In this document: piece after piece, positions 1 through 64,000 of the stretch | How positions within the stretch are numbered: position 1 is the stretch's first letter | Layout: every line of letters starts with the position of its first letter | Assembly: GCA_000092065.1 (NCBI GenBank) | Contig: CP000581.1 | Source of the DNA: Ostreococcus lucimarinus | Lineage: Eukaryota | Length of the DNA stretch: 64,000 bases | Strand: one strand, 5' to 3' | Program-made: the position numbers and the translations under genes | The notes under the pieces: model-generated | What the model was told of the DNA's origin: nothing | Databases searched by the model: none | Seen by the model: only the letters and a program-made list of their open reading frames with translations

Positions 1-217
1 TCGCGTTCGCCGTGTGACACGCGAGCAGGATGTGATTCCTCGGCTGCACCCTCCACGCGAACCGCATGAACAGCCCGGAGTACACCACCAGCGCGCCCGT
101 CATCGGTCCGCTGATCATCGACTCCGGCTTCTTCGTGTCCGCCAAGCCCTGCGCCCGTCGCGCGGCGTCGCGCCGCCGTCGTCAGTCGCCGCGTCCGTCG
201 CTTCGCGTCCGTCGCTT

Positions 218-265
<48 letters not shown>

Positions 266-471
266 CCGGTCGTCGTCGTCGTCCCGGTCGTCGTCGTCGT
301 CCCGGTCGTCGTTCGACGCGCGTCGTCCGTCGTCGTCCGACGCGCGTCGCGCCGTCGTCCGATGCGCGGCGACGGACGCACCGCGAGCACGAACCCCCAG
401 TTCGCGACGGGCCCCCAGAAGTGGGTCGTCCTCGGCCCCGTGGGGCTGTTGATGAAGGCGCGCACGCTCAT
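1..471 (-). CDS. MPC: mitochondrial pyruvate carrier (MPC family). C-terminus runs off the window start. Two exons: complement(join(<1..148,382..471))
   Basis: Minus-strand translation from ATG 471..469 gives [30 protein letters not shown], which contains the MPC signature FWGPVANWG. After a GTGCGT donor at 381 and a CAG acceptor at 149, a second frame continues [49 protein letters not shown]. This matches MPC1 ([40 protein letters not shown]). Unspliced, the frame reads into a poly-Thr/Arg tract. Confidence 0.8.
149..381 (-). other. inferred spliceosomal intron of MPC (233 nt, GTGCGT...CAG) that contains the (GTC)n microsatellite
   Basis: Splicing is required to join the two homology-supported MPC segments. 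Donor consensus matches the other introns in the window. Confidence 0.7.
221..312. repeat. (GTC)n trinucleotide microsatellite interrupted by CCCG; about 18-bp higher-order unit
   Basis: Direct reading: gtcgtcgtcgtcgtc...cccggtcgtcgtcgtcgtcccggtcg. Confidence 0.9.
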
Positions 472-1268
472 GGCGCGGCACTGTGCGGCGATGCCGACGC
501 CGGCGAACGACCGCGACGTCGTGCGCGTGCGCGCGACGCCGCGCTCGAGCGGGTGCGACGTCGTCCGGTGGAGCGCGTGCGGAGACATCGCGTGCGCGGC
601 GCGGCGCGGCGCGGTGGTCGCGGTGCGCGCGACGCGACGCTCGAGACGGAACGCGAACGAAGCGAATCGACCAAAGACTGACGACGCGCGCCGACGACGA
701 CGACGCGCAGCGGGATGGATTCGACGCGACGGAGCCGGGGATGGAGTGCGCGACGTTCGATGCGTCGCGCGAGGGAAACGCGCGAGCGTCGGAGGCGCTG
801 AGACACGGATTGGAGGCGGCGAAGAGCGCGCGGCGGTTGGACGCGAGCGGGACGACGACGCACCGGTTCGGGGAGACGCGCGCGGGAGGAAACGATGGCG
901 CGAACGCGGAGAAAAGCGCGCGGGCGCTCGATTGGTCCGCGGTGGGGGCGATGGGGTGCGGCGAACGGTGCGCGCTGGCGATGTGCGCGACGGATGGGAC
1001 GTGCGAGGCGTTCGCGCCGCCGGAGACGGAGGCGACGAGCGCGTGGAGGCGAGCGGTTCGTTTGAGCGACGCGTGGGGCGACGCGTGCGCGAGCGATGGG
1101 TACGCGCGAGCGCGCGATGACGTCGTGGGCGTCGTCGCCGAGGTAGGGCTAGAGGTGAAGCGGGATGAGGATTGTTTCGAGCGCGCGGCGGAAGTCGCCG
1201 CGAGACGCGCCGCTGAAGACGCGAGCGGCTCGGATGCGAAGCGAGTGAAGGAAGAAGATCCGAAACCG

Positions 1269-3062
1269 ATGGATTCGACGACGGTCGACGGCGACGAAAT
1301 TTACGTATACGGCGCGCTTCGTCAGGGCGTGGGCGTGGAAGTGTCTTCTAGCGCGGACGTGGCGCCAGAGCTTTGGCGCGTCGGCTCCGTCGTTTCGGCA
1401 AACTTCAACGCCGCGCCGCGAGCGCGCGTAGAATACGACGACGACAAGGTGCGCGGGGAGTTTTTAGTATGGGCAAATGAAGACGTCTGGGGGAGTGGTG
1501 TCGCAACGATTCCCGCGCAGGATCGATTCGCCGTGCGCAAGGTGCGACCGACGAGGATGACGTGCGTCGCGCGGCCGGTTCCGCCTCGCGACGATGTGCG
1601 AGCGAGCGATTTACGCGCCGGCGAAATCATCGAGGTCATGCACGAAATTCCGTCCACATGGCGGTTAGCGCAGGTGATCAAGGTTGGGAAGGACGTCACG
1701 GTGAAGTTTAGTCTCGCGAAAAATTCCGCCGAAGCGCTCGTGCCCGTGAGCGCGTGTCGTCGTCGGCGAACGTGGACCGGCGTTCGCGGCGGATGGATCG
1801 CCGCGAAGGACGACGTACGCTTACCGCTGCGCGCATTCGAGTACGAAAAGAATGACGAGACGGCGATGGGAGGCGATGAAGTCGAAATGGTCGATACACC
1901 GCAGGTTGCCATAGGCGACGACGCAAAGCAAACGCGCGTGGCGATGGATGAGTTTTTTCGTTTGCGAACTTCGGAAAAGACGTATAACGGATCCGCGAAA
2001 TTTGACGACGAAGACGCTCGCTTGTGCGAACGGATTTTCGACTCGGTGGGTTTATCGACACGCGCGCGACGCGACGCAAAGGTGGAAATACGTAAGCTCT
2101 TGACGACGACTCCTGAGGTCGACCCCGGGTTTGAACTGCCGAAATCATCGAAGACGCACGTGCACGTGCAGTTGACGTACGACGACGCTCCGATGCTCAA
2201 AGCCGAGCTTTTGCAGTTCATGTCTTGCGCGTGGATGGCGATACCGTGCGCCGATGGTGCCACGCTAACGTACCATCACATGCTCGCGTGCGGTACAAAA
2301 AGTGGCCATGTCGTCATTTTTCTCGTCGGCGACGACGCGACGGTGCGCATCGTCGCGACGCGGCGAGTCGCGGCAAAAGCCTGGATCACGAGTTTGGCGT
2401 GCAGTAAAGATGATTCAACGAAAGAAATCACGCTTTTCATCGGATGCAGCGACGGCGCGATCGTACGCGCCACAGGTGACGTCACCGCCGCGCAAATCGC
2501 GCTGGCGCGCACCCCAGTCGTCGACGAATGCGACTTGTTTGCGACGTTCGCCGTGCTCGATCCCGCCGACGGCTGTGCGGTGACGTGCATGTCTGCTTCT
2601 GGCGGCTGTCTCATCGCGGGTAAGACGAATGGTGACATCTTCGCGTGCGATTTCAGGCGACCGAATAGAGCGCGGAAACGCCGTGTGTCGCTCGAACCAA
2701 TCGCCGGCGCGTGCTGGTCGCGCGACGCCGCCACCGGCGCCTCGCTCGCGCACGTCGTGAGCGGCGCCACCCATCTCATCCTCGACGTTTTTCACGACAG
2801 CCGAGACGACGCGAACGCGGTTTTCATCGCCACTCGCGCCGACCTTCCCTCGCAGTCCAGCGTCGGCGATCGTCGCAAGCGCGTCGACGCCGTCCGCGCC
2901 GTGGAAGCTTCCTTCGGCGCCGCCGCGTCGCCCGCCGCCGATGCCGTCGCTCGATGCGACGCCTACGTTCGCGTCGACGCTCTTCGCACGAAGGACAGTT
3001 TTTTTGAAGCGAAATTCTGGCGAGGCGAAATCGTGCGCACGCGCGGCGGCGCGGCGGCGTAG
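1269..3062 (+). CDS. hypothetical protein with tandem Tudor/Agenet-like domains followed by WD40-like beta-propeller repeats. Start uncertain; ORF is open from 483
   Basis: Long ORF in genome-typical codon usage. Motifs ELWRVGSVVSANF...VEYDDD...GEFLVW and AGEIIEVMHEIPSTWRLAQVIKVGKDVTVKF resemble Tudor/Agenet barrels. The C-terminal VVIFLVGDDATVRIV / ITLFIGCSDGAIVRA / CLIAGKTNGDIFACDF resemble WD repeats. No confident family assignment. Confidence 0.5.
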   Translation: MDSTTVDGDEIYVYGALRQGVGVEVSSSADVAPELWRVGSVVSANFNAAPRARVEYDDDKVRGEFLVWANEDVWGSGVATIPAQDRFAVRKVRPTRMTCVARPVPPRDDVRASDLRAGEIIEVMHEIPSTWRLAQVIKVGKDVTVKFSLAKNSAEALVPVSACRRRRTWTGVRGGWIAAKDDVRLPLRAFEYEKNDETAMGGDEVEMVDTPQVAIGDDAKQTRVAMDEFFRLRTSEKTYNGSAKFDDEDARLCERIFDSVGLSTRARRDAKVEIRKLLTTTPEVDPGFELPKSSKTHVHVQLTYDDAPMLKAELLQFMSCAWMAIPCADGATLTYHHMLACGTKSGHVVIFLVGDDATVRIVATRRVAAKAWITSLACSKDDSTKEITLFIGCSDGAIVRATGDVTAAQIALARTPVVDECDLFATFAVLDPADGCAVTCMSASGGCLIAGKTNGDIFACDFRRPNRARKRRVSLEPIAGACWSRDAATGASLAHVVSGATHLILDVFHDSRDDANAVFIATRADLPSQSSVGDRRKRVDAVRAVEASFGAAASPAADAVARCDAYVRVDALRTKDSFFEAKFWRGEIVRTRGGAAA

Positions 3063-3065
3063 CGA

Positions 3066-4253
3066 ATGTTAGACACTCGGCGCTCTGTAGAGAAACAGAA
3101 ATGTTCCACCGCACACGCCCGCGCGCGCGCGCCGCGACCGCGCGCGATGCCGCGCGAAAACGACGACGTCAACACCGCCGACGCCTCGCCGAGCGCGGCC
3201 GCGTTCTTCGCCGACGACGAGCGCTACGTCCCGCGCGCGGCGTTGCTTCGCGCGTCACGAATTGGCGAGCGTTTGCGCGCCACGTGGAGCGCGCGGCGCA
3301 TCGCGGGCGACGCCGCGCCCGAAACCATCGTCGTCGTCACCTCCGGTGGCACCACCGCGCCGCTGGAGCGGGCGCAGGTGCGGTGCGTGGATAATTTCAG
3401 CAGCGGCGCGCGCGGGGCGAGGTTGGTGGAGGAACTGTTGCGAAGAGGCGACTGCGACGTGGTGATGCTGCAGCGCGAGGGATCGTGCGCGCCGCACGAG
3501 CGCATGGTGAATGAATCACTGGTGAATGATTCGCGCGCGCGCGAAATTGGGCGCGCGCCGCACGCGTTGGATGCGTTTGAGATGGTGAAAGATGGCGCCG
3601 CCGACGAATTTCTGGGCGCGACGCGCATTCGCGCTCGGGACGCGGGCGGGACGAATAGTTGTGGTGTGTTGACTCAAGCGCTTCGTGGTGTCGAGGCAGA
3701 GTCCGAGAGGTTGATCGTGGTGCGATTTAAGACGTTATATGAGTATTTAACTTCGCTTAAGGCGACGTGCGAGGCGGTCGGGGACGAGGCGAAGGCGCGC
3801 GGCGGACGCGCCGTCGTCGTCCTCGCGGCGGCGGTGAGCGATTTTTACGTTCCGTGGTGCGATTTACCCGAACATAAGATTCAAAGCTCGGCGCACAGTG
3901 CGGCTGGGTTAGAGCTGACGCTGAAACCGGTGCCCAAGATGCTCGGGATGATCAAACACGAGTGGTGTCCCGAGGCTTTCGCCGTAGGCTTCAAGCTCGA
4001 AACCGACGTCGATTTACTCGCCGACAAGGCGCGCAAATCCCTCGAACGCTACCGTCTGGACGCCGTCGTCGCCAACGAGCTCACGACACGTTACGACTAC
4101 GTCACCGTATTCGCCGCCGACGGTTCGTCCAAGAAACTCGAGCGCGACCCGAATCCGCGACCGCCGACTTTGGGTCTCGGCTACGGCGCCGCGTCGCTCG
4201 ACGGTCAAATCGTCGACGAACTCTTGCGTTTAGCCACCGCGCGACATCCGTAA
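3066..4253 (+). CDS. PPCS: phosphopantothenoylcysteine synthetase (PPCS/CoaB, CoA biosynthesis)
   Basis: [31 protein letters not shown] matches the PPCS core (VTSGGTxVPLE...R..DNFSSG.RGA). The N-terminal AAFFADDE is plant-like. The true start may be the second ATG (MPRENDD, about 3147). Confidence 0.85.
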
Positions 4254-4404
4254 AACGACGTCCACGGCGCGTTTCAAACATTCCGGTCACGCGTCGTTCC
4301 ATCCTTCCGCTCGATCGCCGTCATCGACCCCCATCGTCGCTCGCTCGCCTCGCCGCTCGCCGCGCCGCGTCCGCACAAACCGTCGCCCGTTCGCGACGAT
4401 CGCG

Positions 4405-6175
4405 ATGACCGCGTCGAGCATGGACGTCGACGCCGACGCGTCGACCAAAGAAAACGTCGAACCGAGCGACGCGAACGCGCGTCGCGCGGACGTCGCGCAC
4501 CGGGTACGCGTCGTCGACGGTGCACGCGACGCGACGTCGCGTCGTCGAGATCGATCGCGACGCGCGGCGCGTCGTCGTCGAACGCTTTTCGATCGAGCGC
4601 GCGCGATGACGGCGGACTGACGACGCGTTCGACGGACACAGCTCGCGGGATGCGTGCGCGACGTGCAGAAATCGGTAGAGGCGAAGGGCGAGGCGAGATT
4701 CGTCGCGAGAGCGCTGCGAGAGGTGCGAGACGGCGACGCGCGAGGCGAGGCGAGGCGAAGACGCGAGGCGGACGCGGAAGAAACGACCGAGCGATGACTG
4801 ACGGTGCGCGCGCGCGCGGTGGATGACGTAGACGGCGATGGTGCGACGAGAGCTCACGAGCGAGAACGTGCGCGCGTTCGTGGGCGCGGTTTTGCCGGAG
4901 GAGAGCGCGGCGCGAGCGGCGCTCTTGGCTCGATGCGAGACCAAAGCGGCGGGAAGACAGACGAGAGGGAAGAGCGCGGGGACGAAGGGCAAGGGCGGCG
5001 AAAGCGATGATGCGGTGGTAGACTTAAGCGACGTTGCGCCGTGTGCGCTTCCAGAGGCGGAGGTGTACGCGTACTTGGTAGTTTTGATGCACTTGATTGA
5101 CGGCGAGCGAGGCGAGGACGCGCTCGAGTGCGCGCGAGAGGCGGTCGATAGAATCAAGCAGTTTAACCGTCGATCGATGGATGTGCTCGCGGCGAGAGTG
5201 TACTTTTACTACTCACTCGCGTACGAGAGATTTGGATCGCTCGAAGACGCGCGCGCGACGCTTCTGGCGCTGTATCGGACGTCGGCGCTGCGCCTGGACG
5301 AAATCGGCCAAGAAACTTTGGTCAACTTGCTGTTGCGCAACTACTTGCACTACAACCTTTACGACCACGCGGAAAAGCTTCGATCGAGGGTGACGCTGCC
5401 GCAATCGCGATCGATTCAACAGCAGTGCCGTTACGCGTACTACCTCGGTCGCATTCGCGCCGTGCAGTTGGAATACAGCGAGGCGAAGGAGTACCTGACG
5501 CAGGCGTACCAAAAAGCGCCGACGGGGGCGAAGGGGTTCCGTCTCGAGCTGTTGAAGTGGATCACCATCGTTCGAATGCTTTTGGGAGAGATTCCCGAGC
5601 GAAAGGAGCTGACTCAGCCGGAGATGCGCGCGGCCTTGGCACCGTATTTCGATCTCGTCCAGGCGGTGCGCATGGGCGACTTGACCGCGTTTCAACGCGC
5701 GGCGGAGACGCACGGGACGACGTTTACCGAAGACAAGTTGTCCAACTTGATCAACCGCTTGCGCGCGAATGTCATTCGAACCGGGCTCACGCGTATTAAC
5801 ACTGCGTACTCCAAGATTTCCCTCGCCGACGTGGCCGAGAAGCTCGGTTTGCCGAGCGTGGAGGACGCGGAATCCGTCGTCGCGAAGGCGATTCGCGACG
5901 GCAACGTCGACGCCGTCATCGATCATTCGGCCAAGGTGATGTATAGTAAGGAGACCACAGACGTCTACAGCACGCAAGAACCGCAAAGTGCGTTCCACGT
6001 GCGCATCGCGTTTTGCTTGGACACGCACAACGAAGCCGTCAAGGCGATGCGTTACCCGCCCAAGGAGAAGGCGAAAACCGCCGACGCGCTCGCGTCGCGC
6101 GGCGTCGACAACGACGCCTCAGGATTAGATCTCGCGGATTTCGACGACGACTACGACGATATGGACTTCTTCTAG
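4405..6175 (+). CDS. RPN3: 26S proteasome regulatory subunit RPN3/PSMD3 (PCI domain). Two exons: join(4405..4503,4832..6175)
   Basis: Exon 2 (ORF 4838..6175) aligns along its length to plant RPN3 (LLNLLLRNYLHYNLYDxAEKLRS...QLEYSEAKE...IRDGNVDAVIDH...DFDDDYDD). An in-frame TAG sits immediately upstream of the ATG at 4838, and the ORF lacks the conserved N-terminal helix. Exon 1 (ATG 4405, MTASSMDVDADASTKENVEPSDANARRADVAHR, donor GTACGC at 4504) spliced to the TAG acceptor gives ...RRADVAHRTAMVRRELTSENVRAFVGAVLP. This matches Arabidopsis RRIARAVRLTVGLRRKLTGSVISSFLDFALVP. Confidence 0.8.
4504..4831 (+). other. inferred intron of RPN3 (328 nt, GTACGC...TAG)
   Basis: See the RPN3 entry: phase-0 junction restores the conserved N-terminus. 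Confidence 0.6.
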
Positions 6176-6229
6176 ACTCTCTAACGATTTAATTACCAAC
6201 ACCGACGCGCGACGTGCGAAAAAACGCCC

Positions 6230-6733
6230 TCACTTCCGTCCCTTCTTCCCCTTCTTGCCGGAGCGCGCCTTCTCCGCTTTCTTCCCCTGCCCCGGCGCCG
6301 GCCCCGCCGCGCCCGCCACCTGCTTCAGGTATTCCTCGAACACCCTGTGTTGCGTCATAAACCTCGGATTCGTCCCCGGCTTCCCGTTTTCTCCTCGCTC
6401 CGGGTGCGCCTTGACCGCCGCCGCGATCGCCCGCAGCAGCTTCCCTCGCGTGTTCAGTTCCTCCCTCACGAAGCTCCCGTCGTCTCGCTTCCACTCCACG
6501 CGCACGCGTCCGCGGCACCAAAAATCTCTCGAGTACGCCTTATCCTCCAGCTCGCACCGCATCCCGAGCGCGCGCTCGCACGCGTCCGCCACCTCGAGCG
6601 CGTGCGGGTGCTCGACCGCGTCCTCGCGCGCGATGCGCCGTCCCTTCGCCACCGACCGCGCGGCGTCGATGTACGGCGGGTACACGACGACGCGCTCGTC
6701 GTGCTTCCAGATCATCGGCGCCTTGCTCGCCAT
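6230..6733 (-). CDS. SRP19: signal recognition particle 19 kDa protein SRP19
   Basis: VVVYPPYIDAARSVAKGRRIAREDAVEHPHALEVADACERALGM...AYSRDFWCRGRVRV matches SRP19 (ICIYPAYLNNKKTIAEGRRIP..KAVENP...YSREWNRDVQYRGRVRV). Lys-rich tail. Real ATG at 6733. Confidence 0.85.
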   Translation of the reverse strand: MASKAPMIWKHDERVVVYPPYIDAARSVAKGRRIAREDAVEHPHALEVADACERALGMRCELEDKAYSRDFWCRGRVRVEWKRDDGSFVREELNTRGKLLRAIAAAVKAHPERGENGKPGTNPRFMTQHRVFEEYLKQVAGAAGPAPGQGKKAEKARSGKKGKKGRK

Positions 6734-6819
6734 GGCGTCGCGCGCGGGCGTTCGGAGCGCGCCGCACTGTGCGGCCGGGACGCCGACCGGATGGCGCCCG
6801 CGTCGCGCGCGAGCCGTCG

Positions 6820-7773
6820 ATGACGCGCGCGTCCGACGCGCCGGACGCGTCGGCGCCTCGGCGCTCGCGCGCGGACGACGCCGTCGCCGGCGTCGTCGCC
6901 GGCGCGGCGTGCGTCGCGGCGGGACATCCGTTCGACACGGTGAAAGTGTTCGTGCAAAAGAACCGCGGACACACGACTGGAAGCGCCATCGCGGCGCTGT
7001 ACCGCGCGCGAGGCGCGCGAGGACTGTACGCGGGCGTCGCGGCGCCCCTGGTCGGGGCGTCGCTCGAGACGGGGGCGAACTACGCGTGCTTTCACGAGGC
7101 GCGCGAGGCGGCGCTCGCGGGCGCGAGCGGCGCGGGCGCGGGCGCGCGGTTGGCGGCGAGCGCGTTCGCGGGCGCCCTCGCGGGAGGGCTCATGACCCCA
7201 TTTCTGACGCCGTTCGAGCTGGTGAAGTGTCGAGCGCAGGTCGGGGACGGAGGCGGGAGCGCGCGGGCGGTGGCGCTCGACGTCTGGCGAACGCGCGGCG
7301 CGCTCGGATTGTTTCGCGGCGTCTCGCACACCGCGGCGCGCGAGATTCCGTCGGGAGCGGTGTATTTCGCGACGTATGAGATTTTCCGAACGATTTTCCC
7401 GCGCGCGCGCGGCGCGAGCGACGTCGGCGGCGACGTGACGCGCGCCGCGTTCGAGACGCGAGACGCGCGGGGCTTGCTCGTCGAGGCGCTCGCCGCGGCT
7501 TCGTGTGGCGGCGCCGCGGGCGTCGTCACCTGGCTCATCGTCCTTCCGTTGGATAACGCGAAGACTATTTACCAGTGCGAGCGTCCCGGCGGCGCGCGCG
7601 ACTTACCGCCGCTGGCGCTCCTTCGCGCTTTGGTCGCCGAGCGCGGCGTCTCCGGGCTCTGGCGCGGCGCCGCGCCCGTCGTCGCGCGCGCGTTTCCCGC
7701 CAACGCCGCGCAGTGGCTCGCGTGGGAGTTCGCGTCTCGCGCTCTGCGCGCCGACCGGCTCGAGCGCTCGTAG
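6820..7773 (+). CDS. mitochondrial carrier family protein (SLC25; carnitine/acylcarnitine- or basic-amino-acid-carrier-like)
   Basis: Three Px[DE]xxK/RxQ carrier signatures (PFDTVKVFVQ, PFELVKCRAQ, PLDNAKTIYQ) in three-repeat architecture. First real ATG is at 6820; the track start at 6769 is a GTG. Confidence 0.85.
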   Translation: MTRASDAPDASAPRRSRADDAVAGVVAGAACVAAGHPFDTVKVFVQKNRGHTTGSAIAALYRARGARGLYAGVAAPLVGASLETGANYACFHEAREAALAGASGAGAGARLAASAFAGALAGGLMTPFLTPFELVKCRAQVGDGGGSARAVALDVWRTRGALGLFRGVSHTAAREIPSGAVYFATYEIFRTIFPRARGASDVGGDVTRAAFETRDARGLLVEALAAASCGGAAGVVTWLIVLPLDNAKTIYQCERPGGARDLPPLALLRALVAERGVSGLWRGAAPVVARAFPANAAQWLAWEFASRALRADRLERS

Positions 7774-8169
7774 CTCGCTCGCAGTTCCGATCGTCGCGCC
7801 GGATCGGGCGCCCGTCCTCGTCGCGCGCGCCGACCGCCGACTTTCGTCGGGGGAACTTAAATCGCCAATTCATCATTCGCCGCACACGTCGACGCCATGT
7901 CCGCGCCCTCGCCCGCGCGCGACGCCGACGACGCGCGCTCGCCCGTCGCCGTGACGCCCGAACCGACGACGACGTCGCGCGACGCCGCCGCCGACGACGC
8001 CGACGACGCGCGCGCGCGAACGCCGACGACGCTCGCGGCGAGTTTCGACGCGATGACGCTGCGCGATCGCACGAACGACGCGACGACGAGGGAAACGAAA
8101 CACGCGCGCGCGTCGTCGCTCGGCGGGAAGAGGTGCGCGATCGATCGCGACGGGACACGACGACGCGCG

Positions 8170-8213
8170 ATGATTGATGATTGATGATGAATGATGAATG
8201 ATGAATGAATGAT
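8170..8213. repeat. (ATGA/ATGAATG)n simple repeat
   Basis: Direct reading: gatgattgatgattgatgatgaatgatgaatgatgaatgaatgatt. Confidence 0.85.
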
Positions 8214-8700
8214 TCGTCGACGACGCGCGCGGCGACTGACGACGACGCGCGAACGCCGGACAGATTCCACTCGCCCACGGACAGCGCGCTGAGCCCGGCG
8301 TCGAAATTCGTCGCGCGCAAGGCGCACCACGCGACGATCGCGATCGCGGATAAATCGCGCGCGGCGCCGCGTCCGGGCGTCGAAAACGCGAGCGAGGCGC
8401 CGCCGCGGTCGCGCTTCGCGCCCTCGTGATCGAACCGCCGCGACGGGCGCGGTCATTCTTTCCGACGCGTCGATCGATCGATCCGCGCGTCTTGTACATC
8501 ACACGCACATTATCTTTTCACGAGATCGCGTGATCGCGCCGTCGTCGTCCCGCGCGTCGGCGCCGCGCGCGTCCTCGCGTCTTCGCGTCTCGTCCGCGTC
8601 GACGCCGCGGGTTCGCTGTTTCCCCCGACGCGTTTCGATGGCGCCAGTCGATCGCGCGCGGCGCGTCGACGGCGAGCGTTCGGCGGACGCGCGCGCGGCG

Positions 8701-8724
8701 CGAACGCGAACGCGAACGCGAACG
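8701..8724. repeat. (CGAACG)4 hexamer repeat, followed by a 12-bp direct duplicate gtcgatcgcgac x2
   Basis: Direct reading. Confidence 0.8.
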
Positions 8725-8782
8725 TCGAACGACGTCGACGTCGATCGCGACGTCGATCGCGACGCCGCGTCGCGCGCATTCG

Positions 8783-8825
8783 TTCAACGCGCGCGTGCAT
8801 TCATTCATTCGACGCGCGCGTTGAA
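8783..8825. repeat. inverted repeat (13-bp arms ttcaacgcgcgcg / cgcgcgcgttgaa) flanking a cattcattcattc spacer; potential hairpin
   Basis: Direct reading. Lies in the gene-free low-complexity region upstream of the K+ channel gene. Confidence 0.6.
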
Positions 8826-9126
8826 TTCATTGAATTCATCGCGAACGCGAACGCGACGCGATGCCGTACCTGGGCGGCGCGGTGGCGGCGAACGTGAACG
8901 ACGACGACGCGCTGGACGCGCGCCTGCACGCGAACGTCGCGATGCGACACGGCGGGGCGAGCCCGCTGAGGGTGGTGAAGTGCGTCGGCGAAGCGAAGCG
9001 CGCGAAGCGAAGGAAATCGAGCGAACGAAAGCGCGAAGCGACGCGACGACGCGAAGGGCGCGCGCGAGGTGACTGACGAGCGCACGTCGCGCGCGGTGTC
9101 GCAGGTTTCGAAGCGATCGGCGAGGG

Positions 9127-10668
9127 ATGCGAGCGAGAGGGCTGTGGACCAAGGTGCGAGTGGTGGTGATTCTCAATCAATTGCTCGGACGCGTGCGGCG
9201 GGGCGAGAAGTTTGAAAAGCTGCACGATAAGGATAAGCTTCTGATCGAGTTCGTGGGGGTGACGGGGAGGGATATTAGGGATGAGATTCGCCGCGTGCAG
9301 GAAAAGTTTAGCGCGCCGACGAAGAGAAAGACGCTGTTGGCTTTGACGCTCAGGCAAAAGGTTTATCTCGCGCTCACGGAGCCGTCGTCGGGAAGGCTGG
9401 CCTTGTCGATCAGTGCGTTGATGTTTACGTTGATTTTCGTGTCGATCAGCTCTTTCATCGCGAGTACAATGCCGGAGCACTCGGGGAAGGCGAGTTTGGA
9501 CATCATAGAGATGGTGTGTCAGCTGATCTTTTCTCTCGAGTACGCGCTGAAGATATGTTGCGCGCCAAAGCGGTGGATGGCGGTGAAGGACCCGCTCAAC
9601 TTGATCGACCTGGCGTCCATTATTCCGTGGTACGCCGAGATAGCGATTTCAGGCTTGCAATTTGGTTACGAGGGAGCGGAAAGCTCATCGTCGACATCCA
9701 GTGCGCGAGTTTTGCGAATCTTTAGACTGTTTCGCGTCATCAAGGTGTTCCGACTCGGTAGTCGGGCGAAGAAAATCCAAGTGGTCTTGATCGCCGTGCA
9801 AGACAGCGCGGACATGTTCGTCGTGCTAGGGTTTCTACTTGCTTTAGGACTGGTGATGTTCAGTGCGTTGATATACTTTGCCGAAAACGGACAAAGCCCG
9901 CCGACGAACGCGTGGGACGCCAACGAAGGCGACGAGTTTGATTCCATTCCGAGCGCGTTTTGGTGGTGCATGGTTACTTTGATGACCGTGGGCTACGGTG
10001 ATGCCGTGCCGACGACGATTTGGGGTAAATCTGTCGCGGCGATCACGATGTTAGGTTCCGTGGTGATCACCGCGCTCCCGATTTCTGTCATCGGCGCCAA
10101 CTTCACGCAGCAGTGGCTCGCGTTCAAGGCGAAGGAGCATCGCAAAGTTGTCAGGCTGAACATCAAAGATCATTCAGAGCTGCTGCTCAAAGAGATGTAC
10201 GCATACTCACAAGTGGTCAGCGCTTTGAGCGATCACATCAGCGCGATTCAGAACGCCATCATCCGCGAAGTTGGCGTCGTTCGCAAATTGCTCGACGACG
10301 TTCTGCAGATGGCGCCAACGTCTTCACAGGAGGAGGTCACGATACTTGCTCGCACGGTGGATTATCGTTTCAGCAAAATAGAAGACATGAAGGAGGAGCT
10401 AGAAGAATTAGTTGAGACTTATGACCTGGTGTCACACACGGAGTTTTCAGTTTCACTGCAAGAACTTAAGGCGATCGGGAACAAGATGCGAAAACTGGAG
10501 GAAACGGGCAGCTTGTTGGACGATGATGTAGAAACATTGGTGCAATCCACGTCGGCATTGCGCTCGCAGCTTGCCCGCGTGAAAGAAATTTTGGATCACA
10601 CGCGAAGCAACACTCCGATGACCAAGGCCGCGGAATTAGCGAGTGAGCCCGCACGGAGCGGGCTCTAG
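9127..10668 (+). CDS. voltage-gated K+ channel (6-TM Kv type) with a long C-terminal coiled-coil tail and no recognisable T1 domain
   Basis: S1-like RQKVYLALTEPSSGRLALSISALMFTLIFVSISSFIASTMPE. S4 RVLRIFRLFRVIKVFRLGSRAKK with Arg every third position. Pore/selectivity filter FWWCMVTLMTVGYGD. S6 AITMLGSVVITALPISVIGANF. Real ATG at 9127. Confidence 0.85.
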   Translation: MRARGLWTKVRVVVILNQLLGRVRRGEKFEKLHDKDKLLIEFVGVTGRDIRDEIRRVQEKFSAPTKRKTLLALTLRQKVYLALTEPSSGRLALSISALMFTLIFVSISSFIASTMPEHSGKASLDIIEMVCQLIFSLEYALKICCAPKRWMAVKDPLNLIDLASIIPWYAEIAISGLQFGYEGAESSSSTSSARVLRIFRLFRVIKVFRLGSRAKKIQVVLIAVQDSADMFVVLGFLLALGLVMFSALIYFAENGQSPPTNAWDANEGDEFDSIPSAFWWCMVTLMTVGYGDAVPTTIWGKSVAAITMLGSVVITALPISVIGANFTQQWLAFKAKEHRKVVRLNIKDHSELLLKEMYAYSQVVSALSDHISAIQNAIIREVGVVRKLLDDVLQMAPTSSQEEVTILARTVDYRFSKIEDMKEELEELVETYDLVSHTEFSVSLQELKAIGNKMRKLEETGSLLDDDVETLVQSTSALRSQLARVKEILDHTRSNTPMTKAAELASEPARSGL

Positions 10669-10783
10669 TCTAGGAAAGCGAGCGTGAGTGGCGTCGCCAG
10701 ATGGTCCGCGAGTTGAGAGATTGTGATGATTATCTACTACTTATAGCTAAAAACGTGCGCCGATATCCACGCATGGACTAAGC

Positions 10784-11722
10784 CTAGGAAGAGGTCGCGT
10801 CGGCGTCTGCGAGATCGACCAAACCTAAGAAGTGTTCGCTTCCTCTCAGTAGCGGCGCGTCGACGAGTCTCATCGTAAATTTCATGGGACGCTTCTTCGT
10901 GTCGACATCCACCATCTTCAACCTACCGCAATAGACGTACTCGCACCCTTCCATGCGACAAAAAAGATGTAAAGGCCAGTCTACGTATTTTGGTGCCGCT
11001 TCTTCGCCGTTCTCTGCGCGTGTCATGGCGTCTTCCACGCTCTCCTCTTCTAGCGTCGACGTCTTCATAATCGACTTGATGACGGGTGAATCCTCATCTT
11101 GTCTCGGTTGCGCGAACCACGTGATTCGCGACCCCGCGCGAGTGAAGACGTTATCATACGCGTTTCCGTGCTTGTCTCCGACGTTCACGTATAGCGCGAC
11201 GCAATTTTTCCATTCTTGTATTCCACTCATCTTGGAAAATTTTGGATTGCTCACCGGACTCAACGCGTGAACTACCGCCGCCTTCAACGCCCCCCGGTCG
11301 CTCTCAGGTGGATGGATCGGTTCACCTAGATAATTTGCGTACACATCCCAGAGATTTGCGTTCAACGCACGCAGGGAGTTCGCGCTCGGCGCCTCGCGTT
11401 TGCTCGAAGAGAAATATTTCTTCGTCGTCGCACTCGAGGACGTTTGCGTCATCTTCGCGCGCTTGCGCGCCGAAACACCGTCGCCGAGATCATCGTTGAC
11501 GTCGAAGGTCGTGTAAACCGGGGCTGGGAGCCGACGGACGCGCCCTGAGCGACGTAAATCAGCCTCGTTTGTGGGTTGCTTGGGACGAGGGCCGCGAGGC
11601 TTTGCCGGCGTCGGGCGCTCGGCGTGGAGCGCGGCGTGCGCGGGATTTGACGCGATCAGACGCTCGAGGATAGATTTATTGCGCGCGATGCGCGCCTCGC
11701 GCTGACGCTCGAATTCGTTCAT
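10784..11722 (-). CDS. hypothetical conserved protein (basic N-terminal region plus C-terminal Cys/His-containing globular domain)
   Basis: 312-aa ORF with genome-typical codon usage, between convergent and divergent neighbours. C-terminal segment HLFCRMEGCEYVYCGRLKMVDVDTKKRPMKFTMRLVD looks like a folded domain; a GNAYDNV stretch is weakly HIRAN-like. No confident family. Confidence 0.5.
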   Translation of the reverse strand: MNEFERQREARIARNKSILERLIASNPAHAALHAERPTPAKPRGPRPKQPTNEADLRRSGRVRRLPAPVYTTFDVNDDLGDGVSARKRAKMTQTSSSATTKKYFSSSKREAPSANSLRALNANLWDVYANYLGEPIHPPESDRGALKAAVVHALSPVSNPKFSKMSGIQEWKNCVALYVNVGDKHGNAYDNVFTRAGSRITWFAQPRQDEDSPVIKSIMKTSTLEEESVEDAMTRAENGEEAAPKYVDWPLHLFCRMEGCEYVYCGRLKMVDVDTKKRPMKFTMRLVDAPLLRGSEHFLGLVDLADADATSS

Positions 11723-11821
11723 CGCGCGCGTGCGTATGTTGTTGCTGGCGCTCTCTCACAGTGACAACGCCCTACGGGCTAGAGATATTTTGGTTGACCA
11801 AAATATTTTGGTTGACGCGGC

Positions 11822-14800
11822 CTAAGCCGCGGGCGTCGGAAGCGCGACGCAAGAGAGCATGCCGAATCGATCACCGTAGATATATCTGTTTCGAGATACT
11901 TCAATCACGGAGCACAGCGCGCTAGTGGAGCGCTTCAGAGGTGGCGCGCACATTGCGACAGGCGACCAGCTCGAGCGGCGTCCTTGTAGACGCGCTGTGG
12001 AGAGGTTCCAGCACGCAAATGAACAGTCTGTAGATGCTGAGAGTAATGGCTTCATCTCCATGTCTCTGACTCCCTTACCGGAGCTTCCCGCATTCACAGA
12101 ATTCGTCCGTTTCGGTCTTCCACTCCCCTCGGTCGTCAGGCACGTCACCGCTCCGACGTGCGCTCGAGACTTGCTCACGCAGCGCCACGCCTGACGAACA
12201 TCGTTCACGAGTTCGCCCCCGGACCAAAGGCACAGCTCGCCGTCGCTGGAACCAGATGCGATTATACCCACGGGCTCACGACCACGAGTTTCGTCCTGAA
12301 GTACGCAGAGCGAGGTGACGTCACCCAAGTGCCCGCTCAGACGAATGTCGCCCCCGGTGTCGCCATCGAGACGCAACACTCGCACTAAACCGTCCGCACC
12401 CGCGCTGGCGGTAGAGTCTGACCCTCGCAAAGGTGCCAAATACGTCACTCTGCCTTGATGCGCGTGTGCCAGCGACACTGGCCCTGCTGTGGCGTAACGA
12501 GGATCCCAAGCGCGCACCACGCCCGCGGCATCGCCAGTGAGAATGCTGCCGACGGCACCGCCGCGCGCGTCGCGAGTGGCAAAGGCAGTGACGCCACCAA
12601 CGTGGCCTTTAATCACGCTCACTGCACGCGTTGCATCGCTTTGTCTAGCGTCCCAGAGTTTCACGGTGCCATCGTTTCCCGCCGATGCGGTGAGCGGCGC
12701 AGACGATATTACTTGATTCACCACCGGAGACACGAAGGATACGGTTTCTCCTCTGTGCGCGTCCGGAACGATGGATATACGCGTGCCCGTCACCGAATCC
12801 CACGTCTCAATCACCCCATCACGGCGACCGCAGAACGCATGCGCGCTACGCGGTATAAACGTCAGCGCAGAGAGCGGTGATGCGTGAATTTGCGGACTGT
12901 GCGAACGCGTCGTGACGCCTGAATCCGGAGCGAAGAAAGCGACGTCACCTCGGCCACTTCCAAGAGCCACCAAGGACGAGACAACACCAGACTGCACAGT
13001 CATCGCCGTAATGGCTGATCGATCCCATATCTGTGCTTCAATAACGTCCGAAGGACAACAATCTTGCACGGGTGCGTACGAATGTAAGGCTCTGTCGTTT
13101 GCGCCAAAGTGGAATGCGCTCGATTGTCGCAACTTTTCCACCCAAGACTCGAATGAAATCGTGGAGTACGCCGACGCCGACAGAGCTCTGCCAACACTAA
13201 CGTCGACTTCAACGGAACACATTTTCTCAAAATCAAATCTCACCATGACTTCGTTCAATAACGCAGAGGATTGGTCCGAAGTCAGTCCGACGAGGGCAAA
13301 GCACCGAACCAGATCACTTGTCCTGGTTTCGGCGTCGGTACCGTGTAACCATGCGACGTCTGTATTGACGGCAAATAAACCGCACCAAAGATTGACAGCA
13401 TCCCATCGTGCGGCTCCCTTTAACCAAAGCGTGCGGGTATTCGAAGGCTGATAAGTGCGTACGATGCGGATGGCGTGCGCCAGCGACGTGGCATCGCCGG
13501 CAGCATCGGCGCGCAGAACGGCTGCGCTGATCGCGATTGAAACAATATTGAAACGCCTGGTACCGGAGATCAAATGCCTTTTGACACCAGTGAGAAGAGC
13601 GATGTAGTTGAGAGTTGCGGCGTGCTCCGCCAAGGCGGCCGCCACGACGTCGTCGTGATTGGTGAAAATTGGATACACGAGCGCCGTCGCCTCGTCGACG
13701 TCGTCATCGTCATTGGATGGCTGCAAATCTTGCGGGACCTCGACCGTATCGATCGCCTCATCGTCGTCAAGCACATCCAAATCATCACGGTGCGAACGGA
13801 TGTAGTCAGCCAATGATGCCGCATCTTTCTTTGTCAGCGTGTTGTAATACCAGTCAAAGTTGACCGCCTTGTCAGCGTTCTCGGCGACTTGTATCGCTTT
13901 TGCTAGGGCGCGTTCTTCGGGCAACGCGTCGGACCCCATTCGACGTCGCACTCTATCTTTTAACCATCCCCATGTTGCTCGCTTTAGCGTCGAATTGGTT
14001 GACGATCGAGCATCTCGGACGGGAACATCGTTGAATTTGTCGACGTTTTCGCCGCCGAGCGAAGGAGAAGAGTCCATAAACTTTGCCTCGATCTTTTGAT
14101 AAATCGAAAGCGAGCGCATAGACTTTGCGCTTTGCTGGGCGTCATCGAAATTCGAAATATGAAGACGCGGTATCAAAAGCGAGTCCGTCGACCGAGACTC
14201 GATAGAAGCGGGTAAAACCAACGAGTCGCCTGTCAGCTGTGTCGAACGAAATTTCGCGCGTCTCTTCCTGCCGATGTCTCCTGCTACAGATTTTCCAAGC
14301 CTGGACAGCGACGAAGCGTCGTCTAGCAAGGACAAGAACGCATTTGTTTCCAAAATCTGATCCGTGAACGCACCGCGCCAACGACTGATTTCGTGCCTAT
14401 AATCGTGTTTCTTGAGTTGCGCCGCCCCGCTGGCGTCCTGCACGACGTAACGATGAAGAGAATCGAGCTGAAGTAACTCGTACCAAAAATCGGTGAAAAC
14501 CGCAGTCACACGCATGTTGACGTCCGCATCCCAGTTGACGAACATGCTCGCATCGAGCTCGTCCGTATCAACGATACCAGGCTTGATTATCTTTCGCACG
14601 CGTTCGATGAAATCTCGCAACATGCTCTCTTGAGGCAGGAGAATTTGCTCGCCGCCGTCTCGCATCGATCCCGTGTCTAAATCTACCACCGTAACACCCT
14701 CGAGCGCGCGTTCATCCACGTCGACGTCGTGCGTGGCTCCCATGATAAACGGCATGGGCGCATCCAAGTAATCAACCATTGAAATCGGCAAGCAGGGAAT

Positions 14801-15727
14801 GTACACGTGTCTCCACACGAGCGGATGCGCGAGCCCGCTCAGGGCTTCGGCGCACTTGACCAACAAGCTCACCTGCTTGCTTCGCAACAGCAACCGACGC
14901 TCGCACGCGATCGCCGCGACACACTTGAACACAGTTCGCACGGGCAAACACCGCATCAGCGGCTCTTTACCGTCCGCAAACGCCTCGCGCGCGCCGTGAT
15001 CCGCCGCCCCCCGCGGCGGCACCGTCACCAACGCGCCGCCGATTGGAAACAAAACCGCGCGATCGCGTCGCCACATCAACCTATCCACCACCATCTCCGC
15101 GATCACGGACAGAACCGGTAGGTGCCCTCGCCCTGGCTTTCTAAAGTAAGCCTCGAACACGTGCTCCAACGCCTCCATCCACGCGTCCAGGCACGGCATT
15201 CGCGACACCAAACACACGCACGCCCGCGCGCGCGTCGCCCCCGCCGTCTCCCCGCTCATCGTCCTCAGGCTCCGCTCCGGCGTCGCCGCCACGAACGACA
15301 CGCACGCGACGTATATCCTATCCCCGTTTTCATCCGTCAGTATCGTCGGGTACCGAGTCGGATGTTCGTCGTCCGCGCGTTCGTCGTCGCCGTACGCGTC
15401 GACGCCTCGCGGCAGCGCCAGCGTCGCCAACTGCGCCGGGTACCGCGCGCTCGCCCGCGGGCACTCATCGAGCACGCCGGCGTGATACACCGTCCGCGTC
15501 CACTCGCGCGCGTCCGCCGTCGCCGCCGCCGTCGTCGCCGTCGCCGTTCCGCTCGCGATACCGTTGCTCGACGTCCCGACCCCTCGCGCGCGCGCGCGCC
15601 GCATCGCGCGCGGGTTCGGCGGCAACCCGCACACGACGAACGCGTCCACGCACGCGCCCGTCGTCGCGCGCGCGCGCCGCGCGTCGCCGTCGCCGTCCTC
15701 GTCGCCGTCGTCGCTCGCGCGCGTCAT
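11822..15727 (-). CDS. DENN-domain protein with C-terminal WD40 repeats (DENND3-like candidate Rab GEF)
   Basis: N-terminal uDENN/DENN-like region (RYPTILTDENGDRIYVACVSF...LPVLSVIAEMVVDRLMWRRDRAVLFPIGGALV). C-terminal WD repeats (GHVGGVTAFATRD, DGTVKLWDARQSD, LSGHLGDVTSLCVL). 1301-aa ORF. Start ATG 15727 lies only 18 bp from the divergent methyltransferase ATG, so the true start may be downstream (e.g. Met at about 15604). Confidence 0.7.
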   Translation of the reverse strand: MTRASDDGDEDGDGDARRARATTGACVDAFVVCGLPPNPRAMRRARARGVGTSSNGIASGTATATTAAATADAREWTRTVYHAGVLDECPRASARYPAQLATLALPRGVDAYGDDERADDEHPTRYPTILTDENGDRIYVACVSFVAATPERSLRTMSGETAGATRARACVCLVSRMPCLDAWMEALEHVFEAYFRKPGRGHLPVLSVIAEMVVDRLMWRRDRAVLFPIGGALVTVPPRGAADHGAREAFADGKEPLMRCLPVRTVFKCVAAIACERRLLLRSKQVSLLVKCAEALSGLAHPLVWRHVYIPCLPISMVDYLDAPMPFIMGATHDVDVDERALEGVTVVDLDTGSMRDGGEQILLPQESMLRDFIERVRKIIKPGIVDTDELDASMFVNWDADVNMRVTAVFTDFWYELLQLDSLHRYVVQDASGAAQLKKHDYRHEISRWRGAFTDQILETNAFLSLLDDASSLSRLGKSVAGDIGRKRRAKFRSTQLTGDSLVLPASIESRSTDSLLIPRLHISNFDDAQQSAKSMRSLSIYQKIEAKFMDSSPSLGGENVDKFNDVPVRDARSSTNSTLKRATWGWLKDRVRRRMGSDALPEERALAKAIQVAENADKAVNFDWYYNTLTKKDAASLADYIRSHRDDLDVLDDDEAIDTVEVPQDLQPSNDDDDVDEATALVYPIFTNHDDVVAAALAEHAATLNYIALLTGVKRHLISGTRRFNIVSIAISAAVLRADAAGDATSLAHAIRIVRTYQPSNTRTLWLKGAARWDAVNLWCGLFAVNTDVAWLHGTDAETRTSDLVRCFALVGLTSDQSSALLNEVMVRFDFEKMCSVEVDVSVGRALSASAYSTISFESWVEKLRQSSAFHFGANDRALHSYAPVQDCCPSDVIEAQIWDRSAITAMTVQSGVVSSLVALGSGRGDVAFFAPDSGVTTRSHSPQIHASPLSALTFIPRSAHAFCGRRDGVIETWDSVTGTRISIVPDAHRGETVSFVSPVVNQVISSAPLTASAGNDGTVKLWDARQSDATRAVSVIKGHVGGVTAFATRDARGGAVGSILTGDAAGVVRAWDPRYATAGPVSLAHAHQGRVTYLAPLRGSDSTASAGADGLVRVLRLDGDTGGDIRLSGHLGDVTSLCVLQDETRGREPVGIIASGSSDGELCLWSGGELVNDVRQAWRCVSKSRAHVGAVTCLTTEGSGRPKRTNSVNAGSSGKGVRDMEMKPLLSASTDCSFACWNLSTARLQGRRSSWSPVAMCAPPLKRSTSALCSVIEVSRNRYIYGDRFGMLSCVALPTPAA

Positions 15728-15745
15728 TCGTCGACGCGTCGACGA

Positions 15746-16591
15746 ATGACGACGCGCGCTCCGGACGACGGCGACGCGCGACGCGGTCGCTCGACGACGG
15801 GCGCGTCGTCGGACGCCTTCGTCGAGGGCGACGCGTTCGAGTACGCGCGCCGGACGACGGCGAACACGACGGGGCAGCTGACGTGGCCCGCCGCGCGCGC
15901 GCTCGCGGCGTTTCTCGACGCGAGCGACGCGCTGCGGCGCGCGCGCGAGGTGCTCGAACTCGGCAGCGGTAACGGTTGGCTCGGCCTCGCGGTGCTGCGC
16001 GCGCGCGGCGCGCGCGACGTGCGAGTGACGATGACGGAGACGACGGAAGGCGGCGCGCTGCGATGGCTCGAGGCGCGGGCGCGGGCGAACGCGGCGTGGG
16101 GACGGATCGAGGGCGACGACGGCGCGCGCGCGCGGTGTCGAGCGTTGAATTGGAACGCGTTTTCGTCCGACGCGGCGGCGAGCGACGCGGGCGACGCGGG
16201 CGACGGCGAGGAAGGCGCGAACGCGGACGCGAGGGGCTCGGCGAGGACGGAGGACGAGACGCCGCTCACGGCGGATTCGCCCGAACTCGCCGACGTCGAC
16301 GTCGTGCTCGGCGCGGATTTAGTGTACGACGACGCCGGTGTCGTCGCGCTTCCGCGCGTCGTCAAGGCGTTGCTCTCGCGCGCGCGGTCGGGTGCGGTGT
16401 TTTATTACGCGCACACCAAGCACAGATACGACGGGATGGATTTGGATTTTTTCGCGAACGTCTCGGCGAACGGGTTGACGTGCGAAGAGGTTCGCCCGCG
16501 CGGCGCCCCGAGTCCACCGCCGAGCCCACCGCCGTTCGAATCGTTATTTCCCGATCAGCGCATCGCTATTTATCGCATCGCGCTCGCGTAG
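15746..16591 (+). CDS. class I SAM-dependent protein methyltransferase, METTL21/FAM86 family (Methyltransf_16-like)
   Basis: FEYARRTTANTTGQLTWPAARALAAFLDA...VLELGSGNGWLGLAV matches the family-16 N-lysine methyltransferase motif (W.AA.LA.FL...VLELG.G.G..G). First real ATG is at 15746; the track ORF from 15122 is antisense to the DENN gene. Confidence 0.7.
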   Translation: MTTRAPDDGDARRGRSTTGASSDAFVEGDAFEYARRTTANTTGQLTWPAARALAAFLDASDALRRAREVLELGSGNGWLGLAVLRARGARDVRVTMTETTEGGALRWLEARARANAAWGRIEGDDGARARCRALNWNAFSSDAAASDAGDAGDGEEGANADARGSARTEDETPLTADSPELADVDVVLGADLVYDDAGVVALPRVVKALLSRARSGAVFYYAHTKHRYDGMDLDFFANVSANGLTCEEVRPRGAPSPPPSPPPFESLFPDQRIAIYRIALA

Positions 16592-16659
16592 TTTTGTATT
16601 AGTAGTTTGTAGTCGCGAGCGCAGCCGCCGCGCGAGCGCAGCCGCCGCGCCGTCACAAC

Positions 16660-17823
16660 ATGGCGCTCGCCGCGCGCCGCGCGCCGCCGCGCGCGCTGGT
16701 CGCGCCTCGCGCGCGCGCGCGCCTCGCGCGCGCGAGCGTCCGCGCCTCGCGCGCGCCCGCGGTCGACGACGACGCGCGGTTCGGGCGGCGTCGCGACGCG
16801 CTCGCGCTCGGTGACGTCGTGGAGGTGCGTCTCGTGCGTCGACCGGGCGCGAGCGCGGGCGACGCGGCGACGGCGGTGGGAGAGATTTCAGATTTCGTGA
16901 CGAACTCGAGCTTTCACGCGGACGGGATCAAGGTGCGGCTGAAGAGCGGGGAGATTGGGCGGGTGACGCGCGCGCGCTGGGACGACGAAGACGACGAAGA
17001 CGAAGTCCACGAGGACGAGGACGAGTACGAGGACGAGGACGAAGACGAGGACGAGGACGCGCGTCAAACGTCATCGAGCGCGGCGACGACGTCGAACGGT
17101 GGTGAACGCGCGGGTGAGGCGCTTCGGACGGCGTACGTGTCCGGCGTCTCAAAGTCGTCGTCGGCGGCGGACGTCAAAGCGTTGGCTTCGGGATTACCGG
17201 GCGTCAAGAACGTGCGCGTGCCCGTGCGAGGAGGGTCGCACATGGGGTACATGTTCATCGAGTGCGCGGACGGCGATGGCATGCGAGGCGTGATCGAGGC
17301 TCTGCACGGACGGGAATTCCACGGCAAGGCGCTGGTCGCCGAGCGCGCGAAGGAGGATCCGAAACCGAAAAAGAAAAAGCCCAAGACCGATGCAGCGAGC
17401 GCGAAACTGAAAACGAAGAAGACAAAAACGCGCGCTGAGCTCGAGGCCGAAGCCGCGGCGCGCCGCATCCTCGACGCTCGCGCGCAAATGGAAGCCGACG
17501 CGCTCCTGGAACTCGAGCGCGCCAAACGCCGGCGAGAGCGCGAGCTCGAGGTCCGCGAGCGCGAGCTCGAGGTTCAGCGCGCGCTCGATCTCGACCGCGA
17601 ACGTCGCGCAAGAAACCTTCTCGAGCGGCGCGCCGCCGCCGCTCAGGCTCGCGCCGAGCGCGCTCGAGCCGCCGCCGACGCTCGCGAATCCGCGCTCTCC
17701 GCCGCGCGCGCGCTCGGCGACGTCCGCATCGATCCGTCCTGGCGTCCTCGCGCCGACGCTCTTCGCGAAACTCTCGCCCGTTTACGCGTCGACGCCGACG
17801 ATGGTCGACCCTCGCGCTCTTAG
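16660..17823 (+). CDS. RNA-binding protein with Arg/Ala-rich presequence, barrel-like segment, acidic DE tract, RRM-like domain, Lys-rich and coiled-coil tail
   Basis: RRM-like YVSGVSKSSSAADVKALASGLPGVKNVRVPVRGGSHMGYMFIECADGDGMRGVIEALHGREFHGKALVAE. Poly-acidic DEDDEDEVHEDEDEYEDEDEDEDED. KKKKPK motif. ELEV repeats. Real ATG. Confidence 0.6.
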   Translation: MALAARRAPPRALVAPRARARLARASVRASRAPAVDDDARFGRRRDALALGDVVEVRLVRRPGASAGDAATAVGEISDFVTNSSFHADGIKVRLKSGEIGRVTRARWDDEDDEDEVHEDEDEYEDEDEDEDEDARQTSSSAATTSNGGERAGEALRTAYVSGVSKSSSAADVKALASGLPGVKNVRVPVRGGSHMGYMFIECADGDGMRGVIEALHGREFHGKALVAERAKEDPKPKKKKPKTDAASAKLKTKKTKTRAELEAEAAARRILDARAQMEADALLELERAKRRRERELEVRERELEVQRALDLDRERRARNLLERRAAAAQARAERARAAADARESALSAARALGDVRIDPSWRPRADALRETLARLRVDADDGRPSRS

Positions 17824-18238
17824 CGCCGTAGCCCTTCGTTGTAGCTTGTAGCGGTTGTAGCGGCGAGCCTTTCGCCTCGAGAGATTTCGCCAAATCATGG
17901 TCGAGCCGCGTTTTTCGCCAAGTGATGGTAAAAACGGACCTCGCGGGACGGGGTCGCCTCCCGCGCGCTCGCATCCGCCTTTTCACGACGCACGCGAGAG
18001 AAGAGTACGTCACGACCGCCGACGCGCGCGCGCGAACGCAATCGAACCATTCGCGTCGCCTCGCGCGCGCTCGTGAAGCGACGCGTGGCGCGACCGACGC
18101 ACCGACCGCCGCGACGCACCGGGCCAAACCCCGAGCGCGCCGCGATCGCGCATCGCGCGTGAAACCTCTCGCGCGAGCGCGAGCGCGCGAACAAGAGACT
18201 GACGATCGACGCGCGCGTTTCGTTTTCATCATTCACAG

Positions 18239-19541
18239 TGTCTCATCGCAAGTTTGAACGTACGTGGCGACGCGAGGCGCGGCACGATGATCTCGGGACG
18301 CGATCGCGCAAAGCCCTAGCGGCGAAGGTGACCTCGCGCGACTCGACTCGGTGATGCGACGCGAACGATGACTGACGAAGACGTGTTGTGTGTGAAATAT
18401 AGACCCGCGTTACGGTAACCTCGGTTTCTTGCCGAAGAAGCGCTCGAAGCGCAGCCGGGGTAAGGTCAAGTCGTTCCCGAAGGATGACGCGAGCAAGCCG
18501 CCGCACCTCACCGCGTTCATGGGCTTCAAGGCTGGCATGACGCACATCGTTCGCGATGTCGATAAGCCCGGCTCGAAGATGCACAAGAAGGAAACGTGCG
18601 AATCGGTGACGATCATCGAGTGCCCGGAACTCATCGTGGTTGGCCTCGTCGGTTACGTGCGCACGCCGAAGGGCTTGCGCGGGAAGAAGACGGTGTGGGC
18701 CGAACACTTGAACGATGAAGTCCGCCGTCGATTCTACAAGAACTGGTTCAAGTCCAAGAAGAAGGCGTTCACCAAGTACACGAAGAACTACACCAACGGT
18801 TCCATCGACAAGGACTTGGACGAGCTCAAGAAGTCTTGCGACGTCATTCGCGTCATCGCGCACACGCAAGTGCGCAAGGTTTCAGGCTTGAAGCAAAAGA
18901 AGGCTCACATTATGGAGATTCAAGTTAACGGTGGTGACGTCGCCGCCAAGGTTGACTTTGGCTACGCTCTCTTCGAAAAGGCTGTGCCGGTCGACACCGT
19001 GTTCCAGCAAGACGAAATGATTGATCTCATCGGCGTCACGAAGGGTAAGGGTTACGAAGGCGTCGTCACCCGTTGGGGCGTCACCCGACTTCCGCGCAAG
19101 ACCCACAGAGGTTTGCGTAAGGTTGGTTGCATCGGTGCGTGGCACCCGTCGCGTGTTTCCTACACGGTTGCCCGTGCGGGTCAACACGGTTACCATCACC
19201 GTACGGAAATCAACAAGAAGGTGTACAAGATCGGCAAGGCTGGTCAAGACAGCTTCGGTGCGAGTACGTTCCACGACCCGACGGAGAAGGAAATCACCCC
19301 GATGGGTGGCTTCGCGCACTACGGTATCGTCAAGCACGACTACGTCATGATCAAGGGTGGTGTCGTCGGCCCGCGCAAGCGCTTGATCACGATGCGTCAA
19401 TCTCTCTTCAAGCAAACGCGTCGCGTCGCCACGGAGAAGATTACGCTCAAGTTCATCGACACCTCGTCCAAGTTCGGTCACGGTCGCTTCCAAACCTCCG
19501 AAGAGAAGGCGAAGGTTTTCGGTACGACGAAGCAAGCGTAA
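18239..19541 (+). CDS. RPL3: 60S ribosomal protein L3 (uL3). Spliced: micro-exon about 18239..18259 (TG TCT CAT CGC AAG TTT GAA C) plus main exon about 18402..19541. Initiator ATG not contiguous (see findings)
   Basis: Main ORF matches RPL3 almost end-to-end ([30 protein letters not shown]...[32 protein letters not shown]...). The track M is a TTG. Upstream, SHRKFE is encoded before a GTACGT donor, and the ATATAG acceptor restores [16 protein letters not shown], matching FSAPRHGSLGFLPRKR. Confidence 0.9.
18260..18402 (+). other. inferred intron of RPL3 (about 142 nt, GTACGT...ATATAG)
   Basis: Joins the conserved SHRKFE micro-exon to the main exon in frame. Confidence 0.7.
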
Positions 19542-19686
19542 GCTTCTTTGTCGTTCGCAATCGCTGGTTAGTCACGTTTGTTTTAATGTCGAAGACGCAT
19601 TTTTAGCTAAACATAATAAACTCCGAGGTCCCGGTCGGCGTCTCTGCGAACGCGCTTAAGTCGTTACGGTGGCTGATTCTCGAAGA

Positions 19687-20079
19687 TTACAAAATCTTGT
19701 TCAAGGTCTTAGTGACGGTCTCTTTCAACGCCGCGCGGTCGGGCTTGTAGAGGAGGTTCTGGTACACGAAGAAACCCGAGAAGAGGATCCCGACGAGTTC
19801 GAGAAGGTCCGGGATGAGCGGCAACGAGTCCACCGCGCGAAGCGTACCGTTCGCCGCGACGAGACCGACGAACCCGTACACACTGAGCGTCACGATCGCC
19901 GGCTTTTCATCCGACTCCTCCCACTTCTCCGAGAGCGTGTCCGTGACTTCTCTCAACTTGTCTTGCAAGTCGTCCGCCGCGGCTCTGCGCGCCACGAATC
20001 GCGCGGGTCGCGCCGCGCGAGACTTCATCGTCATTCGCGTCGTCGTCGGCGCCTTCGCCGTGATTCTCGTCGCAAGCAT
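19687..20079 (-). CDS. CURT1: CURT1/CAAD-domain thylakoid membrane protein (CURVATURE THYLAKOID 1 family) with N-terminal transit peptide
   Basis: LSEKWEESDEKPAIVTLSVYGFVGLVAANGTLRAVDSLPLIPDLLELVGILFSGFFVYQNLLYKPDRAAL aligns with Arabidopsis CURT1A LKEKWDGLENKSTVLIYGGGAIVAVWLSSIVVGAINSVPLLPKVMELVGLGYTGWFVYRYLLFKSSRKEL. Two TM helices. Ala/Arg/Thr-rich presequence. Real ATG at 20079. Confidence 0.8.
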   Translation of the reverse strand: MLATRITAKAPTTTRMTMKSRAARPARFVARRAAADDLQDKLREVTDTLSEKWEESDEKPAIVTLSVYGFVGLVAANGTLRAVDSLPLIPDLLELVGILFSGFFVYQNLLYKPDRAALKETVTKTLNKIL

Positions 20080-20663
20080 CGTCGTCGGCTTTATCTATCC
20101 TTCGTTCGCCATCGCGCGCGCATCGTCAGTCGTTTTTCGCCTCCATCCGCGACCGCGTCTCGCCGCAATCCAATCAATCAATCTTTCGCCCGCGCCAACG
20201 TCACGCCCGATCGATCGTCCGCATCGCGTCCACCCGCGTCGTTTTTCGCGCGTTCGCTCGCGTCGTTCGCGCGCGTCTCGCCGCGATCGTTCGCGCGTCG
20301 CGCGCGCGCGTCGCTTCTTCGTCGTCGCTCGACGCACCGCGTGGATCAGTGGCGCTCGCGCGTGTCGTCGCCATCGTATCTTTCCCGTCCGCGCGGGTCT
20401 CGCGGGGGTCGTTCGCGAGTCACGAACGGCGAAACCGGGGACTCCTCGAATTATACACACGGAACACACGCGTCGTCCGCGGTCGGTCGACCCATCGCGC
20501 GCCGCGCACCGCGACGCGCGCGCGCGCGCGATCCGCGCGCGGACGAACGGGTCGTCGCGATCGCGATCGCGCGCGCGCCGGCGTCGCGACGCGATCGCGG
20601 ACGCGCGCGGCGAAGAAGCGCGATCGATCGGCGCGCGGTGGTTAGCGAGGCGGCCGGGAGGCG

Positions 20664-22517
20664 ATGGACGTGGACGCGCTGACGGACGATCTCGCGCGCG
20701 CGATGGGCGCCGCGCGCGCGTCGACGGCGGGCGGGAACGATGGAACGTCGCGGGCGGCGCGCTGCGTGCGCGGGGTGGCGGGATGCCTGACGAGGAAGAT
20801 GAGCGTCGGCGAGGCGGTGCGCGCGTGCGCGGCGCCGGCGGCGAAGGTGTTGGCGCACCGAGCGCTGCGAGACGTCGGACGACGGGTCGATGAGGCGACG
20901 TTGAGGGATATCGAGAGGTTGTGCGAGGGGACGATCGCGTGGGCGTGCGAGGAGGGACGAGCGGTGACGATCTCGGAGGTGTTGCACGAGCTCGAGTTGC
21001 GGCTGAGCGACTTTGAGGCGAGCCTCGCGGCGGGATGGAGAGGGATCGAGTTCAGCGCGAGTAATCCCGAGAGTCCGGCGCACGCAGACGTGGATGATCG
21101 GCGCATGGATGTGTTTCATAGCGTCGCCGCGACGAAGAATAGGGCGTCTGAACGCGGGCGCGTGATCGACGAGTGGCGCGACGAGTTGTTGGAAAAGCTC
21201 GAGCCCGAGGAAAACTTGAAGAGCATAATCAAACCGAGGCTTTTGCTGCGCGCGTACGAGTTACTGAGCGATCGTAAGGTGGTGAACGACGACGCGGTCG
21301 AAGACATGGTGAATAAACGATTCGATAAATGGACGGAGATGTGGCGTTTGCACGTGCAGCATCAGCGACGAGAAACCGGTTCCGCGCCGGACCACGAAGG
21401 ATTTAAAGACTATTTGTACTCGTTCTTGGGAACAAAGCTCCCTGCGTTCGCGAACGGCGTTCACAAGAGCTCATTCAAGGTTCAACTCGTGCGCGAGACA
21501 GAGACAGAGAAGTTGGCGAAAGCGACCGCGGAACTCGAGCGCTCCGCGCGACCACCGAGCGACGTGACGAAGCTCAAGCACACGCTTGAACACGCAATTC
21601 AAGCCCTTCGCGCGGCTGAAACGTCCAACGACGTGTGCGCTCTTCTCACGACGCGATGGATGCGAGAAGCACTCGTCGATGCGCCGACTTTTTCTCAACC
21701 AGCTAAAAAGTCCTCCAAAAACGTCGACAGCGGCGGTCAAATGATGAAGGATTGGCAGAGAGAGGAGGGATTCGTGCTACGATTTTCCAACCGGCACGGT
21801 GGAGCGTCGAGTGGAAATGCAGCTGGGTTTAAGAATATTTCCGACGACGCGTGGAAGGAGTCCTACGTATCCACGGGACCGTTTCGCGTGCACTTTATGC
21901 GCGCGTGCGCCGAAATCGAAGCCGCGCTTCAAGACTGCTCGACGTGCAACTTGCACAACGTATCCGCGGATGAAAAGCGTGAGGCGTGCGTGAAAGGGGC
22001 CGCGCGTGTCATGTTTGTCGCATCTCGAACGATGCGCAGTGGCGATGGGCTGGATTTCGTTCACAACTTGTTCGGCCCGCCGCCCGAGTTTAGCGTCTCT
22101 CTCGTGGATCCGGGAAAGACGAAGAAGATTGTTGCCGAAAATTCATCGATCGGCACGCCGATCGTCGTCGAAGTCACGAGTGATATCGTCACCATTCGGT
22201 GCGTCGACGTGTTCGTCATCGTCAAACACTGCTTCGCCGACGAAACGAACGCATCGAACGCTCGTTCCGCGCGACGGGCGACCGAGGCGTCGGATTCTTT
22301 ACGACCGTGGGCGTGCGTCGCCCTCGAGACGACGCAATCCCTTCGCACCGCCTCCGACGGCTCCCTCAAGCTCGTCAAGCAGCGCATCGCCGTGGACAAA
22401 AACATTCCTCAGCCCGTGCTGGACGCCTTCCTCGCCGTATCTCTCGATTCCGCGGACGTCGTCCGCGCTTCGCGACCGCCGCTTCGGCTTCGCGTCTCCG
22501 CCGCCGCCTTCGCGTGA
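20664..22517 (+). CDS. hypothetical protein (617 aa), no confident domain assignment
   Basis: Long ORF with real ATG and typical codon usage. Not low-complexity through most of its length. Function unknown. Confidence 0.55.
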   Translation: MDVDALTDDLARAMGAARASTAGGNDGTSRAARCVRGVAGCLTRKMSVGEAVRACAAPAAKVLAHRALRDVGRRVDEATLRDIERLCEGTIAWACEEGRAVTISEVLHELELRLSDFEASLAAGWRGIEFSASNPESPAHADVDDRRMDVFHSVAATKNRASERGRVIDEWRDELLEKLEPEENLKSIIKPRLLLRAYELLSDRKVVNDDAVEDMVNKRFDKWTEMWRLHVQHQRRETGSAPDHEGFKDYLYSFLGTKLPAFANGVHKSSFKVQLVRETETEKLAKATAELERSARPPSDVTKLKHTLEHAIQALRAAETSNDVCALLTTRWMREALVDAPTFSQPAKKSSKNVDSGGQMMKDWQREEGFVLRFSNRHGGASSGNAAGFKNISDDAWKESYVSTGPFRVHFMRACAEIEAALQDCSTCNLHNVSADEKREACVKGAARVMFVASRTMRSGDGLDFVHNLFGPPPEFSVSLVDPGKTKKIVAENSSIGTPIVVEVTSDIVTIRCVDVFVIVKHCFADETNASNARSARRATEASDSLRPWACVALETTQSLRTASDGSLKLVKQRIAVDKNIPQPVLDAFLAVSLDSADVVRASRPPLRLRVSAAAFA

Positions 22518-22573
22518 CGCCTTCGCGTCTCCGCCGCGACGATCGCGACGATCGCGTTCGTCTCGCGTCGTCG

Positions 22574-25174
22574 ATGCCATCCCACTCGACCCATAGTCTG
22601 CGTTTCTCAATCTCACGCATCGGTCTCCCCGCGCTCGTCGCGCTCGTCCGCGTCGCTCGCGCTCGCCCTCGGCCCCCCAGGCCTGGGCTCGCCGCCGTCG
22701 TTCGGCCGAGGATCGGGATTGGCGCGATTGTCGTCGTCGCAATTACACCGCGCGCGACCGCGCGCGAACGCGCCGCGCGCGCTCGAGCGCTCGAACGCGC
22801 GCGGGAAGGCGTCGCGCGCGTCGCGAGCGTCGCGATGCTCGCGCGCGACGTCGCGCGCGACGTCGCGCGCGCGACGCGCGACGCGCGCGAAGACCTGGCG
22901 TTCGGAAGCGCGGCGACGATGCGGTTCACGCGCGCGCCGACGAGCGCGCGAGGGACGAGCGAGGCGGTGCGAGCGTCGCCGACGCAAGCGCGGATCGCGG
23001 CGGAGGCGCGGGAGCGCGGCGAGGGACGGACGCGGTCGCCGTCGCCGGCGAAACGGTCGCGAAAGGGAAAACCGAGGAGCACGAGGACGGGCGCGGTGAG
23101 CGCGAGGACGCGATTGGCGTTCTCTCCGGAGGCGGCGGTGGCGATGCTTCGAGGGATGAATCGACGCGCTGGGAAGGGGGCGAACGGCGGCGGAGGAGAG
23201 GCGAACGCGAGCGCGAATGAGCGAGGGAAGAGAACGAAGACGGAGACGAAGAAGAAACCGCCGCGGAGAAAGTTGGTTCGGTCGGAAAGTTTCAAGTACT
23301 TGAACGAGGCGGGCGAGCTGGAAGCGGTGGAGGGCGCGCCGAATGGGCGCGATGGCGGTAAAAACGATGGTGGCGGCGCCGGTCTCGCGGGTGCGAATGG
23401 AAACGGTTACAAGACGACGGCGAGCGGCGCGAAGCGAGGCAGAGGCGAACAGCCGCTGCCGTCGACGAGTGGTGGTGGCGCGGGATCAAAGACGAAGAAG
23501 CAAACGTTACGTGCGAAGTCAGAGACCAGGCGCGTATCGCTTGATCCGCGCGGTCGAGCGAAAAACAAGCCGTTTGAAAACAACACGCTGTACCAGCCTG
23601 GAAACGTCATCGTGGGTTTACATCTCAACACGCGCGGAGGTAAGGAATGGTACACGAACAAGCAATTGGTTGGATCGTGCAAGCCGGGCTCGTTGTTAGA
23701 AATATCATCAAAGTCCTTGACGGCGCCGACAAAGGCGGCGATTTCTAGCGCGTTGCGCGACGAAGCCAACGGAGAGAAAGTCGAGAAATTTGTTCGCGTC
23801 AAGGTCATGTCGCATTACTTAGACGTGAGTGGCTGGACGCTCACGACGGTGCAAGTAGTGCCGCTACGCTGGAATAGACATGGGCCGAAGCACATACTTC
23901 CGTTGTGCGCTGCCGCCGGCGTGGAGCTCGTTTTCAACTTGACCGAAGAGGCGGCGTACGGATGCTTGCGCGTTTTCAGGTTTCCAATAGGCTCAAATGG
24001 TCATCTCAGCGAGCTGCGCAAGAGCACGAAGGGTGCGACGTCACCGTCTACGCTCGATTCGGAGCGCGTTGTGCGACCGAGCACACCGCCGAGAATGCGA
24101 ACACCATCGCCGAAGAAGCGAAAGAACCGGGCTCACGGTGGATCCTCGGATCGAACGAGCGATCCGTCGAACGCCGCCGCCGCCGCCGCCGCCGCTGAGG
24201 CTCTGGAAGCGCAAGAGGAAGACGAAGACGAGGAAGACGCTGAAGAAGACGGAGACGGAGACGGAGACGAAGACGAGGAAGACGCTGAAGAAGACGGAGA
24301 CGGAGACGGAGACGAAGACGAAGACGAAGACGAAGAGTTGGGCGAAGCGTTCATCCCAGAAAATGGATTGCACAGCGAACTTCCATCCAGTTTGCCCGTC
24401 ATCAAGCCCGTTTTGGGCACGCCATTCTGGGATCAACCGCGCAACGCAACGAACGCAGAAGTCGAGTTGGGTGCGCCAGTGCTTACGATCGGTGAAATCG
24501 GTGGCATCGAACAGCGTCACATTGAGACCCCGCGCAAACGGACAGTCGACTCGCCGCTCTTCGACAACGGCCGAGCGCAACTGCGAGAGTTTTACGACCG
24601 ATTTCACGAACGCGCCACCATTGACGCTGCGCGACCGTACAGAGAACACGTGGTGACGACCGACACATACGTCCCTAGCGGATCGCCCTTGACGATGTCA
24701 CTGCCGCAATCGCAGGTTCACAACATGCCGCCTGTAGCCGCGCAGCGCTTCGTCAGTCCCACCGTGTACTACCTCCCGGTCCCGATTTCTCCGCACGGAG
24801 CGTCGGGAACCATCACTGAAACCATCGTTGGGGGCATGCGCTTACGCATCACTCAGGAACCGATCGAAGGATGGGCGCGGCACGACGTAGTCGCCGAGAC
24901 GGCGAACAATCCCCATCCGCAGCTTCGCACGGAATCGGATGCCTTCTCCGATGTTCACCGCGAGCGTCAGCGTGTCAACGCCAAGCGTGGAGTCCCGAAA
25001 GCACGCGCGAAGCAAATGCGCGTTCAAGATGATGATGACAACCTTCTCGCCGCCAACCTACTCATGCTCAAGACATCCGTCGCCGGACAAAAGCGCAAGC
25101 CGCCGACGCCGAGCAAACCGAGCGCCAAGCGAGCGAAATCGCAAAAAGTCGACTCTGCGCGGAAATCGAGATGA
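22574..25174 (+). CDS. hypothetical, probably nuclear protein with Arg-rich N-terminal region, central globular domain, acidic tandem repeat and basic NLS-like C-terminus. Start uncertain
   Basis: ORF open from 22199 but overlaps the previous gene until 22517; first ATG after that is 22574. Globular segment NNTLYQPGNVIVGLHLNTRGGKEWYTNKQLVGSC...FVRVKVMSHYLDVSGW...VFRFPIGSNG. Acidic repeat EEDAEEDGDGDGDEDE x2. C-terminal KRKPPTPSKPSAKRAKSQK. Confidence 0.45.
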   Translation: MPSHSTHSLRFSISRIGLPALVALVRVARARPRPPRPGLAAVVRPRIGIGAIVVVAITPRATARERAARARALERAREGVARVASVAMLARDVARDVARATRDAREDLAFGSAATMRFTRAPTSARGTSEAVRASPTQARIAAEARERGEGRTRSPSPAKRSRKGKPRSTRTGAVSARTRLAFSPEAAVAMLRGMNRRAGKGANGGGGEANASANERGKRTKTETKKKPPRRKLVRSESFKYLNEAGELEAVEGAPNGRDGGKNDGGGAGLAGANGNGYKTTASGAKRGRGEQPLPSTSGGGAGSKTKKQTLRAKSETRRVSLDPRGRAKNKPFENNTLYQPGNVIVGLHLNTRGGKEWYTNKQLVGSCKPGSLLEISSKSLTAPTKAAISSALRDEANGEKVEKFVRVKVMSHYLDVSGWTLTTVQVVPLRWNRHGPKHILPLCAAAGVELVFNLTEEAAYGCLRVFRFPIGSNGHLSELRKSTKGATSPSTLDSERVVRPSTPPRMRTPSPKKRKNRAHGGSSDRTSDPSNAAAAAAAAEALEAQEEDEDEEDAEEDGDGDGDEDEEDAEEDGDGDGDEDEDEDEELGEAFIPENGLHSELPSSLPVIKPVLGTPFWDQPRNATNAEVELGAPVLTIGEIGGIEQRHIETPRKRTVDSPLFDNGRAQLREFYDRFHERATIDAARPYREHVVTTDTYVPSGSPLTMSLPQSQVHNMPPVAAQRFVSPTVYYLPVPISPHGASGTITETIVGGMRLRITQEPIEGWARHDVVAETANNPHPQLRTESDAFSDVHRERQRVNAKRGVPKARAKQMRVQDDDDNLLAANLLMLKTSVAGQKRKPPTPSKPSAKRAKSQKVDSARKSR
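24215..24340 (+). repeat. coding tandem repeat of about 48-57 bp (GAAGAC/GGAGAC units) encoding the acidic EEDAEEDGDGDGDEDE x2 tract
   Basis: Direct reading of the duplicated gaagacgaggaagacgctgaagaagacggagacggagacggagac. Confidence 0.8.
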
Positions 25175-25545
25175 TTCATTCTGCGCGCGCTCGAACTCTA
25201 CTCCTGTACTCGCAACTTCTGTATCAAATTCACCGCGCGCCCTTACGGCGCCGATCGATTGTAACAACCCCGCATTCACGCAACCGCGCTTCGTCTTCGA
25301 GCGCTCCGCGCCCGACCAGTCGCGACTCACCCGGAGGGGCTCGAGAAAGATTAGAAGAATGCTGCCAACTCGTCAGAACGCGTCGAACGAAAACGCGTCG
25401 ACGCGCCGCGACCGCCGCGACCGCCGCGAGCGAACGAACCGCGAAGCGCCGACGCGAATGCGTCCATGTCGACCGCCTCGACCACCGCGCGCGCGCCGTT
25501 CGCGCGTGGTTGGAATTTATGAATAAAATTCTGATTAAACATCTT

Positions 25546-27510
25546 CTATGATGCGCCTCCATTCAAAGCCGCCGCTGACGCCACTCGATCTTCGCGAGAG
25601 TTCTTGGAGTTAAGTTGTTGCTCCCACATATCCCTGTACAAGCCACGCTGTTTCCCGTGCAGCGTGACGTGATCGCCACTCTCGACGATTTCGCCCTCCT
25701 TCAAGACGAGAATGTTATCGCTATCCATAACTGTACTCAGACGATGCGCGATGACGAGATTTGTTCTTCCTTGCGCCGCAAAGTTGATAGCGACCATGAT
25801 TTGCTTCTCAGTGTGCGTATCTAAGCTCGATGTCGCTTCATCGTAGACCATGATTGGTGGATTCTTCAACAACGCTCGCGCGATGGCGACGCGTTGCTTC
25901 TCGCCGCCGCTGAGCCTCAAACCTCGTTCGCCGACGAGAGTGTTGTACCCTAAAGGTTGGCGCCTGACAAAATCATCGAATTGGGCGTGCTCCGCAGCCG
26001 CCGTGACCTCATCCGTCGTGGCGACTTCCCCCGTGCCAAGCTTGCCGAAGCCAATGTTGTACTCGATGGTGTCGTTGAACAAGACGCAGTCTTGCGGGAC
26101 GATGCCGATGTGCAACCGCACGCTTCGCTGCGTGCATCGCTTGATGTCTTGACCAGCTATACGTATAACACCACCTTGTATGTCGTAAAGGCGGTAGATG
26201 AGTTTGCTTATCGTACTTTTTCCAGCGCCGGATCGTCCGACGAGCGCCACCTTTGTGCCGGGCTCGACGATGAACGATACGCGATTGAGAATAAGCCTCT
26301 CGTTAGGATTATACGCAAAAGTAACGTTCTCAAACTCCACTCTGGCGTCAGCTTTAGATTTAAGAACGAGCACTTTCGAATCTTGCAAGTCTTCCACTTC
26401 TTGGTGTTCTCTGAGAAGTTTGAACATTGACTCCACGTCGACCATGCACTGCTTTATCATGCGATAATACGTCCCTAGGAAATTCAGTGGCACGTACAGC
26501 TGCAAAATGTACGTATTCACTAGAACAAAGTCACCGACGGTCATCTTTCCCTCCACGACTCGCTTCGCCGCCAGAGCGAGAGATGCGGTAATACCGACGG
26601 TGATGATGAGCGCTTGACCGAGGTTCAATCCGGCGAGAGACTGCGTCGTCTTTAACGTCGCCTTTTGCGTCGAGCGCAAGGCTTCGTCGTAGGTGTGAGT
26701 GATGTGCGGCTCAGCGCAAAACAATTTGATGGTTTCGAAATTCAGAAGCGAATCCGTCGCCTTCTGGTTGAACGCGTCGTCCGCAAGAACCATTTCTCTC
26801 CTAAACTTGTTTCGCCACTCCGTAAACGGAACGGTGAAGCCGATGTACGCCGCGATCACGCCGACGGTGATGACGGCAAAGCACCATTCGTATTGCGAAA
26901 ACAAATACGCACACACCAAGCCAACCTCTAAGAAGATCGGCGCGATCTGAAACGAAATATATCGCAACAAGTTCGCGAACGACTCCGAACCTCGCGCGCA
27001 CGCCCGAATCACCGCCCCCGTCTTTCTATTGATGTGAAATCTCAGACTCAGATCCATGACGTGCGTGAACACTCGAAGCGATATTCCACGACTCGCGTGC
27101 GCCGCGACGTACGCGAAGCAATTATCCTTCAGCTCTGCGCACAAATTCGCCCCGAACCGCAGCGCGCCGTAAATCAAAATCGGCTGCAAGTACCCGTTCT
27201 CCCCCTTCGCAATCTTATCCACCGCCGCCTTCAGCGCGATCGGCGACGCGACGTTCGCCACTTTGGACGCCAACAAAAATATCACGCTCGCCGTGAACAT
27301 CACTTTGAGCAACGGTTGATCCTTCGGCCACAGGTACGGCAGCAGATGTCGCAGGTCTTCCTTGTGTCGCCTCCAAAACGACTCCTCCGCCTCGCTCTTC
27401 TTCGTCGATCCCCCGTTCGCCGCCTCGGACGCGCTCGGCGCGCGCGTTCCATCGTTCTTCGTCGCCGCGGCGACGTTCACGATCACCGCGCTCGCGGTCG
27501 TCGTCGACAT
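25546..27510 (-). CDS. ABC transporter, B-family half-transporter (ATM1/ABCB7-like, mitochondrial Fe-S cluster export type)
   Basis: N-terminal 6-TM domain plus C-terminal nucleotide-binding domain. Walker A GRSGAGKST, signature LSGGEKQRVAIARA, Walker B IMVYDEATSSLD. LPYLWPKDQPLLKVMF resembles the ATM1 N-terminus. Real ATG at 27510. Confidence 0.85.
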   Translation of the reverse strand: MSTTTASAVIVNVAAATKNDGTRAPSASEAANGGSTKKSEAEESFWRRHKEDLRHLLPYLWPKDQPLLKVMFTASVIFLLASKVANVASPIALKAAVDKIAKGENGYLQPILIYGALRFGANLCAELKDNCFAYVAAHASRGISLRVFTHVMDLSLRFHINRKTGAVIRACARGSESFANLLRYISFQIAPIFLEVGLVCAYLFSQYEWCFAVITVGVIAAYIGFTVPFTEWRNKFRREMVLADDAFNQKATDSLLNFETIKLFCAEPHITHTYDEALRSTQKATLKTTQSLAGLNLGQALIITVGITASLALAAKRVVEGKMTVGDFVLVNTYILQLYVPLNFLGTYYRMIKQCMVDVESMFKLLREHQEVEDLQDSKVLVLKSKADARVEFENVTFAYNPNERLILNRVSFIVEPGTKVALVGRSGAGKSTISKLIYRLYDIQGGVIRIAGQDIKRCTQRSVRLHIGIVPQDCVLFNDTIEYNIGFGKLGTGEVATTDEVTAAAEHAQFDDFVRRQPLGYNTLVGERGLRLSGGEKQRVAIARALLKNPPIMVYDEATSSLDTHTEKQIMVAINFAAQGRTNLVIAHRLSTVMDSDNILVLKEGEIVESGDHVTLHGKQRGLYRDMWEQQLNSKNSREDRVASAAALNGGAS

Positions 27511-27745
27511 GTCGCCGACGACACCCGGTCGCCGACGTCAGCGCGTCGTTATCCTCCGCGCTCGCGCGTCGACGCGCGCGCGACGCGGCGCGCGCGCGGC
27601 GGGGGAGAGGAGATTCGCGTTCGCGCGCCTCGCGCCTCGCGCGCGATGGACGGACGCGTTCGCGCGCGTCCGCGTCGTCGAGTGCGACGGCGAACGCGAT
27701 GCGACGCGTCGACGTCGCAAAACCGCGCGCGCGGCGCCGCGCGCG

Positions 27746-28294
27746 ATGACGAAACCGTCGCGCGAGCGCGCGCGCACGTCGAAGGCGACGCCGGCGGCGT
27801 CCGCGCGCGGCGTCGGGGCGACGACGACGACGACGAAGGCGAAGGCGAAGGCGAAGCGCGCCGCCGACGGTGGGCGAGGCGACGGCGCGGCGCGCGACGA
27901 CGCGAAACGGGGACGCGACGCGCGCGCGAGCGGTGAGGAAGGGGCGAAAGCGAACGATGACGATGGGTTCGACGTCGACGCGCTGTTCGGGGACGCGAAG
28001 AAGCGCGCGGTGAAGATGAATTCGGGCGCGCGAGAGGCGGCGGCTGCGGCGGAGGCGCCGCGCGTGCGCGTGCTGCTCCCGGGACAGAAGAAACCGAAAC
28101 AGAAGAGAGATAAGCCAGAGTTTACGCCCGTAGATAAACCGCGAAGGTATGAGGACGGTTTGCCGGTGTATAAATCGTACGGGGATTTCAGCGACATGAA
28201 GGCGGGGCAGTGCGACGACGGGAACGGGAAGAAACGGGGACCGAACGGCGAACCGGGCGGAGATTGTCCTTTCGACTGCTGGTGTTGCTTCTGA
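27746..28294 (+). CDS. small basic conserved eukaryotic protein with C-terminal CPFDCWCCF motif (DUF1764-like)
   Basis: Lys/Arg-rich protein ending ...RRYEDGLPVYKSYGDFSDMKAGQCDDGNGKKRGPNGEPGGDCPFDCWCCF. From memory, the C-terminal CPFDCxCCF is the hallmark of a small eukaryotic DUF1764 family; I cannot verify this here. Start chosen at the first ATG clear of the ABC gene. Confidence 0.5.
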   Translation: MTKPSRERARTSKATPAASARGVGATTTTTKAKAKAKRAADGGRGDGAARDDAKRGRDARASGEEGAKANDDDGFDVDALFGDAKKRAVKMNSGAREAAAAAEAPRVRVLLPGQKKPKQKRDKPEFTPVDKPRRYEDGLPVYKSYGDFSDMKAGQCDDGNGKKRGPNGEPGGDCPFDCWCCF

Positions 28295-28413
28295 GCGTCG
28301 CGAGTTGAGAGTCATTCGCTCGCGCGAGTTTCGGTCGCGCGTCGCGTGTAATGCATTGAAGAAAATTGTATAACATCGTCTCTCGCTCCCTCGCCACGAG
28401 TTTATTATTAATG

Positions 28414-29562
28414 TTAATCGGAAACCTTTTGGTTTTCTTTCCACACGACGTAGAGCGTGCTCGGGACGATTATTAACGCGCCGAGCAAAGTGCTCGAGGC
28501 CGGGACTTCGCCGAACAGTAAGAAACCGACCGTGGCGGAGAGGATGAGTTCGGTGTATCTAAACGGCGCGAGCGCGCTCGCGTCCACCATGCTGAAGGAT
28601 TTCAGCAGGCAGTACAGCAACCCATTCGCCCCGGCGCCGAGAACCGCCATGAGTCCGTACTGCAACGTCGTTGGCGGTACCCAGGACGTGAGCGCGGGGT
28701 AGGCGACGATGAGCGTCGTGAACAAGGCGGTGTAGAAAATCATCGCCCAAAAGCTTTCTTTGCCGACGAAGACTTTGTTCAACACGTCCAACGACGCGAA
28801 CATGGTGGCGCTGAGCAAGACGACGAGCCACATCGGGTTGAACACGGCTCCTCCCGGTTGCATTACGACCATGACGCCCGCGAAACCGACCAAAGTGCCG
28901 ATCCATCTCGTGGCGTCCACCTTTTCCTTTAAAAACACGCGCGCGAGCACGAGCGTGAACAACGGAATGGTAAAATTCAGTGTCGTCACCACCGCGATGG
29001 GGGCGATGGTCAAACCTTTAACGTATAAAAATATACCACCCGCCAACAGTGCCGAACGCGCGATGTGCAGCGGCACTCGATCGGTCGCGAACGATTCCTT
29101 CCCTCCCGCCGCCATCACCGGCACCATCGTCAACGTCGCGAACAAAAATCGCAGAAACACCACCTGCGCCACGCCGAGATTCGCACCGGTAAACTTCATG
29201 ATCACGTCGTTCCCGACTCCGATCAACTGATGGGCGAAGAACCACGCGATGCCGACGAGGAACGCGCTCGGCGCGTTCGCGTTCGCTTCGTCGCTCGCCG
29301 CCGCCGTCGCGTTCGTCGCGCTCGCGCGCACCGCGCGCCGCATCCTCCCTCCCTCGCGCGTCACCACCACCGACGCGCGTCGCATCTCGTCGTCGTCGCG
29401 CGCGAGGGCGCTCGGACGCGCTCGCACGCCGCCCGCGCTCGGAACGCGCGCGCGCGCGCTTTGCTGACTCAACCTCTCGCGCGCGCTTTTCGCGGTCGCC
29501 ACCGACGGCGCCCTCGCGCGCGCGCCCGCGCGCGTCGCGCCGAGCGCGCCGCTCGTCATCAT
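28414..29562 (-). CDS. EamA/DMT-superfamily membrane transporter with about 100-aa transit-peptide-like N-terminal extension
   Basis: About 10 predicted TM helices; duplicated EamA-like halves (FLYVKGLTIAPIAVVTTLNFTIPLFTLVLARVFLKEKV..., LLGALIIVPSTLYVVW). Ala/Arg/Ser-rich presequence. Real ATG ATG at 29562. Confidence 0.75.
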   Translation of the reverse strand: MMTSGALGATRAGARARAPSVATAKSARERLSQQSARARVPSAGGVRARPSALARDDDEMRRASVVVTREGGRMRRAVRASATNATAAASDEANANAPSAFLVGIAWFFAHQLIGVGNDVIMKFTGANLGVAQVVFLRFLFATLTMVPVMAAGGKESFATDRVPLHIARSALLAGGIFLYVKGLTIAPIAVVTTLNFTIPLFTLVLARVFLKEKVDATRWIGTLVGFAGVMVVMQPGGAVFNPMWLVVLLSATMFASLDVLNKVFVGKESFWAMIFYTALFTTLIVAYPALTSWVPPTTLQYGLMAVLGAGANGLLYCLLKSFSMVDASALAPFRYTELILSATVGFLLFGEVPASSTLLGALIIVPSTLYVVWKENQKVSD

Positions 29563-29678
29563 TCGTCGTCCGAGCGCGCGCGCGCGCCTTTGCGCTCGAA
29601 GGACGTCGCGCGTCGACGCGCGCGCGCGTCGAGGTTTGTCCCACTCACCGACGCGCGCGCGACGCTCGATCGAGCGCG

Positions 29679-30422
29679 ATGCTCGCCGCGCGCGGGAACG
29701 CGCGCGGCGTCCGCGTCGTCGACGCGCGCTCGAGCCGCTCGCGCTCGAGCCGCTCGCGCGCGGCGAGGCGCGCGGTCGTCGCGGTCGATCCGTCGCGCTT
29801 GGACGGTGTCCCGAACGCGCGCGGAATCGTCCCGGGAATGGGCAGCGGCGCGCGCGAGTGGCGACGCATACACGCCGAACTGCGCGAAAAGTATAAGATG
29901 AAGACGGTGTCGGCGAAGGAGTGCGTGCAGATGATGGCGCGACAGAGGGCGGTGTTGCTGGACGTGCGGTTCCAGCCGGATTACGAGCAGTGGTCGGTGC
30001 CGGGAAGCGTCAGCGTGCCGTACGTCTCGGGAGGGATCCTGGCGAAGATGCGCCTGCCGGGATTTAAAAAGGTGAACGCGAATTTCGTGGAGGACGTCGA
30101 ACGCGCGCTGCCCGATAAGACGACGAAGATTATTCTGTGCGATATTTGGGGCGGGTCGCTGGAGACGCAACCGCCGGAGAATAAATCCTTCACCGATCCC
30201 ACCAAAGGCGCGGGGTCGCTTCCGGGGGCGTTCGAGCTGTATCAGGCCGGGTATAATAATCTGTACCACCTGCGCGGTGGGGTGAACCAGTACTACGAGG
30301 ATTGCGAAAAGGACAAGAGTTTGCCAGAGCCCGATCCCAAGACGTGGCCGGGAAATCTCGAGTGGTTCGGCTATAGGCAATTCAACGGCAAGGATCGCGC
30401 GCGCGGTCAGCGCGACGACTGA
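29679..30422 (+). CDS. rhodanese-like domain protein with transit-peptide-like N-terminus (plastid rhodanese/CaS-like)
   Basis: AVLLDVRFQPDYEQWSVPGSVSVPY...KIILCDIWGG is a rhodanese/Cdc25-type fold signature. Arg/Ser-rich presequence. Real ATG. Confidence 0.7.
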   Translation: MLAARGNARGVRVVDARSSRSRSSRSRAARRAVVAVDPSRLDGVPNARGIVPGMGSGAREWRRIHAELREKYKMKTVSAKECVQMMARQRAVLLDVRFQPDYEQWSVPGSVSVPYVSGGILAKMRLPGFKKVNANFVEDVERALPDKTTKIILCDIWGGSLETQPPENKSFTDPTKGAGSLPGAFELYQAGYNNLYHLRGGVNQYYEDCEKDKSLPEPDPKTWPGNLEWFGYRQFNGKDRARGQRDD

Positions 30423-30588
30423 TGGTCGTCGTCGATATTAATCGCCATTCTTCGTCATCGTTGTAACGCACGCACGCGCGCGCGCGCGTCAACCGCGAAA
30501 TCATCGTCCGAGTCGGTCAACCGCCCGCGCGAGCCAAGCCGGCGCGCGACCGACCGTCGTCACAATCGCGCTCCCCGACGCACGCGCG

Positions 30589-30984
30589 ATGACGGCGACG
30601 AAGGAAAAGGCCATCATCAAGGCGGCGGACATGCCGGACGTGCGTGTCGGCGATCGCGACGCGCGCCGACGCGCCGACGCGCCGACGCGCCGACGCGACA
30701 AAGTCAACGAGAACGATGACGACGACGAACGCGACGACTGACGACGCGAACGCGCGCAGGACATCCAAGACGACGCGGTGACGGTGTCCATGGAGGCGAT
30801 GGAAAAGTTCAACGTCGAGAAGGACATCGCGGCGCACGTGAAGAAGGAATTCGATAGAAAGCACGGCCCGACGTGGCACTGCGTCGTGGGGAGAAATTTT
30901 GGAAGTTACGTCACGCACGAGAGCGGACACTTCATCTATTACTACATAGCCAACGTCGCGTTTTTGTTGTTTAAAGCGGGCTAG
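30589..30984 (+). CDS. DYNLL: dynein light chain LC8 (DYNLL). Two exons: join(30589..30639,30760..30984)
   Basis: Exon 2 ([74 protein letters not shown]) is near-identical to LC8. Its frame has an upstream stop and no ATG. Exon 1 (ATG 30589, [17 protein letters not shown], donor GTGCGT at 30640) reproduces the LC8 N-terminus MCDRKAVIKNADMSEE. Confidence 0.85.
30640..30759 (+). other. inferred intron of LC8 (120 nt, GTGCGT...CAG) containing a (GCGCCGAC)4 octamer repeat
   Basis: Unspliced read-through hits TGA. Splicing gives a full-length LC8. Confidence 0.75.
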
Positions 30985-31127
30985 CGATGCGGTGCGAGGT
31001 ACGGTGAGCGATGCCGCGCGATGCGCGCGTGAGGAGGGTGCGAGACGAGGACGAAGACTAGAAGGACGAAACGATGGGACGCGACGTTGTGACAAAATGA
31101 TTACCAAACTTTAGATGAACCGTATAA

Positions 31128-32469
31128 TTACAGGACGAATTTGCGGCGACAATGTCTCGTGCCGTCGGTGTCGGTGCTTCGAACGTACTCGTACTCGCCG
31201 TGCTTGCTGTCGAAGGTGCCCTTTTGTACGGACATCAGTCGAAGCGTGAATCGCGGTCCGAGCTCTTGCAATCGGGCCTGAATCATCGTGTTTACGGGCG
31301 GTGGCTTCTCCGCATCTTCATCCTCGTCGCTATCTTCATCAGCACTATCTTCATCGTCTTCTTCTTCGCTATTATCGTCGTCATCCATCTCTATGCTCTT
31401 TCTCTTTTTGGATGAGCGCTTCCCTCTACCCTCCTTCATAGAATCGCGCACGTGATCGGGAACCTCCGCGGTCGCTAAGTGTCCCGCGTGCGGTAACCGA
31501 CGACCCTTCTTTTCTTCAAACACGTAGCGATGATGTCTGAAGAATATGAAATCGCGTTGATTGTGAAACGTCACCACGCGTCGGCCTTTGAATTCGGGCT
31601 TTTGCGGAAACACCGACGCAAACATTCTCGACACTCGGTGCCCTAATCGCGTGCTAAAGTTGTTTAAAATCAACTCCGGGTAATGACTCGTTGCCCTCCC
31701 GTGACCTTTGATCTCCTTCGACAACTTGAGAGAAGAGAGCTTGTACAAGCACGTTGGTCCTTCGGGAAGGTGGACGTGCAACATCCCGTTTACTCTCGCG
31801 CCTTTGCTAAATTTTTTATTCTCGTTAAACACCAACACATCCGTGAACCCTCTCGCCGTGCCATGCTTCACGATCTCTTTGACCTGATAATTCCTTCGCG
31901 CGTAGTAATACGCGTTCGGGATCACCGTGAACAAATTCTCCAAAAACTTGAACATGTCCCCGCTCGGCTTTCGGCTCGTCGTTATGATAATTTTCGGCGA
32001 CGTCGCCTGACTGAAATACGACGCAAACTCATCCTCTGCGTCCTGTTCGACCACGTCCACGTCGTTTAAATCATCAATATGCGTCGCATCGCGCACTCTT
32101 TGATTCTCTATCGTCTTCGGGATCTGTCTCGGCGCCGGTTCTTCGCCCGCCTCGAGCGCGGCGGCTTCGGCTTTCTGTCGCGTCTCCCTGCGTTGCTTCT
32201 TCGCCACCGCGCGTTCGTGTCGAAGTTTGCCGTACACCTCGCTTCTTCGCTGTTTATTCTTTATTCCAGACGTCAGCGATCCGACCGTCTCCGCGCCGTC
32301 ATCGTCCCTGCGCGTCGCGTCGCGTCGTCGTCGTCGTCAGTCGTCGCGTCGTGGCGGCGGCGGCGCATTCAACGCGCGCGCATCGCGCGTCGAGGACAGT
32401 GCGCGGGCGCGCGCGAACGCACCCGGTGAAACGTTTAGTCTTCTTCTTCACCGCGGCGACGCGACCCAT
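31128..32469 (-). CDS. RPF1: ribosome production factor 1 (RPF1, Brix domain). Two exons: complement(join(31128..32307,32423..32469))
   Basis: Brix domain and C-terminus match RPF1 (ITTSRKP...RLGHRVSRMFASVFPQKPEFKGRRVVTFHNQRDFIFFRHHRYVFEE...LGPRFTLRLMSVQKGTFDSKHGEYEYV). The track ORF starts on a GTG with the conserved IKNKQRR in frame upstream and no ATG. Exon 1 (ATG 32469, MGRVAAVKKKTKRFTG, donor GTGCGT) joins at phase 2 to the CAG acceptor before GDDDGAETVGSLTSGIKNKQRRSEVYGKLR. Confidence 0.8.
32308..32422 (-). other. inferred intron of RPF1 (115 nt, GTGCGT...CAG)
   Basis: See the RPF1 entry. Confidence 0.65.
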
Positions 32470-32614
32470 GGCGAGGCGCGCGAGCGAGACGCGGCGCAGT
32501 GAAGCGCGAGCGAGACGCGGCGCAGTGAAGCGCGAGCGCGTCGAGGCGTGGTTTCTCGAGGTTGCAATCAGTCGCAAAGGCGGCGGCGTCGCGCTAAAGG
32601 CTAGTAAACTAAGA

Positions 32615-34123
32615 CTAAATGAGCGCATCGACGCCGTTTCCAAGCTCGTCGTCCGCGGCGACGTCGACGAGGAGGCGAGAGGCGAGATCGTCGTCGTCGT
32701 CGAACGCCGAAGCGCCTCGAATGTGCTTCGAGCGCGCGATTTCCGTCGGCCAATCGATGCAGAGCGCGACGCGAGTCATGATGCCAGCGTGCGTGGCGGT
32801 ACCGACGACACCTCCGATGGCCAAACCCATGGCACCGTAGCCCTTGTACGCGAGCCAAGCGCTCAGGGGCAAGCCGACGACGTAATACGCGAAGAGCACG
32901 ATGGGAGTGGCAAACGCTTGACGTCCGGCGCCTCGCAGAACGCTCGTGCTGACGCAACACACGGCGTCGAAAAAGACGTAGAAAGCGAGTGGAACCATCA
33001 GTTTCGATACGAGCGCGCGAACGTCATGGTCAGACGTGAACGCGGCGCCCCATCGCTCGCGCGAGAGATACACCGTCGCGGAAACCGCGACTTCGACGAC
33101 GACGATCAAGCGCAACGCCACGGATGCGGCGAGCTTTGCGCGCGACGCATCTTTCGCGCCAACCTCGTTCGAAACTCGCGTCGCCGTCGCGGCGCCGAAA
33201 CCAACGGCCACCATGAACGCGAACGCGTTCGTCGCCTGGTAAATCGACATCGCCGAAATCGCGACGCTCGGATTTCGCAATTTCCCCGCCGCGAGCACGA
33301 TGAACTCGCTCGCCCACCACTCGCTCATTAACAAAACTCCGGGCACGCCCAGCTTCAGAAACAACACCAACCCCTCGCGGTCGAACATCGTCCTAAAGCA
33401 CACCCTCGACGCGCACGCGTCTCTGCGCTCCGCCAAAGCCTCGTCGCGTTCGCGAAACCATCCGTTCCGATTTCTTCTCAACCGCGCGTACGTCGCGTTC
33501 GCCGCGAACACCAAACTCGTGCTCACGCTCGTCGCGTACGCCGGCCCGACCGCACCGAACCCCATCCTTCGAAAGCACAGGCACGCCGGCGCGTGTAACG
33601 CCGTCGCCGCGACGCCCGCGCACGCGATGGGCCGCGTCGACCCCTGCGCCTGCAACCACGCCTGCGCGCACGCGTTCGCCGCGTACGCGAACAACCCCGG
33701 GCGCAATCCGCGCAAGTACGCCGCGCAGCTCCTCGCGATCGCCGCGTCGAAATGCCACGCCGACAGCCCCCCCTCGACGAACCGCCAGCCGATCGCCGTC
33801 GCCGTCGCCGTCGCCGCGCAGCACGCGAGCGCGCGCTGCGCCCACGCCCACGCCTCGCCGCCGCGCCCCTGACCGTACGCCTGCCCCCCCAGCGTCACCA
33901 GCGCGCTCACCAGCCCCACGACGACGGCGTTTCCCGTGACGTTCGCGATCGTGCTCGCGAGCGCCGCCCCCGCGAGCTCCGCCGTCGTCGCCGCGTCCGC
34001 GCCGACGAAGCCGAGCGAGATCAAGTCCCGCGCGCGGTTGCACAGCGACGCCAGCGTCACGGGCACCGCCAGCGCGACGTGCGCGCGCGCCTCCGCCGCG
34101 GCGCCGTCGACGTCGACGCCCAT
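32615..34123 (-). CDS. MATE-family efflux transporter (multidrug and toxic compound extrusion, DTX-like)
   Basis: 12-TM protein with MATE-typical segments (...AVCCVSTSVLRGAGRQ..., GLPLSAWLAYKGYGAMGLAIGGVVGTATHAGIM). First real ATG at 34123; the track start at 34150 is a TTG. Confidence 0.8.
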   Translation of the reverse strand: MGVDVDGAAAEARAHVALAVPVTLASLCNRARDLISLGFVGADAATTAELAGAALASTIANVTGNAVVVGLVSALVTLGGQAYGQGRGGEAWAWAQRALACCAATATATAIGWRFVEGGLSAWHFDAAIARSCAAYLRGLRPGLFAYAANACAQAWLQAQGSTRPIACAGVAATALHAPACLCFRRMGFGAVGPAYATSVSTSLVFAANATYARLRRNRNGWFRERDEALAERRDACASRVCFRTMFDREGLVLFLKLGVPGVLLMSEWWASEFIVLAAGKLRNPSVAISAMSIYQATNAFAFMVAVGFGAATATRVSNEVGAKDASRAKLAASVALRLIVVVEVAVSATVYLSRERWGAAFTSDHDVRALVSKLMVPLAFYVFFDAVCCVSTSVLRGAGRQAFATPIVLFAYYVVGLPLSAWLAYKGYGAMGLAIGGVVGTATHAGIMTRVALCIDWPTEIARSKHIRGASAFDDDDDLASRLLVDVAADDELGNGVDALI

Positions 34124-34336
34124 CGTCACCGCGCGCGCGCGTGTGCGCAAACAGTGACGCGATGTTTACGGACGGCGACTCGCAAACACCCGGGTGTGAG
34201 GGGGGGGGACGAAACGAGACGTCGAACGCATCGACGACGCGCAATCGTCGACGCGCGCGACCGAACGAACGCGCGAACGCGCGAACGCGCGCGCGCGAAG
34301 ACGGACGGACGCGAACGCGGGGCGTCGACGCGCGCG

Positions 34337-36124
34337 ATGCATCTCAGGGCGCTCGCGATCGACGCGCTCGGACTCGTCGCGCCGCGATCGGTGGCGATTC
34401 AGGATTGGCGATTGCTGATTTCGTTGCAGGCGCTGCGGGGACTGGTGGCGTTTTACGTGCTGTACTCGCTGATCAACGGGAAGACGTACCTGCAGCAAGA
34501 GGTGCCGCACGGAACGATATCGAACATCGGGACGTCGACGGAGTATTTCGATGGACTCGTGGATAAGCACGCGTTTCACGCGCCGGGCGACGGCGCGACG
34601 ACGACGGTGACGGCGTCGAACGGGGTCTCGCGAACGTTTGATTTGATGCCGTGCAGCGATGCGACGGCGATCGACGCGGCGTACAAGTTTAATCGGTCGT
34701 TTGGGTTCGAGTTCGATCACTTGATGTGCGCGTTTCTCGACTCGGACGAACTCGTGAGGGAGTTCCCGAGCGGCGGGATTTTCGTCACGACGCACGTGTA
34801 CTACAAACTCGTCTACCGAAATTACCTCTCCGGCGGTTCGGCCGCGACGTGCGCGGCGGATACCTCGGGTCTCACGGTCGGGAGTAACCCGATCTTCACG
34901 AACGAAGGCGTACCTCTTACGGTCCCTTTGCGGAAAAAGCTCGGCGACGTCTGTTACTACTCCAAGGAGTTTTCGTACCTACCGGTCGCGCCCGAGGCCA
35001 TAGAAATCAGGATTGATCACACGTACGACACCGCTTCGGGCGTAAAAGCCGGCACGAATCCTCCGGTTTACGTTCGACGCGCTGGAAGCGACGTGGACAT
35101 CAAGACATTCGCCGCCGGCGAGTCTGTCCGTCTCACCGTGGAAGAGATTCTCGAAGCCGTCGGCGTCGATTTGGACAAGCGTTACGCCGAAATCGATTCC
35201 GTGAATGAGTTGTTCGGCCAAGGAGTCGATGCTGCGAACACTCCAAAAATCAGGACGGGCGGTATGCGCGTCATCGCCAAGATGCTCTACTACAACTACA
35301 ACCTCGACGGCAAAAGAAGCGCGACGGGCTCTCACGAACCGTACGCCGTGCTCGAGTTGACTCCTCGCCTGGCGTGGACAACTTTGGGCCAAGACGTCAC
35401 TCATCGCGTTCCCAGCGAAGGTGAGCTCGCAGAACCCGTGAGTTTCGGCAGCGGGAACTCGGGACGACCGAAAGATAATTACTATTCCGACTGGGAACGT
35501 TACGGTATTTACGTGGAAGTTTCCTCCGCCGGCATCATCGCCACCTTCAACTTGGTGTACTTTGTGAATGTGCTCGTTTCGGGTCTCGTGCTCTTCGGCG
35601 TGTCCCAGATCCTGTGCATCCTCATGGCGACAACGTGCTTTGGCGCGAGATCGAAGATGTATTCTCGCATGCTGTACGAGCGCACGCACTTTGAACGCAA
35701 CATCGCAGCCTACGGCGTTCAAGCAATCATCGCCGCTCAAATATTCAAGAACAGCGGCAAAACCGACGCGCTCACGGTCGATGATCTCACCGACCTACTC
35801 GAGTCGGCGTTCTCCCAATCGAAGGATGCGGAGAAGGGTGCAAACGTCGTCGTCGATGCGAAGCGTGCGTTTTCGCGCGACGAGTTGAAGCAAATGGCGT
35901 ACTACATCATTCGCTCCGGCAACTTTGAAGCGGTCGAGAAATACACAGAAAAACGCCTTCACCTCGGCGTCGACGAAGTCCACGACAAGACGATCAACAT
36001 GAACGAGTTCATCGATCTCGCCACCAGCGGCGCGATCGACGTCCCGCTCGTCAAGTCTATAATCCACTCCAACGGAGTTGGCCAAATCGAGGACTCGACG
36101 CCGTCGCCAGCCGCGGCGGCGTGA
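34337..36124 (+). CDS. two-TM membrane protein with large extracytoplasmic domain, possible P2X-like trimeric channel fold (low confidence)
   Basis: TM1 about residues 25-50, followed by NGKTYLQ (compare P2X YEKGYQ). About 440-aa ectodomain. TM2 YGIYVEVSSAGIIATFNLVYFVNVLVSGLVLFGVSQILCILMAT resembles P2X pre-TM2/TM2 (YGIRFDI..GKAGKFDIIPT.INIGSGLALLG.ATVLCD). It lacks the canonical ATP-binding KxKG/NFR motifs and the 10-Cys pattern. The track ORF from 33752 is antisense to MATE upstream of the ATG at 34337. Confidence 0.55.
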   Translation: MHLRALAIDALGLVAPRSVAIQDWRLLISLQALRGLVAFYVLYSLINGKTYLQQEVPHGTISNIGTSTEYFDGLVDKHAFHAPGDGATTTVTASNGVSRTFDLMPCSDATAIDAAYKFNRSFGFEFDHLMCAFLDSDELVREFPSGGIFVTTHVYYKLVYRNYLSGGSAATCAADTSGLTVGSNPIFTNEGVPLTVPLRKKLGDVCYYSKEFSYLPVAPEAIEIRIDHTYDTASGVKAGTNPPVYVRRAGSDVDIKTFAAGESVRLTVEEILEAVGVDLDKRYAEIDSVNELFGQGVDAANTPKIRTGGMRVIAKMLYYNYNLDGKRSATGSHEPYAVLELTPRLAWTTLGQDVTHRVPSEGELAEPVSFGSGNSGRPKDNYYSDWERYGIYVEVSSAGIIATFNLVYFVNVLVSGLVLFGVSQILCILMATTCFGARSKMYSRMLYERTHFERNIAAYGVQAIIAAQIFKNSGKTDALTVDDLTDLLESAFSQSKDAEKGANVVVDAKRAFSRDELKQMAYYIIRSGNFEAVEKYTEKRLHLGVDEVHDKTINMNEFIDLATSGAIDVPLVKSIIHSNGVGQIEDSTPSPAAAA

Positions 36125-36185
36125 CCGCCCTCGGCGGCTTGAGAGACAAGGCATCGTCTCTCGTGTACATCATCAGCAGTCGCGC

Positions 36186-36240
36186 AAGACTCAAGCAAGA
36201 CTCAAGCAAGACTCAAGCACGACTCAAGCAAGACTCAAGT
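36186..36240. repeat. 11-bp tandem repeat (GACTCAAGCAA)x5, intergenic/UTR
   Basis: Direct reading: caagactcaagcaagactcaagcaagactcaagcacgactcaagcaagactcaag. Confidence 0.85.
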
Positions 36241-36337
36241 ATGCGACGCAACGCTCGCGCAGCGAACACTTGTTCAATAAGCATTTAATTTACTGTATAC
36301 GCAGCACACGTAACGACGGCGCCGCGCCACGCGCCAC

Positions 36338-37468
36338 ATGTTCGCGCGCGCGCGCGCGGCACCGCGCGGCGACGTCGTCGTCGTCGTCGATCGCGCGGTG
36401 CGAACGACGCGACGACCGGCGTCGATTCGCGCGGCGAGCGGCGACGCGAACGCGATGGCCCCGTCGACGATTTTAGTCAACGACGCGAATGGACTGAGAA
36501 TCCCGCGCGTCGGGCTGGGAACGTGGAAAGCGCGCCCGAACGAGGTGCGCGATGCGGTGCGCGATGCGCTCGGGGCGGGGTACGCGCACGTCGATTGCGC
36601 GGCGGCGTACGCGAACGAGAGCGAAGTCGGCGAGGCGCTGCGAGAGGCGTTCGAGCGCGGCGACGCGAAGAGAGAAGACGTCTTCGTGACGAGCAAACTG
36701 TGGAACGATCGACGACGGCCGAGGGACGTTCGAGAGGCGTTGATGACGACGCTGAACGATTTAGGGGTGGGATATTTGGATTTGTACCTGATTCATTGGC
36801 CGGTGGCGTGGAAACGAGGCACCGTGCTGCAGCCAGACGCGGAGGCGTCCATCGCGGAGTGCTGGAGCGAGCTCGAACGGTGCGTCGCAGACGGGTTGGT
36901 ACGACACATTGGAGTGAGTAATTTTAACGAAGCGCAGCTCGCCGCGTTGTGTGATGATCCCAGGACGAAGATCCAGCCGGCGTGTAACCAAATCGAGTCG
37001 CATCCACTGTGGAGCAACGACTCGTTGGTCAAGTATTCGCAGTCGAAAGGGTTGACTGTGACGGCGTATTCGCCCTTGGCGCAGGGAGGGGAGTTGTTTG
37101 AGAACGAAATTCTCGTTGGATTGGCGAAAAAGTACGGTGTGACCCCGGCGCAGGTGGTGCTGAGGTGGAACGTGCAGCGCGACGTCGTCGTCATTCCCAA
37201 GTCGACTTCGGCGAAGCGCATCGCGAGCAACGCTGATTTGTTCGGCTTCGAACTGAGCGACGAAGACATGGATGCGATGAAGGTATTAGACGTCATGAAG
37301 AGCTGCGCGACGGCGCCATGGAGCGAATTCGCACCCGTTGCGTCTAGAAATAGATTTCTTCGCCCGCTCGGTCGCGCGATCTCATGGTTGCCTTTCAAGT
37401 TTATCGCAATGGACGTGCAACGCATGGGTCGAAGCGGATTCATTTCGTTGAGGGCGCCTTGGAAGTAA
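36338..37468 (+). CDS. aldo-keto reductase (AKR superfamily, aldose-reductase-like) with N- and C-terminal extensions
   Basis: RVGLGTWKARPNEVRDAVRDALGAGYAHVDCAAAYANESEVGEAL...DVFVTSKLWN...LDLYLIHWP...QVVLRWNVQRDVVVIPKS are AKR hallmark segments. Real ATG. Confidence 0.85.
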   Translation: MFARARAAPRGDVVVVVDRAVRTTRRPASIRAASGDANAMAPSTILVNDANGLRIPRVGLGTWKARPNEVRDAVRDALGAGYAHVDCAAAYANESEVGEALREAFERGDAKREDVFVTSKLWNDRRRPRDVREALMTTLNDLGVGYLDLYLIHWPVAWKRGTVLQPDAEASIAECWSELERCVADGLVRHIGVSNFNEAQLAALCDDPRTKIQPACNQIESHPLWSNDSLVKYSQSKGLTVTAYSPLAQGGELFENEILVGLAKKYGVTPAQVVLRWNVQRDVVVIPKSTSAKRIASNADLFGFELSDEDMDAMKVLDVMKSCATAPWSEFAPVASRNRFLRPLGRAISWLPFKFIAMDVQRMGRSGFISLRAPWK

Positions 37469-37579
37469 ACAAGGCCGTGTCTTTAGATGGCGATAGTCGT
37501 TGGCTAGATAAATTTTGTGATTGATACAAAAATGTTCTACTTCCTCCGCCGCCGCCGACGACGACGACGCTCGGTCACT

Positions 37580-38410
37580 TCAAGGCGTCTTGTGCACGAC
37601 GTTTCCAGTAAACGGACACACAAACCCTTGTCCCGGTCGGAGGCTCGTCGGCAACGACGCCGCGGGATTGTTCAACTGCGCGCGCTCCCACGCCTCCACC
37701 CATGATCTATCGTCACCGCCGGATCCTTCGCGACTCGGCGGTCGAGGCGGGAGAAACGCTCTAGGCGTCTGCGCCGCCTCCTCTTCCTCTTCCAGCGCAC
37801 ACCGCGGCGGTGGCGTCATTTCCGACGTCGACAGCGGCGATAACTCGTACGACAACGGCGACAGTCCGTCGCCATCGTCCGGTGAGTCCGGCGCGAGTAT
37901 CTCCCGCCTCGGCGATTTCATCCGCGTCTGCGACCCCGAAATCGTCGCCGCCGTCGACGCCCTCTCCGTCTCCAACGCTCGCACCCGCGCTCGCAGCGTC
38001 TCCATCTCCTCCTCCATCGTCCGCCGCGCCCGTTCGTGCCGCGCCGTCACTTCTCGCAGCAGCGTCTTATATCCCGCGCGCAGCGCCTCGACCGACTTCG
38101 CGTCGTCCAGCGCCGCGTCGACGCCTCGTCCTCGCTCGAACCGCGCCGCCGTCGTCGCCGTCGCGCCGACCGTCGGCACCGCCTTCGCGCGCCACGCGAC
38201 GACGCCTCGCGCGTCGCTCGCCTCGCGCGTCCCGTCGTCGTCGTCGTCGTCGCGCGAATTCGCGTCGTCGCGAAACGTCATCGCCGCGCCGCGCGCGCGC
38301 GTCGCCGCCGCCGCCGCCGCGCCGCCCTCGCGCGCGCCGCCGCGCGTCATCGCGCTCAGCGCCTCGGCGCGCGCGCGCCAGAACGCGCTCGTCGCGCCGT
38401 CGCGCGTCAT
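37580..38410 (-). CDS. hypothetical protein (about 276 aa) with acidic stretch and short coiled coil. Low confidence
   Basis: First real ATG (38410) of minus ORF 37580..39199 that does not overlap the esterase gene. MEEEMETLRARVRALETERA coiled coil. C-terminal GQGFVCPFTGNVVHKTP. No family assignment; could be spurious. Confidence 0.4.
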   Translation of the reverse strand: MTRDGATSAFWRARAEALSAMTRGGAREGGAAAAAATRARGAAMTFRDDANSRDDDDDDGTREASDARGVVAWRAKAVPTVGATATTAARFERGRGVDAALDDAKSVEALRAGYKTLLREVTARHERARRTMEEEMETLRARVRALETERASTAATISGSQTRMKSPRREILAPDSPDDGDGLSPLSYELSPLSTSEMTPPPRCALEEEEEAAQTPRAFLPPRPPSREGSGGDDRSWVEAWERAQLNNPAASLPTSLRPGQGFVCPFTGNVVHKTP

Positions 38411-38467
38411 GCTCTCGCGACAGCTCGCGCGCGATTCGAACGCCCGTCGTCGCCCGCGCCGCACACG

Positions 38468-39373
38468 ATGACGCCCGCGCGACGGCGGCGCGTCGTCGTG
38501 TTCGGAGACTCGCTCACGCAGCGTTCGTTCGAGCCGCACGGGTTCGGCGCGGCGCTGGTGCGCGACGGCGACGCGAAGACGATGGATTCGAACGCGCGAT
38601 GTCGCGACGACGACGCGCGCGACGACTGACGCGCGCGACGACGACGGCAGGCGAATCGGTACGCGCGCACGTGCGATGTGTTCAATCGCGGGTACGGGGG
38701 GTACAACTCGCGATGGTGCGCGCGCGAGGACGTCCTGGACGGGGCGTTCGCGGCGGACGCGCGGCGCGAGGGGCGGACGTTTCTGGCGACGGTGATGCTG
38801 GGGACGAACGACGCGACGCGAATGCGCGACGCGACGGCGGAGCGAACGAACAGGGTGAGGGTGGAGTTGGAGGAGTACGCGAAAAACATGCGAACGATCA
38901 TCGCGCGGGCGGTGGAGACGTCGGAGATCGTGGTGGCGATGACGCCGCCGGCGGTGGACGAACGACGACGCGTCGAGGCGCAACGCGAAAGATGGGGGGA
39001 GGACTGGGTCGGAGGACCGTTCGAGGATCATCGACCGGACGTCGAGGCGTACGGGAAGGCGCTCGTGGACGTGGTGCGCGAATTTCAGGAACGTCGACAT
39101 CGCGTCTACGCGTTGGATTTGTACGCGGAGACGCGCGCGGCGATGGAGCGCGGCGCGGTTTTGTTTGAAGACGGCGTGCACTTCGGCGAGGACGGACAAC
39201 GATTCGTGACGGAGAAGTTATTTCAAGTTTTAGATAGTTTGGATGCGGATCCTTCGGTGCCAGACTTTCCGTACGGGCACGAGATTCGAAACCCAGAGCG
39301 TGCGGCGATGAGCGCGGAAGAAGTGTTTGACGATCACGAAGCGAGACGTCCGAAAGAAGCGCTGGAACCTTGA
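38468..39373 (+). CDS. IAH1: SGNH/GDSL hydrolase, isoamyl acetate-hydrolysing esterase IAH1-like. Two exons: join(38468..38557,38651..39373)
   Basis: Exon 1 (MTPARRRRVVVFGDSLTQRSFEPHGFGAAL, GDS(L) motif, donor GTGCGC). Exon 2 (ANRYARTCDVFNRGYGGYNSRWC...GTNDA...DGVHFGEDG). The join reproduces IAH1 [41 protein letters not shown]. The two halves are in different frames in the ORF track (38036..38629 and 38678..39373). Confidence 0.8.
38558..38650 (+). other. inferred intron of IAH1-like esterase (93 nt, GTGCGC...CAG)
   Basis: Phase-0 splice joins the GDS block to the CDV.NRG..GY.TRW block. Confidence 0.7.
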
Positions 39374-39474
39374 ATTGCAAGAGAATGTAATGTATATACT
39401 ATAGTACAGTGTACTGTGCGCGATGCGAGAAACAAAATCACAAAATCGCGTTTGTCGGTTTATGGTGTGCGACT

Positions 39475-42282
39475 TTACGACTCGTCGGCGCTGTCTTCGA
39501 CCGATCTCATGATCACGCCTTCTTCGACCGAGATGACGTCTTCAAACTTCGGTCGCGTGTTCTCCGGTGCTTTCGCTTGGACCTGCTGCTCAATCACGTC
39601 GGTTTTATCGTTCACCTCCGGGGCGTTCGTCTTGAGAACGCGAGCACGCACCTCCTTGGGCGCGCGTTCAACTTTTTTCACCTTCTTCGTCGCGAGAGTC
39701 GCGAGATTCGCGCGCTTGTCCGATCGCTTCATCATCTTGAGCGTATCCGCCATGAGCGCGACGTGCAAGCCATCCGTAGCGGCCATTTTCATGAGTCGTC
39801 CCTTTCCAGGATCGTGCGCCAAGTGATTCGCCGCGACCTGTCGGGACGTCGGCGTGCGGTAATAACGGCCATCCGAGCCCATTTCCCACGCGAGCACTTG
39901 GTCCGTCAAGCACGCGTCGAGGACTTCTTGTAACTCGGTTTGGATCTTCGGATCGTACACACGCGTGATGACCTCGACGCGTCGAAGTAGATTACGACGC
40001 ATCAAATCCGCGGACCCCATGTAGAACTCGGGTGATCCGTTGTTTTCAAATCGGAACACGCGGTGATGCTCGAGAAAACGCCCGACAATGGAGACGACTC
40101 GAATGTTTTCTGAGACGCCGGGGATGCCCGGTCTAACGCGGCAGATGCCTCGAATGATGAGATGAATCTTCACACCTGCCTGCGAAGCGCGATACAGCGC
40201 GGCGCATATTACCGCGTCGTCAAGGCCATTCATTTTAGCGATGATGGACGCCGGCTTTCCTTTGAGAGCGTTCTCTGCTTCGCGTTCAATCATCTCCACG
40301 AATTCATTTTGCATGCGCAACGGGGCGACGATGAGCTTGTTGAACCGTTCTTGGTAGTGATGGCCCATGAGAAACTTGAACAAGTTACTCACATCATCGC
40401 CAAGCTGGTCGTCACGCGACAACAAACCGAAATCCGTGTAGATACCCGCCGTCGATGGGTTGTAGTTGCCGGTACCGATGTGCACGTACTTGACCAACTT
40501 TTTACCTTCGCGACGCACGACAAGCGACGCCTTCGAGTGCGTCTTGACCCCCTTGACACCGTACGCAACGTTGCATCCGGCGGTTTCTAAGCGCTGCGCA
40601 AAACCCACGTTTCTTGCTTCGTCGAAACGCGCCTTGAGCTCGACGAGCACGGCTACTTGCTTACCGTTTTCAGCCGCCTTGATCAAGGCTCTGACGATGG
40701 GCGAATTGTCGCTCGTGCGATAAAGCGTAGACTTGATTGAAAGCACATCCGGATCTCGCGCGGCTTCTTCGATGAACGCCTGCGTTGATGTAGCGAAAGA
40801 GACGTACGGGTGATGCACGAGGATGTCTCCCTCAGAAATCGCGCTGAAAATGGTGCCTTCGCTTCCGCGAATTTGTTCCAAACGTGGATGCGTTCGCGGC
40901 GACCACGGTGGGTAAAGCATCTCGATATCCATGCCAAAATTTACCGGTAATGAATCGATTGTACCGAAACCGAGTGGCGCGCGATGAGGTACGGTAATGA
41001 CGTCCGTGAGCGTGATGCCGTCGAGAGAGTCGATCAATTTATCTCGAATGTACTCGGGCATCGTGTCCTGGACTTCGAGGCGAACAAAAGACGCAAACCG
41101 ACGCTCTCGCACCTCGTCTGCCATCATCTCGAGCAAATCTTCGGCTTCGTCTTCATTACGCTCTATGTCGGCATTGCGCGTGACGCGAAACACGTGCGTA
41201 TCACGAATATTGCATCCTCTGAAGAGTTTCTCCATGTTCGCTTCGATAAGCTGCTCGAGCGGCAAAAATCGCTGTTCGCTGGAATCTTTGCTATCGCCGA
41301 CTCGAATCCAACGCTCGAGCGCGGCGGGAACGCTCACGATGGCAAACTTTTCCTGCTTGAACGCATCTTCGAGTTCGACCGCGATGGAAAGCGAGAGGGA
41401 ACCGAGAAACGGAAACGGGTGGCACGGATCTATGGCGCGAGGATCGAGCACCGGTTCGATTTGAGCCTCGAAATAGTCTCCGAGTTTCGTTCTCAAGTCC
41501 TTACTCAGATCATCGTATTGCTCCAAGTAGATATTGTGCGCCTTCAAAGCTGGAACGATGTGATCCTCCAACAAAGCCGCTTGTGCGTCCACTTGTCGCT
41601 CCACCTCCGCCGCGACGTTTTGCAACGTCTCCTGCGGCGTCCACACCTCCCGTCCGCGCTGCTTTACCAAGTTCTCCAAACCCGCCGCCGCCTGTCGCTT
41701 GATCGCGCCGACGCGCTTCGCGAAGAACTCATCCAGATTTCTCGCGCTGATCGCCACGAATCGCAACCTTTCAAATATCGGCACCTCTTCGTTCGCCGCC
41801 ATCGCGAGCACTCGCCAGTTAAACGCCAACCACGACATCTCCGCGTTAAACACCGGATCGCTCTTCACCAGCGTCTCCACGTCGTACTCGCTCAGCGCAT
41901 CCTTATCTTCCTCCATTCCTTCCTGCGCGAACGGCGGCGTCACCGTGCGCATGGCGGCGATCGATTCGTTGAACACGTCTCGCAGCTCTCGCGCGTCGAC
42001 GACGCTCTTCTCGTGCAATTCTTCACCATTCGCGGCGATCGCTCGCGTCTCCCCTCGCACCGCGCGCTTGCTCCCTCGACGCACCGCCGCGACGCGCCCA
42101 CCGCTCGCGCGCGCGTCGCCCGCCGCGCTCGCGCGCGCGTCGCGTCGCACGAAGACGATCTCGCGCGCGACCTCGTCGCGTCGACAGTTCGTCGAAACGA
42201 CGCCTCGTCGCGCGCGCGCGCCCGGCGTCGCGCGCGCGCGCGGCGCGCCCGGCGTCGCGCGCGCGACGACGCTCGCGCGCAT
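39475..42282 (-). CDS. ppk1: polyphosphate kinase 1 (PPK1, bacterial-type) with about 100-aa Arg/Ala-rich organellar presequence and C-terminal extension
   Basis: FNAEMSWLAFNWRVLAMAANEEVPIFERLRFVAISARNLDEFFAKRVG matches the PPK1 N-domain. Autophosphorylation motif DILVHHPYVSFATS. Two PLD-like C-terminal domains (HSKASLVVRREG..., VHIGTGNYN). Real ATG at 42282. Confidence 0.85.
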   Translation of the reverse strand: MRASVVARATPGAPRARATPGARARRGVVSTNCRRDEVAREIVFVRRDARASAAGDARASGGRVAAVRRGSKRAVRGETRAIAANGEELHEKSVVDARELRDVFNESIAAMRTVTPPFAQEGMEEDKDALSEYDVETLVKSDPVFNAEMSWLAFNWRVLAMAANEEVPIFERLRFVAISARNLDEFFAKRVGAIKRQAAAGLENLVKQRGREVWTPQETLQNVAAEVERQVDAQAALLEDHIVPALKAHNIYLEQYDDLSKDLRTKLGDYFEAQIEPVLDPRAIDPCHPFPFLGSLSLSIAVELEDAFKQEKFAIVSVPAALERWIRVGDSKDSSEQRFLPLEQLIEANMEKLFRGCNIRDTHVFRVTRNADIERNEDEAEDLLEMMADEVRERRFASFVRLEVQDTMPEYIRDKLIDSLDGITLTDVITVPHRAPLGFGTIDSLPVNFGMDIEMLYPPWSPRTHPRLEQIRGSEGTIFSAISEGDILVHHPYVSFATSTQAFIEEAARDPDVLSIKSTLYRTSDNSPIVRALIKAAENGKQVAVLVELKARFDEARNVGFAQRLETAGCNVAYGVKGVKTHSKASLVVRREGKKLVKYVHIGTGNYNPSTAGIYTDFGLLSRDDQLGDDVSNLFKFLMGHHYQERFNKLIVAPLRMQNEFVEMIEREAENALKGKPASIIAKMNGLDDAVICAALYRASQAGVKIHLIIRGICRVRPGIPGVSENIRVVSIVGRFLEHHRVFRFENNGSPEFYMGSADLMRRNLLRRVEVITRVYDPKIQTELQEVLDACLTDQVLAWEMGSDGRYYRTPTSRQVAANHLAHDPGKGRLMKMAATDGLHVALMADTLKMMKRSDKRANLATLATKKVKKVERAPKEVRARVLKTNAPEVNDKTDVIEQQVQAKAPENTRPKFEDVISVEEGVIMRSVEDSADES

Positions 42283-42485
42283 CGCTCGCGTCGCCGCGGC
42301 GTCGCGGCGCGCGTCACCGCGGCGTCGAAGAATGCCATCGCGTCGAATCCGCGTCGGCGCGTCCGCGACGCCGCAGTGACGCGCGCGGGGCGGCTTCGCG
42401 CGCGCGCGCGCGCGCGCCGGTCGAGCGTCGCGCGACGCGCGTCGCGCTCGACGCCGACGCGGATTCGACGCGCGCGGCGCGCGAG

Positions 42486-44186
42486 ATGCCGCGCGCGAGG
42501 GCGAAAGACGGCGCGCGCGTCGTTCGCGCGATTTCGACGGCGCGCGACGCGGCGCGCGACGCGCGCGCGCGCGCGCGCGATGGACGACGATGGACGTCGA
42601 CGCGCGCGCGCGCGGGCGCGGAGGCGTCGACGTCGGCGCTCGGGAGCGGGCTGGACTTTCGAGCGCTGACGCGCGCGGGCGAGACGGCGAGCGCGGCGTA
42701 CGCGAGGCTGTGCGCCGAGGGCGTCGTGCGCGAAGACGAGGCGCAGAGACACGCGCTGAAAGCGCTGGACGTCGTCGGAGGGCGCGCGAGAGGGACGCGG
42801 CGGAGGGAAGGACTCGGCGCGGTGGGCGCGGGGGGAGGGTGGTCGTTCGCGGGGTGGCTCGGCGGCGACGCGAGCGCGAAACGCGAGGTCGAAGCCGGAG
42901 AGGGGGGGGCGTACGTGCACGGGGGACCGGGAAGCGGGAAAACGTTTGTGATGGATTTGTTTTACGCCACGCTGGACGGTGAACACGGCGTGGAGAAGCG
43001 TCGGGAGCATTTTCACTCGTTTATGCTCGAGACGCACACGCAGTTGCACAAGTTGAAGGACTCGGATAAGAACATGGACACCGTGGGTCAATACGCGTCG
43101 GCGTTGGCGAGAAAGATGCGCGTGCTGTGCTTGGACGAGTTTCAAATCGTCGACGTCGCGGACGCGATGATCATCAAGCGTCTGCTGGAAAATCTCTGGG
43201 CCGAGGGCGTGCTGGTGGTGACGACGAGCAACAGACATCCGGATGAGTTGTACAAGAATGGGTTGAATCGCGCGCAGTTTTTGCCGTGCATAGCGGAAAT
43301 TAAAAGACGATGCATCGTGCACGAGATGGCGAGCGATCGCGATTATCGTCTCACTGGACGCGCACGGAGTGAGGAGGACCAAGCGATGTGGAAATCCGGC
43401 GGCGACGAAGCCGAGCGCGAGCGTTGGCTGGTCGAACGCTTGCAAGTGCTCGCGGGCGAGCGCTCGTTCAAACCGCTACAAATAGCGATCGGTGGACGCC
43501 TCGTGCACGTCCGGCGCGCGGGTGGTGGCATCGCTCACTTTGATTTTAACGAGTTGTGTGACAGCGCTCTGGGCGCCGCCGATTACACCGCCCTCGCGAG
43601 CATCTTCAACTCCATAGGCGTCGGGCACGTGCCGACTTTGAGCTCAGACAGACTCGATCTGGTGCGAAGATTCATTACATTCATAGATGTCATGTACGAG
43701 CATAAGGTGAAACTCCTCGTGAGTGCGGATGCGTCGCCTGAAGAGCTGTACCGCGCGAGCGCCGGCGACGGATCTCGCAAAAACGCCGCCCGCGACGAAG
43801 AGTTCGCGTGGGACCGCGCAGCGAGTCGACTCGCGGAGATGCAGTCGAAAGAGTTTCAAGAGGCACCTTGGAATCCAAAAGCTGGGAGCTGGTTGCTCGA
43901 ACAGGCGCGCGTCACCGAAGTCGTTCCAGCGCAGGTTCTGCGCTCCTTGTGGCAACGCTACGACCGCAACCGAGACAACGTTTTGGACGAAACCGAGCTC
44001 GAGTGTTTGGTGGGCGACTTGAACCAGCTGCGAAGTGGACACAGGCACGTGTCCGAAGAACAATTAGACGCCGTGATGTCCATCGTGCGTGGATCGAAAA
44101 ATTTGCGCGAAAATCGATACATGACGTACGAAGAATTCACGCGATACGGGCACGCCGCCATGCTCGAATGCATGCGCGACCGCTAG
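42486..44186 (+). CDS. AFG1: AFG1-like ATPase (AFG1/ZapE/LACE1 family) with presequence and C-terminal EF-hand-like extension
   Basis: Walker A YVHGGPGSGKTFVMDLFY, Walker B RVLCLDEFQIVDVADAMIIKRL, sensor VTTSNRHPDELY. C-terminal DRNRDNVLDETELECLVGDL fits the 12-residue EF-hand loop pattern. Confidence 0.8.
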   Translation: MPRARAKDGARVVRAISTARDAARDARARARDGRRWTSTRARAGAEASTSALGSGLDFRALTRAGETASAAYARLCAEGVVREDEAQRHALKALDVVGGRARGTRRREGLGAVGAGGGWSFAGWLGGDASAKREVEAGEGGAYVHGGPGSGKTFVMDLFYATLDGEHGVEKRREHFHSFMLETHTQLHKLKDSDKNMDTVGQYASALARKMRVLCLDEFQIVDVADAMIIKRLLENLWAEGVLVVTTSNRHPDELYKNGLNRAQFLPCIAEIKRRCIVHEMASDRDYRLTGRARSEEDQAMWKSGGDEAERERWLVERLQVLAGERSFKPLQIAIGGRLVHVRRAGGGIAHFDFNELCDSALGAADYTALASIFNSIGVGHVPTLSSDRLDLVRRFITFIDVMYEHKVKLLVSADASPEELYRASAGDGSRKNAARDEEFAWDRAASRLAEMQSKEFQEAPWNPKAGSWLLEQARVTEVVPAQVLRSLWQRYDRNRDNVLDETELECLVGDLNQLRSGHRHVSEEQLDAVMSIVRGSKNLRENRYMTYEEFTRYGHAAMLECMRDR

Positions 44187-44252
44187 CGAGCGATGCCGCT
44201 AAACTTCACATTTATCATATTCATTATTTCACGCGTAGTTAGTACAACATCT

Positions 44253-44660
44253 TCACATCTTCGAACGCGTGGCGCTCAGGGCTTCCTTTAAATCCCGCGG
44301 CACCGGCGTGGGTCTCCGCGTTTCCGCGTCCACGGACACGTACGTCACCAATCCATCGAAGCACGCGCCCCCATCCACCGTTCCGACGTACTCCACGTCA
44401 AAGGACGTCGTTCCCCACCGAGGCACTCGACACGCGATCCGCACCCGATCCAGAAACTTGGCTGACTTTTTAAAGTTCCATTTGCTGCTCGCGGCGACGG
44501 CCACGCTTCGCCCGCACGTCCACGCCCAGTCTTTCCCCATCGCCCGCTCCAACCACGCGTCGAACGCGCAATCGGCGTACACCGGATAACTGCCGTTGAA
44601 CACCACGCCTTGTCCGTCCGTCTCGCTGAACCGAACGACCACGACGTGCTCGTGCGACAT
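44253..44660 (-). CDS. hotdog-fold acyl-CoA thioesterase (4HBT/YbgC family)
   Basis: HEHVVVVRFSETDGQGVVFNGSYPVYADCAFDAWLERAMG fits the 4-hydroxybenzoyl-CoA thioesterase family N-terminal motif (V.VR..DTD..GHV.N..Y). First real ATG at 44660. Confidence 0.7.
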   Translation of the reverse strand: MSHEHVVVVRFSETDGQGVVFNGSYPVYADCAFDAWLERAMGKDWAWTCGRSVAVAASSKWNFKKSAKFLDRVRIACRVPRWGTTSFDVEYVGTVDGGACFDGLVTYVSVDAETRRPTPVPRDLKEALSATRSKM

Positions 44661-44997
44661 CGAAACCCGCGACGCGACACCGACCGACACTTTTCCGTCG
44701 ACACTTTTCCGACGCCGCGCGATGCGATTAGTTTTTACGGCCGTTCGCGGACGTCAGGAAGGCTGCGCACGCGACGACGACGTGCCAGACGAACAGACTG
44801 CGGCCTCTCGCGTTGCGCTCGCGCTGTGCGGGATCGGTGTCGCCGGGCGCGGTCATGATTCGCGCGATTGTGACGCGACGGGGTCCCACCAGCGGTCGTT
44901 CCCCTGGATCGAGGCGGCGCGGCTGCCCGTCGAAACGCGACGGATTCGAGGCTCTATCGGCTACAACGCTAGATGCGACGATGGTTTGGGTGCATGA

Positions 44998-47163
44998 CTA
45001 TGATTTCGACGCGATCGTAAAGTGCTCGTGGCGCACGCGAGCGGCGTTCATGTCCTGTCGAAGCGCGGCGAGCGCGGCTTCCTTGACGACGTGACGAAGC
45101 TCGGCGCCCGTGTAACCGACGGCGACGCGAGCCAACGCGTCGAGATCGACGTCGTCGTCGAGCGTGACGTCGCGGGTGTGGACGCGTAACGCCTCTACGC
45201 GACCGATGAAGTCGAGTGGGGGAATCTCGAGCACTAAATCGAGTCTTCCTGGGCGCGTGAGCGCGGGATCGAGACTCTTCGGGCGGTTCGTCGTCGCCAT
45301 CACGAGCACGCCGCCCGCGGTAGAGGGCGCGGTCTCTAACCCATCCATCTCCGTCAAGAACACCGAAAGCAGGCGAGTGGCGACGTCGTGCGCGCCGTCC
45401 GACGCGCCGTCGCCGCGAGATCCGCACATACCGTCGATTTCGTCGAGAAGAAGAACCGCCGGCGCCGACTTGCGCGCCTTGGTAAACGTACTGCGAAGAA
45501 TCTTTTCACCTTCGCCCAAGTATTTGCTGAACACGTCCGCGGCGGAAAGCGCGATAACGGTCGCGCCCGATGCCGTGGCTGCGGCGCGCGCGAGCGTGGT
45601 CTTCGCGCATCCTGGAGGTCCGTGCAAAAGAATACCCTTTGGCGGTCGCAAGCCTAGACGCTTGAACGCGTCTGCGTGGTGCAACGGCCACTCTACCGCT
45701 TGTCTAAGCCGCTTCTTAACGTCGGCTAAACCGCCAATGTCATCCCACGTGATCGGCGGCAAATCGATCGCGACGCCACGCACGACGGACGCGCGCACGC
45801 GTGAGCGAGACGCTTGAAAATCAGCCATCGACACCGTCATCTCGCTGTCGCCGTCCTCGCGTCGATTTTGAATCGCACGCATCGCGGCTTCGCGGCAAAG
45901 CGCCGCGATATCTGCACCGCTGTACCCTTTACTATCGAAAGCGACGATGTCCAACGCGACATCGTCGGCGAGCGGAATCGACTTCGCGTGAAGTTTGAGG
46001 ATTTCTGCGCGCTCCATCGCGTTCGGTAGCGACAACTCAACCTCGCGATCGAATCTACCCGGTCGACGAAGCGCAGGATCGATGGCGTTCGGCCGACTCG
46101 TCGTGGCAACGACGGGAACGACGACCTCGTCAGACTCCCCTGCGCCGTCCATTAACGTCAAAAGCTGCGCCACGATTCTCGTCTCGTGCGCGCTCGTTTC
46201 TTGCCTCGTCGGACACAACACGTCGAGCTCATCGATCATGATCACGCACGGCGCGCCCTTCGTCACCTCTTTCCGCGCGCGTTCGAATATCTTACGCAAA
46301 CGCTTCTCGCTCTCACCCGCGTACGCGCCCACGATGTCCCCGCTACTCACCCCTAAAATCGTCGCCCCCGCCTCGGCCGCCACCGCGCGCACCGCCTCCG
46401 TCTTTCCCGTACCCGGCGGTCCATGCAAAAGTAAGCCTCGAGGAAACCGCACGCCGAGCCTTCGCGCTTCGCTCGCGTACCGCATCGGCCACACGATGGC
46501 TTGACGCAACGCGTTCAAAGCTTCATCGCACGCGACGACGCGCGTCTCCGCTCGAGCCGCCGCCGCGTCGCCGCTCGCCGCGCGTCCCGTCTCTTCATCC
46601 GCCCCGAGCATCTCAACGCGTTCGATCACCGTCGACGCCGTGATGCGCCACGTCACGCTCCTATCGTCGCTCCCTCGCACGCTCGGCTCGACGCGTTCGA
46701 CGACGACGCGCTCGCGTTCGCCGCCGCTCGTCGACGCCGACGCGCCGACGCGCACGACGCGTTCTCGCAATCCTCGCTCGAGCGCCGCCGGCGTCACGCT
46801 CACCGGCGCTCGCACGCGCACGCGTTCACACGCGATCGGTTTCGCGTCTAAACGCTCGATCGTGCCCTCGTACGCGTCGCGTTCGTCGAATTCTTTCGCA
46901 TTCGCATTCGCCGCCGAATCTGCCTCGCGCACGCTCGCGTCGATTTCTGCGCACAGCCCGGGCTTTTCGTCCCACGGCTCGAGCGCGCACAGGAAGACGA
47001 ACTCCTCGTCCGCGCCGTCGCCCGCGCGAGGGCGTCTGCGCAGGCGCACGCGCACGGGGGCGCCGAGCGGTAGACGCAGGGCGTCGACGACGTCGCGGGA
47101 ACATCGCGCGCGCTGGGCGCTCGAGCGCGCGATGCGCGCGACGTCGACGCGAACGACGTCCAT
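44998..47163 (-). CDS. type II AAA+ ATPase with tandem D1/D2 domains (AFG2/SPATA5/CDC48-like)
   Basis: D1 LLHGPPGTGKTEAV...VIMIDELDVLC. D2 LLHGPPGCAKTTLA...VLLLDEIDGMC. About 200-aa N-domain. First real ATG at 47163 (MDVVRV). Confidence 0.8.
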   Translation of the reverse strand: MDVVRVDVARIARSSAQRARCSRDVVDALRLPLGAPVRVRLRRRPRAGDGADEEFVFLCALEPWDEKPGLCAEIDASVREADSAANANAKEFDERDAYEGTIERLDAKPIACERVRVRAPVSVTPAALERGLRERVVRVGASASTSGGERERVVVERVEPSVRGSDDRSVTWRITASTVIERVEMLGADEETGRAASGDAAAARAETRVVACDEALNALRQAIVWPMRYASEARRLGVRFPRGLLLHGPPGTGKTEAVRAVAAEAGATILGVSSGDIVGAYAGESEKRLRKIFERARKEVTKGAPCVIMIDELDVLCPTRQETSAHETRIVAQLLTLMDGAGESDEVVVPVVATTSRPNAIDPALRRPGRFDREVELSLPNAMERAEILKLHAKSIPLADDVALDIVAFDSKGYSGADIAALCREAAMRAIQNRREDGDSEMTVSMADFQASRSRVRASVVRGVAIDLPPITWDDIGGLADVKKRLRQAVEWPLHHADAFKRLGLRPPKGILLHGPPGCAKTTLARAAATASGATVIALSAADVFSKYLGEGEKILRSTFTKARKSAPAVLLLDEIDGMCGSRGDGASDGAHDVATRLLSVFLTEMDGLETAPSTAGGVLVMATTNRPKSLDPALTRPGRLDLVLEIPPLDFIGRVEALRVHTRDVTLDDDVDLDALARVAVGYTGAELRHVVKEAALAALRQDMNAARVRHEHFTIASKS

Positions 47164-47279
47164 GCGAATGCGCACGCGCGCGACGCGCGATGGGGCGCGC
47201 GACGTCGTGTGGAGAGTGAAAGAATGAGTGTACGCTATTACACGCTGGAGAGCCGTCGCCTTCGCGAACGCGCTCGCGA

Positions 47280-50200
47280 TTACTTGTCCTCGTTCGACAT
47301 GTCGAGGAGCTGCGTGAAATAATCCACCGCGCTGGCTGCGGTTTTCTTCGTTTCGTTGGTGTTTGTCTTGCGCGTGATGACGCTGCGCAGGGATGAAATG
47401 GTCATCGATTTGACGACGTCTTCGGCTTCGACGTCTTGAACCGAAATACCCATGGACTCGGCGTATTTGGATTTGAGATCGTCGAGTTCGCCGGCCACTT
47501 TTTTGGACTCTTCGAGAACCTTGAGTTCTTCATCGCTCAGGTTCACAAAGTCGCGGAGACGCTTTTTGGCCTCGTCGAGGGAAACGCGGAGGCGCTTGAT
47601 CTCCACGGCGTACTCATCGCGTTCGGTTGCCGTCTGCTCAAACGAACGTTCGAGCGCAAGTCTGTCGGCCTCGAGCTGCTTTTCTCGATCGGAGACGCTA
47701 AGCCTGAGGCTCTTTTCGGCTTTAGACTTTTCTTCCGCGACGATTTTGAGCGCTTTTTCGCGACTCGCTTTGAGCGCCGCGTCCTTCGCCGCGATGGTGT
47801 CTCTCAGTCGTGCCTCGTACGATTCGCGAAGCTTGGCGATATCGATCTCGCTTCGCTCGCGAAGTTCCTTGAGACTCGCTTGAGTTTTGGCTATCTCTTC
47901 GGCGTAAGCGTCAGCGTCGCCACGTCTGCCGGTCGAGGTCGCAACTTCCTTCTCAACAATCTTTTCAACCTCAACAATCTTCTCGACGACCTTCTCGACT
48001 ATTTGCGGCGGTCCGCCTGTTTGCCCGGCGCGCTTTTCCGCGTCGCGCACAGCCCGTTGAAGCGTTTCAACTTCTTGACGGAAGTCTACGACTAGCTTAT
48101 CAAACTGCGCGTTGAATTTGGCTTCAATTTCCAGATCACGATCGTTGAGCATGTTTTCAAAGTTGGCAATTTTGGCCTTGAGTTTATCATTCGCCTTCTT
48201 CGCCGTCGCACGAAGCGCCGCTTCAGATTTTGAGCGTTCGGCGGCGGCGATGGCCAATTGATCGCGCAACGCCTTCTTCGCTGTGGTTTCCGCCTCTCTC
48301 AGAGCCGCGATATATTCACGCTGTGCCGCGAGCTTGGCACTCTCGGTGAGCTTCTTTGCCGCCGCGATTTCAGTGCGCAAAGTCTTTTCCATACGGTCGC
48401 GCTCCGCCTTCGCAGCTTCCATCGCGGACGCCAACTTCTGGTTCGCAATCTTCTCAGAGTTTGCGAGCTGATTTTCGAGTGTAGAAACTTTGGATTCCAA
48501 AGCCTTAAGCTTTGATTCGGATTCGATGCGCATTGCTTTCTCTACCGCCTCGATTTCAGCCTTTTGTGCCGTCTTAAATTCGCTCAGTTTCTTCACGGCG
48601 GCTTCAAGATCACGCTCGAGCGTCGCAACCTTGCTAGGCGATTGAGCGGGCTTGCTCTTCTGTATGACTGACTCCGTCGGTGTAGACGCGTTCGTCTCCT
48701 TCATCGAGCGATTCGACGCGCCGAAGAGACGTTCAAAGAGCGAAGGCGCGGAAGTCTTCGCCGCTTCTTCAGCCGCCAACGCCGCTTCTTCAGCCGCCAA
48801 CGCCGCATCTTCCTTCGCTTTCGTAGCTTCTTCCTTCGCTGCAAGCAACTGATCGCGCAAAGTAACCATTTCACTTTGCGCCGCACGAAGCTTACGCTCG
48901 GCGTCTTCGCGCGCGGCTCGTTCAGCTGCAACCTTGCCTTTGTTGAATTCAAAGAGAGGGCGCTGAACGGAGGTTTCCGATACCACCTTCGATGACGAAG
49001 ATTGCTTCTTTGCGACATCGAGTTCATCAGTGAGTGCACCAACGCGTTGCTCATAAAAGGCGATCTTCTCTGCGAGAGTTACTTGCTCGGATTTCAATCT
49101 TCGCTCGAAGTCTTCCTTCATCAAAAGCATCGAACGGGACCATTTCGCCTCCGCTTCGGCAAACTCGGCCTGAACACTCGCAAGTCGATACTGGACATTC
49201 TCCATTTTCTTCGCCTGTTCCGCATAATCCCTGTGCGCACGTCTGATTTGCTTCTCAAGTTCGCGTTCGCGTGACTTGAGTTGCTTGTTCATTAGCTGCG
49301 CCGAGTCTCGTACGCGTTCTTTGAAGTCTTCGCGCAACGCGGCGAGAAGAACTTCAACCTCTCGCGTGTGCTCCTTGCTTTCTTGAATCTTTTGGTTGAA
49401 TTCTAAAGTAGCATCAGCCATTGTTTGAGCGACAGCGCGAACGATCTCGTCATTGTGCTTTTCCTTCATCGCGTTCATTTCAGAAATTCTAGAACCCAAC
49501 ATCGCCTGACTATTTTGATACTTGACCAAAATATCTGCTCGTTCGGATTCAAGACTGCGCACATTCGCTTCGTCGGCCTGAACACTCGCAAGTCGATACT
49601 GGACATTCTCCATTTTCTTCGCCTGTTCCGCATAATCCCTGTGCGCACGTCTGATTTGCTTCTCAAGTTCGCGTTCGCGTGACTTGAGTTGCTTGTTCAT
49701 TAGCTGCGCCGAGTCTCGCACGCGTTCTTTGAAGTCTTCGCGCAACGCGGCGAGAAGAACTTCAACCTCTCGCGTGTGCTCCTTGCTTTCTTGAATCTTT
49801 TGGTTGAATTCTAAAGTAGCATCAGCCGTTGTTTGAGCGACAGCGCGAACGATCTCGTCATTGTGCTTTTCCTTCATCGCGTTCATTTCAGAAATTCTAG
49901 AACCCAACATCGCCTGACTATTTTGATACTTGACCAAAATATCTGCTCGTTCGGATTCAAGACTGCGCACATTCGCTTCGTACGACTTTGCTTGATCTTT
50001 CCAAGCAACGGAGTCGAATTGCCATGCGTCACGTTCTTGCTCCAACTTGGCCATTTTACGAAGCATTTGTGCGACGGCAGCAGTCATCTCGTCATCCTCA
50101 TCAAACGACGCCGAGGCGTTTTCGGTAAGTCGCGCCAAATCGAGCGCATACTTTGTCTCTGCGTCGGCAACCGCACGTTCTCGCTCTTCGTTCAGGCGCG

Positions 50201-53200
50201 CCACGGTTACCGCGAGCTGTTCTTGAGCATCAGCTTGGAGCTTGGCGATGGCTGCGACGGTATCATCGCCGCTTTTAAGCTTGGACTCAAGCTCGGAGAT
50301 GCGTTGCTTGTACTCTTTGACAGTGGTTTCACTCTCGGCGGCAAAAGTAGAAGATGCGTTACTGACGGCGTCCTTCAACTCTGCTTTGAGTGCCGCGATT
50401 TCATTCGCTGAAGCTGAACTTTTTTGTTCAAACTCCAATGTCAGACGCGATATTTCCTCACGAAGCTTGACTTCGCGCTCTTGCGCATCGCGTGCTTCAG
50501 TCTCTGCAGCTGATAACAGCACAGTTTGATCTTTGATCTGAGCATTTACAGCATCAAGGGACGCGTCCTGTCCCTGGGAAGCGCCGATGATGCTAGCAAA
50601 AATTCCACCTCGATCGCCTTTCGCCTTGTCCAAAACAGCCTTGTATTTCTCTTCAGCCTTTTGCATGCCCTTGCGAGCTTTTTCTAGTTCCTTTTCTAGT
50701 CGTCGCTCGGAATCCAGCTTCTCAGACTGTAGTCTTGTCGTGACCGATAGCACATCTTGATCACGCTCAGCGCGGACGGCTTTGATTTGCGCTTCCAAGT
50801 CGAAGATATGCTTTTCCACGTCCGGGCTGCTCCTCTTAGCTTGCGTAGCGAACTCCGCTTCAAGTTTCTCAAGCTTTTCTTGAAGCGCGTCGCGCTGCTT
50901 CTTGAGACGCTTGACTTCGCCAGTGCTTCCCTCGAACTTGTACGTGACAGATTGGGGAAGGGTGTACTTAACTACACTCTTCTCACGCTTTTGCTGTTGT
51001 TTGCGTTTAAACGCATCCAACTCCTTGCGAGCCTCAGTGACTTCAAGCCTGAGCTCTGCTTCCGTCTCCGTCGCCGTGCGCTTGAGAGTCTTATTGAGCT
51101 TCTTTATCGTCGATTCGTAACCTTCGGAAACCTCTTCTAGTTGAAGTTCCAGTCGCTTGACTGTCGCCTCGTACTCCGCGGCGATTTCATCAGCCTGTAT
51201 CTTCGCAGACCTCTCAACTTCTTCGAGTTTTGCTTTCCACAAGTCCTCAGCTTGCTTTACCTTTGTAGTTTCATCGCTCGCGAGAGAAGTTTTCATGGCG
51301 TTTTGCAGGGTCTCGATCTCGAGAGTCTGAGCCGTGATCAGCGCCTCTTTTTCTTCTTGGAAGAGCTTTGACTCCTGCGATACGCGGTCATCCGCTTCCG
51401 ACTTGACCAAAGCAACCAACGCTACTCGATCAGCCTCCGCTGACGCCTGAATTTCAGCGACGGCTTGGATAAGCTCTCGTTCGGCGCTTTCGTTGGCATC
51501 GGCGAGTTGCTTCTTCAGAGCTGCAACTTGGTCATCAATCGTAGCGGTCTCTGTGTCCGTTTTCGACGTCGATTTCATGTTCGCGATAGTTTGCTCGTAG
51601 AGCCGCTTGGACTTTTGCATCTCGTCAAGTTGGGATTCAAGGCGTGTGACTTGCGCTTGAAGCGCGTCGCGCTCCTTCTCTAGCGATGCATCTACCTTGT
51701 TGCCAGTAAACTTATATGTCACTGTTTGAGGCAGCGTGTACTTGATGCCACCCTTACTTTTTTGCTTGAGGTCTTCGAGGTCCTTTTTCGTCGATTCGAC
51801 TCGTTTTCTAAGTTCACTTTCGCTAGACTTAGATGCTGCGAGCTGCGCTTTAATTTTCTTCATCTCATCGTCGTCACTCGACACCCACGCAGTAGAAGAT
51901 TGAAGCGCATCAATTTTACCTTGATACTCTTGCTTCAACCGATCAATCTGTGCATCCTTGGCTGCTTCGACCTCACGAATCTTCTGTTCCCAGAAAATAG
52001 ATGATTGAGCCTCGGCAGTGGCTACCTCAGCCGTGAACTCAACCATAGCGTCTGCGGACTGTTTTATCGCTTCGTTTCGCATCATCGCATACAGCGCGCG
52101 GCGCTCGCCAGCGCTTGAACGAGACGAAGCGTCGCGTTGCGCCAGCTCGGAAGACGCAAAGGCCTGAATACTAGCGACGGCCTCGACGAGATGCTCCTCG
52201 GCGATGGCTTTTTGCTCTTGCAAACGCCACGACTGCTCAGACAGCTGCTTCTTGAGATCCAGGATCATGGCATCCTTCGCCGCTGACTCGTCGCTCCCAG
52301 CGGTCGTCGCCGCGGGCACGGCGGGCGCCGCGCGTGCAGACGCCTTGAGTGACTCAATCTTCGCGTCATACTCTCGCTTGGTCTTCTGCATTTCCGTCAG
52401 CTGCGACTCGAGCGCGCTGATCTTGGCCTGCTGAGCCTTCATCAGCTTGTCGTCCGTGGAACCGCCCTCGAATGTGTACTTGATAAACTGCGGAAGTGTG
52501 TACTTCACACCGTTCTTCGACGCAGTCTTGAGCGACTGAAGTTCGGCTTTCGCCGCGTCGACTTGACCTCGGAGTTCGAGTTCGATCGACGAGCGCTTGG
52601 AGAGCTGCGCCTGCAGGTCGGACACGACGCTCGAGAGACCATCACTACCAGACGCCTTGGACATTGATGCCTTGAGCTCCTCGAGTTCACGCAGCGATGC
52701 GTCGAGCTGCGCCTTCTCGGCCGCCGCCGCCGCTTGCAGCTTGGCATTATCAGCGAGGATCGTCGCGACAGCCGCCTCAACTTGCTCTTCGGCATCGTTT
52801 TCGGCATCCTGCAGCTTCTTGTTGAGGGCGTCGATTTCGGCGCTTCTGTCAGAAACACCGGTCGTAGTGCTCGCCTTACTGGCCGCCCGGACTCGTTCGA
52901 TCTCTTCGTTGTGTGCCTTCTTCAGAGCAACCACGCGCTGCTCAAACTGAATCTGCGCGTCACGAATGGCGTCGTTCACTTGAGCGCTCGTGTCCACAGG
53001 TGAACCGGACGACGCGCGCAATGACGCCTCCAGCTGTTCGTTCTCAGCCTTGAGCTCAGCGACGGCCTCGACGAGCTGCTCCTCGGCGATGGCTTTTTGC
53101 TCTTGCAAACGCCACGACTGCTCAGACAGCTGCTTCTTGAGATCCAGGATCATGGCATCCTTCGCCGCTGACTCGTCGCTCCCAGCGGTCGTCGCCGCGG

Positions 53201-56200
53201 GCACGGCGGGCGCCGCGCGTGCAGACGCCTTGAGTGACTCAATCTTCGCGTCATACTCTCGCTTGGTCTTCTGCATTTCCGTCAGCTGCGACTCGAGCGC
53301 GCTGATCTTGGCCTGCTGAGCCTTCATCAGCTTGTCGTCCGTGGAACCGCCCTCGAATGTGTACTTGATAAACTGCGGAAGTGTGTACTTCACACCGTTC
53401 TTCGACGCAGTCTTGAGCGACTGAAGTTCGGCTTTCGCCGCGTCGACTTGACCTCGGAGTTCGAGTTCGATCGACGAGCGCTTGGAGAGCTGCGCCTGCA
53501 GGTCGGACACGACGCTCGAGAGACCATCACTACCAGACGCCTTGGACATTGATGCCTTGAGCTCCTCGAGTTCACGCAGCGATGCGTCGAGCTGCGCCTT
53601 CTCGGCCGCCGCCGCCGCTTGCAGCTTGGCATTATCAGCGAGGATCGTCGCGACAGCCGCCTCAACTTGCTCTTCGGCATCGTTTTCGGCATCCTGCAGC
53701 TTCTTGTTGAGGGCGTCGATTTCGGCGCTTCTGTCAGAAACACCGGTCGTAGTGCTCGCCTTACTGGCCGCCCGGACTCGTTCGATCTCTTCGTTGTGTG
53801 CCTTCTTCAGAGCAACCACGCGCTGCTCAAACTGAATCTGCGCGTCACGAATGGCGTCGTTCACTTGAGCGCTCGTGTCCACAGGTGAACCGGACGACGC
53901 GCGCAATGACGCCTCCAGCTGTTCGTTCTCAGCCTTGAGCTCAGCGACGGCCTCGACGAGCTGCTCCTCGGCGATGGCTTTTTGCTCTTGCAAACGCCAC
54001 GACTGCTCAGACAGCTGCTTCTTGAGATCCAGGATCATGGCATCCTTCGCCGCTGACTCGTCGCTCCCAGCGGTCGTCGCCGCGGGCACGGCGGGCGCCG
54101 CGCGTGCAGACGCCTTGAGTGACTCAATCTTCGCGTCATACTCTCGCTTGGTCTTCTGCATTTCCGTCAGCTGCGACTCGAGCGCGCTGATCTTGGCCTC
54201 TAGCGCGTTAACATTCGCAGTGTTTTCCGGTGTTTTTCTAGACGTGTCTTCGAATTTGTAAGTAATGCTTTCCGGCGAAGTGTACTTGACGGTCTGCTGT
54301 GCGGATGCTATCTGATTTCGGAGATCACGCTCAACTTCGGTTCGCTCGCGCAGCTGCCGCTGGAGCTCCGTAATCTCCGCCGACACGTCCACGCCCGGTG
54401 TGTCTGATTTGATTAAAGCCTTCAGCTCTTCGAGCTCGCACAGGGACGCGTCGAGCTGCGACTTTGCAGCGTCAACCGCGGCTTGCAGCCGGTCTTTATC
54501 AGCAACGATTTCCGCTACCGCGCGCTTTACTGCCTCTTCGCGTTCTTTTTGCGCATCTTCCAACTGCTTATTGAGCGCGGCGACCTGCGCGTCCACATCT
54601 TTGCTACTACTCGAGCTGGATGAGGCTTGTAAATCCGCAATCTTTTGTTCGTACGACTGCCTGAGCTGCTTCAGCTGTGCATCCTTCATGAGCTCAACGT
54701 CCTTGATCTTTTTCTCCCAGTATGCAGGAGATTCCACAGCGTGGGTGCTGGCCTTACTGGCCGCCCGGACTCGTTCGATCTCTTCGTTGTGCGCCTTCTT
54801 CAGAGCAACCACGCGCTGCTCAAACTGAATCTGCGCGTCACGAATGGCGTCGTTCAGCTGAACTCTTGCTTCGGCAGTTGAGCTGGACGATGCGCGCAAT
54901 GAAGCCTCCAGCTGTTCGTTCTCAGCCTTGAGCTCAGCGACGGCCTCGACGAGCTGCTCCTCGGCAATTGCCATGTTCTCAGACAGCTGCTTCTTGAGAT
55001 CTATGATTTCTTCGTTAGCGTCAAACTGGTTCAATCTCTTAACCGCCTCGGCGCGCATCATTTTGTACATCGCGTTACGTTCTCCAGTTGTGGATTTAAG
55101 AGCTGACTCGAGTTGTACCTTGCTAGCTTCAGCAAGCGACTGGATTTCAGCAACCGCTCGAACGAGCATATCATCATACATCTCCTTGAGCGTAGTTACA
55201 TCCTGTTTTACCGCGTCCTGCTCTGAAGCAAGATTCGATTTAACGTTGATGCGCTCGGCTTCAAACTGTGCGAGAAGCTGAGCTTTTGACGCTTCACTCT
55301 CGTTCAACTTGGAGATAGCGTCACGTGCGCGATCCTCCGCTTGCGTGACTCTTCTATCCGACTCTCTACGTGCGTCTTCTAATGCTGTCGCGTGAGCAGC
55401 GGCTGTAGTCTGTATCGCCATCTGATGCGCCTGTTCGAGGGCTTTTATTTTGGCTGGTGCGTCATCCTTCGTCGCGCTCCTTTTAAGGCGCTCTAGCTCT
55501 TCGTTGTGCGCCTTCTTCAGAGCAACCACACGCTGCTCAAACTGGATCTGCGCGTCACGAATGGCGTCGTTCATCTTCTTGCTACTCGAAACTTCGCTTA
55601 TGGCAACTTCACTTTGAAGCCGCGTCAAAGTTCGCTCGCTCGCTTTGCGCATCTCAGAGTCGAACATCGACTTGAGCGCACGACGCTCGCCCGCAACTCC
55701 ACGCACAGCTTCGTCACGAACTGCGTCAACGTCCACGTCGTTTCGCATTTCGACCGGAGATACCGCGACCTGAGATTTCTTTGAAACCTTGACTCGTTCG
55801 ATCTCTTCGTTGTGCGCCTTCTTCAGAGCAACCACGCGCTGCTCAAAGTTAAGCTGCTCCTCACGGAGTGCCGCGTTAAATTGATCGACGCTCAGCGCGC
55901 TCTGGCTCGGCTTTGAGGCGTTACTCGCCTTGACTCGTTCGATCTCTTCGTTGTGCGCCTTCTTCAGAGCAACCACGCGCTGCTCAAAGTTAAGCTGCTC
56001 CTCACGGAGTGCCGCGTTAAATTGATCGACGCTCAGCGCGCTCTGGCTCGGCTTTGAGGCGTTACTCGCCTTGACTCGTTCGATCTCTTCGTTGTGCGCC
56101 TTCTTCAGAGCAACCACGCGCTGCTCAAATTTAAGCTGCTCCTCACGGAGTGCCGCGTTGAATTGATCGACGCTCAGCGCGCTCTGGCTCGGCTTTGAGG

Positions 56201-58307
56201 CGTTACTCGCCTTGACTCGTTCGATCTCTTCGCTGTGCGCCTTCTTCAGAGCAACCACGCGCTGTTCAAACTGGATCTGCGCGTCACGAATGGCATCGTT
56301 CGCTTGAGCGCTTACATCGACAACCGATGTGACTGGATCGGCGCGCTCAACTGGAGCGCCGCGCTCGATGTTGCGTCCAGGACTGGCCTTGTTCATCTCC
56401 GAATCAAGAAGCGCCTTTAGCGCTCGTCGCTCCCCAGCGGCACCGCGCATCGCGCTGTCGTACTTGGCCACGAGAGAGCTAATTTCAACTTCAGCCTCGG
56501 CACGTATTTCGGCAATCTTCGAAAGGAACTCGTCCTGAGTCGTCGAGTCACTGTCTTGAATCAGTCCCGCCACCGGCTCCCGTACTTTTGAGAGCGTGGC
56601 GGCAAAATCGGCCCGCTCTTTCACAATTCTCTCGCTATAAGACGCACAAATCGCTTTCAGTTGATCTTCGAGGAATGACAGGCGTTCTCCAGAGGTGACC
56701 TTCGCAAGAGCCAATTCTGACCGAAGCGTCGCCAGGTGCATGCGCTGCAGGTCACGTGATGCGCGATACTTGCTTGCTTCACTTCTTCCAAGTTCGCGTT
56801 CAGCGCGAATCAAGCCACGCGCGGCTCTAATTTCGATTTCATGACGCGTCGCCATAGATTTGTTCACCTCTTTCGCTTCGTGCAAAGCATCCTCAGCAAT
56901 ATTCAGCGCTTTCTCAAGCCTCTCGATGCTGCCCTTCAGCGTAACCTCTTGCGCGTGGAAGGCAGCTTCGTTTGCTTTGATGGCGGTTTCGTGCTCCTCT
57001 TTCATCTTTACGAGCACACGTTGAAGTTCTTCGGTGCTTTGTCCTCCCGCGCCGGCGCTTGAAAGCGAATCGATTTGCACATCCTTCATGTGGCGCTTGA
57101 AGTCGTCGTTCAGAGTCTTGAGGTTATCATTCTTCTCCTTCTTCATGGCGCCGAGCTTTTCGATTTCGGTTTCAAACTCCAGAATCATTGACTGCCGCAG
57201 TACTTCTAAGCGTCGCACCGCGCTACTATCGCTTTCCAAAGGCTGAGCAAGACTGGGCAAACGTTCCAATTTGGATCGCACTTTTTGCACGTCAACGCCA
57301 GAGCGAGAGATACCGAAGCCGATTGCCGCAGCGGCAACTGCAGCCGCAGACGCGATACCAGCTACCGCAGCGGTTTTTGCAACGACTGGCGGAAGCGCAT
57401 TATTGTGACGCAAAGTCATCGAGGTCGCATTTACCGCTGGTAAATTTTGAGCGAACGGGGCGACTGTTGCCGTTTTCACCACATTTTTTGGACGCTCAGC
57501 CACGATCGAGGTCGTCACCTGCGGCACAGTCGGCGACGCCGCGCGCCGATCGGCTGAAAAACTGTGTTTACCTCCGATAAGAGCCACGGCCGTCGCGATA
57601 CCACCGTAAATGAGCTTGGTCTCGGTATCGAATCTCTCAGTCGCGCGCATCATCGTCGTCGCGAGGGATGTCTGTTGTATTTTTTTCCGCACGATGGACG
57701 TCGTTTCTACCGTCTTCTTCACAATACTCGTCGTGGCCTTCATCCCAAGCGCCACGACTTCGTTCGCATCGCTCGATCGTTCGCATCGTTCGCATCGTTC
57801 GCATCGTTCGCATCGCTCGCATCCCTCGCCATCCTCATCGTCGTGCTCGTGCTCGTGCGATTCTTCGTACTCTTCGTACGCCTCGTCCGACATCCACGAG
57901 AACGACGCGAACCCGGGCGCGCTGTCGAACCCAGCCATACCAACTCTCCCCGCCCCCGGTCGCCGAACTTCACGCTCTTCGTCCTCGTCTTCCGCGCCCC
58001 CCCCGACCTCGAGCTCGAGCACTATCTCGTCCACGAGCTTGTATCCGCGAAAACTCGCCGTCCCGACGCCGTTTTCAAACATCGCGCGTCCGATCTCTCC
58101 CGGCTCGTCCCCTCGTCCCGCGCACGTCACCACGCGCCCGACTCGCATCGACGCCCTCCCGCGCGCGCTCGCCCGCGCGTCGCTCGCGCTCGCCCCTCGC
58201 GTCGCGTCGCCGCGCCGCTTCCCTCCCTCTCGCGTCGTCTCCCGCCGCCCCAGCGCGAGCGCGCCGCGCGCGCGCGTCGACATCACCCCGCGATCGACGA
58301 TCGCCAT
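47280..58307 (-). CDS. giant coiled-coil protein (3675 aa) with internal tandem repeats and possible N-terminal hydrophobic anchor. Start uncertain
   Basis: Uninterrupted 11 kb ORF; heptad-rich E/K/A/L/Q composition throughout. Recurring blocks QFEQRVVALKKAHNEEIERV and VKYTLPQ..YKFEG. N-terminal hydrophobic segments (LIYGGIATAVALIGG, AGIASAAAVAAAAIGFGI). CERCERCERCER tract. Real ATG at 58307, but downstream Mets (e.g. MFENG) are also possible. Confidence 0.7.
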   Translation of the reverse strand: MAIVDRGVMSTRARGALALGRRETTREGGKRRGDATRGASASDARASARGRASMRVGRVVTCAGRGDEPGEIGRAMFENGVGTASFRGYKLVDEIVLELEVGGGAEDEDEEREVRRPGAGRVGMAGFDSAPGFASFSWMSDEAYEEYEESHEHEHDDEDGEGCERCERCERCERCERSSDANEVVALGMKATTSIVKKTVETTSIVRKKIQQTSLATTMMRATERFDTETKLIYGGIATAVALIGGKHSFSADRRAASPTVPQVTTSIVAERPKNVVKTATVAPFAQNLPAVNATSMTLRHNNALPPVVAKTAAVAGIASAAAVAAAAIGFGISRSGVDVQKVRSKLERLPSLAQPLESDSSAVRRLEVLRQSMILEFETEIEKLGAMKKEKNDNLKTLNDDFKRHMKDVQIDSLSSAGAGGQSTEELQRVLVKMKEEHETAIKANEAAFHAQEVTLKGSIERLEKALNIAEDALHEAKEVNKSMATRHEIEIRAARGLIRAERELGRSEASKYRASRDLQRMHLATLRSELALAKVTSGERLSFLEDQLKAICASYSERIVKERADFAATLSKVREPVAGLIQDSDSTTQDEFLSKIAEIRAEAEVEISSLVAKYDSAMRGAAGERRALKALLDSEMNKASPGRNIERGAPVERADPVTSVVDVSAQANDAIRDAQIQFEQRVVALKKAHSEEIERVKASNASKPSQSALSVDQFNAALREEQLKFEQRVVALKKAHNEEIERVKASNASKPSQSALSVDQFNAALREEQLNFEQRVVALKKAHNEEIERVKASNASKPSQSALSVDQFNAALREEQLNFEQRVVALKKAHNEEIERVKVSKKSQVAVSPVEMRNDVDVDAVRDEAVRGVAGERRALKSMFDSEMRKASERTLTRLQSEVAISEVSSSKKMNDAIRDAQIQFEQRVVALKKAHNEELERLKRSATKDDAPAKIKALEQAHQMAIQTTAAAHATALEDARRESDRRVTQAEDRARDAISKLNESEASKAQLLAQFEAERINVKSNLASEQDAVKQDVTTLKEMYDDMLVRAVAEIQSLAEASKVQLESALKSTTGERNAMYKMMRAEAVKRLNQFDANEEIIDLKKQLSENMAIAEEQLVEAVAELKAENEQLEASLRASSSSTAEARVQLNDAIRDAQIQFEQRVVALKKAHNEEIERVRAASKASTHAVESPAYWEKKIKDVELMKDAQLKQLRQSYEQKIADLQASSSSSSSKDVDAQVAALNKQLEDAQKEREEAVKRAVAEIVADKDRLQAAVDAAKSQLDASLCELEELKALIKSDTPGVDVSAEITELQRQLRERTEVERDLRNQIASAQQTVKYTSPESITYKFEDTSRKTPENTANVNALEAKISALESQLTEMQKTKREYDAKIESLKASARAAPAVPAATTAGSDESAAKDAMILDLKKQLSEQSWRLQEQKAIAEEQLVEAVAELKAENEQLEASLRASSGSPVDTSAQVNDAIRDAQIQFEQRVVALKKAHNEEIERVRAASKASTTTGVSDRSAEIDALNKKLQDAENDAEEQVEAAVATILADNAKLQAAAAAEKAQLDASLRELEELKASMSKASGSDGLSSVVSDLQAQLSKRSSIELELRGQVDAAKAELQSLKTASKNGVKYTLPQFIKYTFEGGSTDDKLMKAQQAKISALESQLTEMQKTKREYDAKIESLKASARAAPAVPAATTAGSDESAAKDAMILDLKKQLSEQSWRLQEQKAIAEEQLVEAVAELKAENEQLEASLRASSGSPVDTSAQVNDAIRDAQIQFEQRVVALKKAHNEEIERVRAASKASTTTGVSDRSAEIDALNKKLQDAENDAEEQVEAAVATILADNAKLQAAAAAEKAQLDASLRELEELKASMSKASGSDGLSSVVSDLQAQLSKRSSIELELRGQVDAAKAELQSLKTASKNGVKYTLPQFIKYTFEGGSTDDKLMKAQQAKISALESQLTEMQKTKREYDAKIESLKASARAAPAVPAATTAGSDESAAKDAMILDLKKQLSEQSWRLQEQKAIAEEHLVEAVASIQAFASSELAQRDASSRSSAGERRALYAMMRNEAIKQSADAMVEFTAEVATAEAQSSIFWEQKIREVEAAKDAQIDRLKQEYQGKIDALQSSTAWVSSDDDEMKKIKAQLAASKSSESELRKRVESTKKDLEDLKQKSKGGIKYTLPQTVTYKFTGNKVDASLEKERDALQAQVTRLESQLDEMQKSKRLYEQTIANMKSTSKTDTETATIDDQVAALKKQLADANESAERELIQAVAEIQASAEADRVALVALVKSEADDRVSQESKLFQEEKEALITAQTLEIETLQNAMKTSLASDETTKVKQAEDLWKAKLEEVERSAKIQADEIAAEYEATVKRLELQLEEVSEGYESTIKKLNKTLKRTATETEAELRLEVTEARKELDAFKRKQQQKREKSVVKYTLPQSVTYKFEGSTGEVKRLKKQRDALQEKLEKLEAEFATQAKRSSPDVEKHIFDLEAQIKAVRAERDQDVLSVTTRLQSEKLDSERRLEKELEKARKGMQKAEEKYKAVLDKAKGDRGGIFASIIGASQGQDASLDAVNAQIKDQTVLLSAAETEARDAQEREVKLREEISRLTLEFEQKSSASANEIAALKAELKDAVSNASSTFAAESETTVKEYKQRISELESKLKSGDDTVAAIAKLQADAQEQLAVTVARLNEERERAVADAETKYALDLARLTENASASFDEDDEMTAAVAQMLRKMAKLEQERDAWQFDSVAWKDQAKSYEANVRSLESERADILVKYQNSQAMLGSRISEMNAMKEKHNDEIVRAVAQTTADATLEFNQKIQESKEHTREVEVLLAALREDFKERVRDSAQLMNKQLKSRERELEKQIRRAHRDYAEQAKKMENVQYRLASVQADEANVRSLESERADILVKYQNSQAMLGSRISEMNAMKEKHNDEIVRAVAQTMADATLEFNQKIQESKEHTREVEVLLAALREDFKERVRDSAQLMNKQLKSRERELEKQIRRAHRDYAEQAKKMENVQYRLASVQAEFAEAEAKWSRSMLLMKEDFERRLKSEQVTLAEKIAFYEQRVGALTDELDVAKKQSSSSKVVSETSVQRPLFEFNKGKVAAERAAREDAERKLRAAQSEMVTLRDQLLAAKEEATKAKEDAALAAEEAALAAEEAAKTSAPSLFERLFGASNRSMKETNASTPTESVIQKSKPAQSPSKVATLERDLEAAVKKLSEFKTAQKAEIEAVEKAMRIESESKLKALESKVSTLENQLANSEKIANQKLASAMEAAKAERDRMEKTLRTEIAAAKKLTESAKLAAQREYIAALREAETTAKKALRDQLAIAAAERSKSEAALRATAKKANDKLKAKIANFENMLNDRDLEIEAKFNAQFDKLVVDFRQEVETLQRAVRDAEKRAGQTGGPPQIVEKVVEKIVEVEKIVEKEVATSTGRRGDADAYAEEIAKTQASLKELRERSEIDIAKLRESYEARLRDTIAAKDAALKASREKALKIVAEEKSKAEKSLRLSVSDREKQLEADRLALERSFEQTATERDEYAVEIKRLRVSLDEAKKRLRDFVNLSDEELKVLEESKKVAGELDDLKSKYAESMGISVQDVEAEDVVKSMTISSLRSVITRKTNTNETKKTAASAVDYFTQLLDMSNEDK
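49167..49980. repeat. 408-bp tandem duplication (2 copies) inside the giant coiled-coil gene
   Basis: Copies starting at about 49167 and 49575 read near-identically (..ggcctgaacactcgcaagtcgatactggacattctccattttcttcgcctgttccgcataatccctgtgcgc..). Duplicated six-frame ORFs 49002/49425/49833 share sequence. Confidence 0.8.
52176..54198. repeat. 885-bp tandem repeat, 2 full copies plus about 250-bp partial third, essentially identical, inside the giant coiled-coil gene
   Basis: Identical six-frame ORFs offset by exactly 885 nt (52204/53089/53974; 52505/53390; 52597/53482; 52734/53619). Direct reading confirms identity from cgacggcctcgacgag onward. Confidence 0.9.
55788..56350. repeat. 141-bp tandem repeat (about 4 copies), each encoding a 47-aa unit FEQRVVALKKAHNEEIERVKASNASKPSQSALSVDQFNAALREEQL(K/N)
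   Basis: cttgactcgttcgatctcttcgttgtgcgccttcttcagagcaaccacgcgctgctcaaa recurs at about 55788, 55929, 56070 and 56211. Confidence 0.85.
57761..57825. repeat. 9-bp repeat (CGTTCGCAT)x5-6, encoding (CER)n on the minus strand in the giant gene N-terminal region
   Basis: Direct reading: cgttcgcatcgttcgcatcgttcgcatcgttcgcatcgctcgcatc. Confidence 0.85.
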
Positions 58308-58797
58308 CCTCGCGCGCGCGCGCCCGGCGTCTCCCCGTATCGCGCGCGTCCGACGACGCCACTAATCCAAAACCCGACCGATCGCGTCCCGCGCGCGCGC
58401 GTCCTCGTCGCGTCGCGTCGCTCCGATCGCCCGCGTCGCTCGAATCGCGCTCGCGCGCGTCGGCGTCGACGCGCGTCGATCACTGCGCCGCGCGGCGGCG
58501 CCGCGCGCGACGTCCGCGGTCGATCCGCGTCGCGCGGTCGGTCGGTCGGTCGCCGTTTTATCGCGGCGCGCGCGCGCGCGTCACATGGCGTTCGAGTCGG
58601 TACACTACGACGTCCGCGCGCGTCGTCGTCGCCCCTCGCGCGACGGGTCCGATCGCGACGTCGTCGTCGTCGTCGACGCGCGATCGAGGGTCGACGTCGG
58701 CGCGCGATCGACGCCGCGCGTTTCGCGTCGCGCGCGGGCGCGGCGATCGCGCGCCGACGCGCGATAGGGTCGCGGCGGCGCGAGACGACGACGCGCG

Positions 58798-61110
58798 ATG
58801 GCGACGACGACGACGATGCGCGTCGCGGACGCGAGAGGCGCGATGACGCGAGGCGGCGCGCGATGCGCGCGACGCGCGACGGCGCGACGCGCGACGCGCG
58901 CGACGGCGCGACGCGCGACGGTGGCGAACGCGGGGCAGACGATGTACGATAAAATCATCGACGACCACCGCGTGCGAACGCAGGACGACGGGACGCTGCT
59001 GCTGTACATCGATCGACACATGATACACGAGGTGACGTCGCCGCAAGCGTTCGAGGGGCTGCGAACGGCGGGACGGGCGGTGCGACGACCGGATAACACG
59101 CTGGCGACGGTGGATCACAACGTGCCCACGAGCGACCGGAGCGGGTTCGAGAGCGCGGAGACGTTCATCAAGGAGATGGACTCTCGCGTGCAGGTGTTGC
59201 AGCTGGAGGAGAACGTGGAGGAGTTTGGGGTGACGTATTTCGGGATGGACGATAAGAGACAGGGGATCGTGCACATCATCGGACCGGAACAGGGGTTCAC
59301 GCTGCCGGGGACGACGGTGGTGTGCGGGGACTCGCACACGGCGACGCACGGCGCGTTCGGGGCGCTGGCGTTCGGAATCGGGACGAGCGAGGTCGAACAC
59401 GTGCTCGCGACGCAGACGTTGTTGCAAAAGCCGTCGAAGAATATGCGAATCACGATCGATGGGAAGCTCGGAGATGGGGTGACGAGTAAGGATATTATTT
59501 TGCACATCATCGGCGTCATCGGCACGGCGGGCGGAAACGGCTCCGTGATTGAATTCGCGGGCGAAGCCATTCGCTCGCTCTCCATGGAGGCGCGAATGAG
59601 TATTTGTAACATGGCCATTGAAGGTGGGGCGCGCGCGGGTATGATTGCCCCGGATGAGATCACGTTCGAGTACCTCAAGGGTCGTCCGATGTCGCCTCGA
59701 GGGGAGACGTGGAATCGCGCGGTCGAGTACTGGAAGTCTCTCGCCTCCGACGCGGATTCCAAGTACGATCGCGAGATCGTTATTCCGGCGTCCGATATCG
59801 AACCCACGGTGACTTGGGGGACGTCCCCGCAAGATGTCGTTGGGATTTCGGGCATCGTTCCCGATCCGAAGGACTTCGACGAGGCGCGCGGCAAGTCGAT
59901 GCAACGCGCGCTCGATTACATGGGTCTGACCCCGGGCACTAAGATGCAAGATGTCGTCGTCGACAAGGTGTTCGTCGGCTCGTGCACGAACGGTCGCATC
60001 GAAGACGTGCGCGCGGTCGCCGCGGTGGCCAAAGGTAGAAAGGTTGCCGACAACGTGTACGCCATGGTCGTCCCGGGTTCGGGCATCGTCAAGGAGCAAG
60101 CCGAAGCCGAAGGCTTGGACGTCATCCTCAAGGAAGCTGGCTTCGACTGGCGCGAGCCCGGTTGCTCGATGTGTTTGGCAATGAACCCGGATAAGTTGCT
60201 TCCGGGCGAACGCTGCGCGTCAACCTCCAACCGTAACTTTGAAGGTCGTCAAGGCAACGGCGGTCGCACGCACTTGATGTCGCCGGCGATGGCTGCCGCC
60301 GCGGCCATCACGGGTAAGCTTTGCGACGTCCGCACCCTCGGCTCTGGCGCTGTCTTGACCGGCGAAGATGCTCCGGGTAAGCTCGAAAGCAAGGACTTCT
60401 TATCGGACGCCTTGGTCACTTCCCCGCCGCCGCAAAAGAAGGACAACGGTCCGGCGGGCGCGGGCGGCATGGCCAAGTTTACCACCTTGAAGGGTGTAGC
60501 CGCGGCCATGGAACTTCAGAACATCGACACCGATATGATCATCCCCAAGCAATTCTTGAAGACGATCAAGCGCACCGGCCTCGGAGTCTCTGCGTTTTAC
60601 GAAATGCGTTACGACGAGCAAGGCGTCGAACGCCCGGATTTCGTGTTGAACAACGAGCCGTACCGCAACGCCTCCATTTTGGTCGCCGGTAACAATTTTG
60701 GTTGCGGGTCTTCTCGTGAGCACGCGCCGTGGGCGATTAATGACTTCGGCATTCGATGCATCATCTCCACCGCCTTTGCCGACATCTTCTTCAACAACTG
60801 CTTCAAGAACGCCATGTTGCCAATCGTTCTCGACGAAGCCACCGTGAACACGCTCATGGCGGACGCCAACGCCAAGCAAGAGCTCGAAATCGACTTGCCG
60901 AACCAAGTCGTCATTCGATCAAACGGCGAGAAGATTCCATTCGAAGTCGACGAGTTCCGCAAGCACTGCTTGATCAACGGCTTGGACGACATCGGCTTGA
61001 CGATGCAGCAAGACGCCGACATCGCCGCGTTCGAGGCCAAGCGCACCGAAAACTTCCCGTGGCTCAACGGCGCCGGCTACGTCCAAGGCAGCGCCACCCC
61101 GGCGCGTTAA
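58798..61110 (+). CDS. LEU1: 3-isopropylmalate dehydratase, fused large+small subunits (LeuC-LeuD, LEU1-type) with organellar presequence
   Basis: [11 protein letters not shown]...[21 protein letters not shown]...[33 protein letters not shown] (LeuC, aconitase-family Fe-S ligand region). C-terminal [35 protein letters not shown]...[23 protein letters not shown] (LeuD). Single ORF of 770 aa. Real ATG. Confidence 0.9.
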
Positions 61111-61240
61111 TACCACGCACGTCGAAACTTTAGCACAACCACACGATTGCAACGATCACGTATTACCACTATCGACGCGCGTCTCCGCCGTCCGCGCTGG
61201 CCCCCTCATCCGCCACCGTCATCCGCACACCACCGCGCGT

Positions 61241-62410
61241 TTGCCCGACATGTTCCGCCGAGCCGGCGACAAATTTGCCGCGCGAACCGCGCGCGCGACG
61301 TTCGCGCTCTTCGGCGACGTCACCGCGTCCACGCGCGTTCCGCGCGCGTCGTCTCGCGCGCGACGGTTCGCCCAACCGTCAGCCATCGCCATCGCGCGCG
61401 AATTCGCCGACGACGCGCACAATCGCGTGCGCTACCCTTCGCCCGAGGTGAAGATCGGCCAGCCCGCGCCGCAGTTCGATTCTCCCGCGTGCGTCGACGG
61501 CGATCTCGGCCGGGTGAAGCTGAGCGATTACCTCGGGAAGTATTGCGTGGTGTTCTTCTACCCGCTCGACTTTACGTTTGTGTGCCCGACGGAGATCACG
61601 GCGTTTAACGATCGCGCGGATGAATTCGAAGCGCTGAACACGAAAGTGATAGCGGTGTCGACGGATAGTGAGTACTCGCACTTGGCGTGGACGATGATGG
61701 AACGCGAACGAGGCGGTTTGGGGGCGATGCGGATACCGATCGTGAGCGACCGGACGAAGGAGATCAGCGCCAAGTACGGAGTGCTGTTCGAAGACCGAGG
61801 AATTGCGCTGAGAGGGCTGTTTATCATCGACGACGAGGGGATCGTGCAGCAGATCACGATGAATAACTTGCCCGTGGGGCGGAGCGTGGACGAGACGCTG
61901 CGGCTCGTGCGAGCGTTTCAGTACACGGCGGAACACGGCGAGGTGTGTCCGGCGGGATGGACGCCCGGTGCGCCCACGATGATCGATGATCCTGAAAAGT
62001 CCAAGACGTATTTCGAGCAACACGCTGGCGCGCCAAGTGGGGGATCGTCTTCAAGCGGCGGTTCGTCGAACGGCGATTTCGCCGCCAAGCTCACGCCCAT
62101 CGCGTCGCGCGCAGACTTCAACGCCTTGATCGCTGGACCCAAGCCAGTCGTCGTTGATTTCATGGCGAGCTGGTGCGGCAAGTGTCGACAAATCGCCCCG
62201 GAGGTCGACAAGCTCATCGATCAGTACCCGGATGTCGTCTTCGCGAAATTCGACACGGCGCACGCGGATTTGGCGCCTCTCTCCAAGGAGTTGGGCATCG
62301 AGGCCATGCCGACTTTCAAGTTTTACAAGGACGGCAAAGAAGTCAACGAAGTGATCGGTTACAAGCCTAAGCTCTTGCGCGACGCCGTTGTTGATTTCGC
62401 GGGCCATTGA
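61241..62410 (+). CDS. typical 2-Cys peroxiredoxin (AhpC/BAS1 type) with transit peptide, fused through a Gly/Ser linker to a C-terminal thioredoxin domain (WCGKC)
   Basis: Prx: [14 protein letters not shown] (peroxidatic Cys) ... [13 protein letters not shown] (resolving Cys). Linker [16 protein letters not shown]. Trx: [22 protein letters not shown]...[22 protein letters not shown]. One continuous ORF. Real ATG. Confidence 0.85.
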
Positions 62411-62440
62411 GACAATTATTTTACAAAACAGTTCCTATCG

Positions 62441-63613
62441 CTAAACGCGCGCTTTTGATTCCACCTCCACCGTGCTTCCATTCGTCGCCCGTGTGTGCTT
62501 GATGACCACACTTTCACCACGCTCGCGCGCTACTCTGACGTTCATCCAAATCTCGAATGCGAGTGCGAGGCGACGTTGCGTCGGCGCGTCGCGTTCCGCC
62601 CGAGCTGGATCTACTCTAACGATCTCGTCGACGTCGCACTGTTCGTGGATAAACGATTTAATGCTCGCAAAAACGTCGCCATCGCGTGGAAACGCACAAA
62701 TCATCGTGTCGAACACGAATCTGTAGTACGACCACAGCGCCTCGTGTCCCGGGTATTGGCGTATGAGGTGACGCGACAATTCGTCTTCATAGAGTACAAT
62801 CGAACGACGATCCGCCGGCCGCGCGCCCAACGCGCGCTTGACGATGTGCGACCGGTAGTGCAACGCGCAATGATCGCTCACGCTCGTTCGCACGCGGCGT
62901 TCGTTTTCACAGAGCTCTTGATCTAACAACTCCCGACGGTTCGGCAAAAGGCGCCGCAGCGCCCACGCGCGATGCGACCACGCCGCGTAATTCAATCTCT
63001 TCTTCAACACCGCCGCGTCGCACGCCCGGCACTCTTCTCGAAACGTTTCTAGCGCCCACGCGTCCTTTTTCGACCCATCACCAATCACCGCCGCGCGCGC
63101 GGCGTCGATCACCCATCGCCGGTGCGCCCAAGCGCTCGGCGCCTTTGGAAATCGACTCTGCACCGCGCGCGCAAACGCCAACTCATCGCGCGCGCCTTCC
63201 ACCAATCCGTCCCGCTCGCGCGCGCTCATCTTCTCGACGCCGTCGAATCGCGCCTTCATCGTTCTCTTTCGCGCGTTCCACGCCGTGGCGTGATCGCCGT
63301 TCGCGCACAGCGCCGTCGCCGCCGCGTCGAAATCCGCGTCGTCGTCGTCGCCCTCCCATCGCCTCGCCGACGCCTCGCGCACGCCCACGACGGCGTCGTG
63401 CGACATCACCAGCGCGTCGCCGCACGCGTAAAACGCGTCCGGCATTCGCGACGCGTTCTCGTCGCCTCGCGTCGTTCCGAACAGCGCCGCTCGCGACACG
63501 TCCGGCGCGTGTTCGACGCTCCGCACCGCGCGCGTCCCGCTCGCGTCGTCGCGCGCGCCGAGCAATCGATCGAGCTCGATCGCCATCGCCGTCGCGCGCG
63601 CGCTCGGCGCCAT
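62441..63613 (-). CDS. protein prenyltransferase alpha-subunit repeat (PPTA) protein; FNTA/PTAR1-like
   Basis: Repeated W..R.W motifs typical of PPTA repeats (NYAAWSHRAWALRRLL, SAWAHRRWVIDAA, EALWSYYRFVFD). Confidence 0.55.
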   Translation of the reverse strand: MAPSARATAMAIELDRLLGARDDASGTRAVRSVEHAPDVSRAALFGTTRGDENASRMPDAFYACGDALVMSHDAVVGVREASARRWEGDDDDADFDAAATALCANGDHATAWNARKRTMKARFDGVEKMSARERDGLVEGARDELAFARAVQSRFPKAPSAWAHRRWVIDAARAAVIGDGSKKDAWALETFREECRACDAAVLKKRLNYAAWSHRAWALRRLLPNRRELLDQELCENERRVRTSVSDHCALHYRSHIVKRALGARPADRRSIVLYEDELSRHLIRQYPGHEALWSYYRFVFDTMICAFPRDGDVFASIKSFIHEQCDVDEIVRVDPARAERDAPTQRRLALAFEIWMNVRVARERGESVVIKHTRATNGSTVEVESKARV

Positions 63614-63668
63614 CGCGCCGCGCCGCGCGCCGCGCGGTGCCGCACATCGCGCCCGGCCGGGCCGGCGC

Positions 63669-63993
63669 GATGCCGCGGCCGCATCGCGCGCGCGGCGTCG
63701 CGCTCGCCGCGCTGCTGACGCTCGCGCGCGCGTCGCGCGTCGCCGCCGACGTCGCGGTGCGCGACTTCGCGCAGACGGGGACGTCGTGGACGTTCCAGGG
63801 CGTCGCCGCGCCGGCCAAGTCGAGCGAGGCGAGCGACGCGCACGCGCTGCGGGTGACGCCCGCGCGCGCGAACGCGGCGGGAAGCGCGTTCGCGACGAGC
63901 AAACAGCTCGTCGGCGGTGGATTCGTGGCGGAGTTCGCGTTCGCGATCACGACGCCCGCGAACGTGGAGGTGCCGTGCGAGGGGGTGGACCAC
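63669..63993 (+). CDS. secreted L-type (legume-like/ERGIC-53/VIP36-like) lectin-domain protein, 3'-truncated by the window end
   Basis: ATG 63669; signal-peptide-like MPRPHRARGVALAALLTLARASRVAA. Then SWTFQG...ALRVTPARANAAGSAFATSKQLVGGGFVAEFAFAITTP matches the L-type lectin N-terminal pattern (W.FQG...LRLTPD...GS.W....F.F.V). Not in the ORF track because it has no stop within the window. Confidence 0.5.
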
Positions 63994-64000
63994 GCGCCGG

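Follow-up and report, generated by a model that had tools for sequence, protein, structure and literature searches.

Interruptions of coiled-coil rods

Several kinds of interruption are known from coiled-coil proteins. Stutters, stammers and skip residues are discontinuities of the heptad pattern, arising from insertions of four, three and one residues, respectively, which are accommodated within continuous helices. Another kind is represented by the non-helical linkers and hinges of long rods, such as L1 and L12 of the intermediate filaments and the hinge breaks of golgins, myosin and SMC-type rods, whose sequences are usually poorly conserved or family-specific. The motif recognized by the dynein light chain LC8 consists of a T-Q-T anchor triplet inside an eight-residue β-strand, and such TQT sites adjoin coiled coils on scaffolds. 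Finally, β-layers are described as two- or six-residue insertions into the heptads of parallel trimers, with strands of three residues (Hartmann et al. 2016, eLife 5:e11861, PMC4786415).

The element considered here recurs in a giant coiled-coil protein encoded in a 64,000-nucleotide stretch of the genome of the marine picoalga Ostreococcus lucimarinus (contig CP000581.1), referred to below as the window. The likeness to β-layers (PMC4786415) lies in short, sequence-conserved elements of β type (here putative), placed at recurrent sites where the supercoil is locally broken and then resumes. Unlike the two- or six-residue insertions of β-layers, the stretch comprises 18–21 non-helical residues around a 15-residue core, and its two putative strands are five residues long and separated by a Pro turn. 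Periodic discontinuity of the heptad pattern is shared with stutters, stammers and skip residues, but the motif is predicted to be non-helical: AlphaFold breaks the helix in two constructs, and a Pro at position 6 and a Gly at position 15 are kept in 13 and 12 of 14 sequence variants. As in the linkers and hinges of long rods, conserved break positions split the rod into segments and are better conserved than the flanking heptads; we know of no rod linker with a sequence of the VKYTLPxxVTYKFEG type. The resemblance to scaffolds bearing LC8 sites is that of a short β-prone motif repeated in variable number along a coiled-coil or disordered scaffold. However, an LC8 site has only about half the length of the conserved stretch, TQT is absent, and positions 6–8 read P-[EQK]-[SFT], E or K standing in place of Q in 10 of the 14 variants. 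A profile search of PDB sequences returned no counterpart of the motif; the best matches (E of at least 0.0026) scored through their coiled-coil flanks, and in the three alignments inspected the residues facing the motif columns were unlike it.

The host protein and its relatives

The host is an open reading frame of 3,675 aa on the minus strand (47280–58307), whose product is among the largest encoded by a minimal picoeukaryote-type genome. An Arg/Ala-rich N-terminus is followed by a conserved N-terminal domain, one to two hydrophobic segments and about 3,300 aa of mostly coiled coil. The coiled coil was judged by the heptad a/d signal and the hydrophobic segments by hydropathy (aa 232–250, Kyte–Doolittle 1.16; aa 315–333, 2.05). 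Alignment of the N-termini, together with hydropathy, places the domain and the segments behind it at 57303–58130 (minus strand); its signatures are GE[IV]GRAMFE.GVG.ASFRG.K, GAGRVGMAGFDS.PGFASFSWMS and a His/Asp/Glu patch. A Pfam-A scan of the whole protein gave no family at E ≤ 0.1, and the literature searched for Ostreococcus or Mamiellophyceae yielded no pertinent description of such a giant coiled-coil protein. Word-indexed queries with aa 2100–2520 and with the N-terminal domain retrieved only a handful of metagenome proteins, none with a functional name, and the clusters of relatives are equally nameless, apart from a 203-aa fragment from Global Ocean Sampling (GOS), whose label is uninformative. 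A supposed likeness to the plant thylakoid- or starch-associated coiled-coil proteins MFP1 and MRC was dropped, as no sequence evidence stood behind it. The host is a lineage-restricted giant coiled-coil protein, probably membrane-anchored.

A profile search of 1.84 billion (1.84e9) representative proteins gave nine matches, six of which are family members containing the motif; P0008, P0011 and P0012 proved to be unrelated repeat proteins without it. Aligned N-termini and the full sequences of P0006, P0010 and P0024 show that the family has in common the N-terminal domain, synteny with aconitase and two C-terminal blocks, FNAQFDKLV.DFR.EVE and VDYF.QLLDMS. The aconitase gene, divergently placed, adjoins the giant-protein gene in the window and in contigs L002, L019 and L020, which supports orthology. 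An earlier note on this DNA had named absence of the motif from orthologues as a refuting outcome; the profile search found it there, with three copies in P0006, two in the P0007/P0024 lineage and a single degenerate one (SKRTLAESITYSFKD) in P0010, and a metagenome scan supplied additional variants. An apparent lack of copy 5 in P0003/L001 (54% identical) was set aside: this sequence, on a 980-nt contig, departs from P0006 precisely there, although the two are nearly identical elsewhere, and is treated as a truncated or chimeric contig.

Motif copies and the super-repeat

The earlier note counted at least five copies of the motif. The regular expression KYT.P...[KT]Y.F finds exactly five in the giant reading frame, all where the note had placed them, and a profile HMM built from the 14 unique variants detects no further degenerate copies there. 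Their consensus is [VI]KYT[LS]P[QE]x[IV][KT]Y[KT]F[ET][GD], a core of 15 aa, for which the composition predicts 7.6e-8 matches by chance; 20,000 shuffles gave none. All copies lie on the minus strand. Copy 1 (VKYTSPESITYKFED, aa 1340–1354) is located at 54246–54290 and copy 2 (VKYTLPQFIKYTFEG, aa 1639–1653) at 53349–53393, both by regular expression, HMM and translation. Copy 3 (aa 1934–1948, 52464–52508) is an exact duplicate of copy 2, and copies 4 (IKYTLPQTVTYKFTG, aa 2188–2202, 51702–51746) and 5 (VKYTLPQSVTYKFEG, aa 2446–2460, 50928–50972) are given by regular expression and translation. The Lys/Ser-rich turn said to precede each copy is present before four of the five, copy 1 having IASAQQT at this place, and the acidic stretch said to follow can be recognized only loosely, as the downstream residues are Gly/Ser/Thr-rich and of mixed charge.

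The copies belong to a super-repeat region of five units, each 254–299 aa long, delimited by tile BLAST at about aa 1200–2520 (50748–54710, minus strand). Each unit consists, in order, of a helix (E.ELR.QV), a linker, the motif, a second helix (ALQ.K...LE.QL.EMQK), a Pro/Ala- or Ser/Thr-rich linker and further helices. The motif stands in register within the units, at spacings of 299, 295, 254 and 258 aa, so that the copies are not independent of one another. Copies 2 and 3 are carried by a tandem unit of 885 nt (295 aa), present in 2.27 copies at 52192–54199 (minus strand), in which 52192–53314 matches 53077–54199 with 100% identity, shifted by 885 nt. As both copies fall inside this identical stretch, the window holds four distinct versions of the motif. 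The same unit occurs four times in the long contig L002 and zero to one time in other same-species metagenome contigs spanning the region.

Conservation and modular behavior

Mean pairwise identity, calculated over 45 pairs from ten unique copies in four orthologue lineages, reaches 63% in the 15-aa core versus 30% in the flanks (60 aa to either side), which bears out the earlier statement that the motif is better conserved than the neighboring heptads. Between the four distinct versions in the window, the codons differ at 4–8 of 8–12 identical residues, half or more of them. Hence the identity is of long standing, preserved at the level of the protein and not a product of gene conversion, and judged by these sequence comparisons the motif is under selection. 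The core is free of indels in all 14 variants. Y11 and F13 are invariant, T4, L5, P6, T10 and G15 are kept in 12–13 variants, and K2, T4, T10 and K12 in 10–13; position 4 is always T or S, while T10 becomes K in two variants and Y3 becomes I or R in three. A K/T swap between positions 10 and 12 might suggest cross-strand covariation but was rejected as evidence, because it is confined to a single orthologous copy lineage and is thus not independent.

Together with the downstream helix (consensus KQRDALQxKVxxLE), the motif forms a cassette of about 45 aa, the second half of which is seen after copy 5 as the conserved helix start STGEVKRLKKQRDALQEKLEK (50865–50927, minus strand; spacing comparison). 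In seven of ten copies the conserved Leu of this helix follows F13 at a spacing of 24 residues, and such fixed spacing suggests a coupling of the motif to the start of the next segment. Toward the upstream helix the distance varies from 11 to 27 residues, with all remainders modulo 7 represented except 2 and 3. The cassette is modular. Copy 5 is the version shared by all four full-length orthologues. At the copy-4 site, the window and P0006 have the entire motif-plus-helix block, which P0024 and P0010 lack. P0024 has MLSSGAESDSE in place of the motif at the copy-1 site, and the distant lineage L021 contains four homologous helix-break-helix units with Pro/Ser-rich linkers instead; the motif is therefore dispensable for the break itself. 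Copy number ranges from one to three in other lineages and from three to seven across assemblies of the same species, and on this comparative evidence the cassettes undergo gain and loss.

Predicted structure of the break

AlphaFold2 predicts the copy 2 construct (aa 1603–1696) as helix at residues 2–34, coil at 35–55 and helix at 56–93. For the copy 5 construct (aa 2406–2505, alignment of 10 sequences), the helices span residues 2–38 and 57–99 and the coil 39–56. In both cases the coil coincides with the motif, and the a/d heptad score drops from 5–6 to 1–2 over every copy. The motif thus interrupts the predicted coiled coil as the earlier note had proposed, and the continuous helix that was named there as the contrary outcome is seen in neither construct.

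The β-hairpin suggested in the same place fared less evenly. When the 15-mers of the rod are ranked by Chou–Fasman β-minus-α propensity, the five motif windows all come within the first six places. The odd positions follow a period-2 pattern (V.Y.L / V.Y.F), a Pro marks the putative turn and a Gly ends the motif, features that suit a hairpin. DSSP assigned no strand in either AlphaFold monomer model, and the motif pLDDT is 53–71, which counts against a hairpin.

Possible roles of the motif

As it interrupts the rod five times and is kept in most known relatives, the motif probably represents a small, structured joint or site of contact, of an ordinary kind though its sequence is new. We tentatively favor a knuckle or contact site of β-hairpin type, which would break the coiled coil and lead into the next conserved segment. 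In such a layout, a strand V-K-Y-T-L would be followed by the turn P-(E/Q)-x, the strand (V/I)-T-Y-K-F and a Gly hinge. A three-residue turn would place V1/F13, Y3/Y11 and L5/V9 on one face as an aromatic/aliphatic surface, and K2/K12 and T4/T10 on the opposite face. If the rod is paired, hairpins of the partner chains could pack through their hydrophobic faces and hold the chains together where the downstream segment begins, offering a conserved, repeated protein–protein contact surface every 38–44 nm along the rod.

Conservation of both putative faces would be unneeded for a purely self-packing hairpin and hints at an external partner. This observation is accommodated by multivalent docking, in which the motif would be unfolded in the break and bound by a partner protein or ligand through β-strand addition or a Tyr/Tyr/Phe surface, the rod being a scaffold with one to seven identical sites. 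The variable number of cassettes (one, two or three in other lineages) and the low-confidence, strandless monomer models agree with it, and the persistence of the break in L021 makes the motif look like an add-on. Docking is nevertheless rather unlikely, given that 15 contiguous conserved residues are long for a linear motif, that the constant distance to the downstream helix argues for structural coupling, and that the motif does not match the LC8 anchor. A stutter-like discontinuity that fixes the phase between consecutive coiled-coil segments, as the earlier note had raised, is quite improbable. The position exactly between two heptad-bearing helices and the constant downstream spacing speak for it, but the upstream distance takes nearly every heptad remainder, homologous breaks carry unrelated linkers of other lengths, and a long non-helical stretch with Pro and Gly is unlike a continuous helix into which 1, 3 or 4 residues have been inserted.

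Phosphorylation of Thr or Tyr, switching the rod conformation or the binding of a partner, appears very improbable from the residue pattern: the exposed break does offer two Tyr and two to three Thr, with Y11 and T4 constant in the sense given above, but T10 and Y3 are replaced in some variants, and V, L, P, F and G are equally well conserved, which argues for a fold rather than a kinase consensus. The least credible account is that the recurrence has no specific function and is a by-product of recent tandem duplication or homogenization of the repeat unit. It explains copies 2 and 3 and the varying unit number between assemblies, but it is largely refuted by the remaining copies, which are about 30% identical in their flanks but 53–80% in the motif, by the many synonymous differences and by retention of the motif in divergent orthologues.

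Significance

The hairpin reading can be extended to a bolder form, in which the cassette would be an autonomous and previously undescribed α/β coiled-coil element: a paired-hairpin clasp, forming a four-stranded mini-sheet across the rod axis and displaying Tyr/Tyr/Phe and Thr/Lys docking faces at the 38–44 nm intervals of a membrane-anchored molecular ruler. In this form the rod may be organellar, since the N-termini of the orthologues resemble targeting presequences. This whole reading is a long shot, and ligands of such a clasp, e.g., proteins or glucans, are pure speculation. If true, the hairpin clasp would give the β-layers of trimeric coiled coils a dimer-compatible counterpart and protein design a compact module. 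Should the motif be a docking site, its variable copy number would tune valency. Otherwise, it would be a linker motif specific to its lineage and of no more than local interest. In coiled-coil rods that are otherwise featureless, it is the conserved non-helical elements that carry information, marking hinges, assembly contacts or docking sites, and the motif provides a handle on an uncharacterized protein of very narrow distribution, with six related clusters among the 1.84 billion representative proteins.

Motif copies and the super-repeat

The giant open reading frame (minus strand, 47280-58307) is uninterrupted and encodes 3,675 aa. The pattern KYT.P...[KT]Y.F occurs in this protein exactly five times, with matches that begin at aa 1341, 1640, 1935, 2189 and 2447. 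The 15-residue cores, all on the minus strand and numbered from the N- to the C-terminus, are VKYTSPESITYKFED for copy 1 (54246-54290), VKYTLPQFIKYTFEG for the identical copies 2 (53349-53393) and 3 (52464-52508), IKYTLPQTVTYKFTG for copy 4 (51702-51746) and VKYTLPQSVTYKFEG for copy 5 (50928-50972). The strings and coordinates of the earlier note agree with these translated cores. The number of occurrences expected from composition is 7.6e-8, and none of 20,000 shuffles contained the motif. A profile HMM built from 14 unique variants detected no further degenerate copies in the giant protein or its orthologues.

The copies are spaced by 299, 295, 254 and 258 aa, and tile BLAST and motif-centred alignment place all five in register within a super-repeat; they are not independent events. 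Each unit proceeds from a helix (E.ELR.QV) through a linker and the motif to a second helix (ALQ.K...LE.QL.EMQK), followed by a Pro/Ala- or Ser/Thr-rich linker and more helices. At an offset of 885 nt, 52192-53314 and 53077-54199 are 100% identical and contain motif copies 2 and 3. The 103-kb metagenome contig L002, from a 96%-identical strain, carries four such units and seven motif copies, and other same-species contigs spanning the region carry one or zero units, with four or three copies. The low numbers could be explained by short-read collapse of the repeat, and the unit copy number is therefore polymorphic or uncertain.

Relatives of the giant protein

When 1.84 billion representative proteins were screened by HMMER with a profile of the motif and about 40 flanking residues, nine matched at E<=0.001, six of them in the giant-protein family; the other three were rejected as unrelated repeat proteins. 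Among the family members, P0004, P0005 and P0009 are fragments from near-identical strains. P0006 (2,460 aa) has three motif copies (IKYTLPESVTYKFEG, VKYTLPESVTYKFQG, VRYSMPESVTYKFQG), P0007 has two (TVITLPKFVTYTFQG, VKYTLPESITYKFEG), as does P0024 (2,930 aa), the full-length protein of its cluster, and P0010 (2,033 aa) has a single degenerate one (SKRTLAESITYSFKD). The N-terminal domain is common to every full-length member, as are one or two hydrophobic segments and C-terminal blocks including FNAQFDKLV.DFR.EVE and VDYF.QLLDMS. An aconitase gene (58798-61110, plus strand) lies directly upstream of the giant gene in divergent orientation, likewise in the related contigs L002, L019 and L020, and this synteny persists between lineages with just 42% identity in the N-terminal domain. 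The shared domains and blocks, together with the adjoining aconitase gene, therefore identify the relatives as orthologues.

In the JGI metagenomes, P[EQ][SF][VI]TY[KT]F[EQT] matched 51 stretches, 18 of which code for relatives of the query at 16 distinct loci, with a few extra motif variants. All the relatives come from metagenome assemblies (ENA, JGI, Logan, plus a single 203-aa GOS fragment), and none of their database records holds a functional name. The 980-nt contig L001, encoding P0003, is near-identical to P0006 until ...QLKSRQGST and then continues into a hydrophobic tail and a stop; the divergence point is exactly the third motif copy of P0006. This contig is probably chimeric or truncated.

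Selection on the motif

Ten unique copies, drawn from four orthologue lineages and compared in 45 pairs, share on average 63% identity in the core and 30% in the 60 residues on each side, which bears out the earlier claim that the motif is more conserved than the surrounding heptads. The four distinct copies in the window are pairwise identical at 8-12 of 15 residues, 4-8 of which are encoded by different codons, and nucleotide identity of their cores is only 56-78%. The amino-acid identity is therefore old and kept by purifying selection. Copies 2 and 3 excepted, it does not derive from recent duplication or conversion. A neutral repeat history is largely refuted by the core and flank identities, the synonymous codon differences and the presence of the motif in orthologues. 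Within 14 unique 15-mers, Y11 and F13 are invariant, T4, L5, P6, T10 and G15 are retained in 12-13, and no indels occur inside any core.

Predicted structure of the interruption

A simple a/d heptad score falls from 5-6 in the flanks to 1-2 across each motif copy. The AlphaFold2 model of copy 2 (94 aa, 4-sequence alignment) has helices at 2-34 and 56-93 separated by a coil at 35-55, NGVKYTLPQFIKYTFEGGSTD, where pLDDT is 53-61 versus about 90 in the best-predicted helical blocks. The copy-5 model (100 aa, 10-sequence alignment) has helices at 2-38 and 57-99 and a coil at 39-56, SVVKYTLPQSVTYKFEGS, with mean pLDDT of 65-71 in the 10-residue blocks that span this coil. Such modelling of the motif with its flanks had been proposed as a check in the earlier note; the break in the helix is present in both monomers, and beta strands are called in neither.

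When every 15-mer of the 3,325-residue rod is ordered by beta-minus-alpha propensity on the Chou-Fasman scales, the five motif windows take ranks 1, 2, 3, 4 and 6; they also contain 10 of the rod's 42 Tyr residues. The motif is a pseudo-palindrome, VKYTL-P(E/Q)x-VTYKF, in which a three-residue turn would place V1/F13, Y3/Y11 and L5/V9 on one face and K2/K12 and T4/T10 on the opposite face.

Occurrence of the break with and without the motif

Copy 5 alone occurs in all four full-length orthologues, and no other copy has flanks so well conserved between species. The window and P0006 have the motif and the following helix at the copy-4 site, and the entire block is missing from P0024 and P0010. 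In P0024, the same two helices as at the copy-1 site are joined by MLSSGAESDSE. The 5-kb contig L021, the only one in which its lineage is seen and one that stops short of the copy-5 site, has four helix-break-helix units homologous to the super-repeat with the unrelated linkers ASSSDTN, NAPKPEPIIIEPTDKL and SEPRSEPSRGFSWPFRKKSSEGNTDDE. The break without the motif in P0024 and L021 indicates that the break is older and more general, and that the motif is a specialised insert.

Region 2400-4955 of L021 belongs to an orthologue lineage that is further removed (39% identity in the N-terminal domain, 57% G+C), with at least four units bearing Pro/Ser-rich linkers in place of the VKYTLP motif. Its reading frame contains stops or frameshifts, probably assembly errors.

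In 7 of 10 copies, 24 residues separate F13 from a conserved Leu of the downstream helix (KQRDALQxKVxxLE), and the distance from the motif to the upstream helix varies from 11 to 27 residues. These spacings define the functional unit as a cassette of some 45 residues, which comprises the motif, Gly, a helix cap and the start of the next coiled-coil segment.

Genomic setting and other repeats

The window is eukaryotic, gene-dense, mostly without visible introns and about 60% G+C; its genes include a DENN-WD40 protein, a prenyltransferase alpha subunit, an AFG1 ATPase, aconitase, a double-AAA ATPase and polyphosphate kinase. The last (PPK1; 39475-42282, minus strand) is a complete bacterial-type gene with all four Pfam domains in otherwise eukaryotic surroundings, and L002, which is syntenic, carries it too. 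The gene content, together with the metagenomic provenance of the relatives, would be compatible with a picoalga of the Mamiellophyceae type. On the plus strand, AT skew in 46001-58000 is strongly negative (-0.16 to -0.26) and GC skew is also negative over the entire giant gene, reflecting the purine-rich minus coding strand (Lys/Glu/Gln/Ala codons).

A second recurrent element, NDAIRDAQIQFEQRVVALKKAHNEEIER, occurs eight times in the giant protein (55489-56310, 54772-54859, 53779-53866 and 52894-52981), with FEQRVVALKKAH at aa 680, 727, 774, 821, 923, 1162, 1493 and 1788. It includes a 141-nt tandem array (55787-56270; 3.4 copies, 98% identical), is found also in P0006, P0010 and P0024, and has higher DNA-level conservation than the VKYTLP motif and helical character. 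A third block, (A/S)GERRAL(K/Y)(A/S)(L/M)..SE, is found at three places along the rod (56418-56435, 55674-55691, 52092-52109) and is retained in the same three orthologues. Short non-heptad blocks are conserved across orthologues at 50577-50612 (aa 2566-2577), 48714-48743 and 48921-48962; the counterparts of RGGIFASIIGAS elsewhere in the family are SGFFSNMFGGS, GGWRFGLFGRG and RGFWSSVFKGN, and SLFERLFGAS and RPLFEFNKGKVAAE are further examples. These Gly/aromatic-rich blocks could be more joints or membrane-touching patches. A 408-nt tandem duplication (49165-49981; 2.0 copies, 99% identical) encodes two 136-aa units (aa 2777-3048) in the C-terminal half of the rod. In the N-terminal acidic/His-rich patch, a 9-nt repeat (57760-57823, 7.2 copies) codes for CERCERCERCERCER, and L002 has DEHEDEDEDGE at this site; the repeat is therefore a strain-polymorphic coding microsatellite.

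Interpretation

The giant protein matches no Pfam family, and no PDB sequences match the motif. Closest in concept is the beta-layer of alpha/beta coiled coils, described in PMC4786415 as a 2- or 6-residue insertion in trimers; the motif lacks an insertion of that defining length.

The reading best supported, although still tentative, is that of a structured beta-hairpin-type knuckle, which would break the rod and lead into the next coiled-coil segment. The hydrophobic face of the hairpin would probably pack on the hairpin of a partner chain or on adjacent helices, and the conserved hairpin surface would then be free for contacts. The main rival, a putative multivalent docking site for a separate partner, is less likely than the knuckle; it is favoured by the conservation of both motif faces, the variable copy number and the occurrence of the break without the motif. 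A stutter that sets the heptad register is unlikely, because the element is too long, holds Pro and Gly and varies in its upstream spacing.

In kind, the element joins other conserved non-helical breaks in long coiled coils, and its sequence and cassette organisation appear undescribed. The orthologue N-termini are Arg/Ala/Ser-rich ahead of the conserved domain, and aa 315-333 of the giant protein form a hydrophobic segment (Kyte-Doolittle 2.05); because of these two features, it is plausible that the protein may act as an organelle-targeted, membrane-anchored rod.

Follow-up and report, generated by a model that had tools for sequence, protein, structure and literature searches.

The locus examined here, located in a 64,000-nucleotide stretch of Ostreococcus lucimarinus DNA (the window; contig CP000581.1 of assembly GCA_000092065.1), raises the question of whether a 2-Cys peroxiredoxin (Prx) and a thioredoxin (Trx) are encoded there as a single polypeptide and, if they are, in which compartment and to what end the two domains would act together. 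Our analysis favors, on balance, the view that the Ostreococcus gene belongs by orthology to a widespread family of organelle-targeted 2-Cys Prx with a C-terminal C-G-K-C Trx, in which the Trx recycles the Prx and the most likely destination is the mitochondrion.

The open reading frame (ORF) at positions 61,241–62,410 (plus strand, as are all features below unless otherwise indicated) is present as first described. The TTG at 61,241 is only its mechanical start; because orthologs likewise begin with MFRR, the ATG at 61,250 was taken as the biological start, defining a complete, intron-less coding sequence for a Prx-Trx fusion (61,250–62,410; 386 amino acids plus stop) that is supported by Pfam, orthologs and metagenome matches. 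No stop codon, frameshift or intron separates the two domains within this sequence, in agreement with the original prediction of one uninterrupted ORF, and the frame is also kept in a syntenic ortholog, 74% identical, from a second Ostreococcus lineage, despite an in-frame linker indel of three codons. The fusion ORF is far beyond chance. It could be argued that assembly or sequencing error joined adjacent Prx and Trx genes, or that the two are translated separately, given that the O. lucimarinus reference model XP_001415395.1 (192 amino acids, labeled ‘partial’) covers the Prx core only. However, in addition to the conservation of frame, the identical continuous ORF appears on many independent metagenome contigs, the exact 386-amino-acid protein (P0121) being found in 348 marine metagenome blocks with identical neighbors; a transcript-like, gene-sized contig of 1,240 bp, corresponding exactly to positions 61,239–62,478, spans both halves; the Trx half has neither a start codon context nor a presequence of its own; and over 100 protein clusters, transcriptome assemblies included, contain fused ORFs. 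The artifact is effectively refuted, and we attach a negligible probability to it; the annotation of XP_001415395.1 needs to be extended to the full-length fusion. Two antisense ORFs inside the gene (61,382–62,023 and 62,054–62,407, minus strand), neither of them matched by Pfam, were set aside as GC-rich frame artifacts, and in the metagenome loci a ‘thioredoxin’ gene some 2.7 kb downstream proved to be a PDI-like fragment ending in KTEL, not a partner Trx.

All Pfam matches to the protein exceed curated cut-offs, and the AlphaFold2 monomer model has a mean pLDDT of 83.3, with a confident Prx core and low confidence at residues 1–54 and 266–273. Together with the sequence motifs, these results bear out the predicted anatomy: a targeting extension at the N-terminus is followed by a typical 2-Cys Prx, which a flexible linker joins to a complete Trx whose active site is WCGKC. 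The Prx domain, of Prx1/AhpC type (residues 62–257; 61,433–62,020), begins at a family-invariant Y62-P63 and is matched by Pfam AhpC-TSA at residues 69–201 (E 8.6e-44) and by 1-cysPrx_C at residues 222–256 (E 4.9e-13). The peroxidatic cysteine (Cp) is C112 in FTFVCPTE (61,583–61,585); the resolving cysteine (Cr), C233 in EVCPAGW (61,946–61,948), lies about 120 residues past it, in the E-V-C-P motif of the C-terminal arm, as in typical 2-Cys Prx. Both are invariant in alignment A1, and so are the GGLG motif (residues 155–158; 61,712–61,723), which according to the literature marks 2-Cys Prx of the hyperoxidation-sensitive eukaryote type, and the YF motif (Y254-F255; 62,009–62,014) in the helix at the C-terminal end of the Prx half (residues 248–258 in the model); the joint presence of GGLG and YF is that of the hyperoxidation-sensitive eukaryotic subgroup. 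Foldseek aligns the Prx half with PRDX4 and PRDX2 at 60–62% identity (rmsd 1.1 Å, TMt 0.96). By its sequence and predicted fold, this half is thus a typical 2-Cys Prx of the Prx1/AhpC subfamily. Foldseek matches of the fusion model in the PDB are confined to the Prx half, and therefore no solved chain carries both domains.

The Trx domain, of eukaryotic h/cytosolic type (residues 280–386; 62,087–62,407), is recognized by Pfam Thioredoxin at residues 286–374 (E 1e-22), and DSSP on the AlphaFold2 model returns the canonical fold b1a1b2a2b3a3b4b5a4 over residues 282–385. Its closest solved structures are yeast Trx2 and Trx1 (E 3.5e-22), and its closest standalone proteins are plant Trx h (40–51% identity). 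A word-indexed search restricted to the Trx half yielded 31 matches, for the most part plant Trx h, and failed to recover the fused homologs; an exhaustive representative search was dominated by multi-domain PDIs and was filtered by motif. PDI-type a-domains (PDIA4, TXNDC5) score nearly as high as true Trx against this half. The equivalent of the Trx cis-proline, P354 in MPTF (62,309–62,311), is invariant in A1 and aligns to the MPT of yeast Trx2, and a family-specific G370-Y371-K372 motif (62,357–62,365), also invariant in A1, stands where yeast Trx2 has G-A-N. The residue equivalent to the buried Asp, D303, is variable in the family, so that catalysis by the Trx domain may differ from that of classical Trx. 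The active site, W308-C309-G310-K311-C312 (62,171–62,185), reads WCGKC and not the WCGPC of canonical Trx. Its residues C309, K311 and C312 are invariant; WCGKC is found in 109 of 118 family members, and the remaining nine all retain the Lys. Since this Lys is invariant across 118 homologs, the Trx half must be considered atypical, and the Lys is no local peculiarity.

The interdomain linker (residues 258–279; 62,021–62,086), delimited by pLDDT and low conservation, includes a 12-residue low-complexity stretch (residues 264–275; 62,039–62,074), with pLDDT below 50 at residues 266–273. Its sequence is unconserved (conservation of 0.19 and median identity of 15% in the family alignment), and tether length is nevertheless held to 39–52 amino acids across the family. 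Estimates of dN/dS are 0.085 for the Prx half, 0.097 for the Trx half, 0.41 for the linker and 0.81 for the presequence; purifying selection is equally strong on the two halves (dN/dS ~0.09) and is relaxed in the linker and presequence.

Far from being unusual in an alga, as originally supposed, the fusion is found widely in related genomes. At least 118 protein clusters, drawn from many chlorophytes as well as from stramenopiles, show this architecture (Mamiellales, Chlorophyceae, Trebouxiophyceae, Pyramimonas, oomycetes, brown algae and raphidophytes), and Prx-Trx proteins with WCGKC have been in print since 2011, when they were reported from Blastocystis and P. infestans (Denoeud et al. 2011, Genome Biol 12:R29; PMC3129679). 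The matches are full-length (E 1e-101 to 1e-187, 80–99% query coverage) except for two unfused proteins (P0008, P0009). The Y62-P63 and G-Y-K motifs are common to the Ostreococcus protein and the named family members, the P. infestans gene is a single uninterrupted ORF, and complete fused ORFs lie on assembled transcripts of relatives such as Mantoniella beaufortii (MMETSP1326). As judged from these sequences, the Ostreococcus gene is a well-conserved member of a known Prx-Trx(WCGKC) family, neither the architecture nor the motif being novel. In the literature searched we found no biochemical, localization or structural study of any family member, searches on Prx in oomycetes or Chlamydomonas included; the Ostreococcus iron and selenoproteome papers leave the fusion gene unmentioned, and papers on Andalucia and on P. 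infestans RNA-seq had no bearing on it. Cr2CPC, described with an unstructured 33-amino-acid C-terminal extension and without ESTs (Pitsch et al. 2010), may represent this same fusion gene in a truncated model.

Most ‘standalone’ WCGKC matches proved to be fragments of fusions. A clear exception is a standalone Trx of Aphanomyces invadans (P0309), which has the same WCGKC/GYKKK and a mitochondrial-looking presequence, and within 5 kb of whose gene no Prx was found. The existence of this separate WCGKC Trx gives Rosetta-stone support to the view that the Trx of the fusion recycles its Prx.

The compartment in which the protein would operate is suggested by its N-terminus. The predicted targeting presequence (residues 1–54; 61,250–61,411) is basic and poorly conserved (mean column conservation of 0.27), has pLDDT below 50 over its entire length and ends in an R-3 type processing motif recognizable in the sequence, A-R-E-F↓A-D-D (residues 51–54; 61,400–61,411). 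Of 102 family members, 68 contain the pattern R-x-[FYL]-[ASG], where shuffled sequences would lead one to expect 8.6, and the Ostreococcus fusion protein sequence contains no signal peptide or ER retention motif. The extension had been described as a transit peptide; it is indeed there, but its R-x-F↓A motif and the existence of orthologs in plastid-less oomycetes make it look mitochondrial, not plastidial. The Blastocystis ortholog is predicted to reside in the mitochondrion-like organelle (Denoeud et al. 2011; PMC3129679). We infer that the fusion protein is most likely a mitochondrial matrix peroxidase. A plastid location, or dual targeting, of the same enzyme in Ostreococcus, where it would complement or replace the NTRC/2-Cys Prx system, appears quite improbable. 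The host is photosynthetic, and the presequence is rich in Ala, Ser, Thr and Arg, a composition also known from algal transit peptides; algal plastid and mitochondrial presequences overlap in this respect. However, comparable N-terminal extensions occur in the plastid-less oomycetes and in Blastocystis, the mitochondrial-type motif of the Ostreococcus protein is strongly enriched in the family, the standalone Aphanomyces homolog carries a textbook mitochondrial-type presequence, and in full-length phmmer comparison with the Prx half plant plastid BAS1 scores no higher (243.6 bits) than animal PRDX1–4 do (245–277 bits).

In the mechanism that we favor, the presequence would be cut near R-E-F↓A following import, and the Prx half would assemble as the usual head-to-tail dimer or decamer. 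Cp C112 would reduce H2O2 or an alkyl hydroperoxide, being oxidized to a sulfenic acid, and would then condense with Cr C233 of the partner chain. The Trx domain would sit some 40–50 residues past the YF helix, where the C-terminal arm unfolds once the disulfide has formed, and the tether would raise the local concentration of the donor; C309 would attack the Cp-Cr disulfide and C312 would resolve the resulting bond. This direction of electron flow is one that we infer, and the AlphaFold2 model, being a monomer, is uninformative on the docking of the Trx to a Cp-Cr disulfide that forms between subunits. The oxidized Trx domain would be re-reduced by an external donor, most plausibly NADPH-thioredoxin reductase. 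Thioredoxin reductase has been detected in the O. tauri proteome and is a possible reductase of the Trx domain, and Pfam reveals no reductase domain in the fusion polypeptide. Since recharging of the Trx domain would depend on a reductase outside the polypeptide, the module is only partly self-contained: the notion of a tethered electron donor put forward in the original prediction is reasonable, but the self-sufficiency that it attributed to the module does not hold.

The likely effect of the Lys can be gauged from TrxL2, a WCRKC protein with an Em of −258/−245 mV, versus approximately −320 mV for typical Trx, that is an efficient reductant of 2-Cys Prx. By analogy, replacement of the canonical Pro by this invariant Lys is likely to weaken the Trx as a reductant and to specialize it further for the Prx. 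A less reducing CGKC site would suit an oxidizing role just as well, and this counts against the model of a Trx devoted to Prx recycling. The Prx could use H2O2 to oxidize the tethered CGKC Trx, which would in turn oxidize client proteins, making the enzyme a peroxide-driven thiol oxidase or redox relay whose main role would be to transduce a signal or to generate disulfides, not to scavenge peroxide. The 2-Cys Prx/TrxL2 oxidation cascade of chloroplasts and the PRDX4-to-PDI relay of the ER are the models for such a scheme. The invariant Lys stands precisely where Pro keeps classical Trx strongly reducing, and TrxL2, with Lys at the same position, oxidizes targets that it cannot reduce. Furthermore, the PDIA4 and TXNDC5 a-domains approach true Trx in score, the structure of a PRDX4-TXNDC5 complex is known (8eky), and the conserved GGLG and YF ‘sensitive’ motifs are typical of signaling-competent Prx. 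Against these points, the proteins that the Trx half matches best, yeast Trx1/2 and plant Trx h, are true reducing thioredoxins, candidate clients are not known, and the motif is WCGKC, not WCRKC or WCGHC. Sequence data cannot tell such a relay from Prx recycling, because the first step, in which Trx reduces Prx, is common to both. We consider the relay unlikely, albeit credible, and offer only tentatively its broader form, in which a mitochondrial thiol oxidase or H2O2 sensor, ranging from green algae to oomycetes, would use the CGKC Trx as its output arm and hand disulfides on to client proteins of the matrix. It would thus unite in one chain what the 2-Cys Prx/TrxL2 and PRDX4/PDI relays do with separate proteins, and would be encoded by split genes in some lineages (Aphanomyces).

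Comparison with known systems helps to situate the favored reading, that of a mitochondrial Prx recycled by its own Trx. The stramenopile fusions (the Prx of the Blastocystis mitochondrion-like organelle and the P. infestans ‘thioredoxin-dependent peroxide reductase’) share with the Ostreococcus protein their domain order, WCGKC site and N-terminal organellar extension, and the P. infestans protein is 55% identical to it over 85% of the query, with the GYK motif and tether length in common. They differ in lineage, Ostreococcus being a Mamiellophyceae green alga, and in the linker, which is acidic in oomycetes and Gly/Ser-rich in Ostreococcus. Among animal systems, PRDX1/2/4 and the mitochondrial PRDX3/Trx2/TrxR2 pathway provide the counterpart of the Prx half (57–62% identity to PRDX2/3/4 in structural alignment, with GGLG and YF), and the latter is also alike in proposed compartment and chemistry; it relies, however, on a separate WCGPC Trx, whereas the Ostreococcus Trx is covalently tethered and has Lys for Pro. 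The plant TrxL2/2-Cys Prx cascade likewise uses an atypical Trx, with Lys before the second Cys, as donor to a 2-Cys Prx, but TrxL2 is a separate plastid protein, reported to be absent from Chlorophyta. The Ostreococcus Trx half, with WCGKC instead of WCRKC and with Trx h and yeast Trx as its nearest relatives, does not match the description of TrxL2 as a WCRKC protein of the Trx-f/ACHT/TrxL2 clade; the likeness is one of functional analogy only.

NTRC, the plastid reductant of 2-Cys Prx, similarly shortens the path by fusing two consecutive components of the NADPH → TrxR → Trx → 2-Cys Prx chain. In NTRC, however, the reductase is fused to Trx, whereas in Ostreococcus the Trx is fused to the peroxidase, in a chain without reductase. 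Bacterial Prx5-Grx (PGdx of Haemophilus influenzae) and AhpC/AhpF also combine a peroxidase with its immediate thiol-disulfide donor, in one chain or as a dedicated pair, but they involve a Prx5-subfamily enzyme with glutaredoxin/GSH or a separate flavoprotein, AhpF, and are not homologous as fusions. Lastly, in the PRDX4-PDI relay (PDB 8eky, PRDX4 with TXNDC5) a Prx1-type disulfide is passed to a Trx-fold CGxC domain with a basic residue before the second Cys; this relay differs in operating in the ER lumen, through separate CGHC proteins, in oxidative folding.

If the fused Trx does serve to recycle its Prx, the family would constitute a natural test of how tethering affects turnover, hyperoxidation sensitivity and specificity, and of how replacing Pro with Lys in CGPC affects redox potential. 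In Ostreococcus, a clock model amenable to genetics, rhythms of Prx hyperoxidation serve as a marker, and work with anti-Prx-SO2/3 should allow for a second 2-Cys Prx, of ~35–40 kDa, bearing the same DFTFVCPTE segment.

The gene at 61241-62410 on the plus strand encodes a well-preserved two-domain enzyme, in which a 2-Cys peroxiredoxin (Prx) is joined through a linker to a thioredoxin (Trx). The open reading frame identified in the original prediction is borne out, with the mechanical ORF opening at a TTG and the first ATG, at 61250, yielding a protein of 386 aa that begins with MFRR, the same start as in its orthologs. Pfam domains were detected far over their curated cut-offs for AhpC-TSA (residues 69-201; E = 8.6e-44), the Prx C-terminal domain (222-256; E = 4.9e-13) and Thioredoxin (286-374; E = 1e-22). 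All the motifs named in that prediction are present, and the sequence contains FTFVCPTE with the peroxidatic cysteine (Cp) C112, GGLG (155-158), EVCPAGW with the resolving cysteine (Cr) C233, YF (254-255), the linker [12 protein letters not shown] (264-275) and the Trx active site WCGKC (308-312). An AlphaFold2 model based on a 48-sequence alignment of the fusion family (mean pLDDT 83.3, pTM 0.71) shows low confidence only at residues 1-54 and 266-273, and assigns residues 282-385 the b1a1b2a2b3a3b4b5a4 order of a textbook thioredoxin fold. Overlaid on reduced PRDX4 and PRDX2, the Prx half fits at 1.1-1.6 A (TMt 0.96). The best solved structures for the Trx half are yeast Trx2 and Trx1 (E = 3.5e-22), its nearest standalone proteins are plant h-type Trx (40-51% identity), and no single chain in the PDB spans both halves.

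An assembly or annotation error as the origin of the fusion can be regarded as effectively excluded. Marine metagenome assemblies contain the identical 386-aa protein in 348 indexed blocks, and the metagenome loci shown maintain a constant gene order, with a LeuC/LeuD-type aconitase-family fusion upstream, the Prx-Trx gene and a convergent PPTA-repeat gene. A second Ostreococcus lineage carries a 74%-identical ortholog in the same order. A 1,240-bp JGI contig corresponding to 61239-62478 contains the Prx-Trx gene alone, with 11 nt before the ATG and 68 nt past the stop, and resembles an mRNA contig; complete fused ORFs also occur among the assembled transcripts of relatives, one of them the mamiellalean Mantoniella beaufortii. 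Antisense ORFs within the gene showed no family match. The O. lucimarinus CCE9901 reference protein (XP_001415395.1/ABO93687.1), which falls in the 90% cluster of the 386-aa protein, is modelled as 'partial', with 192 aa (EVKIG...YFEQ; 61433-62020) that comprise only the Prx core and lack the presequence and the entire Trx half. Many metagenome contigs back the 386-aa ORF. The partial model is probably why the fusion seemed new from the O. lucimarinus genome.

The product of the upstream gene (58798-61110, plus strand) is one 770-aa chain combining Aconitase and Aconitase_C/LeuD domains with an Arg/Ala-rich N-terminal extension, a fungal-type isopropylmalate isomerase with fused large and small subunits; in land plants these subunits are encoded apart. 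Downstream, about 30 bp separate the Prx-Trx stop (62410) from the end of the minus-strand PPTA-repeat gene (62441), so that the presumed 3' UTR, which reaches 62478 in the JGI contig, shares about 38 nt with the 3' end of the opposite gene. Sharp GC spikes (0.75-0.78, compared with about 0.55-0.62 in coding bodies) at 58000-58750 and 63250-64000 coincide with the 5' ends, or with divergent promoter regions, of the LeuCD and PPTA-repeat genes. Outside the window, about 2.7 kb past the Prx-Trx gene in a metagenome locus (L002), a 'Thioredoxin' call at 7843-8337 was rejected as a PDI-like fragment with a KTEL end (an ER-retention-like signal), probably a piece of a larger ER protein that a prokaryotic gene finder called wrongly.

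The architecture had been put forward as unusual in an alga, a view that does not hold. The search for it in other genomes, proposed with the original prediction and conducted here on about 5.8 billion proteins, recovered the Prx-linker-Trx arrangement in 118 of the 120 matches listed (306-634 aa), giving at least 118 such proteins. They encompass many green algae (Pyramimonas, Tetradesmus, Raphidocelis, Chlamydomonas incerta, schloesseri and eustigma, Gonium, Volvox, Pleodorina, Astrephomene, Polytomella, Chlorella, Micractinium, Parachlorella, Coccomyxa, Trebouxia and Botryococcus), oomycetes (Phytophthora, Pythium, Globisporangium, Plasmopara, Peronospora, Hyaloperonospora and Lagenidium), brown algae (Ectocarpus and Ascophyllum) and the raphidophyte Chattonella. 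Two Onchocerca matches (P0008 and P0009; 389-407 aa, about 45-49% coverage) contain Prx domains only and may be tandem Prx or merged models, and a 634-aa Scenedesmus 'PRDX1' (P0025), a fusion with an extra PF07699, is probably a merged gene model. Denoeud et al. (2011; PMC3129679), in describing the Blastocystis genome, had already put architecture and motif on record; theirs is the sole paper with 'WCGKC' in the literature searched, which yielded no study of the biochemistry, structure or localisation of any family member. The protein analyzed here represents, in Ostreococcus, a widespread family that has been catalogued and noted in the literature already.

Among the 118 listed fusions the Trx active site reads WCGKC in 109, WCNKC in four, HCGKC in three, and WCSKC and YCGKC in one each; its Lys is therefore invariant. 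Cp, Cr, GGLG, YF, C309, K311, C312 and the cis-Pro P354 are likewise invariant in the 48-sequence alignment, together with Y62 at the N-terminal edge of the Prx core (P63 nearly so) and a family-specific G-Y-K at 370-372. At D303, where classical Trx has its buried catalytic Asp (VVVDF), the column varies: some members present K or E (e.g. ...VAKF..., ...AIKF...), and active-site proton handling may therefore differ from that of canonical Trx. The nearest documented analogy for the Lys is plant TrxL2 (WCRKC), whose Em of -258/-245 mV compares with about -320 to -335 mV for Trx f and m; TrxL2 is an efficient reductant of 2-Cys Prx and serves other proteins as an oxidation factor. This likeness is functional rather than one of family membership, since TrxL2 is reported absent from Chlorophyta and the Trx half is h-type or yeast-like.

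The N-terminal extension had been described as a transit peptide; the extension itself is confirmed, but its plastid reading is disfavoured. At least 20 residues long in 102 of the 118 listed fusions (median 71.5), it is basic, and its first 30 residues hold on average 4.6 K+R and 0.75 D+E. R-x-[FYL]-[ASG] is an R-3 type site of the mitochondrial processing peptidase. It occurs within the last 35 extension residues in 68 of these 102 proteins, compared with a mean of 8.6 and a maximum of 17 in 500 shuffles, and as A-R-E-F|A-D-D (residues 50-56) in the Ostreococcus protein. Plastid-less oomycetes have orthologs, the Blastocystis ortholog is predicted to reside in the mitochondrion-like organelle (PMC3129679), and a standalone Aphanomyces homolog bears a presequence of classic mitochondrial type. 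Taken together, these sequence features favour targeting to the mitochondrial matrix, and the motif enrichment, oomycete orthologs, Blastocystis prediction and Aphanomyces presequence make a plastid localisation quite improbable.

In 2-Cys Prx, peroxide converts Cp-SH to Cp-SOH, which forms an intersubunit Cp-Cr disulfide; the C-terminal arm past Cr unfolds locally. The Trx domain is joined straight after this arm and therefore lies within a few tens of residues of its target disulfide, which it would reduce. Contrary to the original prediction, the module is not self-contained: Pfam identifies no reductase domain in the protein, and a thioredoxin reductase found in the O. tauri proteome is a plausible donor to the Trx half. 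Alternatively, the Prx disulfide could be loaded onto the Trx domain and passed to clients, a redox relay with precedents in 2-Cys Prx/TrxL2 and PRDX4/PDI; PDB 8eky holds PRDX4 with TXNDC5, and PDI a-domains score almost equal to Trx against the Trx half. The opening step of this relay, reduction of Prx by Trx, is common to simple recycling, and sequence data cannot split the two; we consider the relay rather unlikely.

Nei-Gojobori dN/dS against the 74%-identical ortholog (dS about 1.0-1.2) is 0.085 for the Prx half and 0.097 for the Trx half, against 0.41 for the linker and 0.81 for the presequence. Linker sequence is unconserved (median identity 15%, mean column conservation 0.19), the indel between the two Ostreococcus orthologs is three codons with the frame kept, and YF and the W of WCGKC are held 39-52 residues apart in the family, with one outlier, probably mis-modelled. 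A Rosetta-stone-type observation comes from Aphanomyces invadans XP_008874757.1, whose 142 aa comprise a presequence and a WCGKC/GYKKK Trx and nothing else; no Prx is encoded in the 5 kb flanking it on each side, so the family has fused and split forms. A second Trx gene is located about 0.6 kb downstream, the pair corresponding to 5001-5562 and 6128-6588 of the KI913976.1 segment. The equal constraint on the two domains, along with the restricted tether length, argues that Prx and Trx function together.
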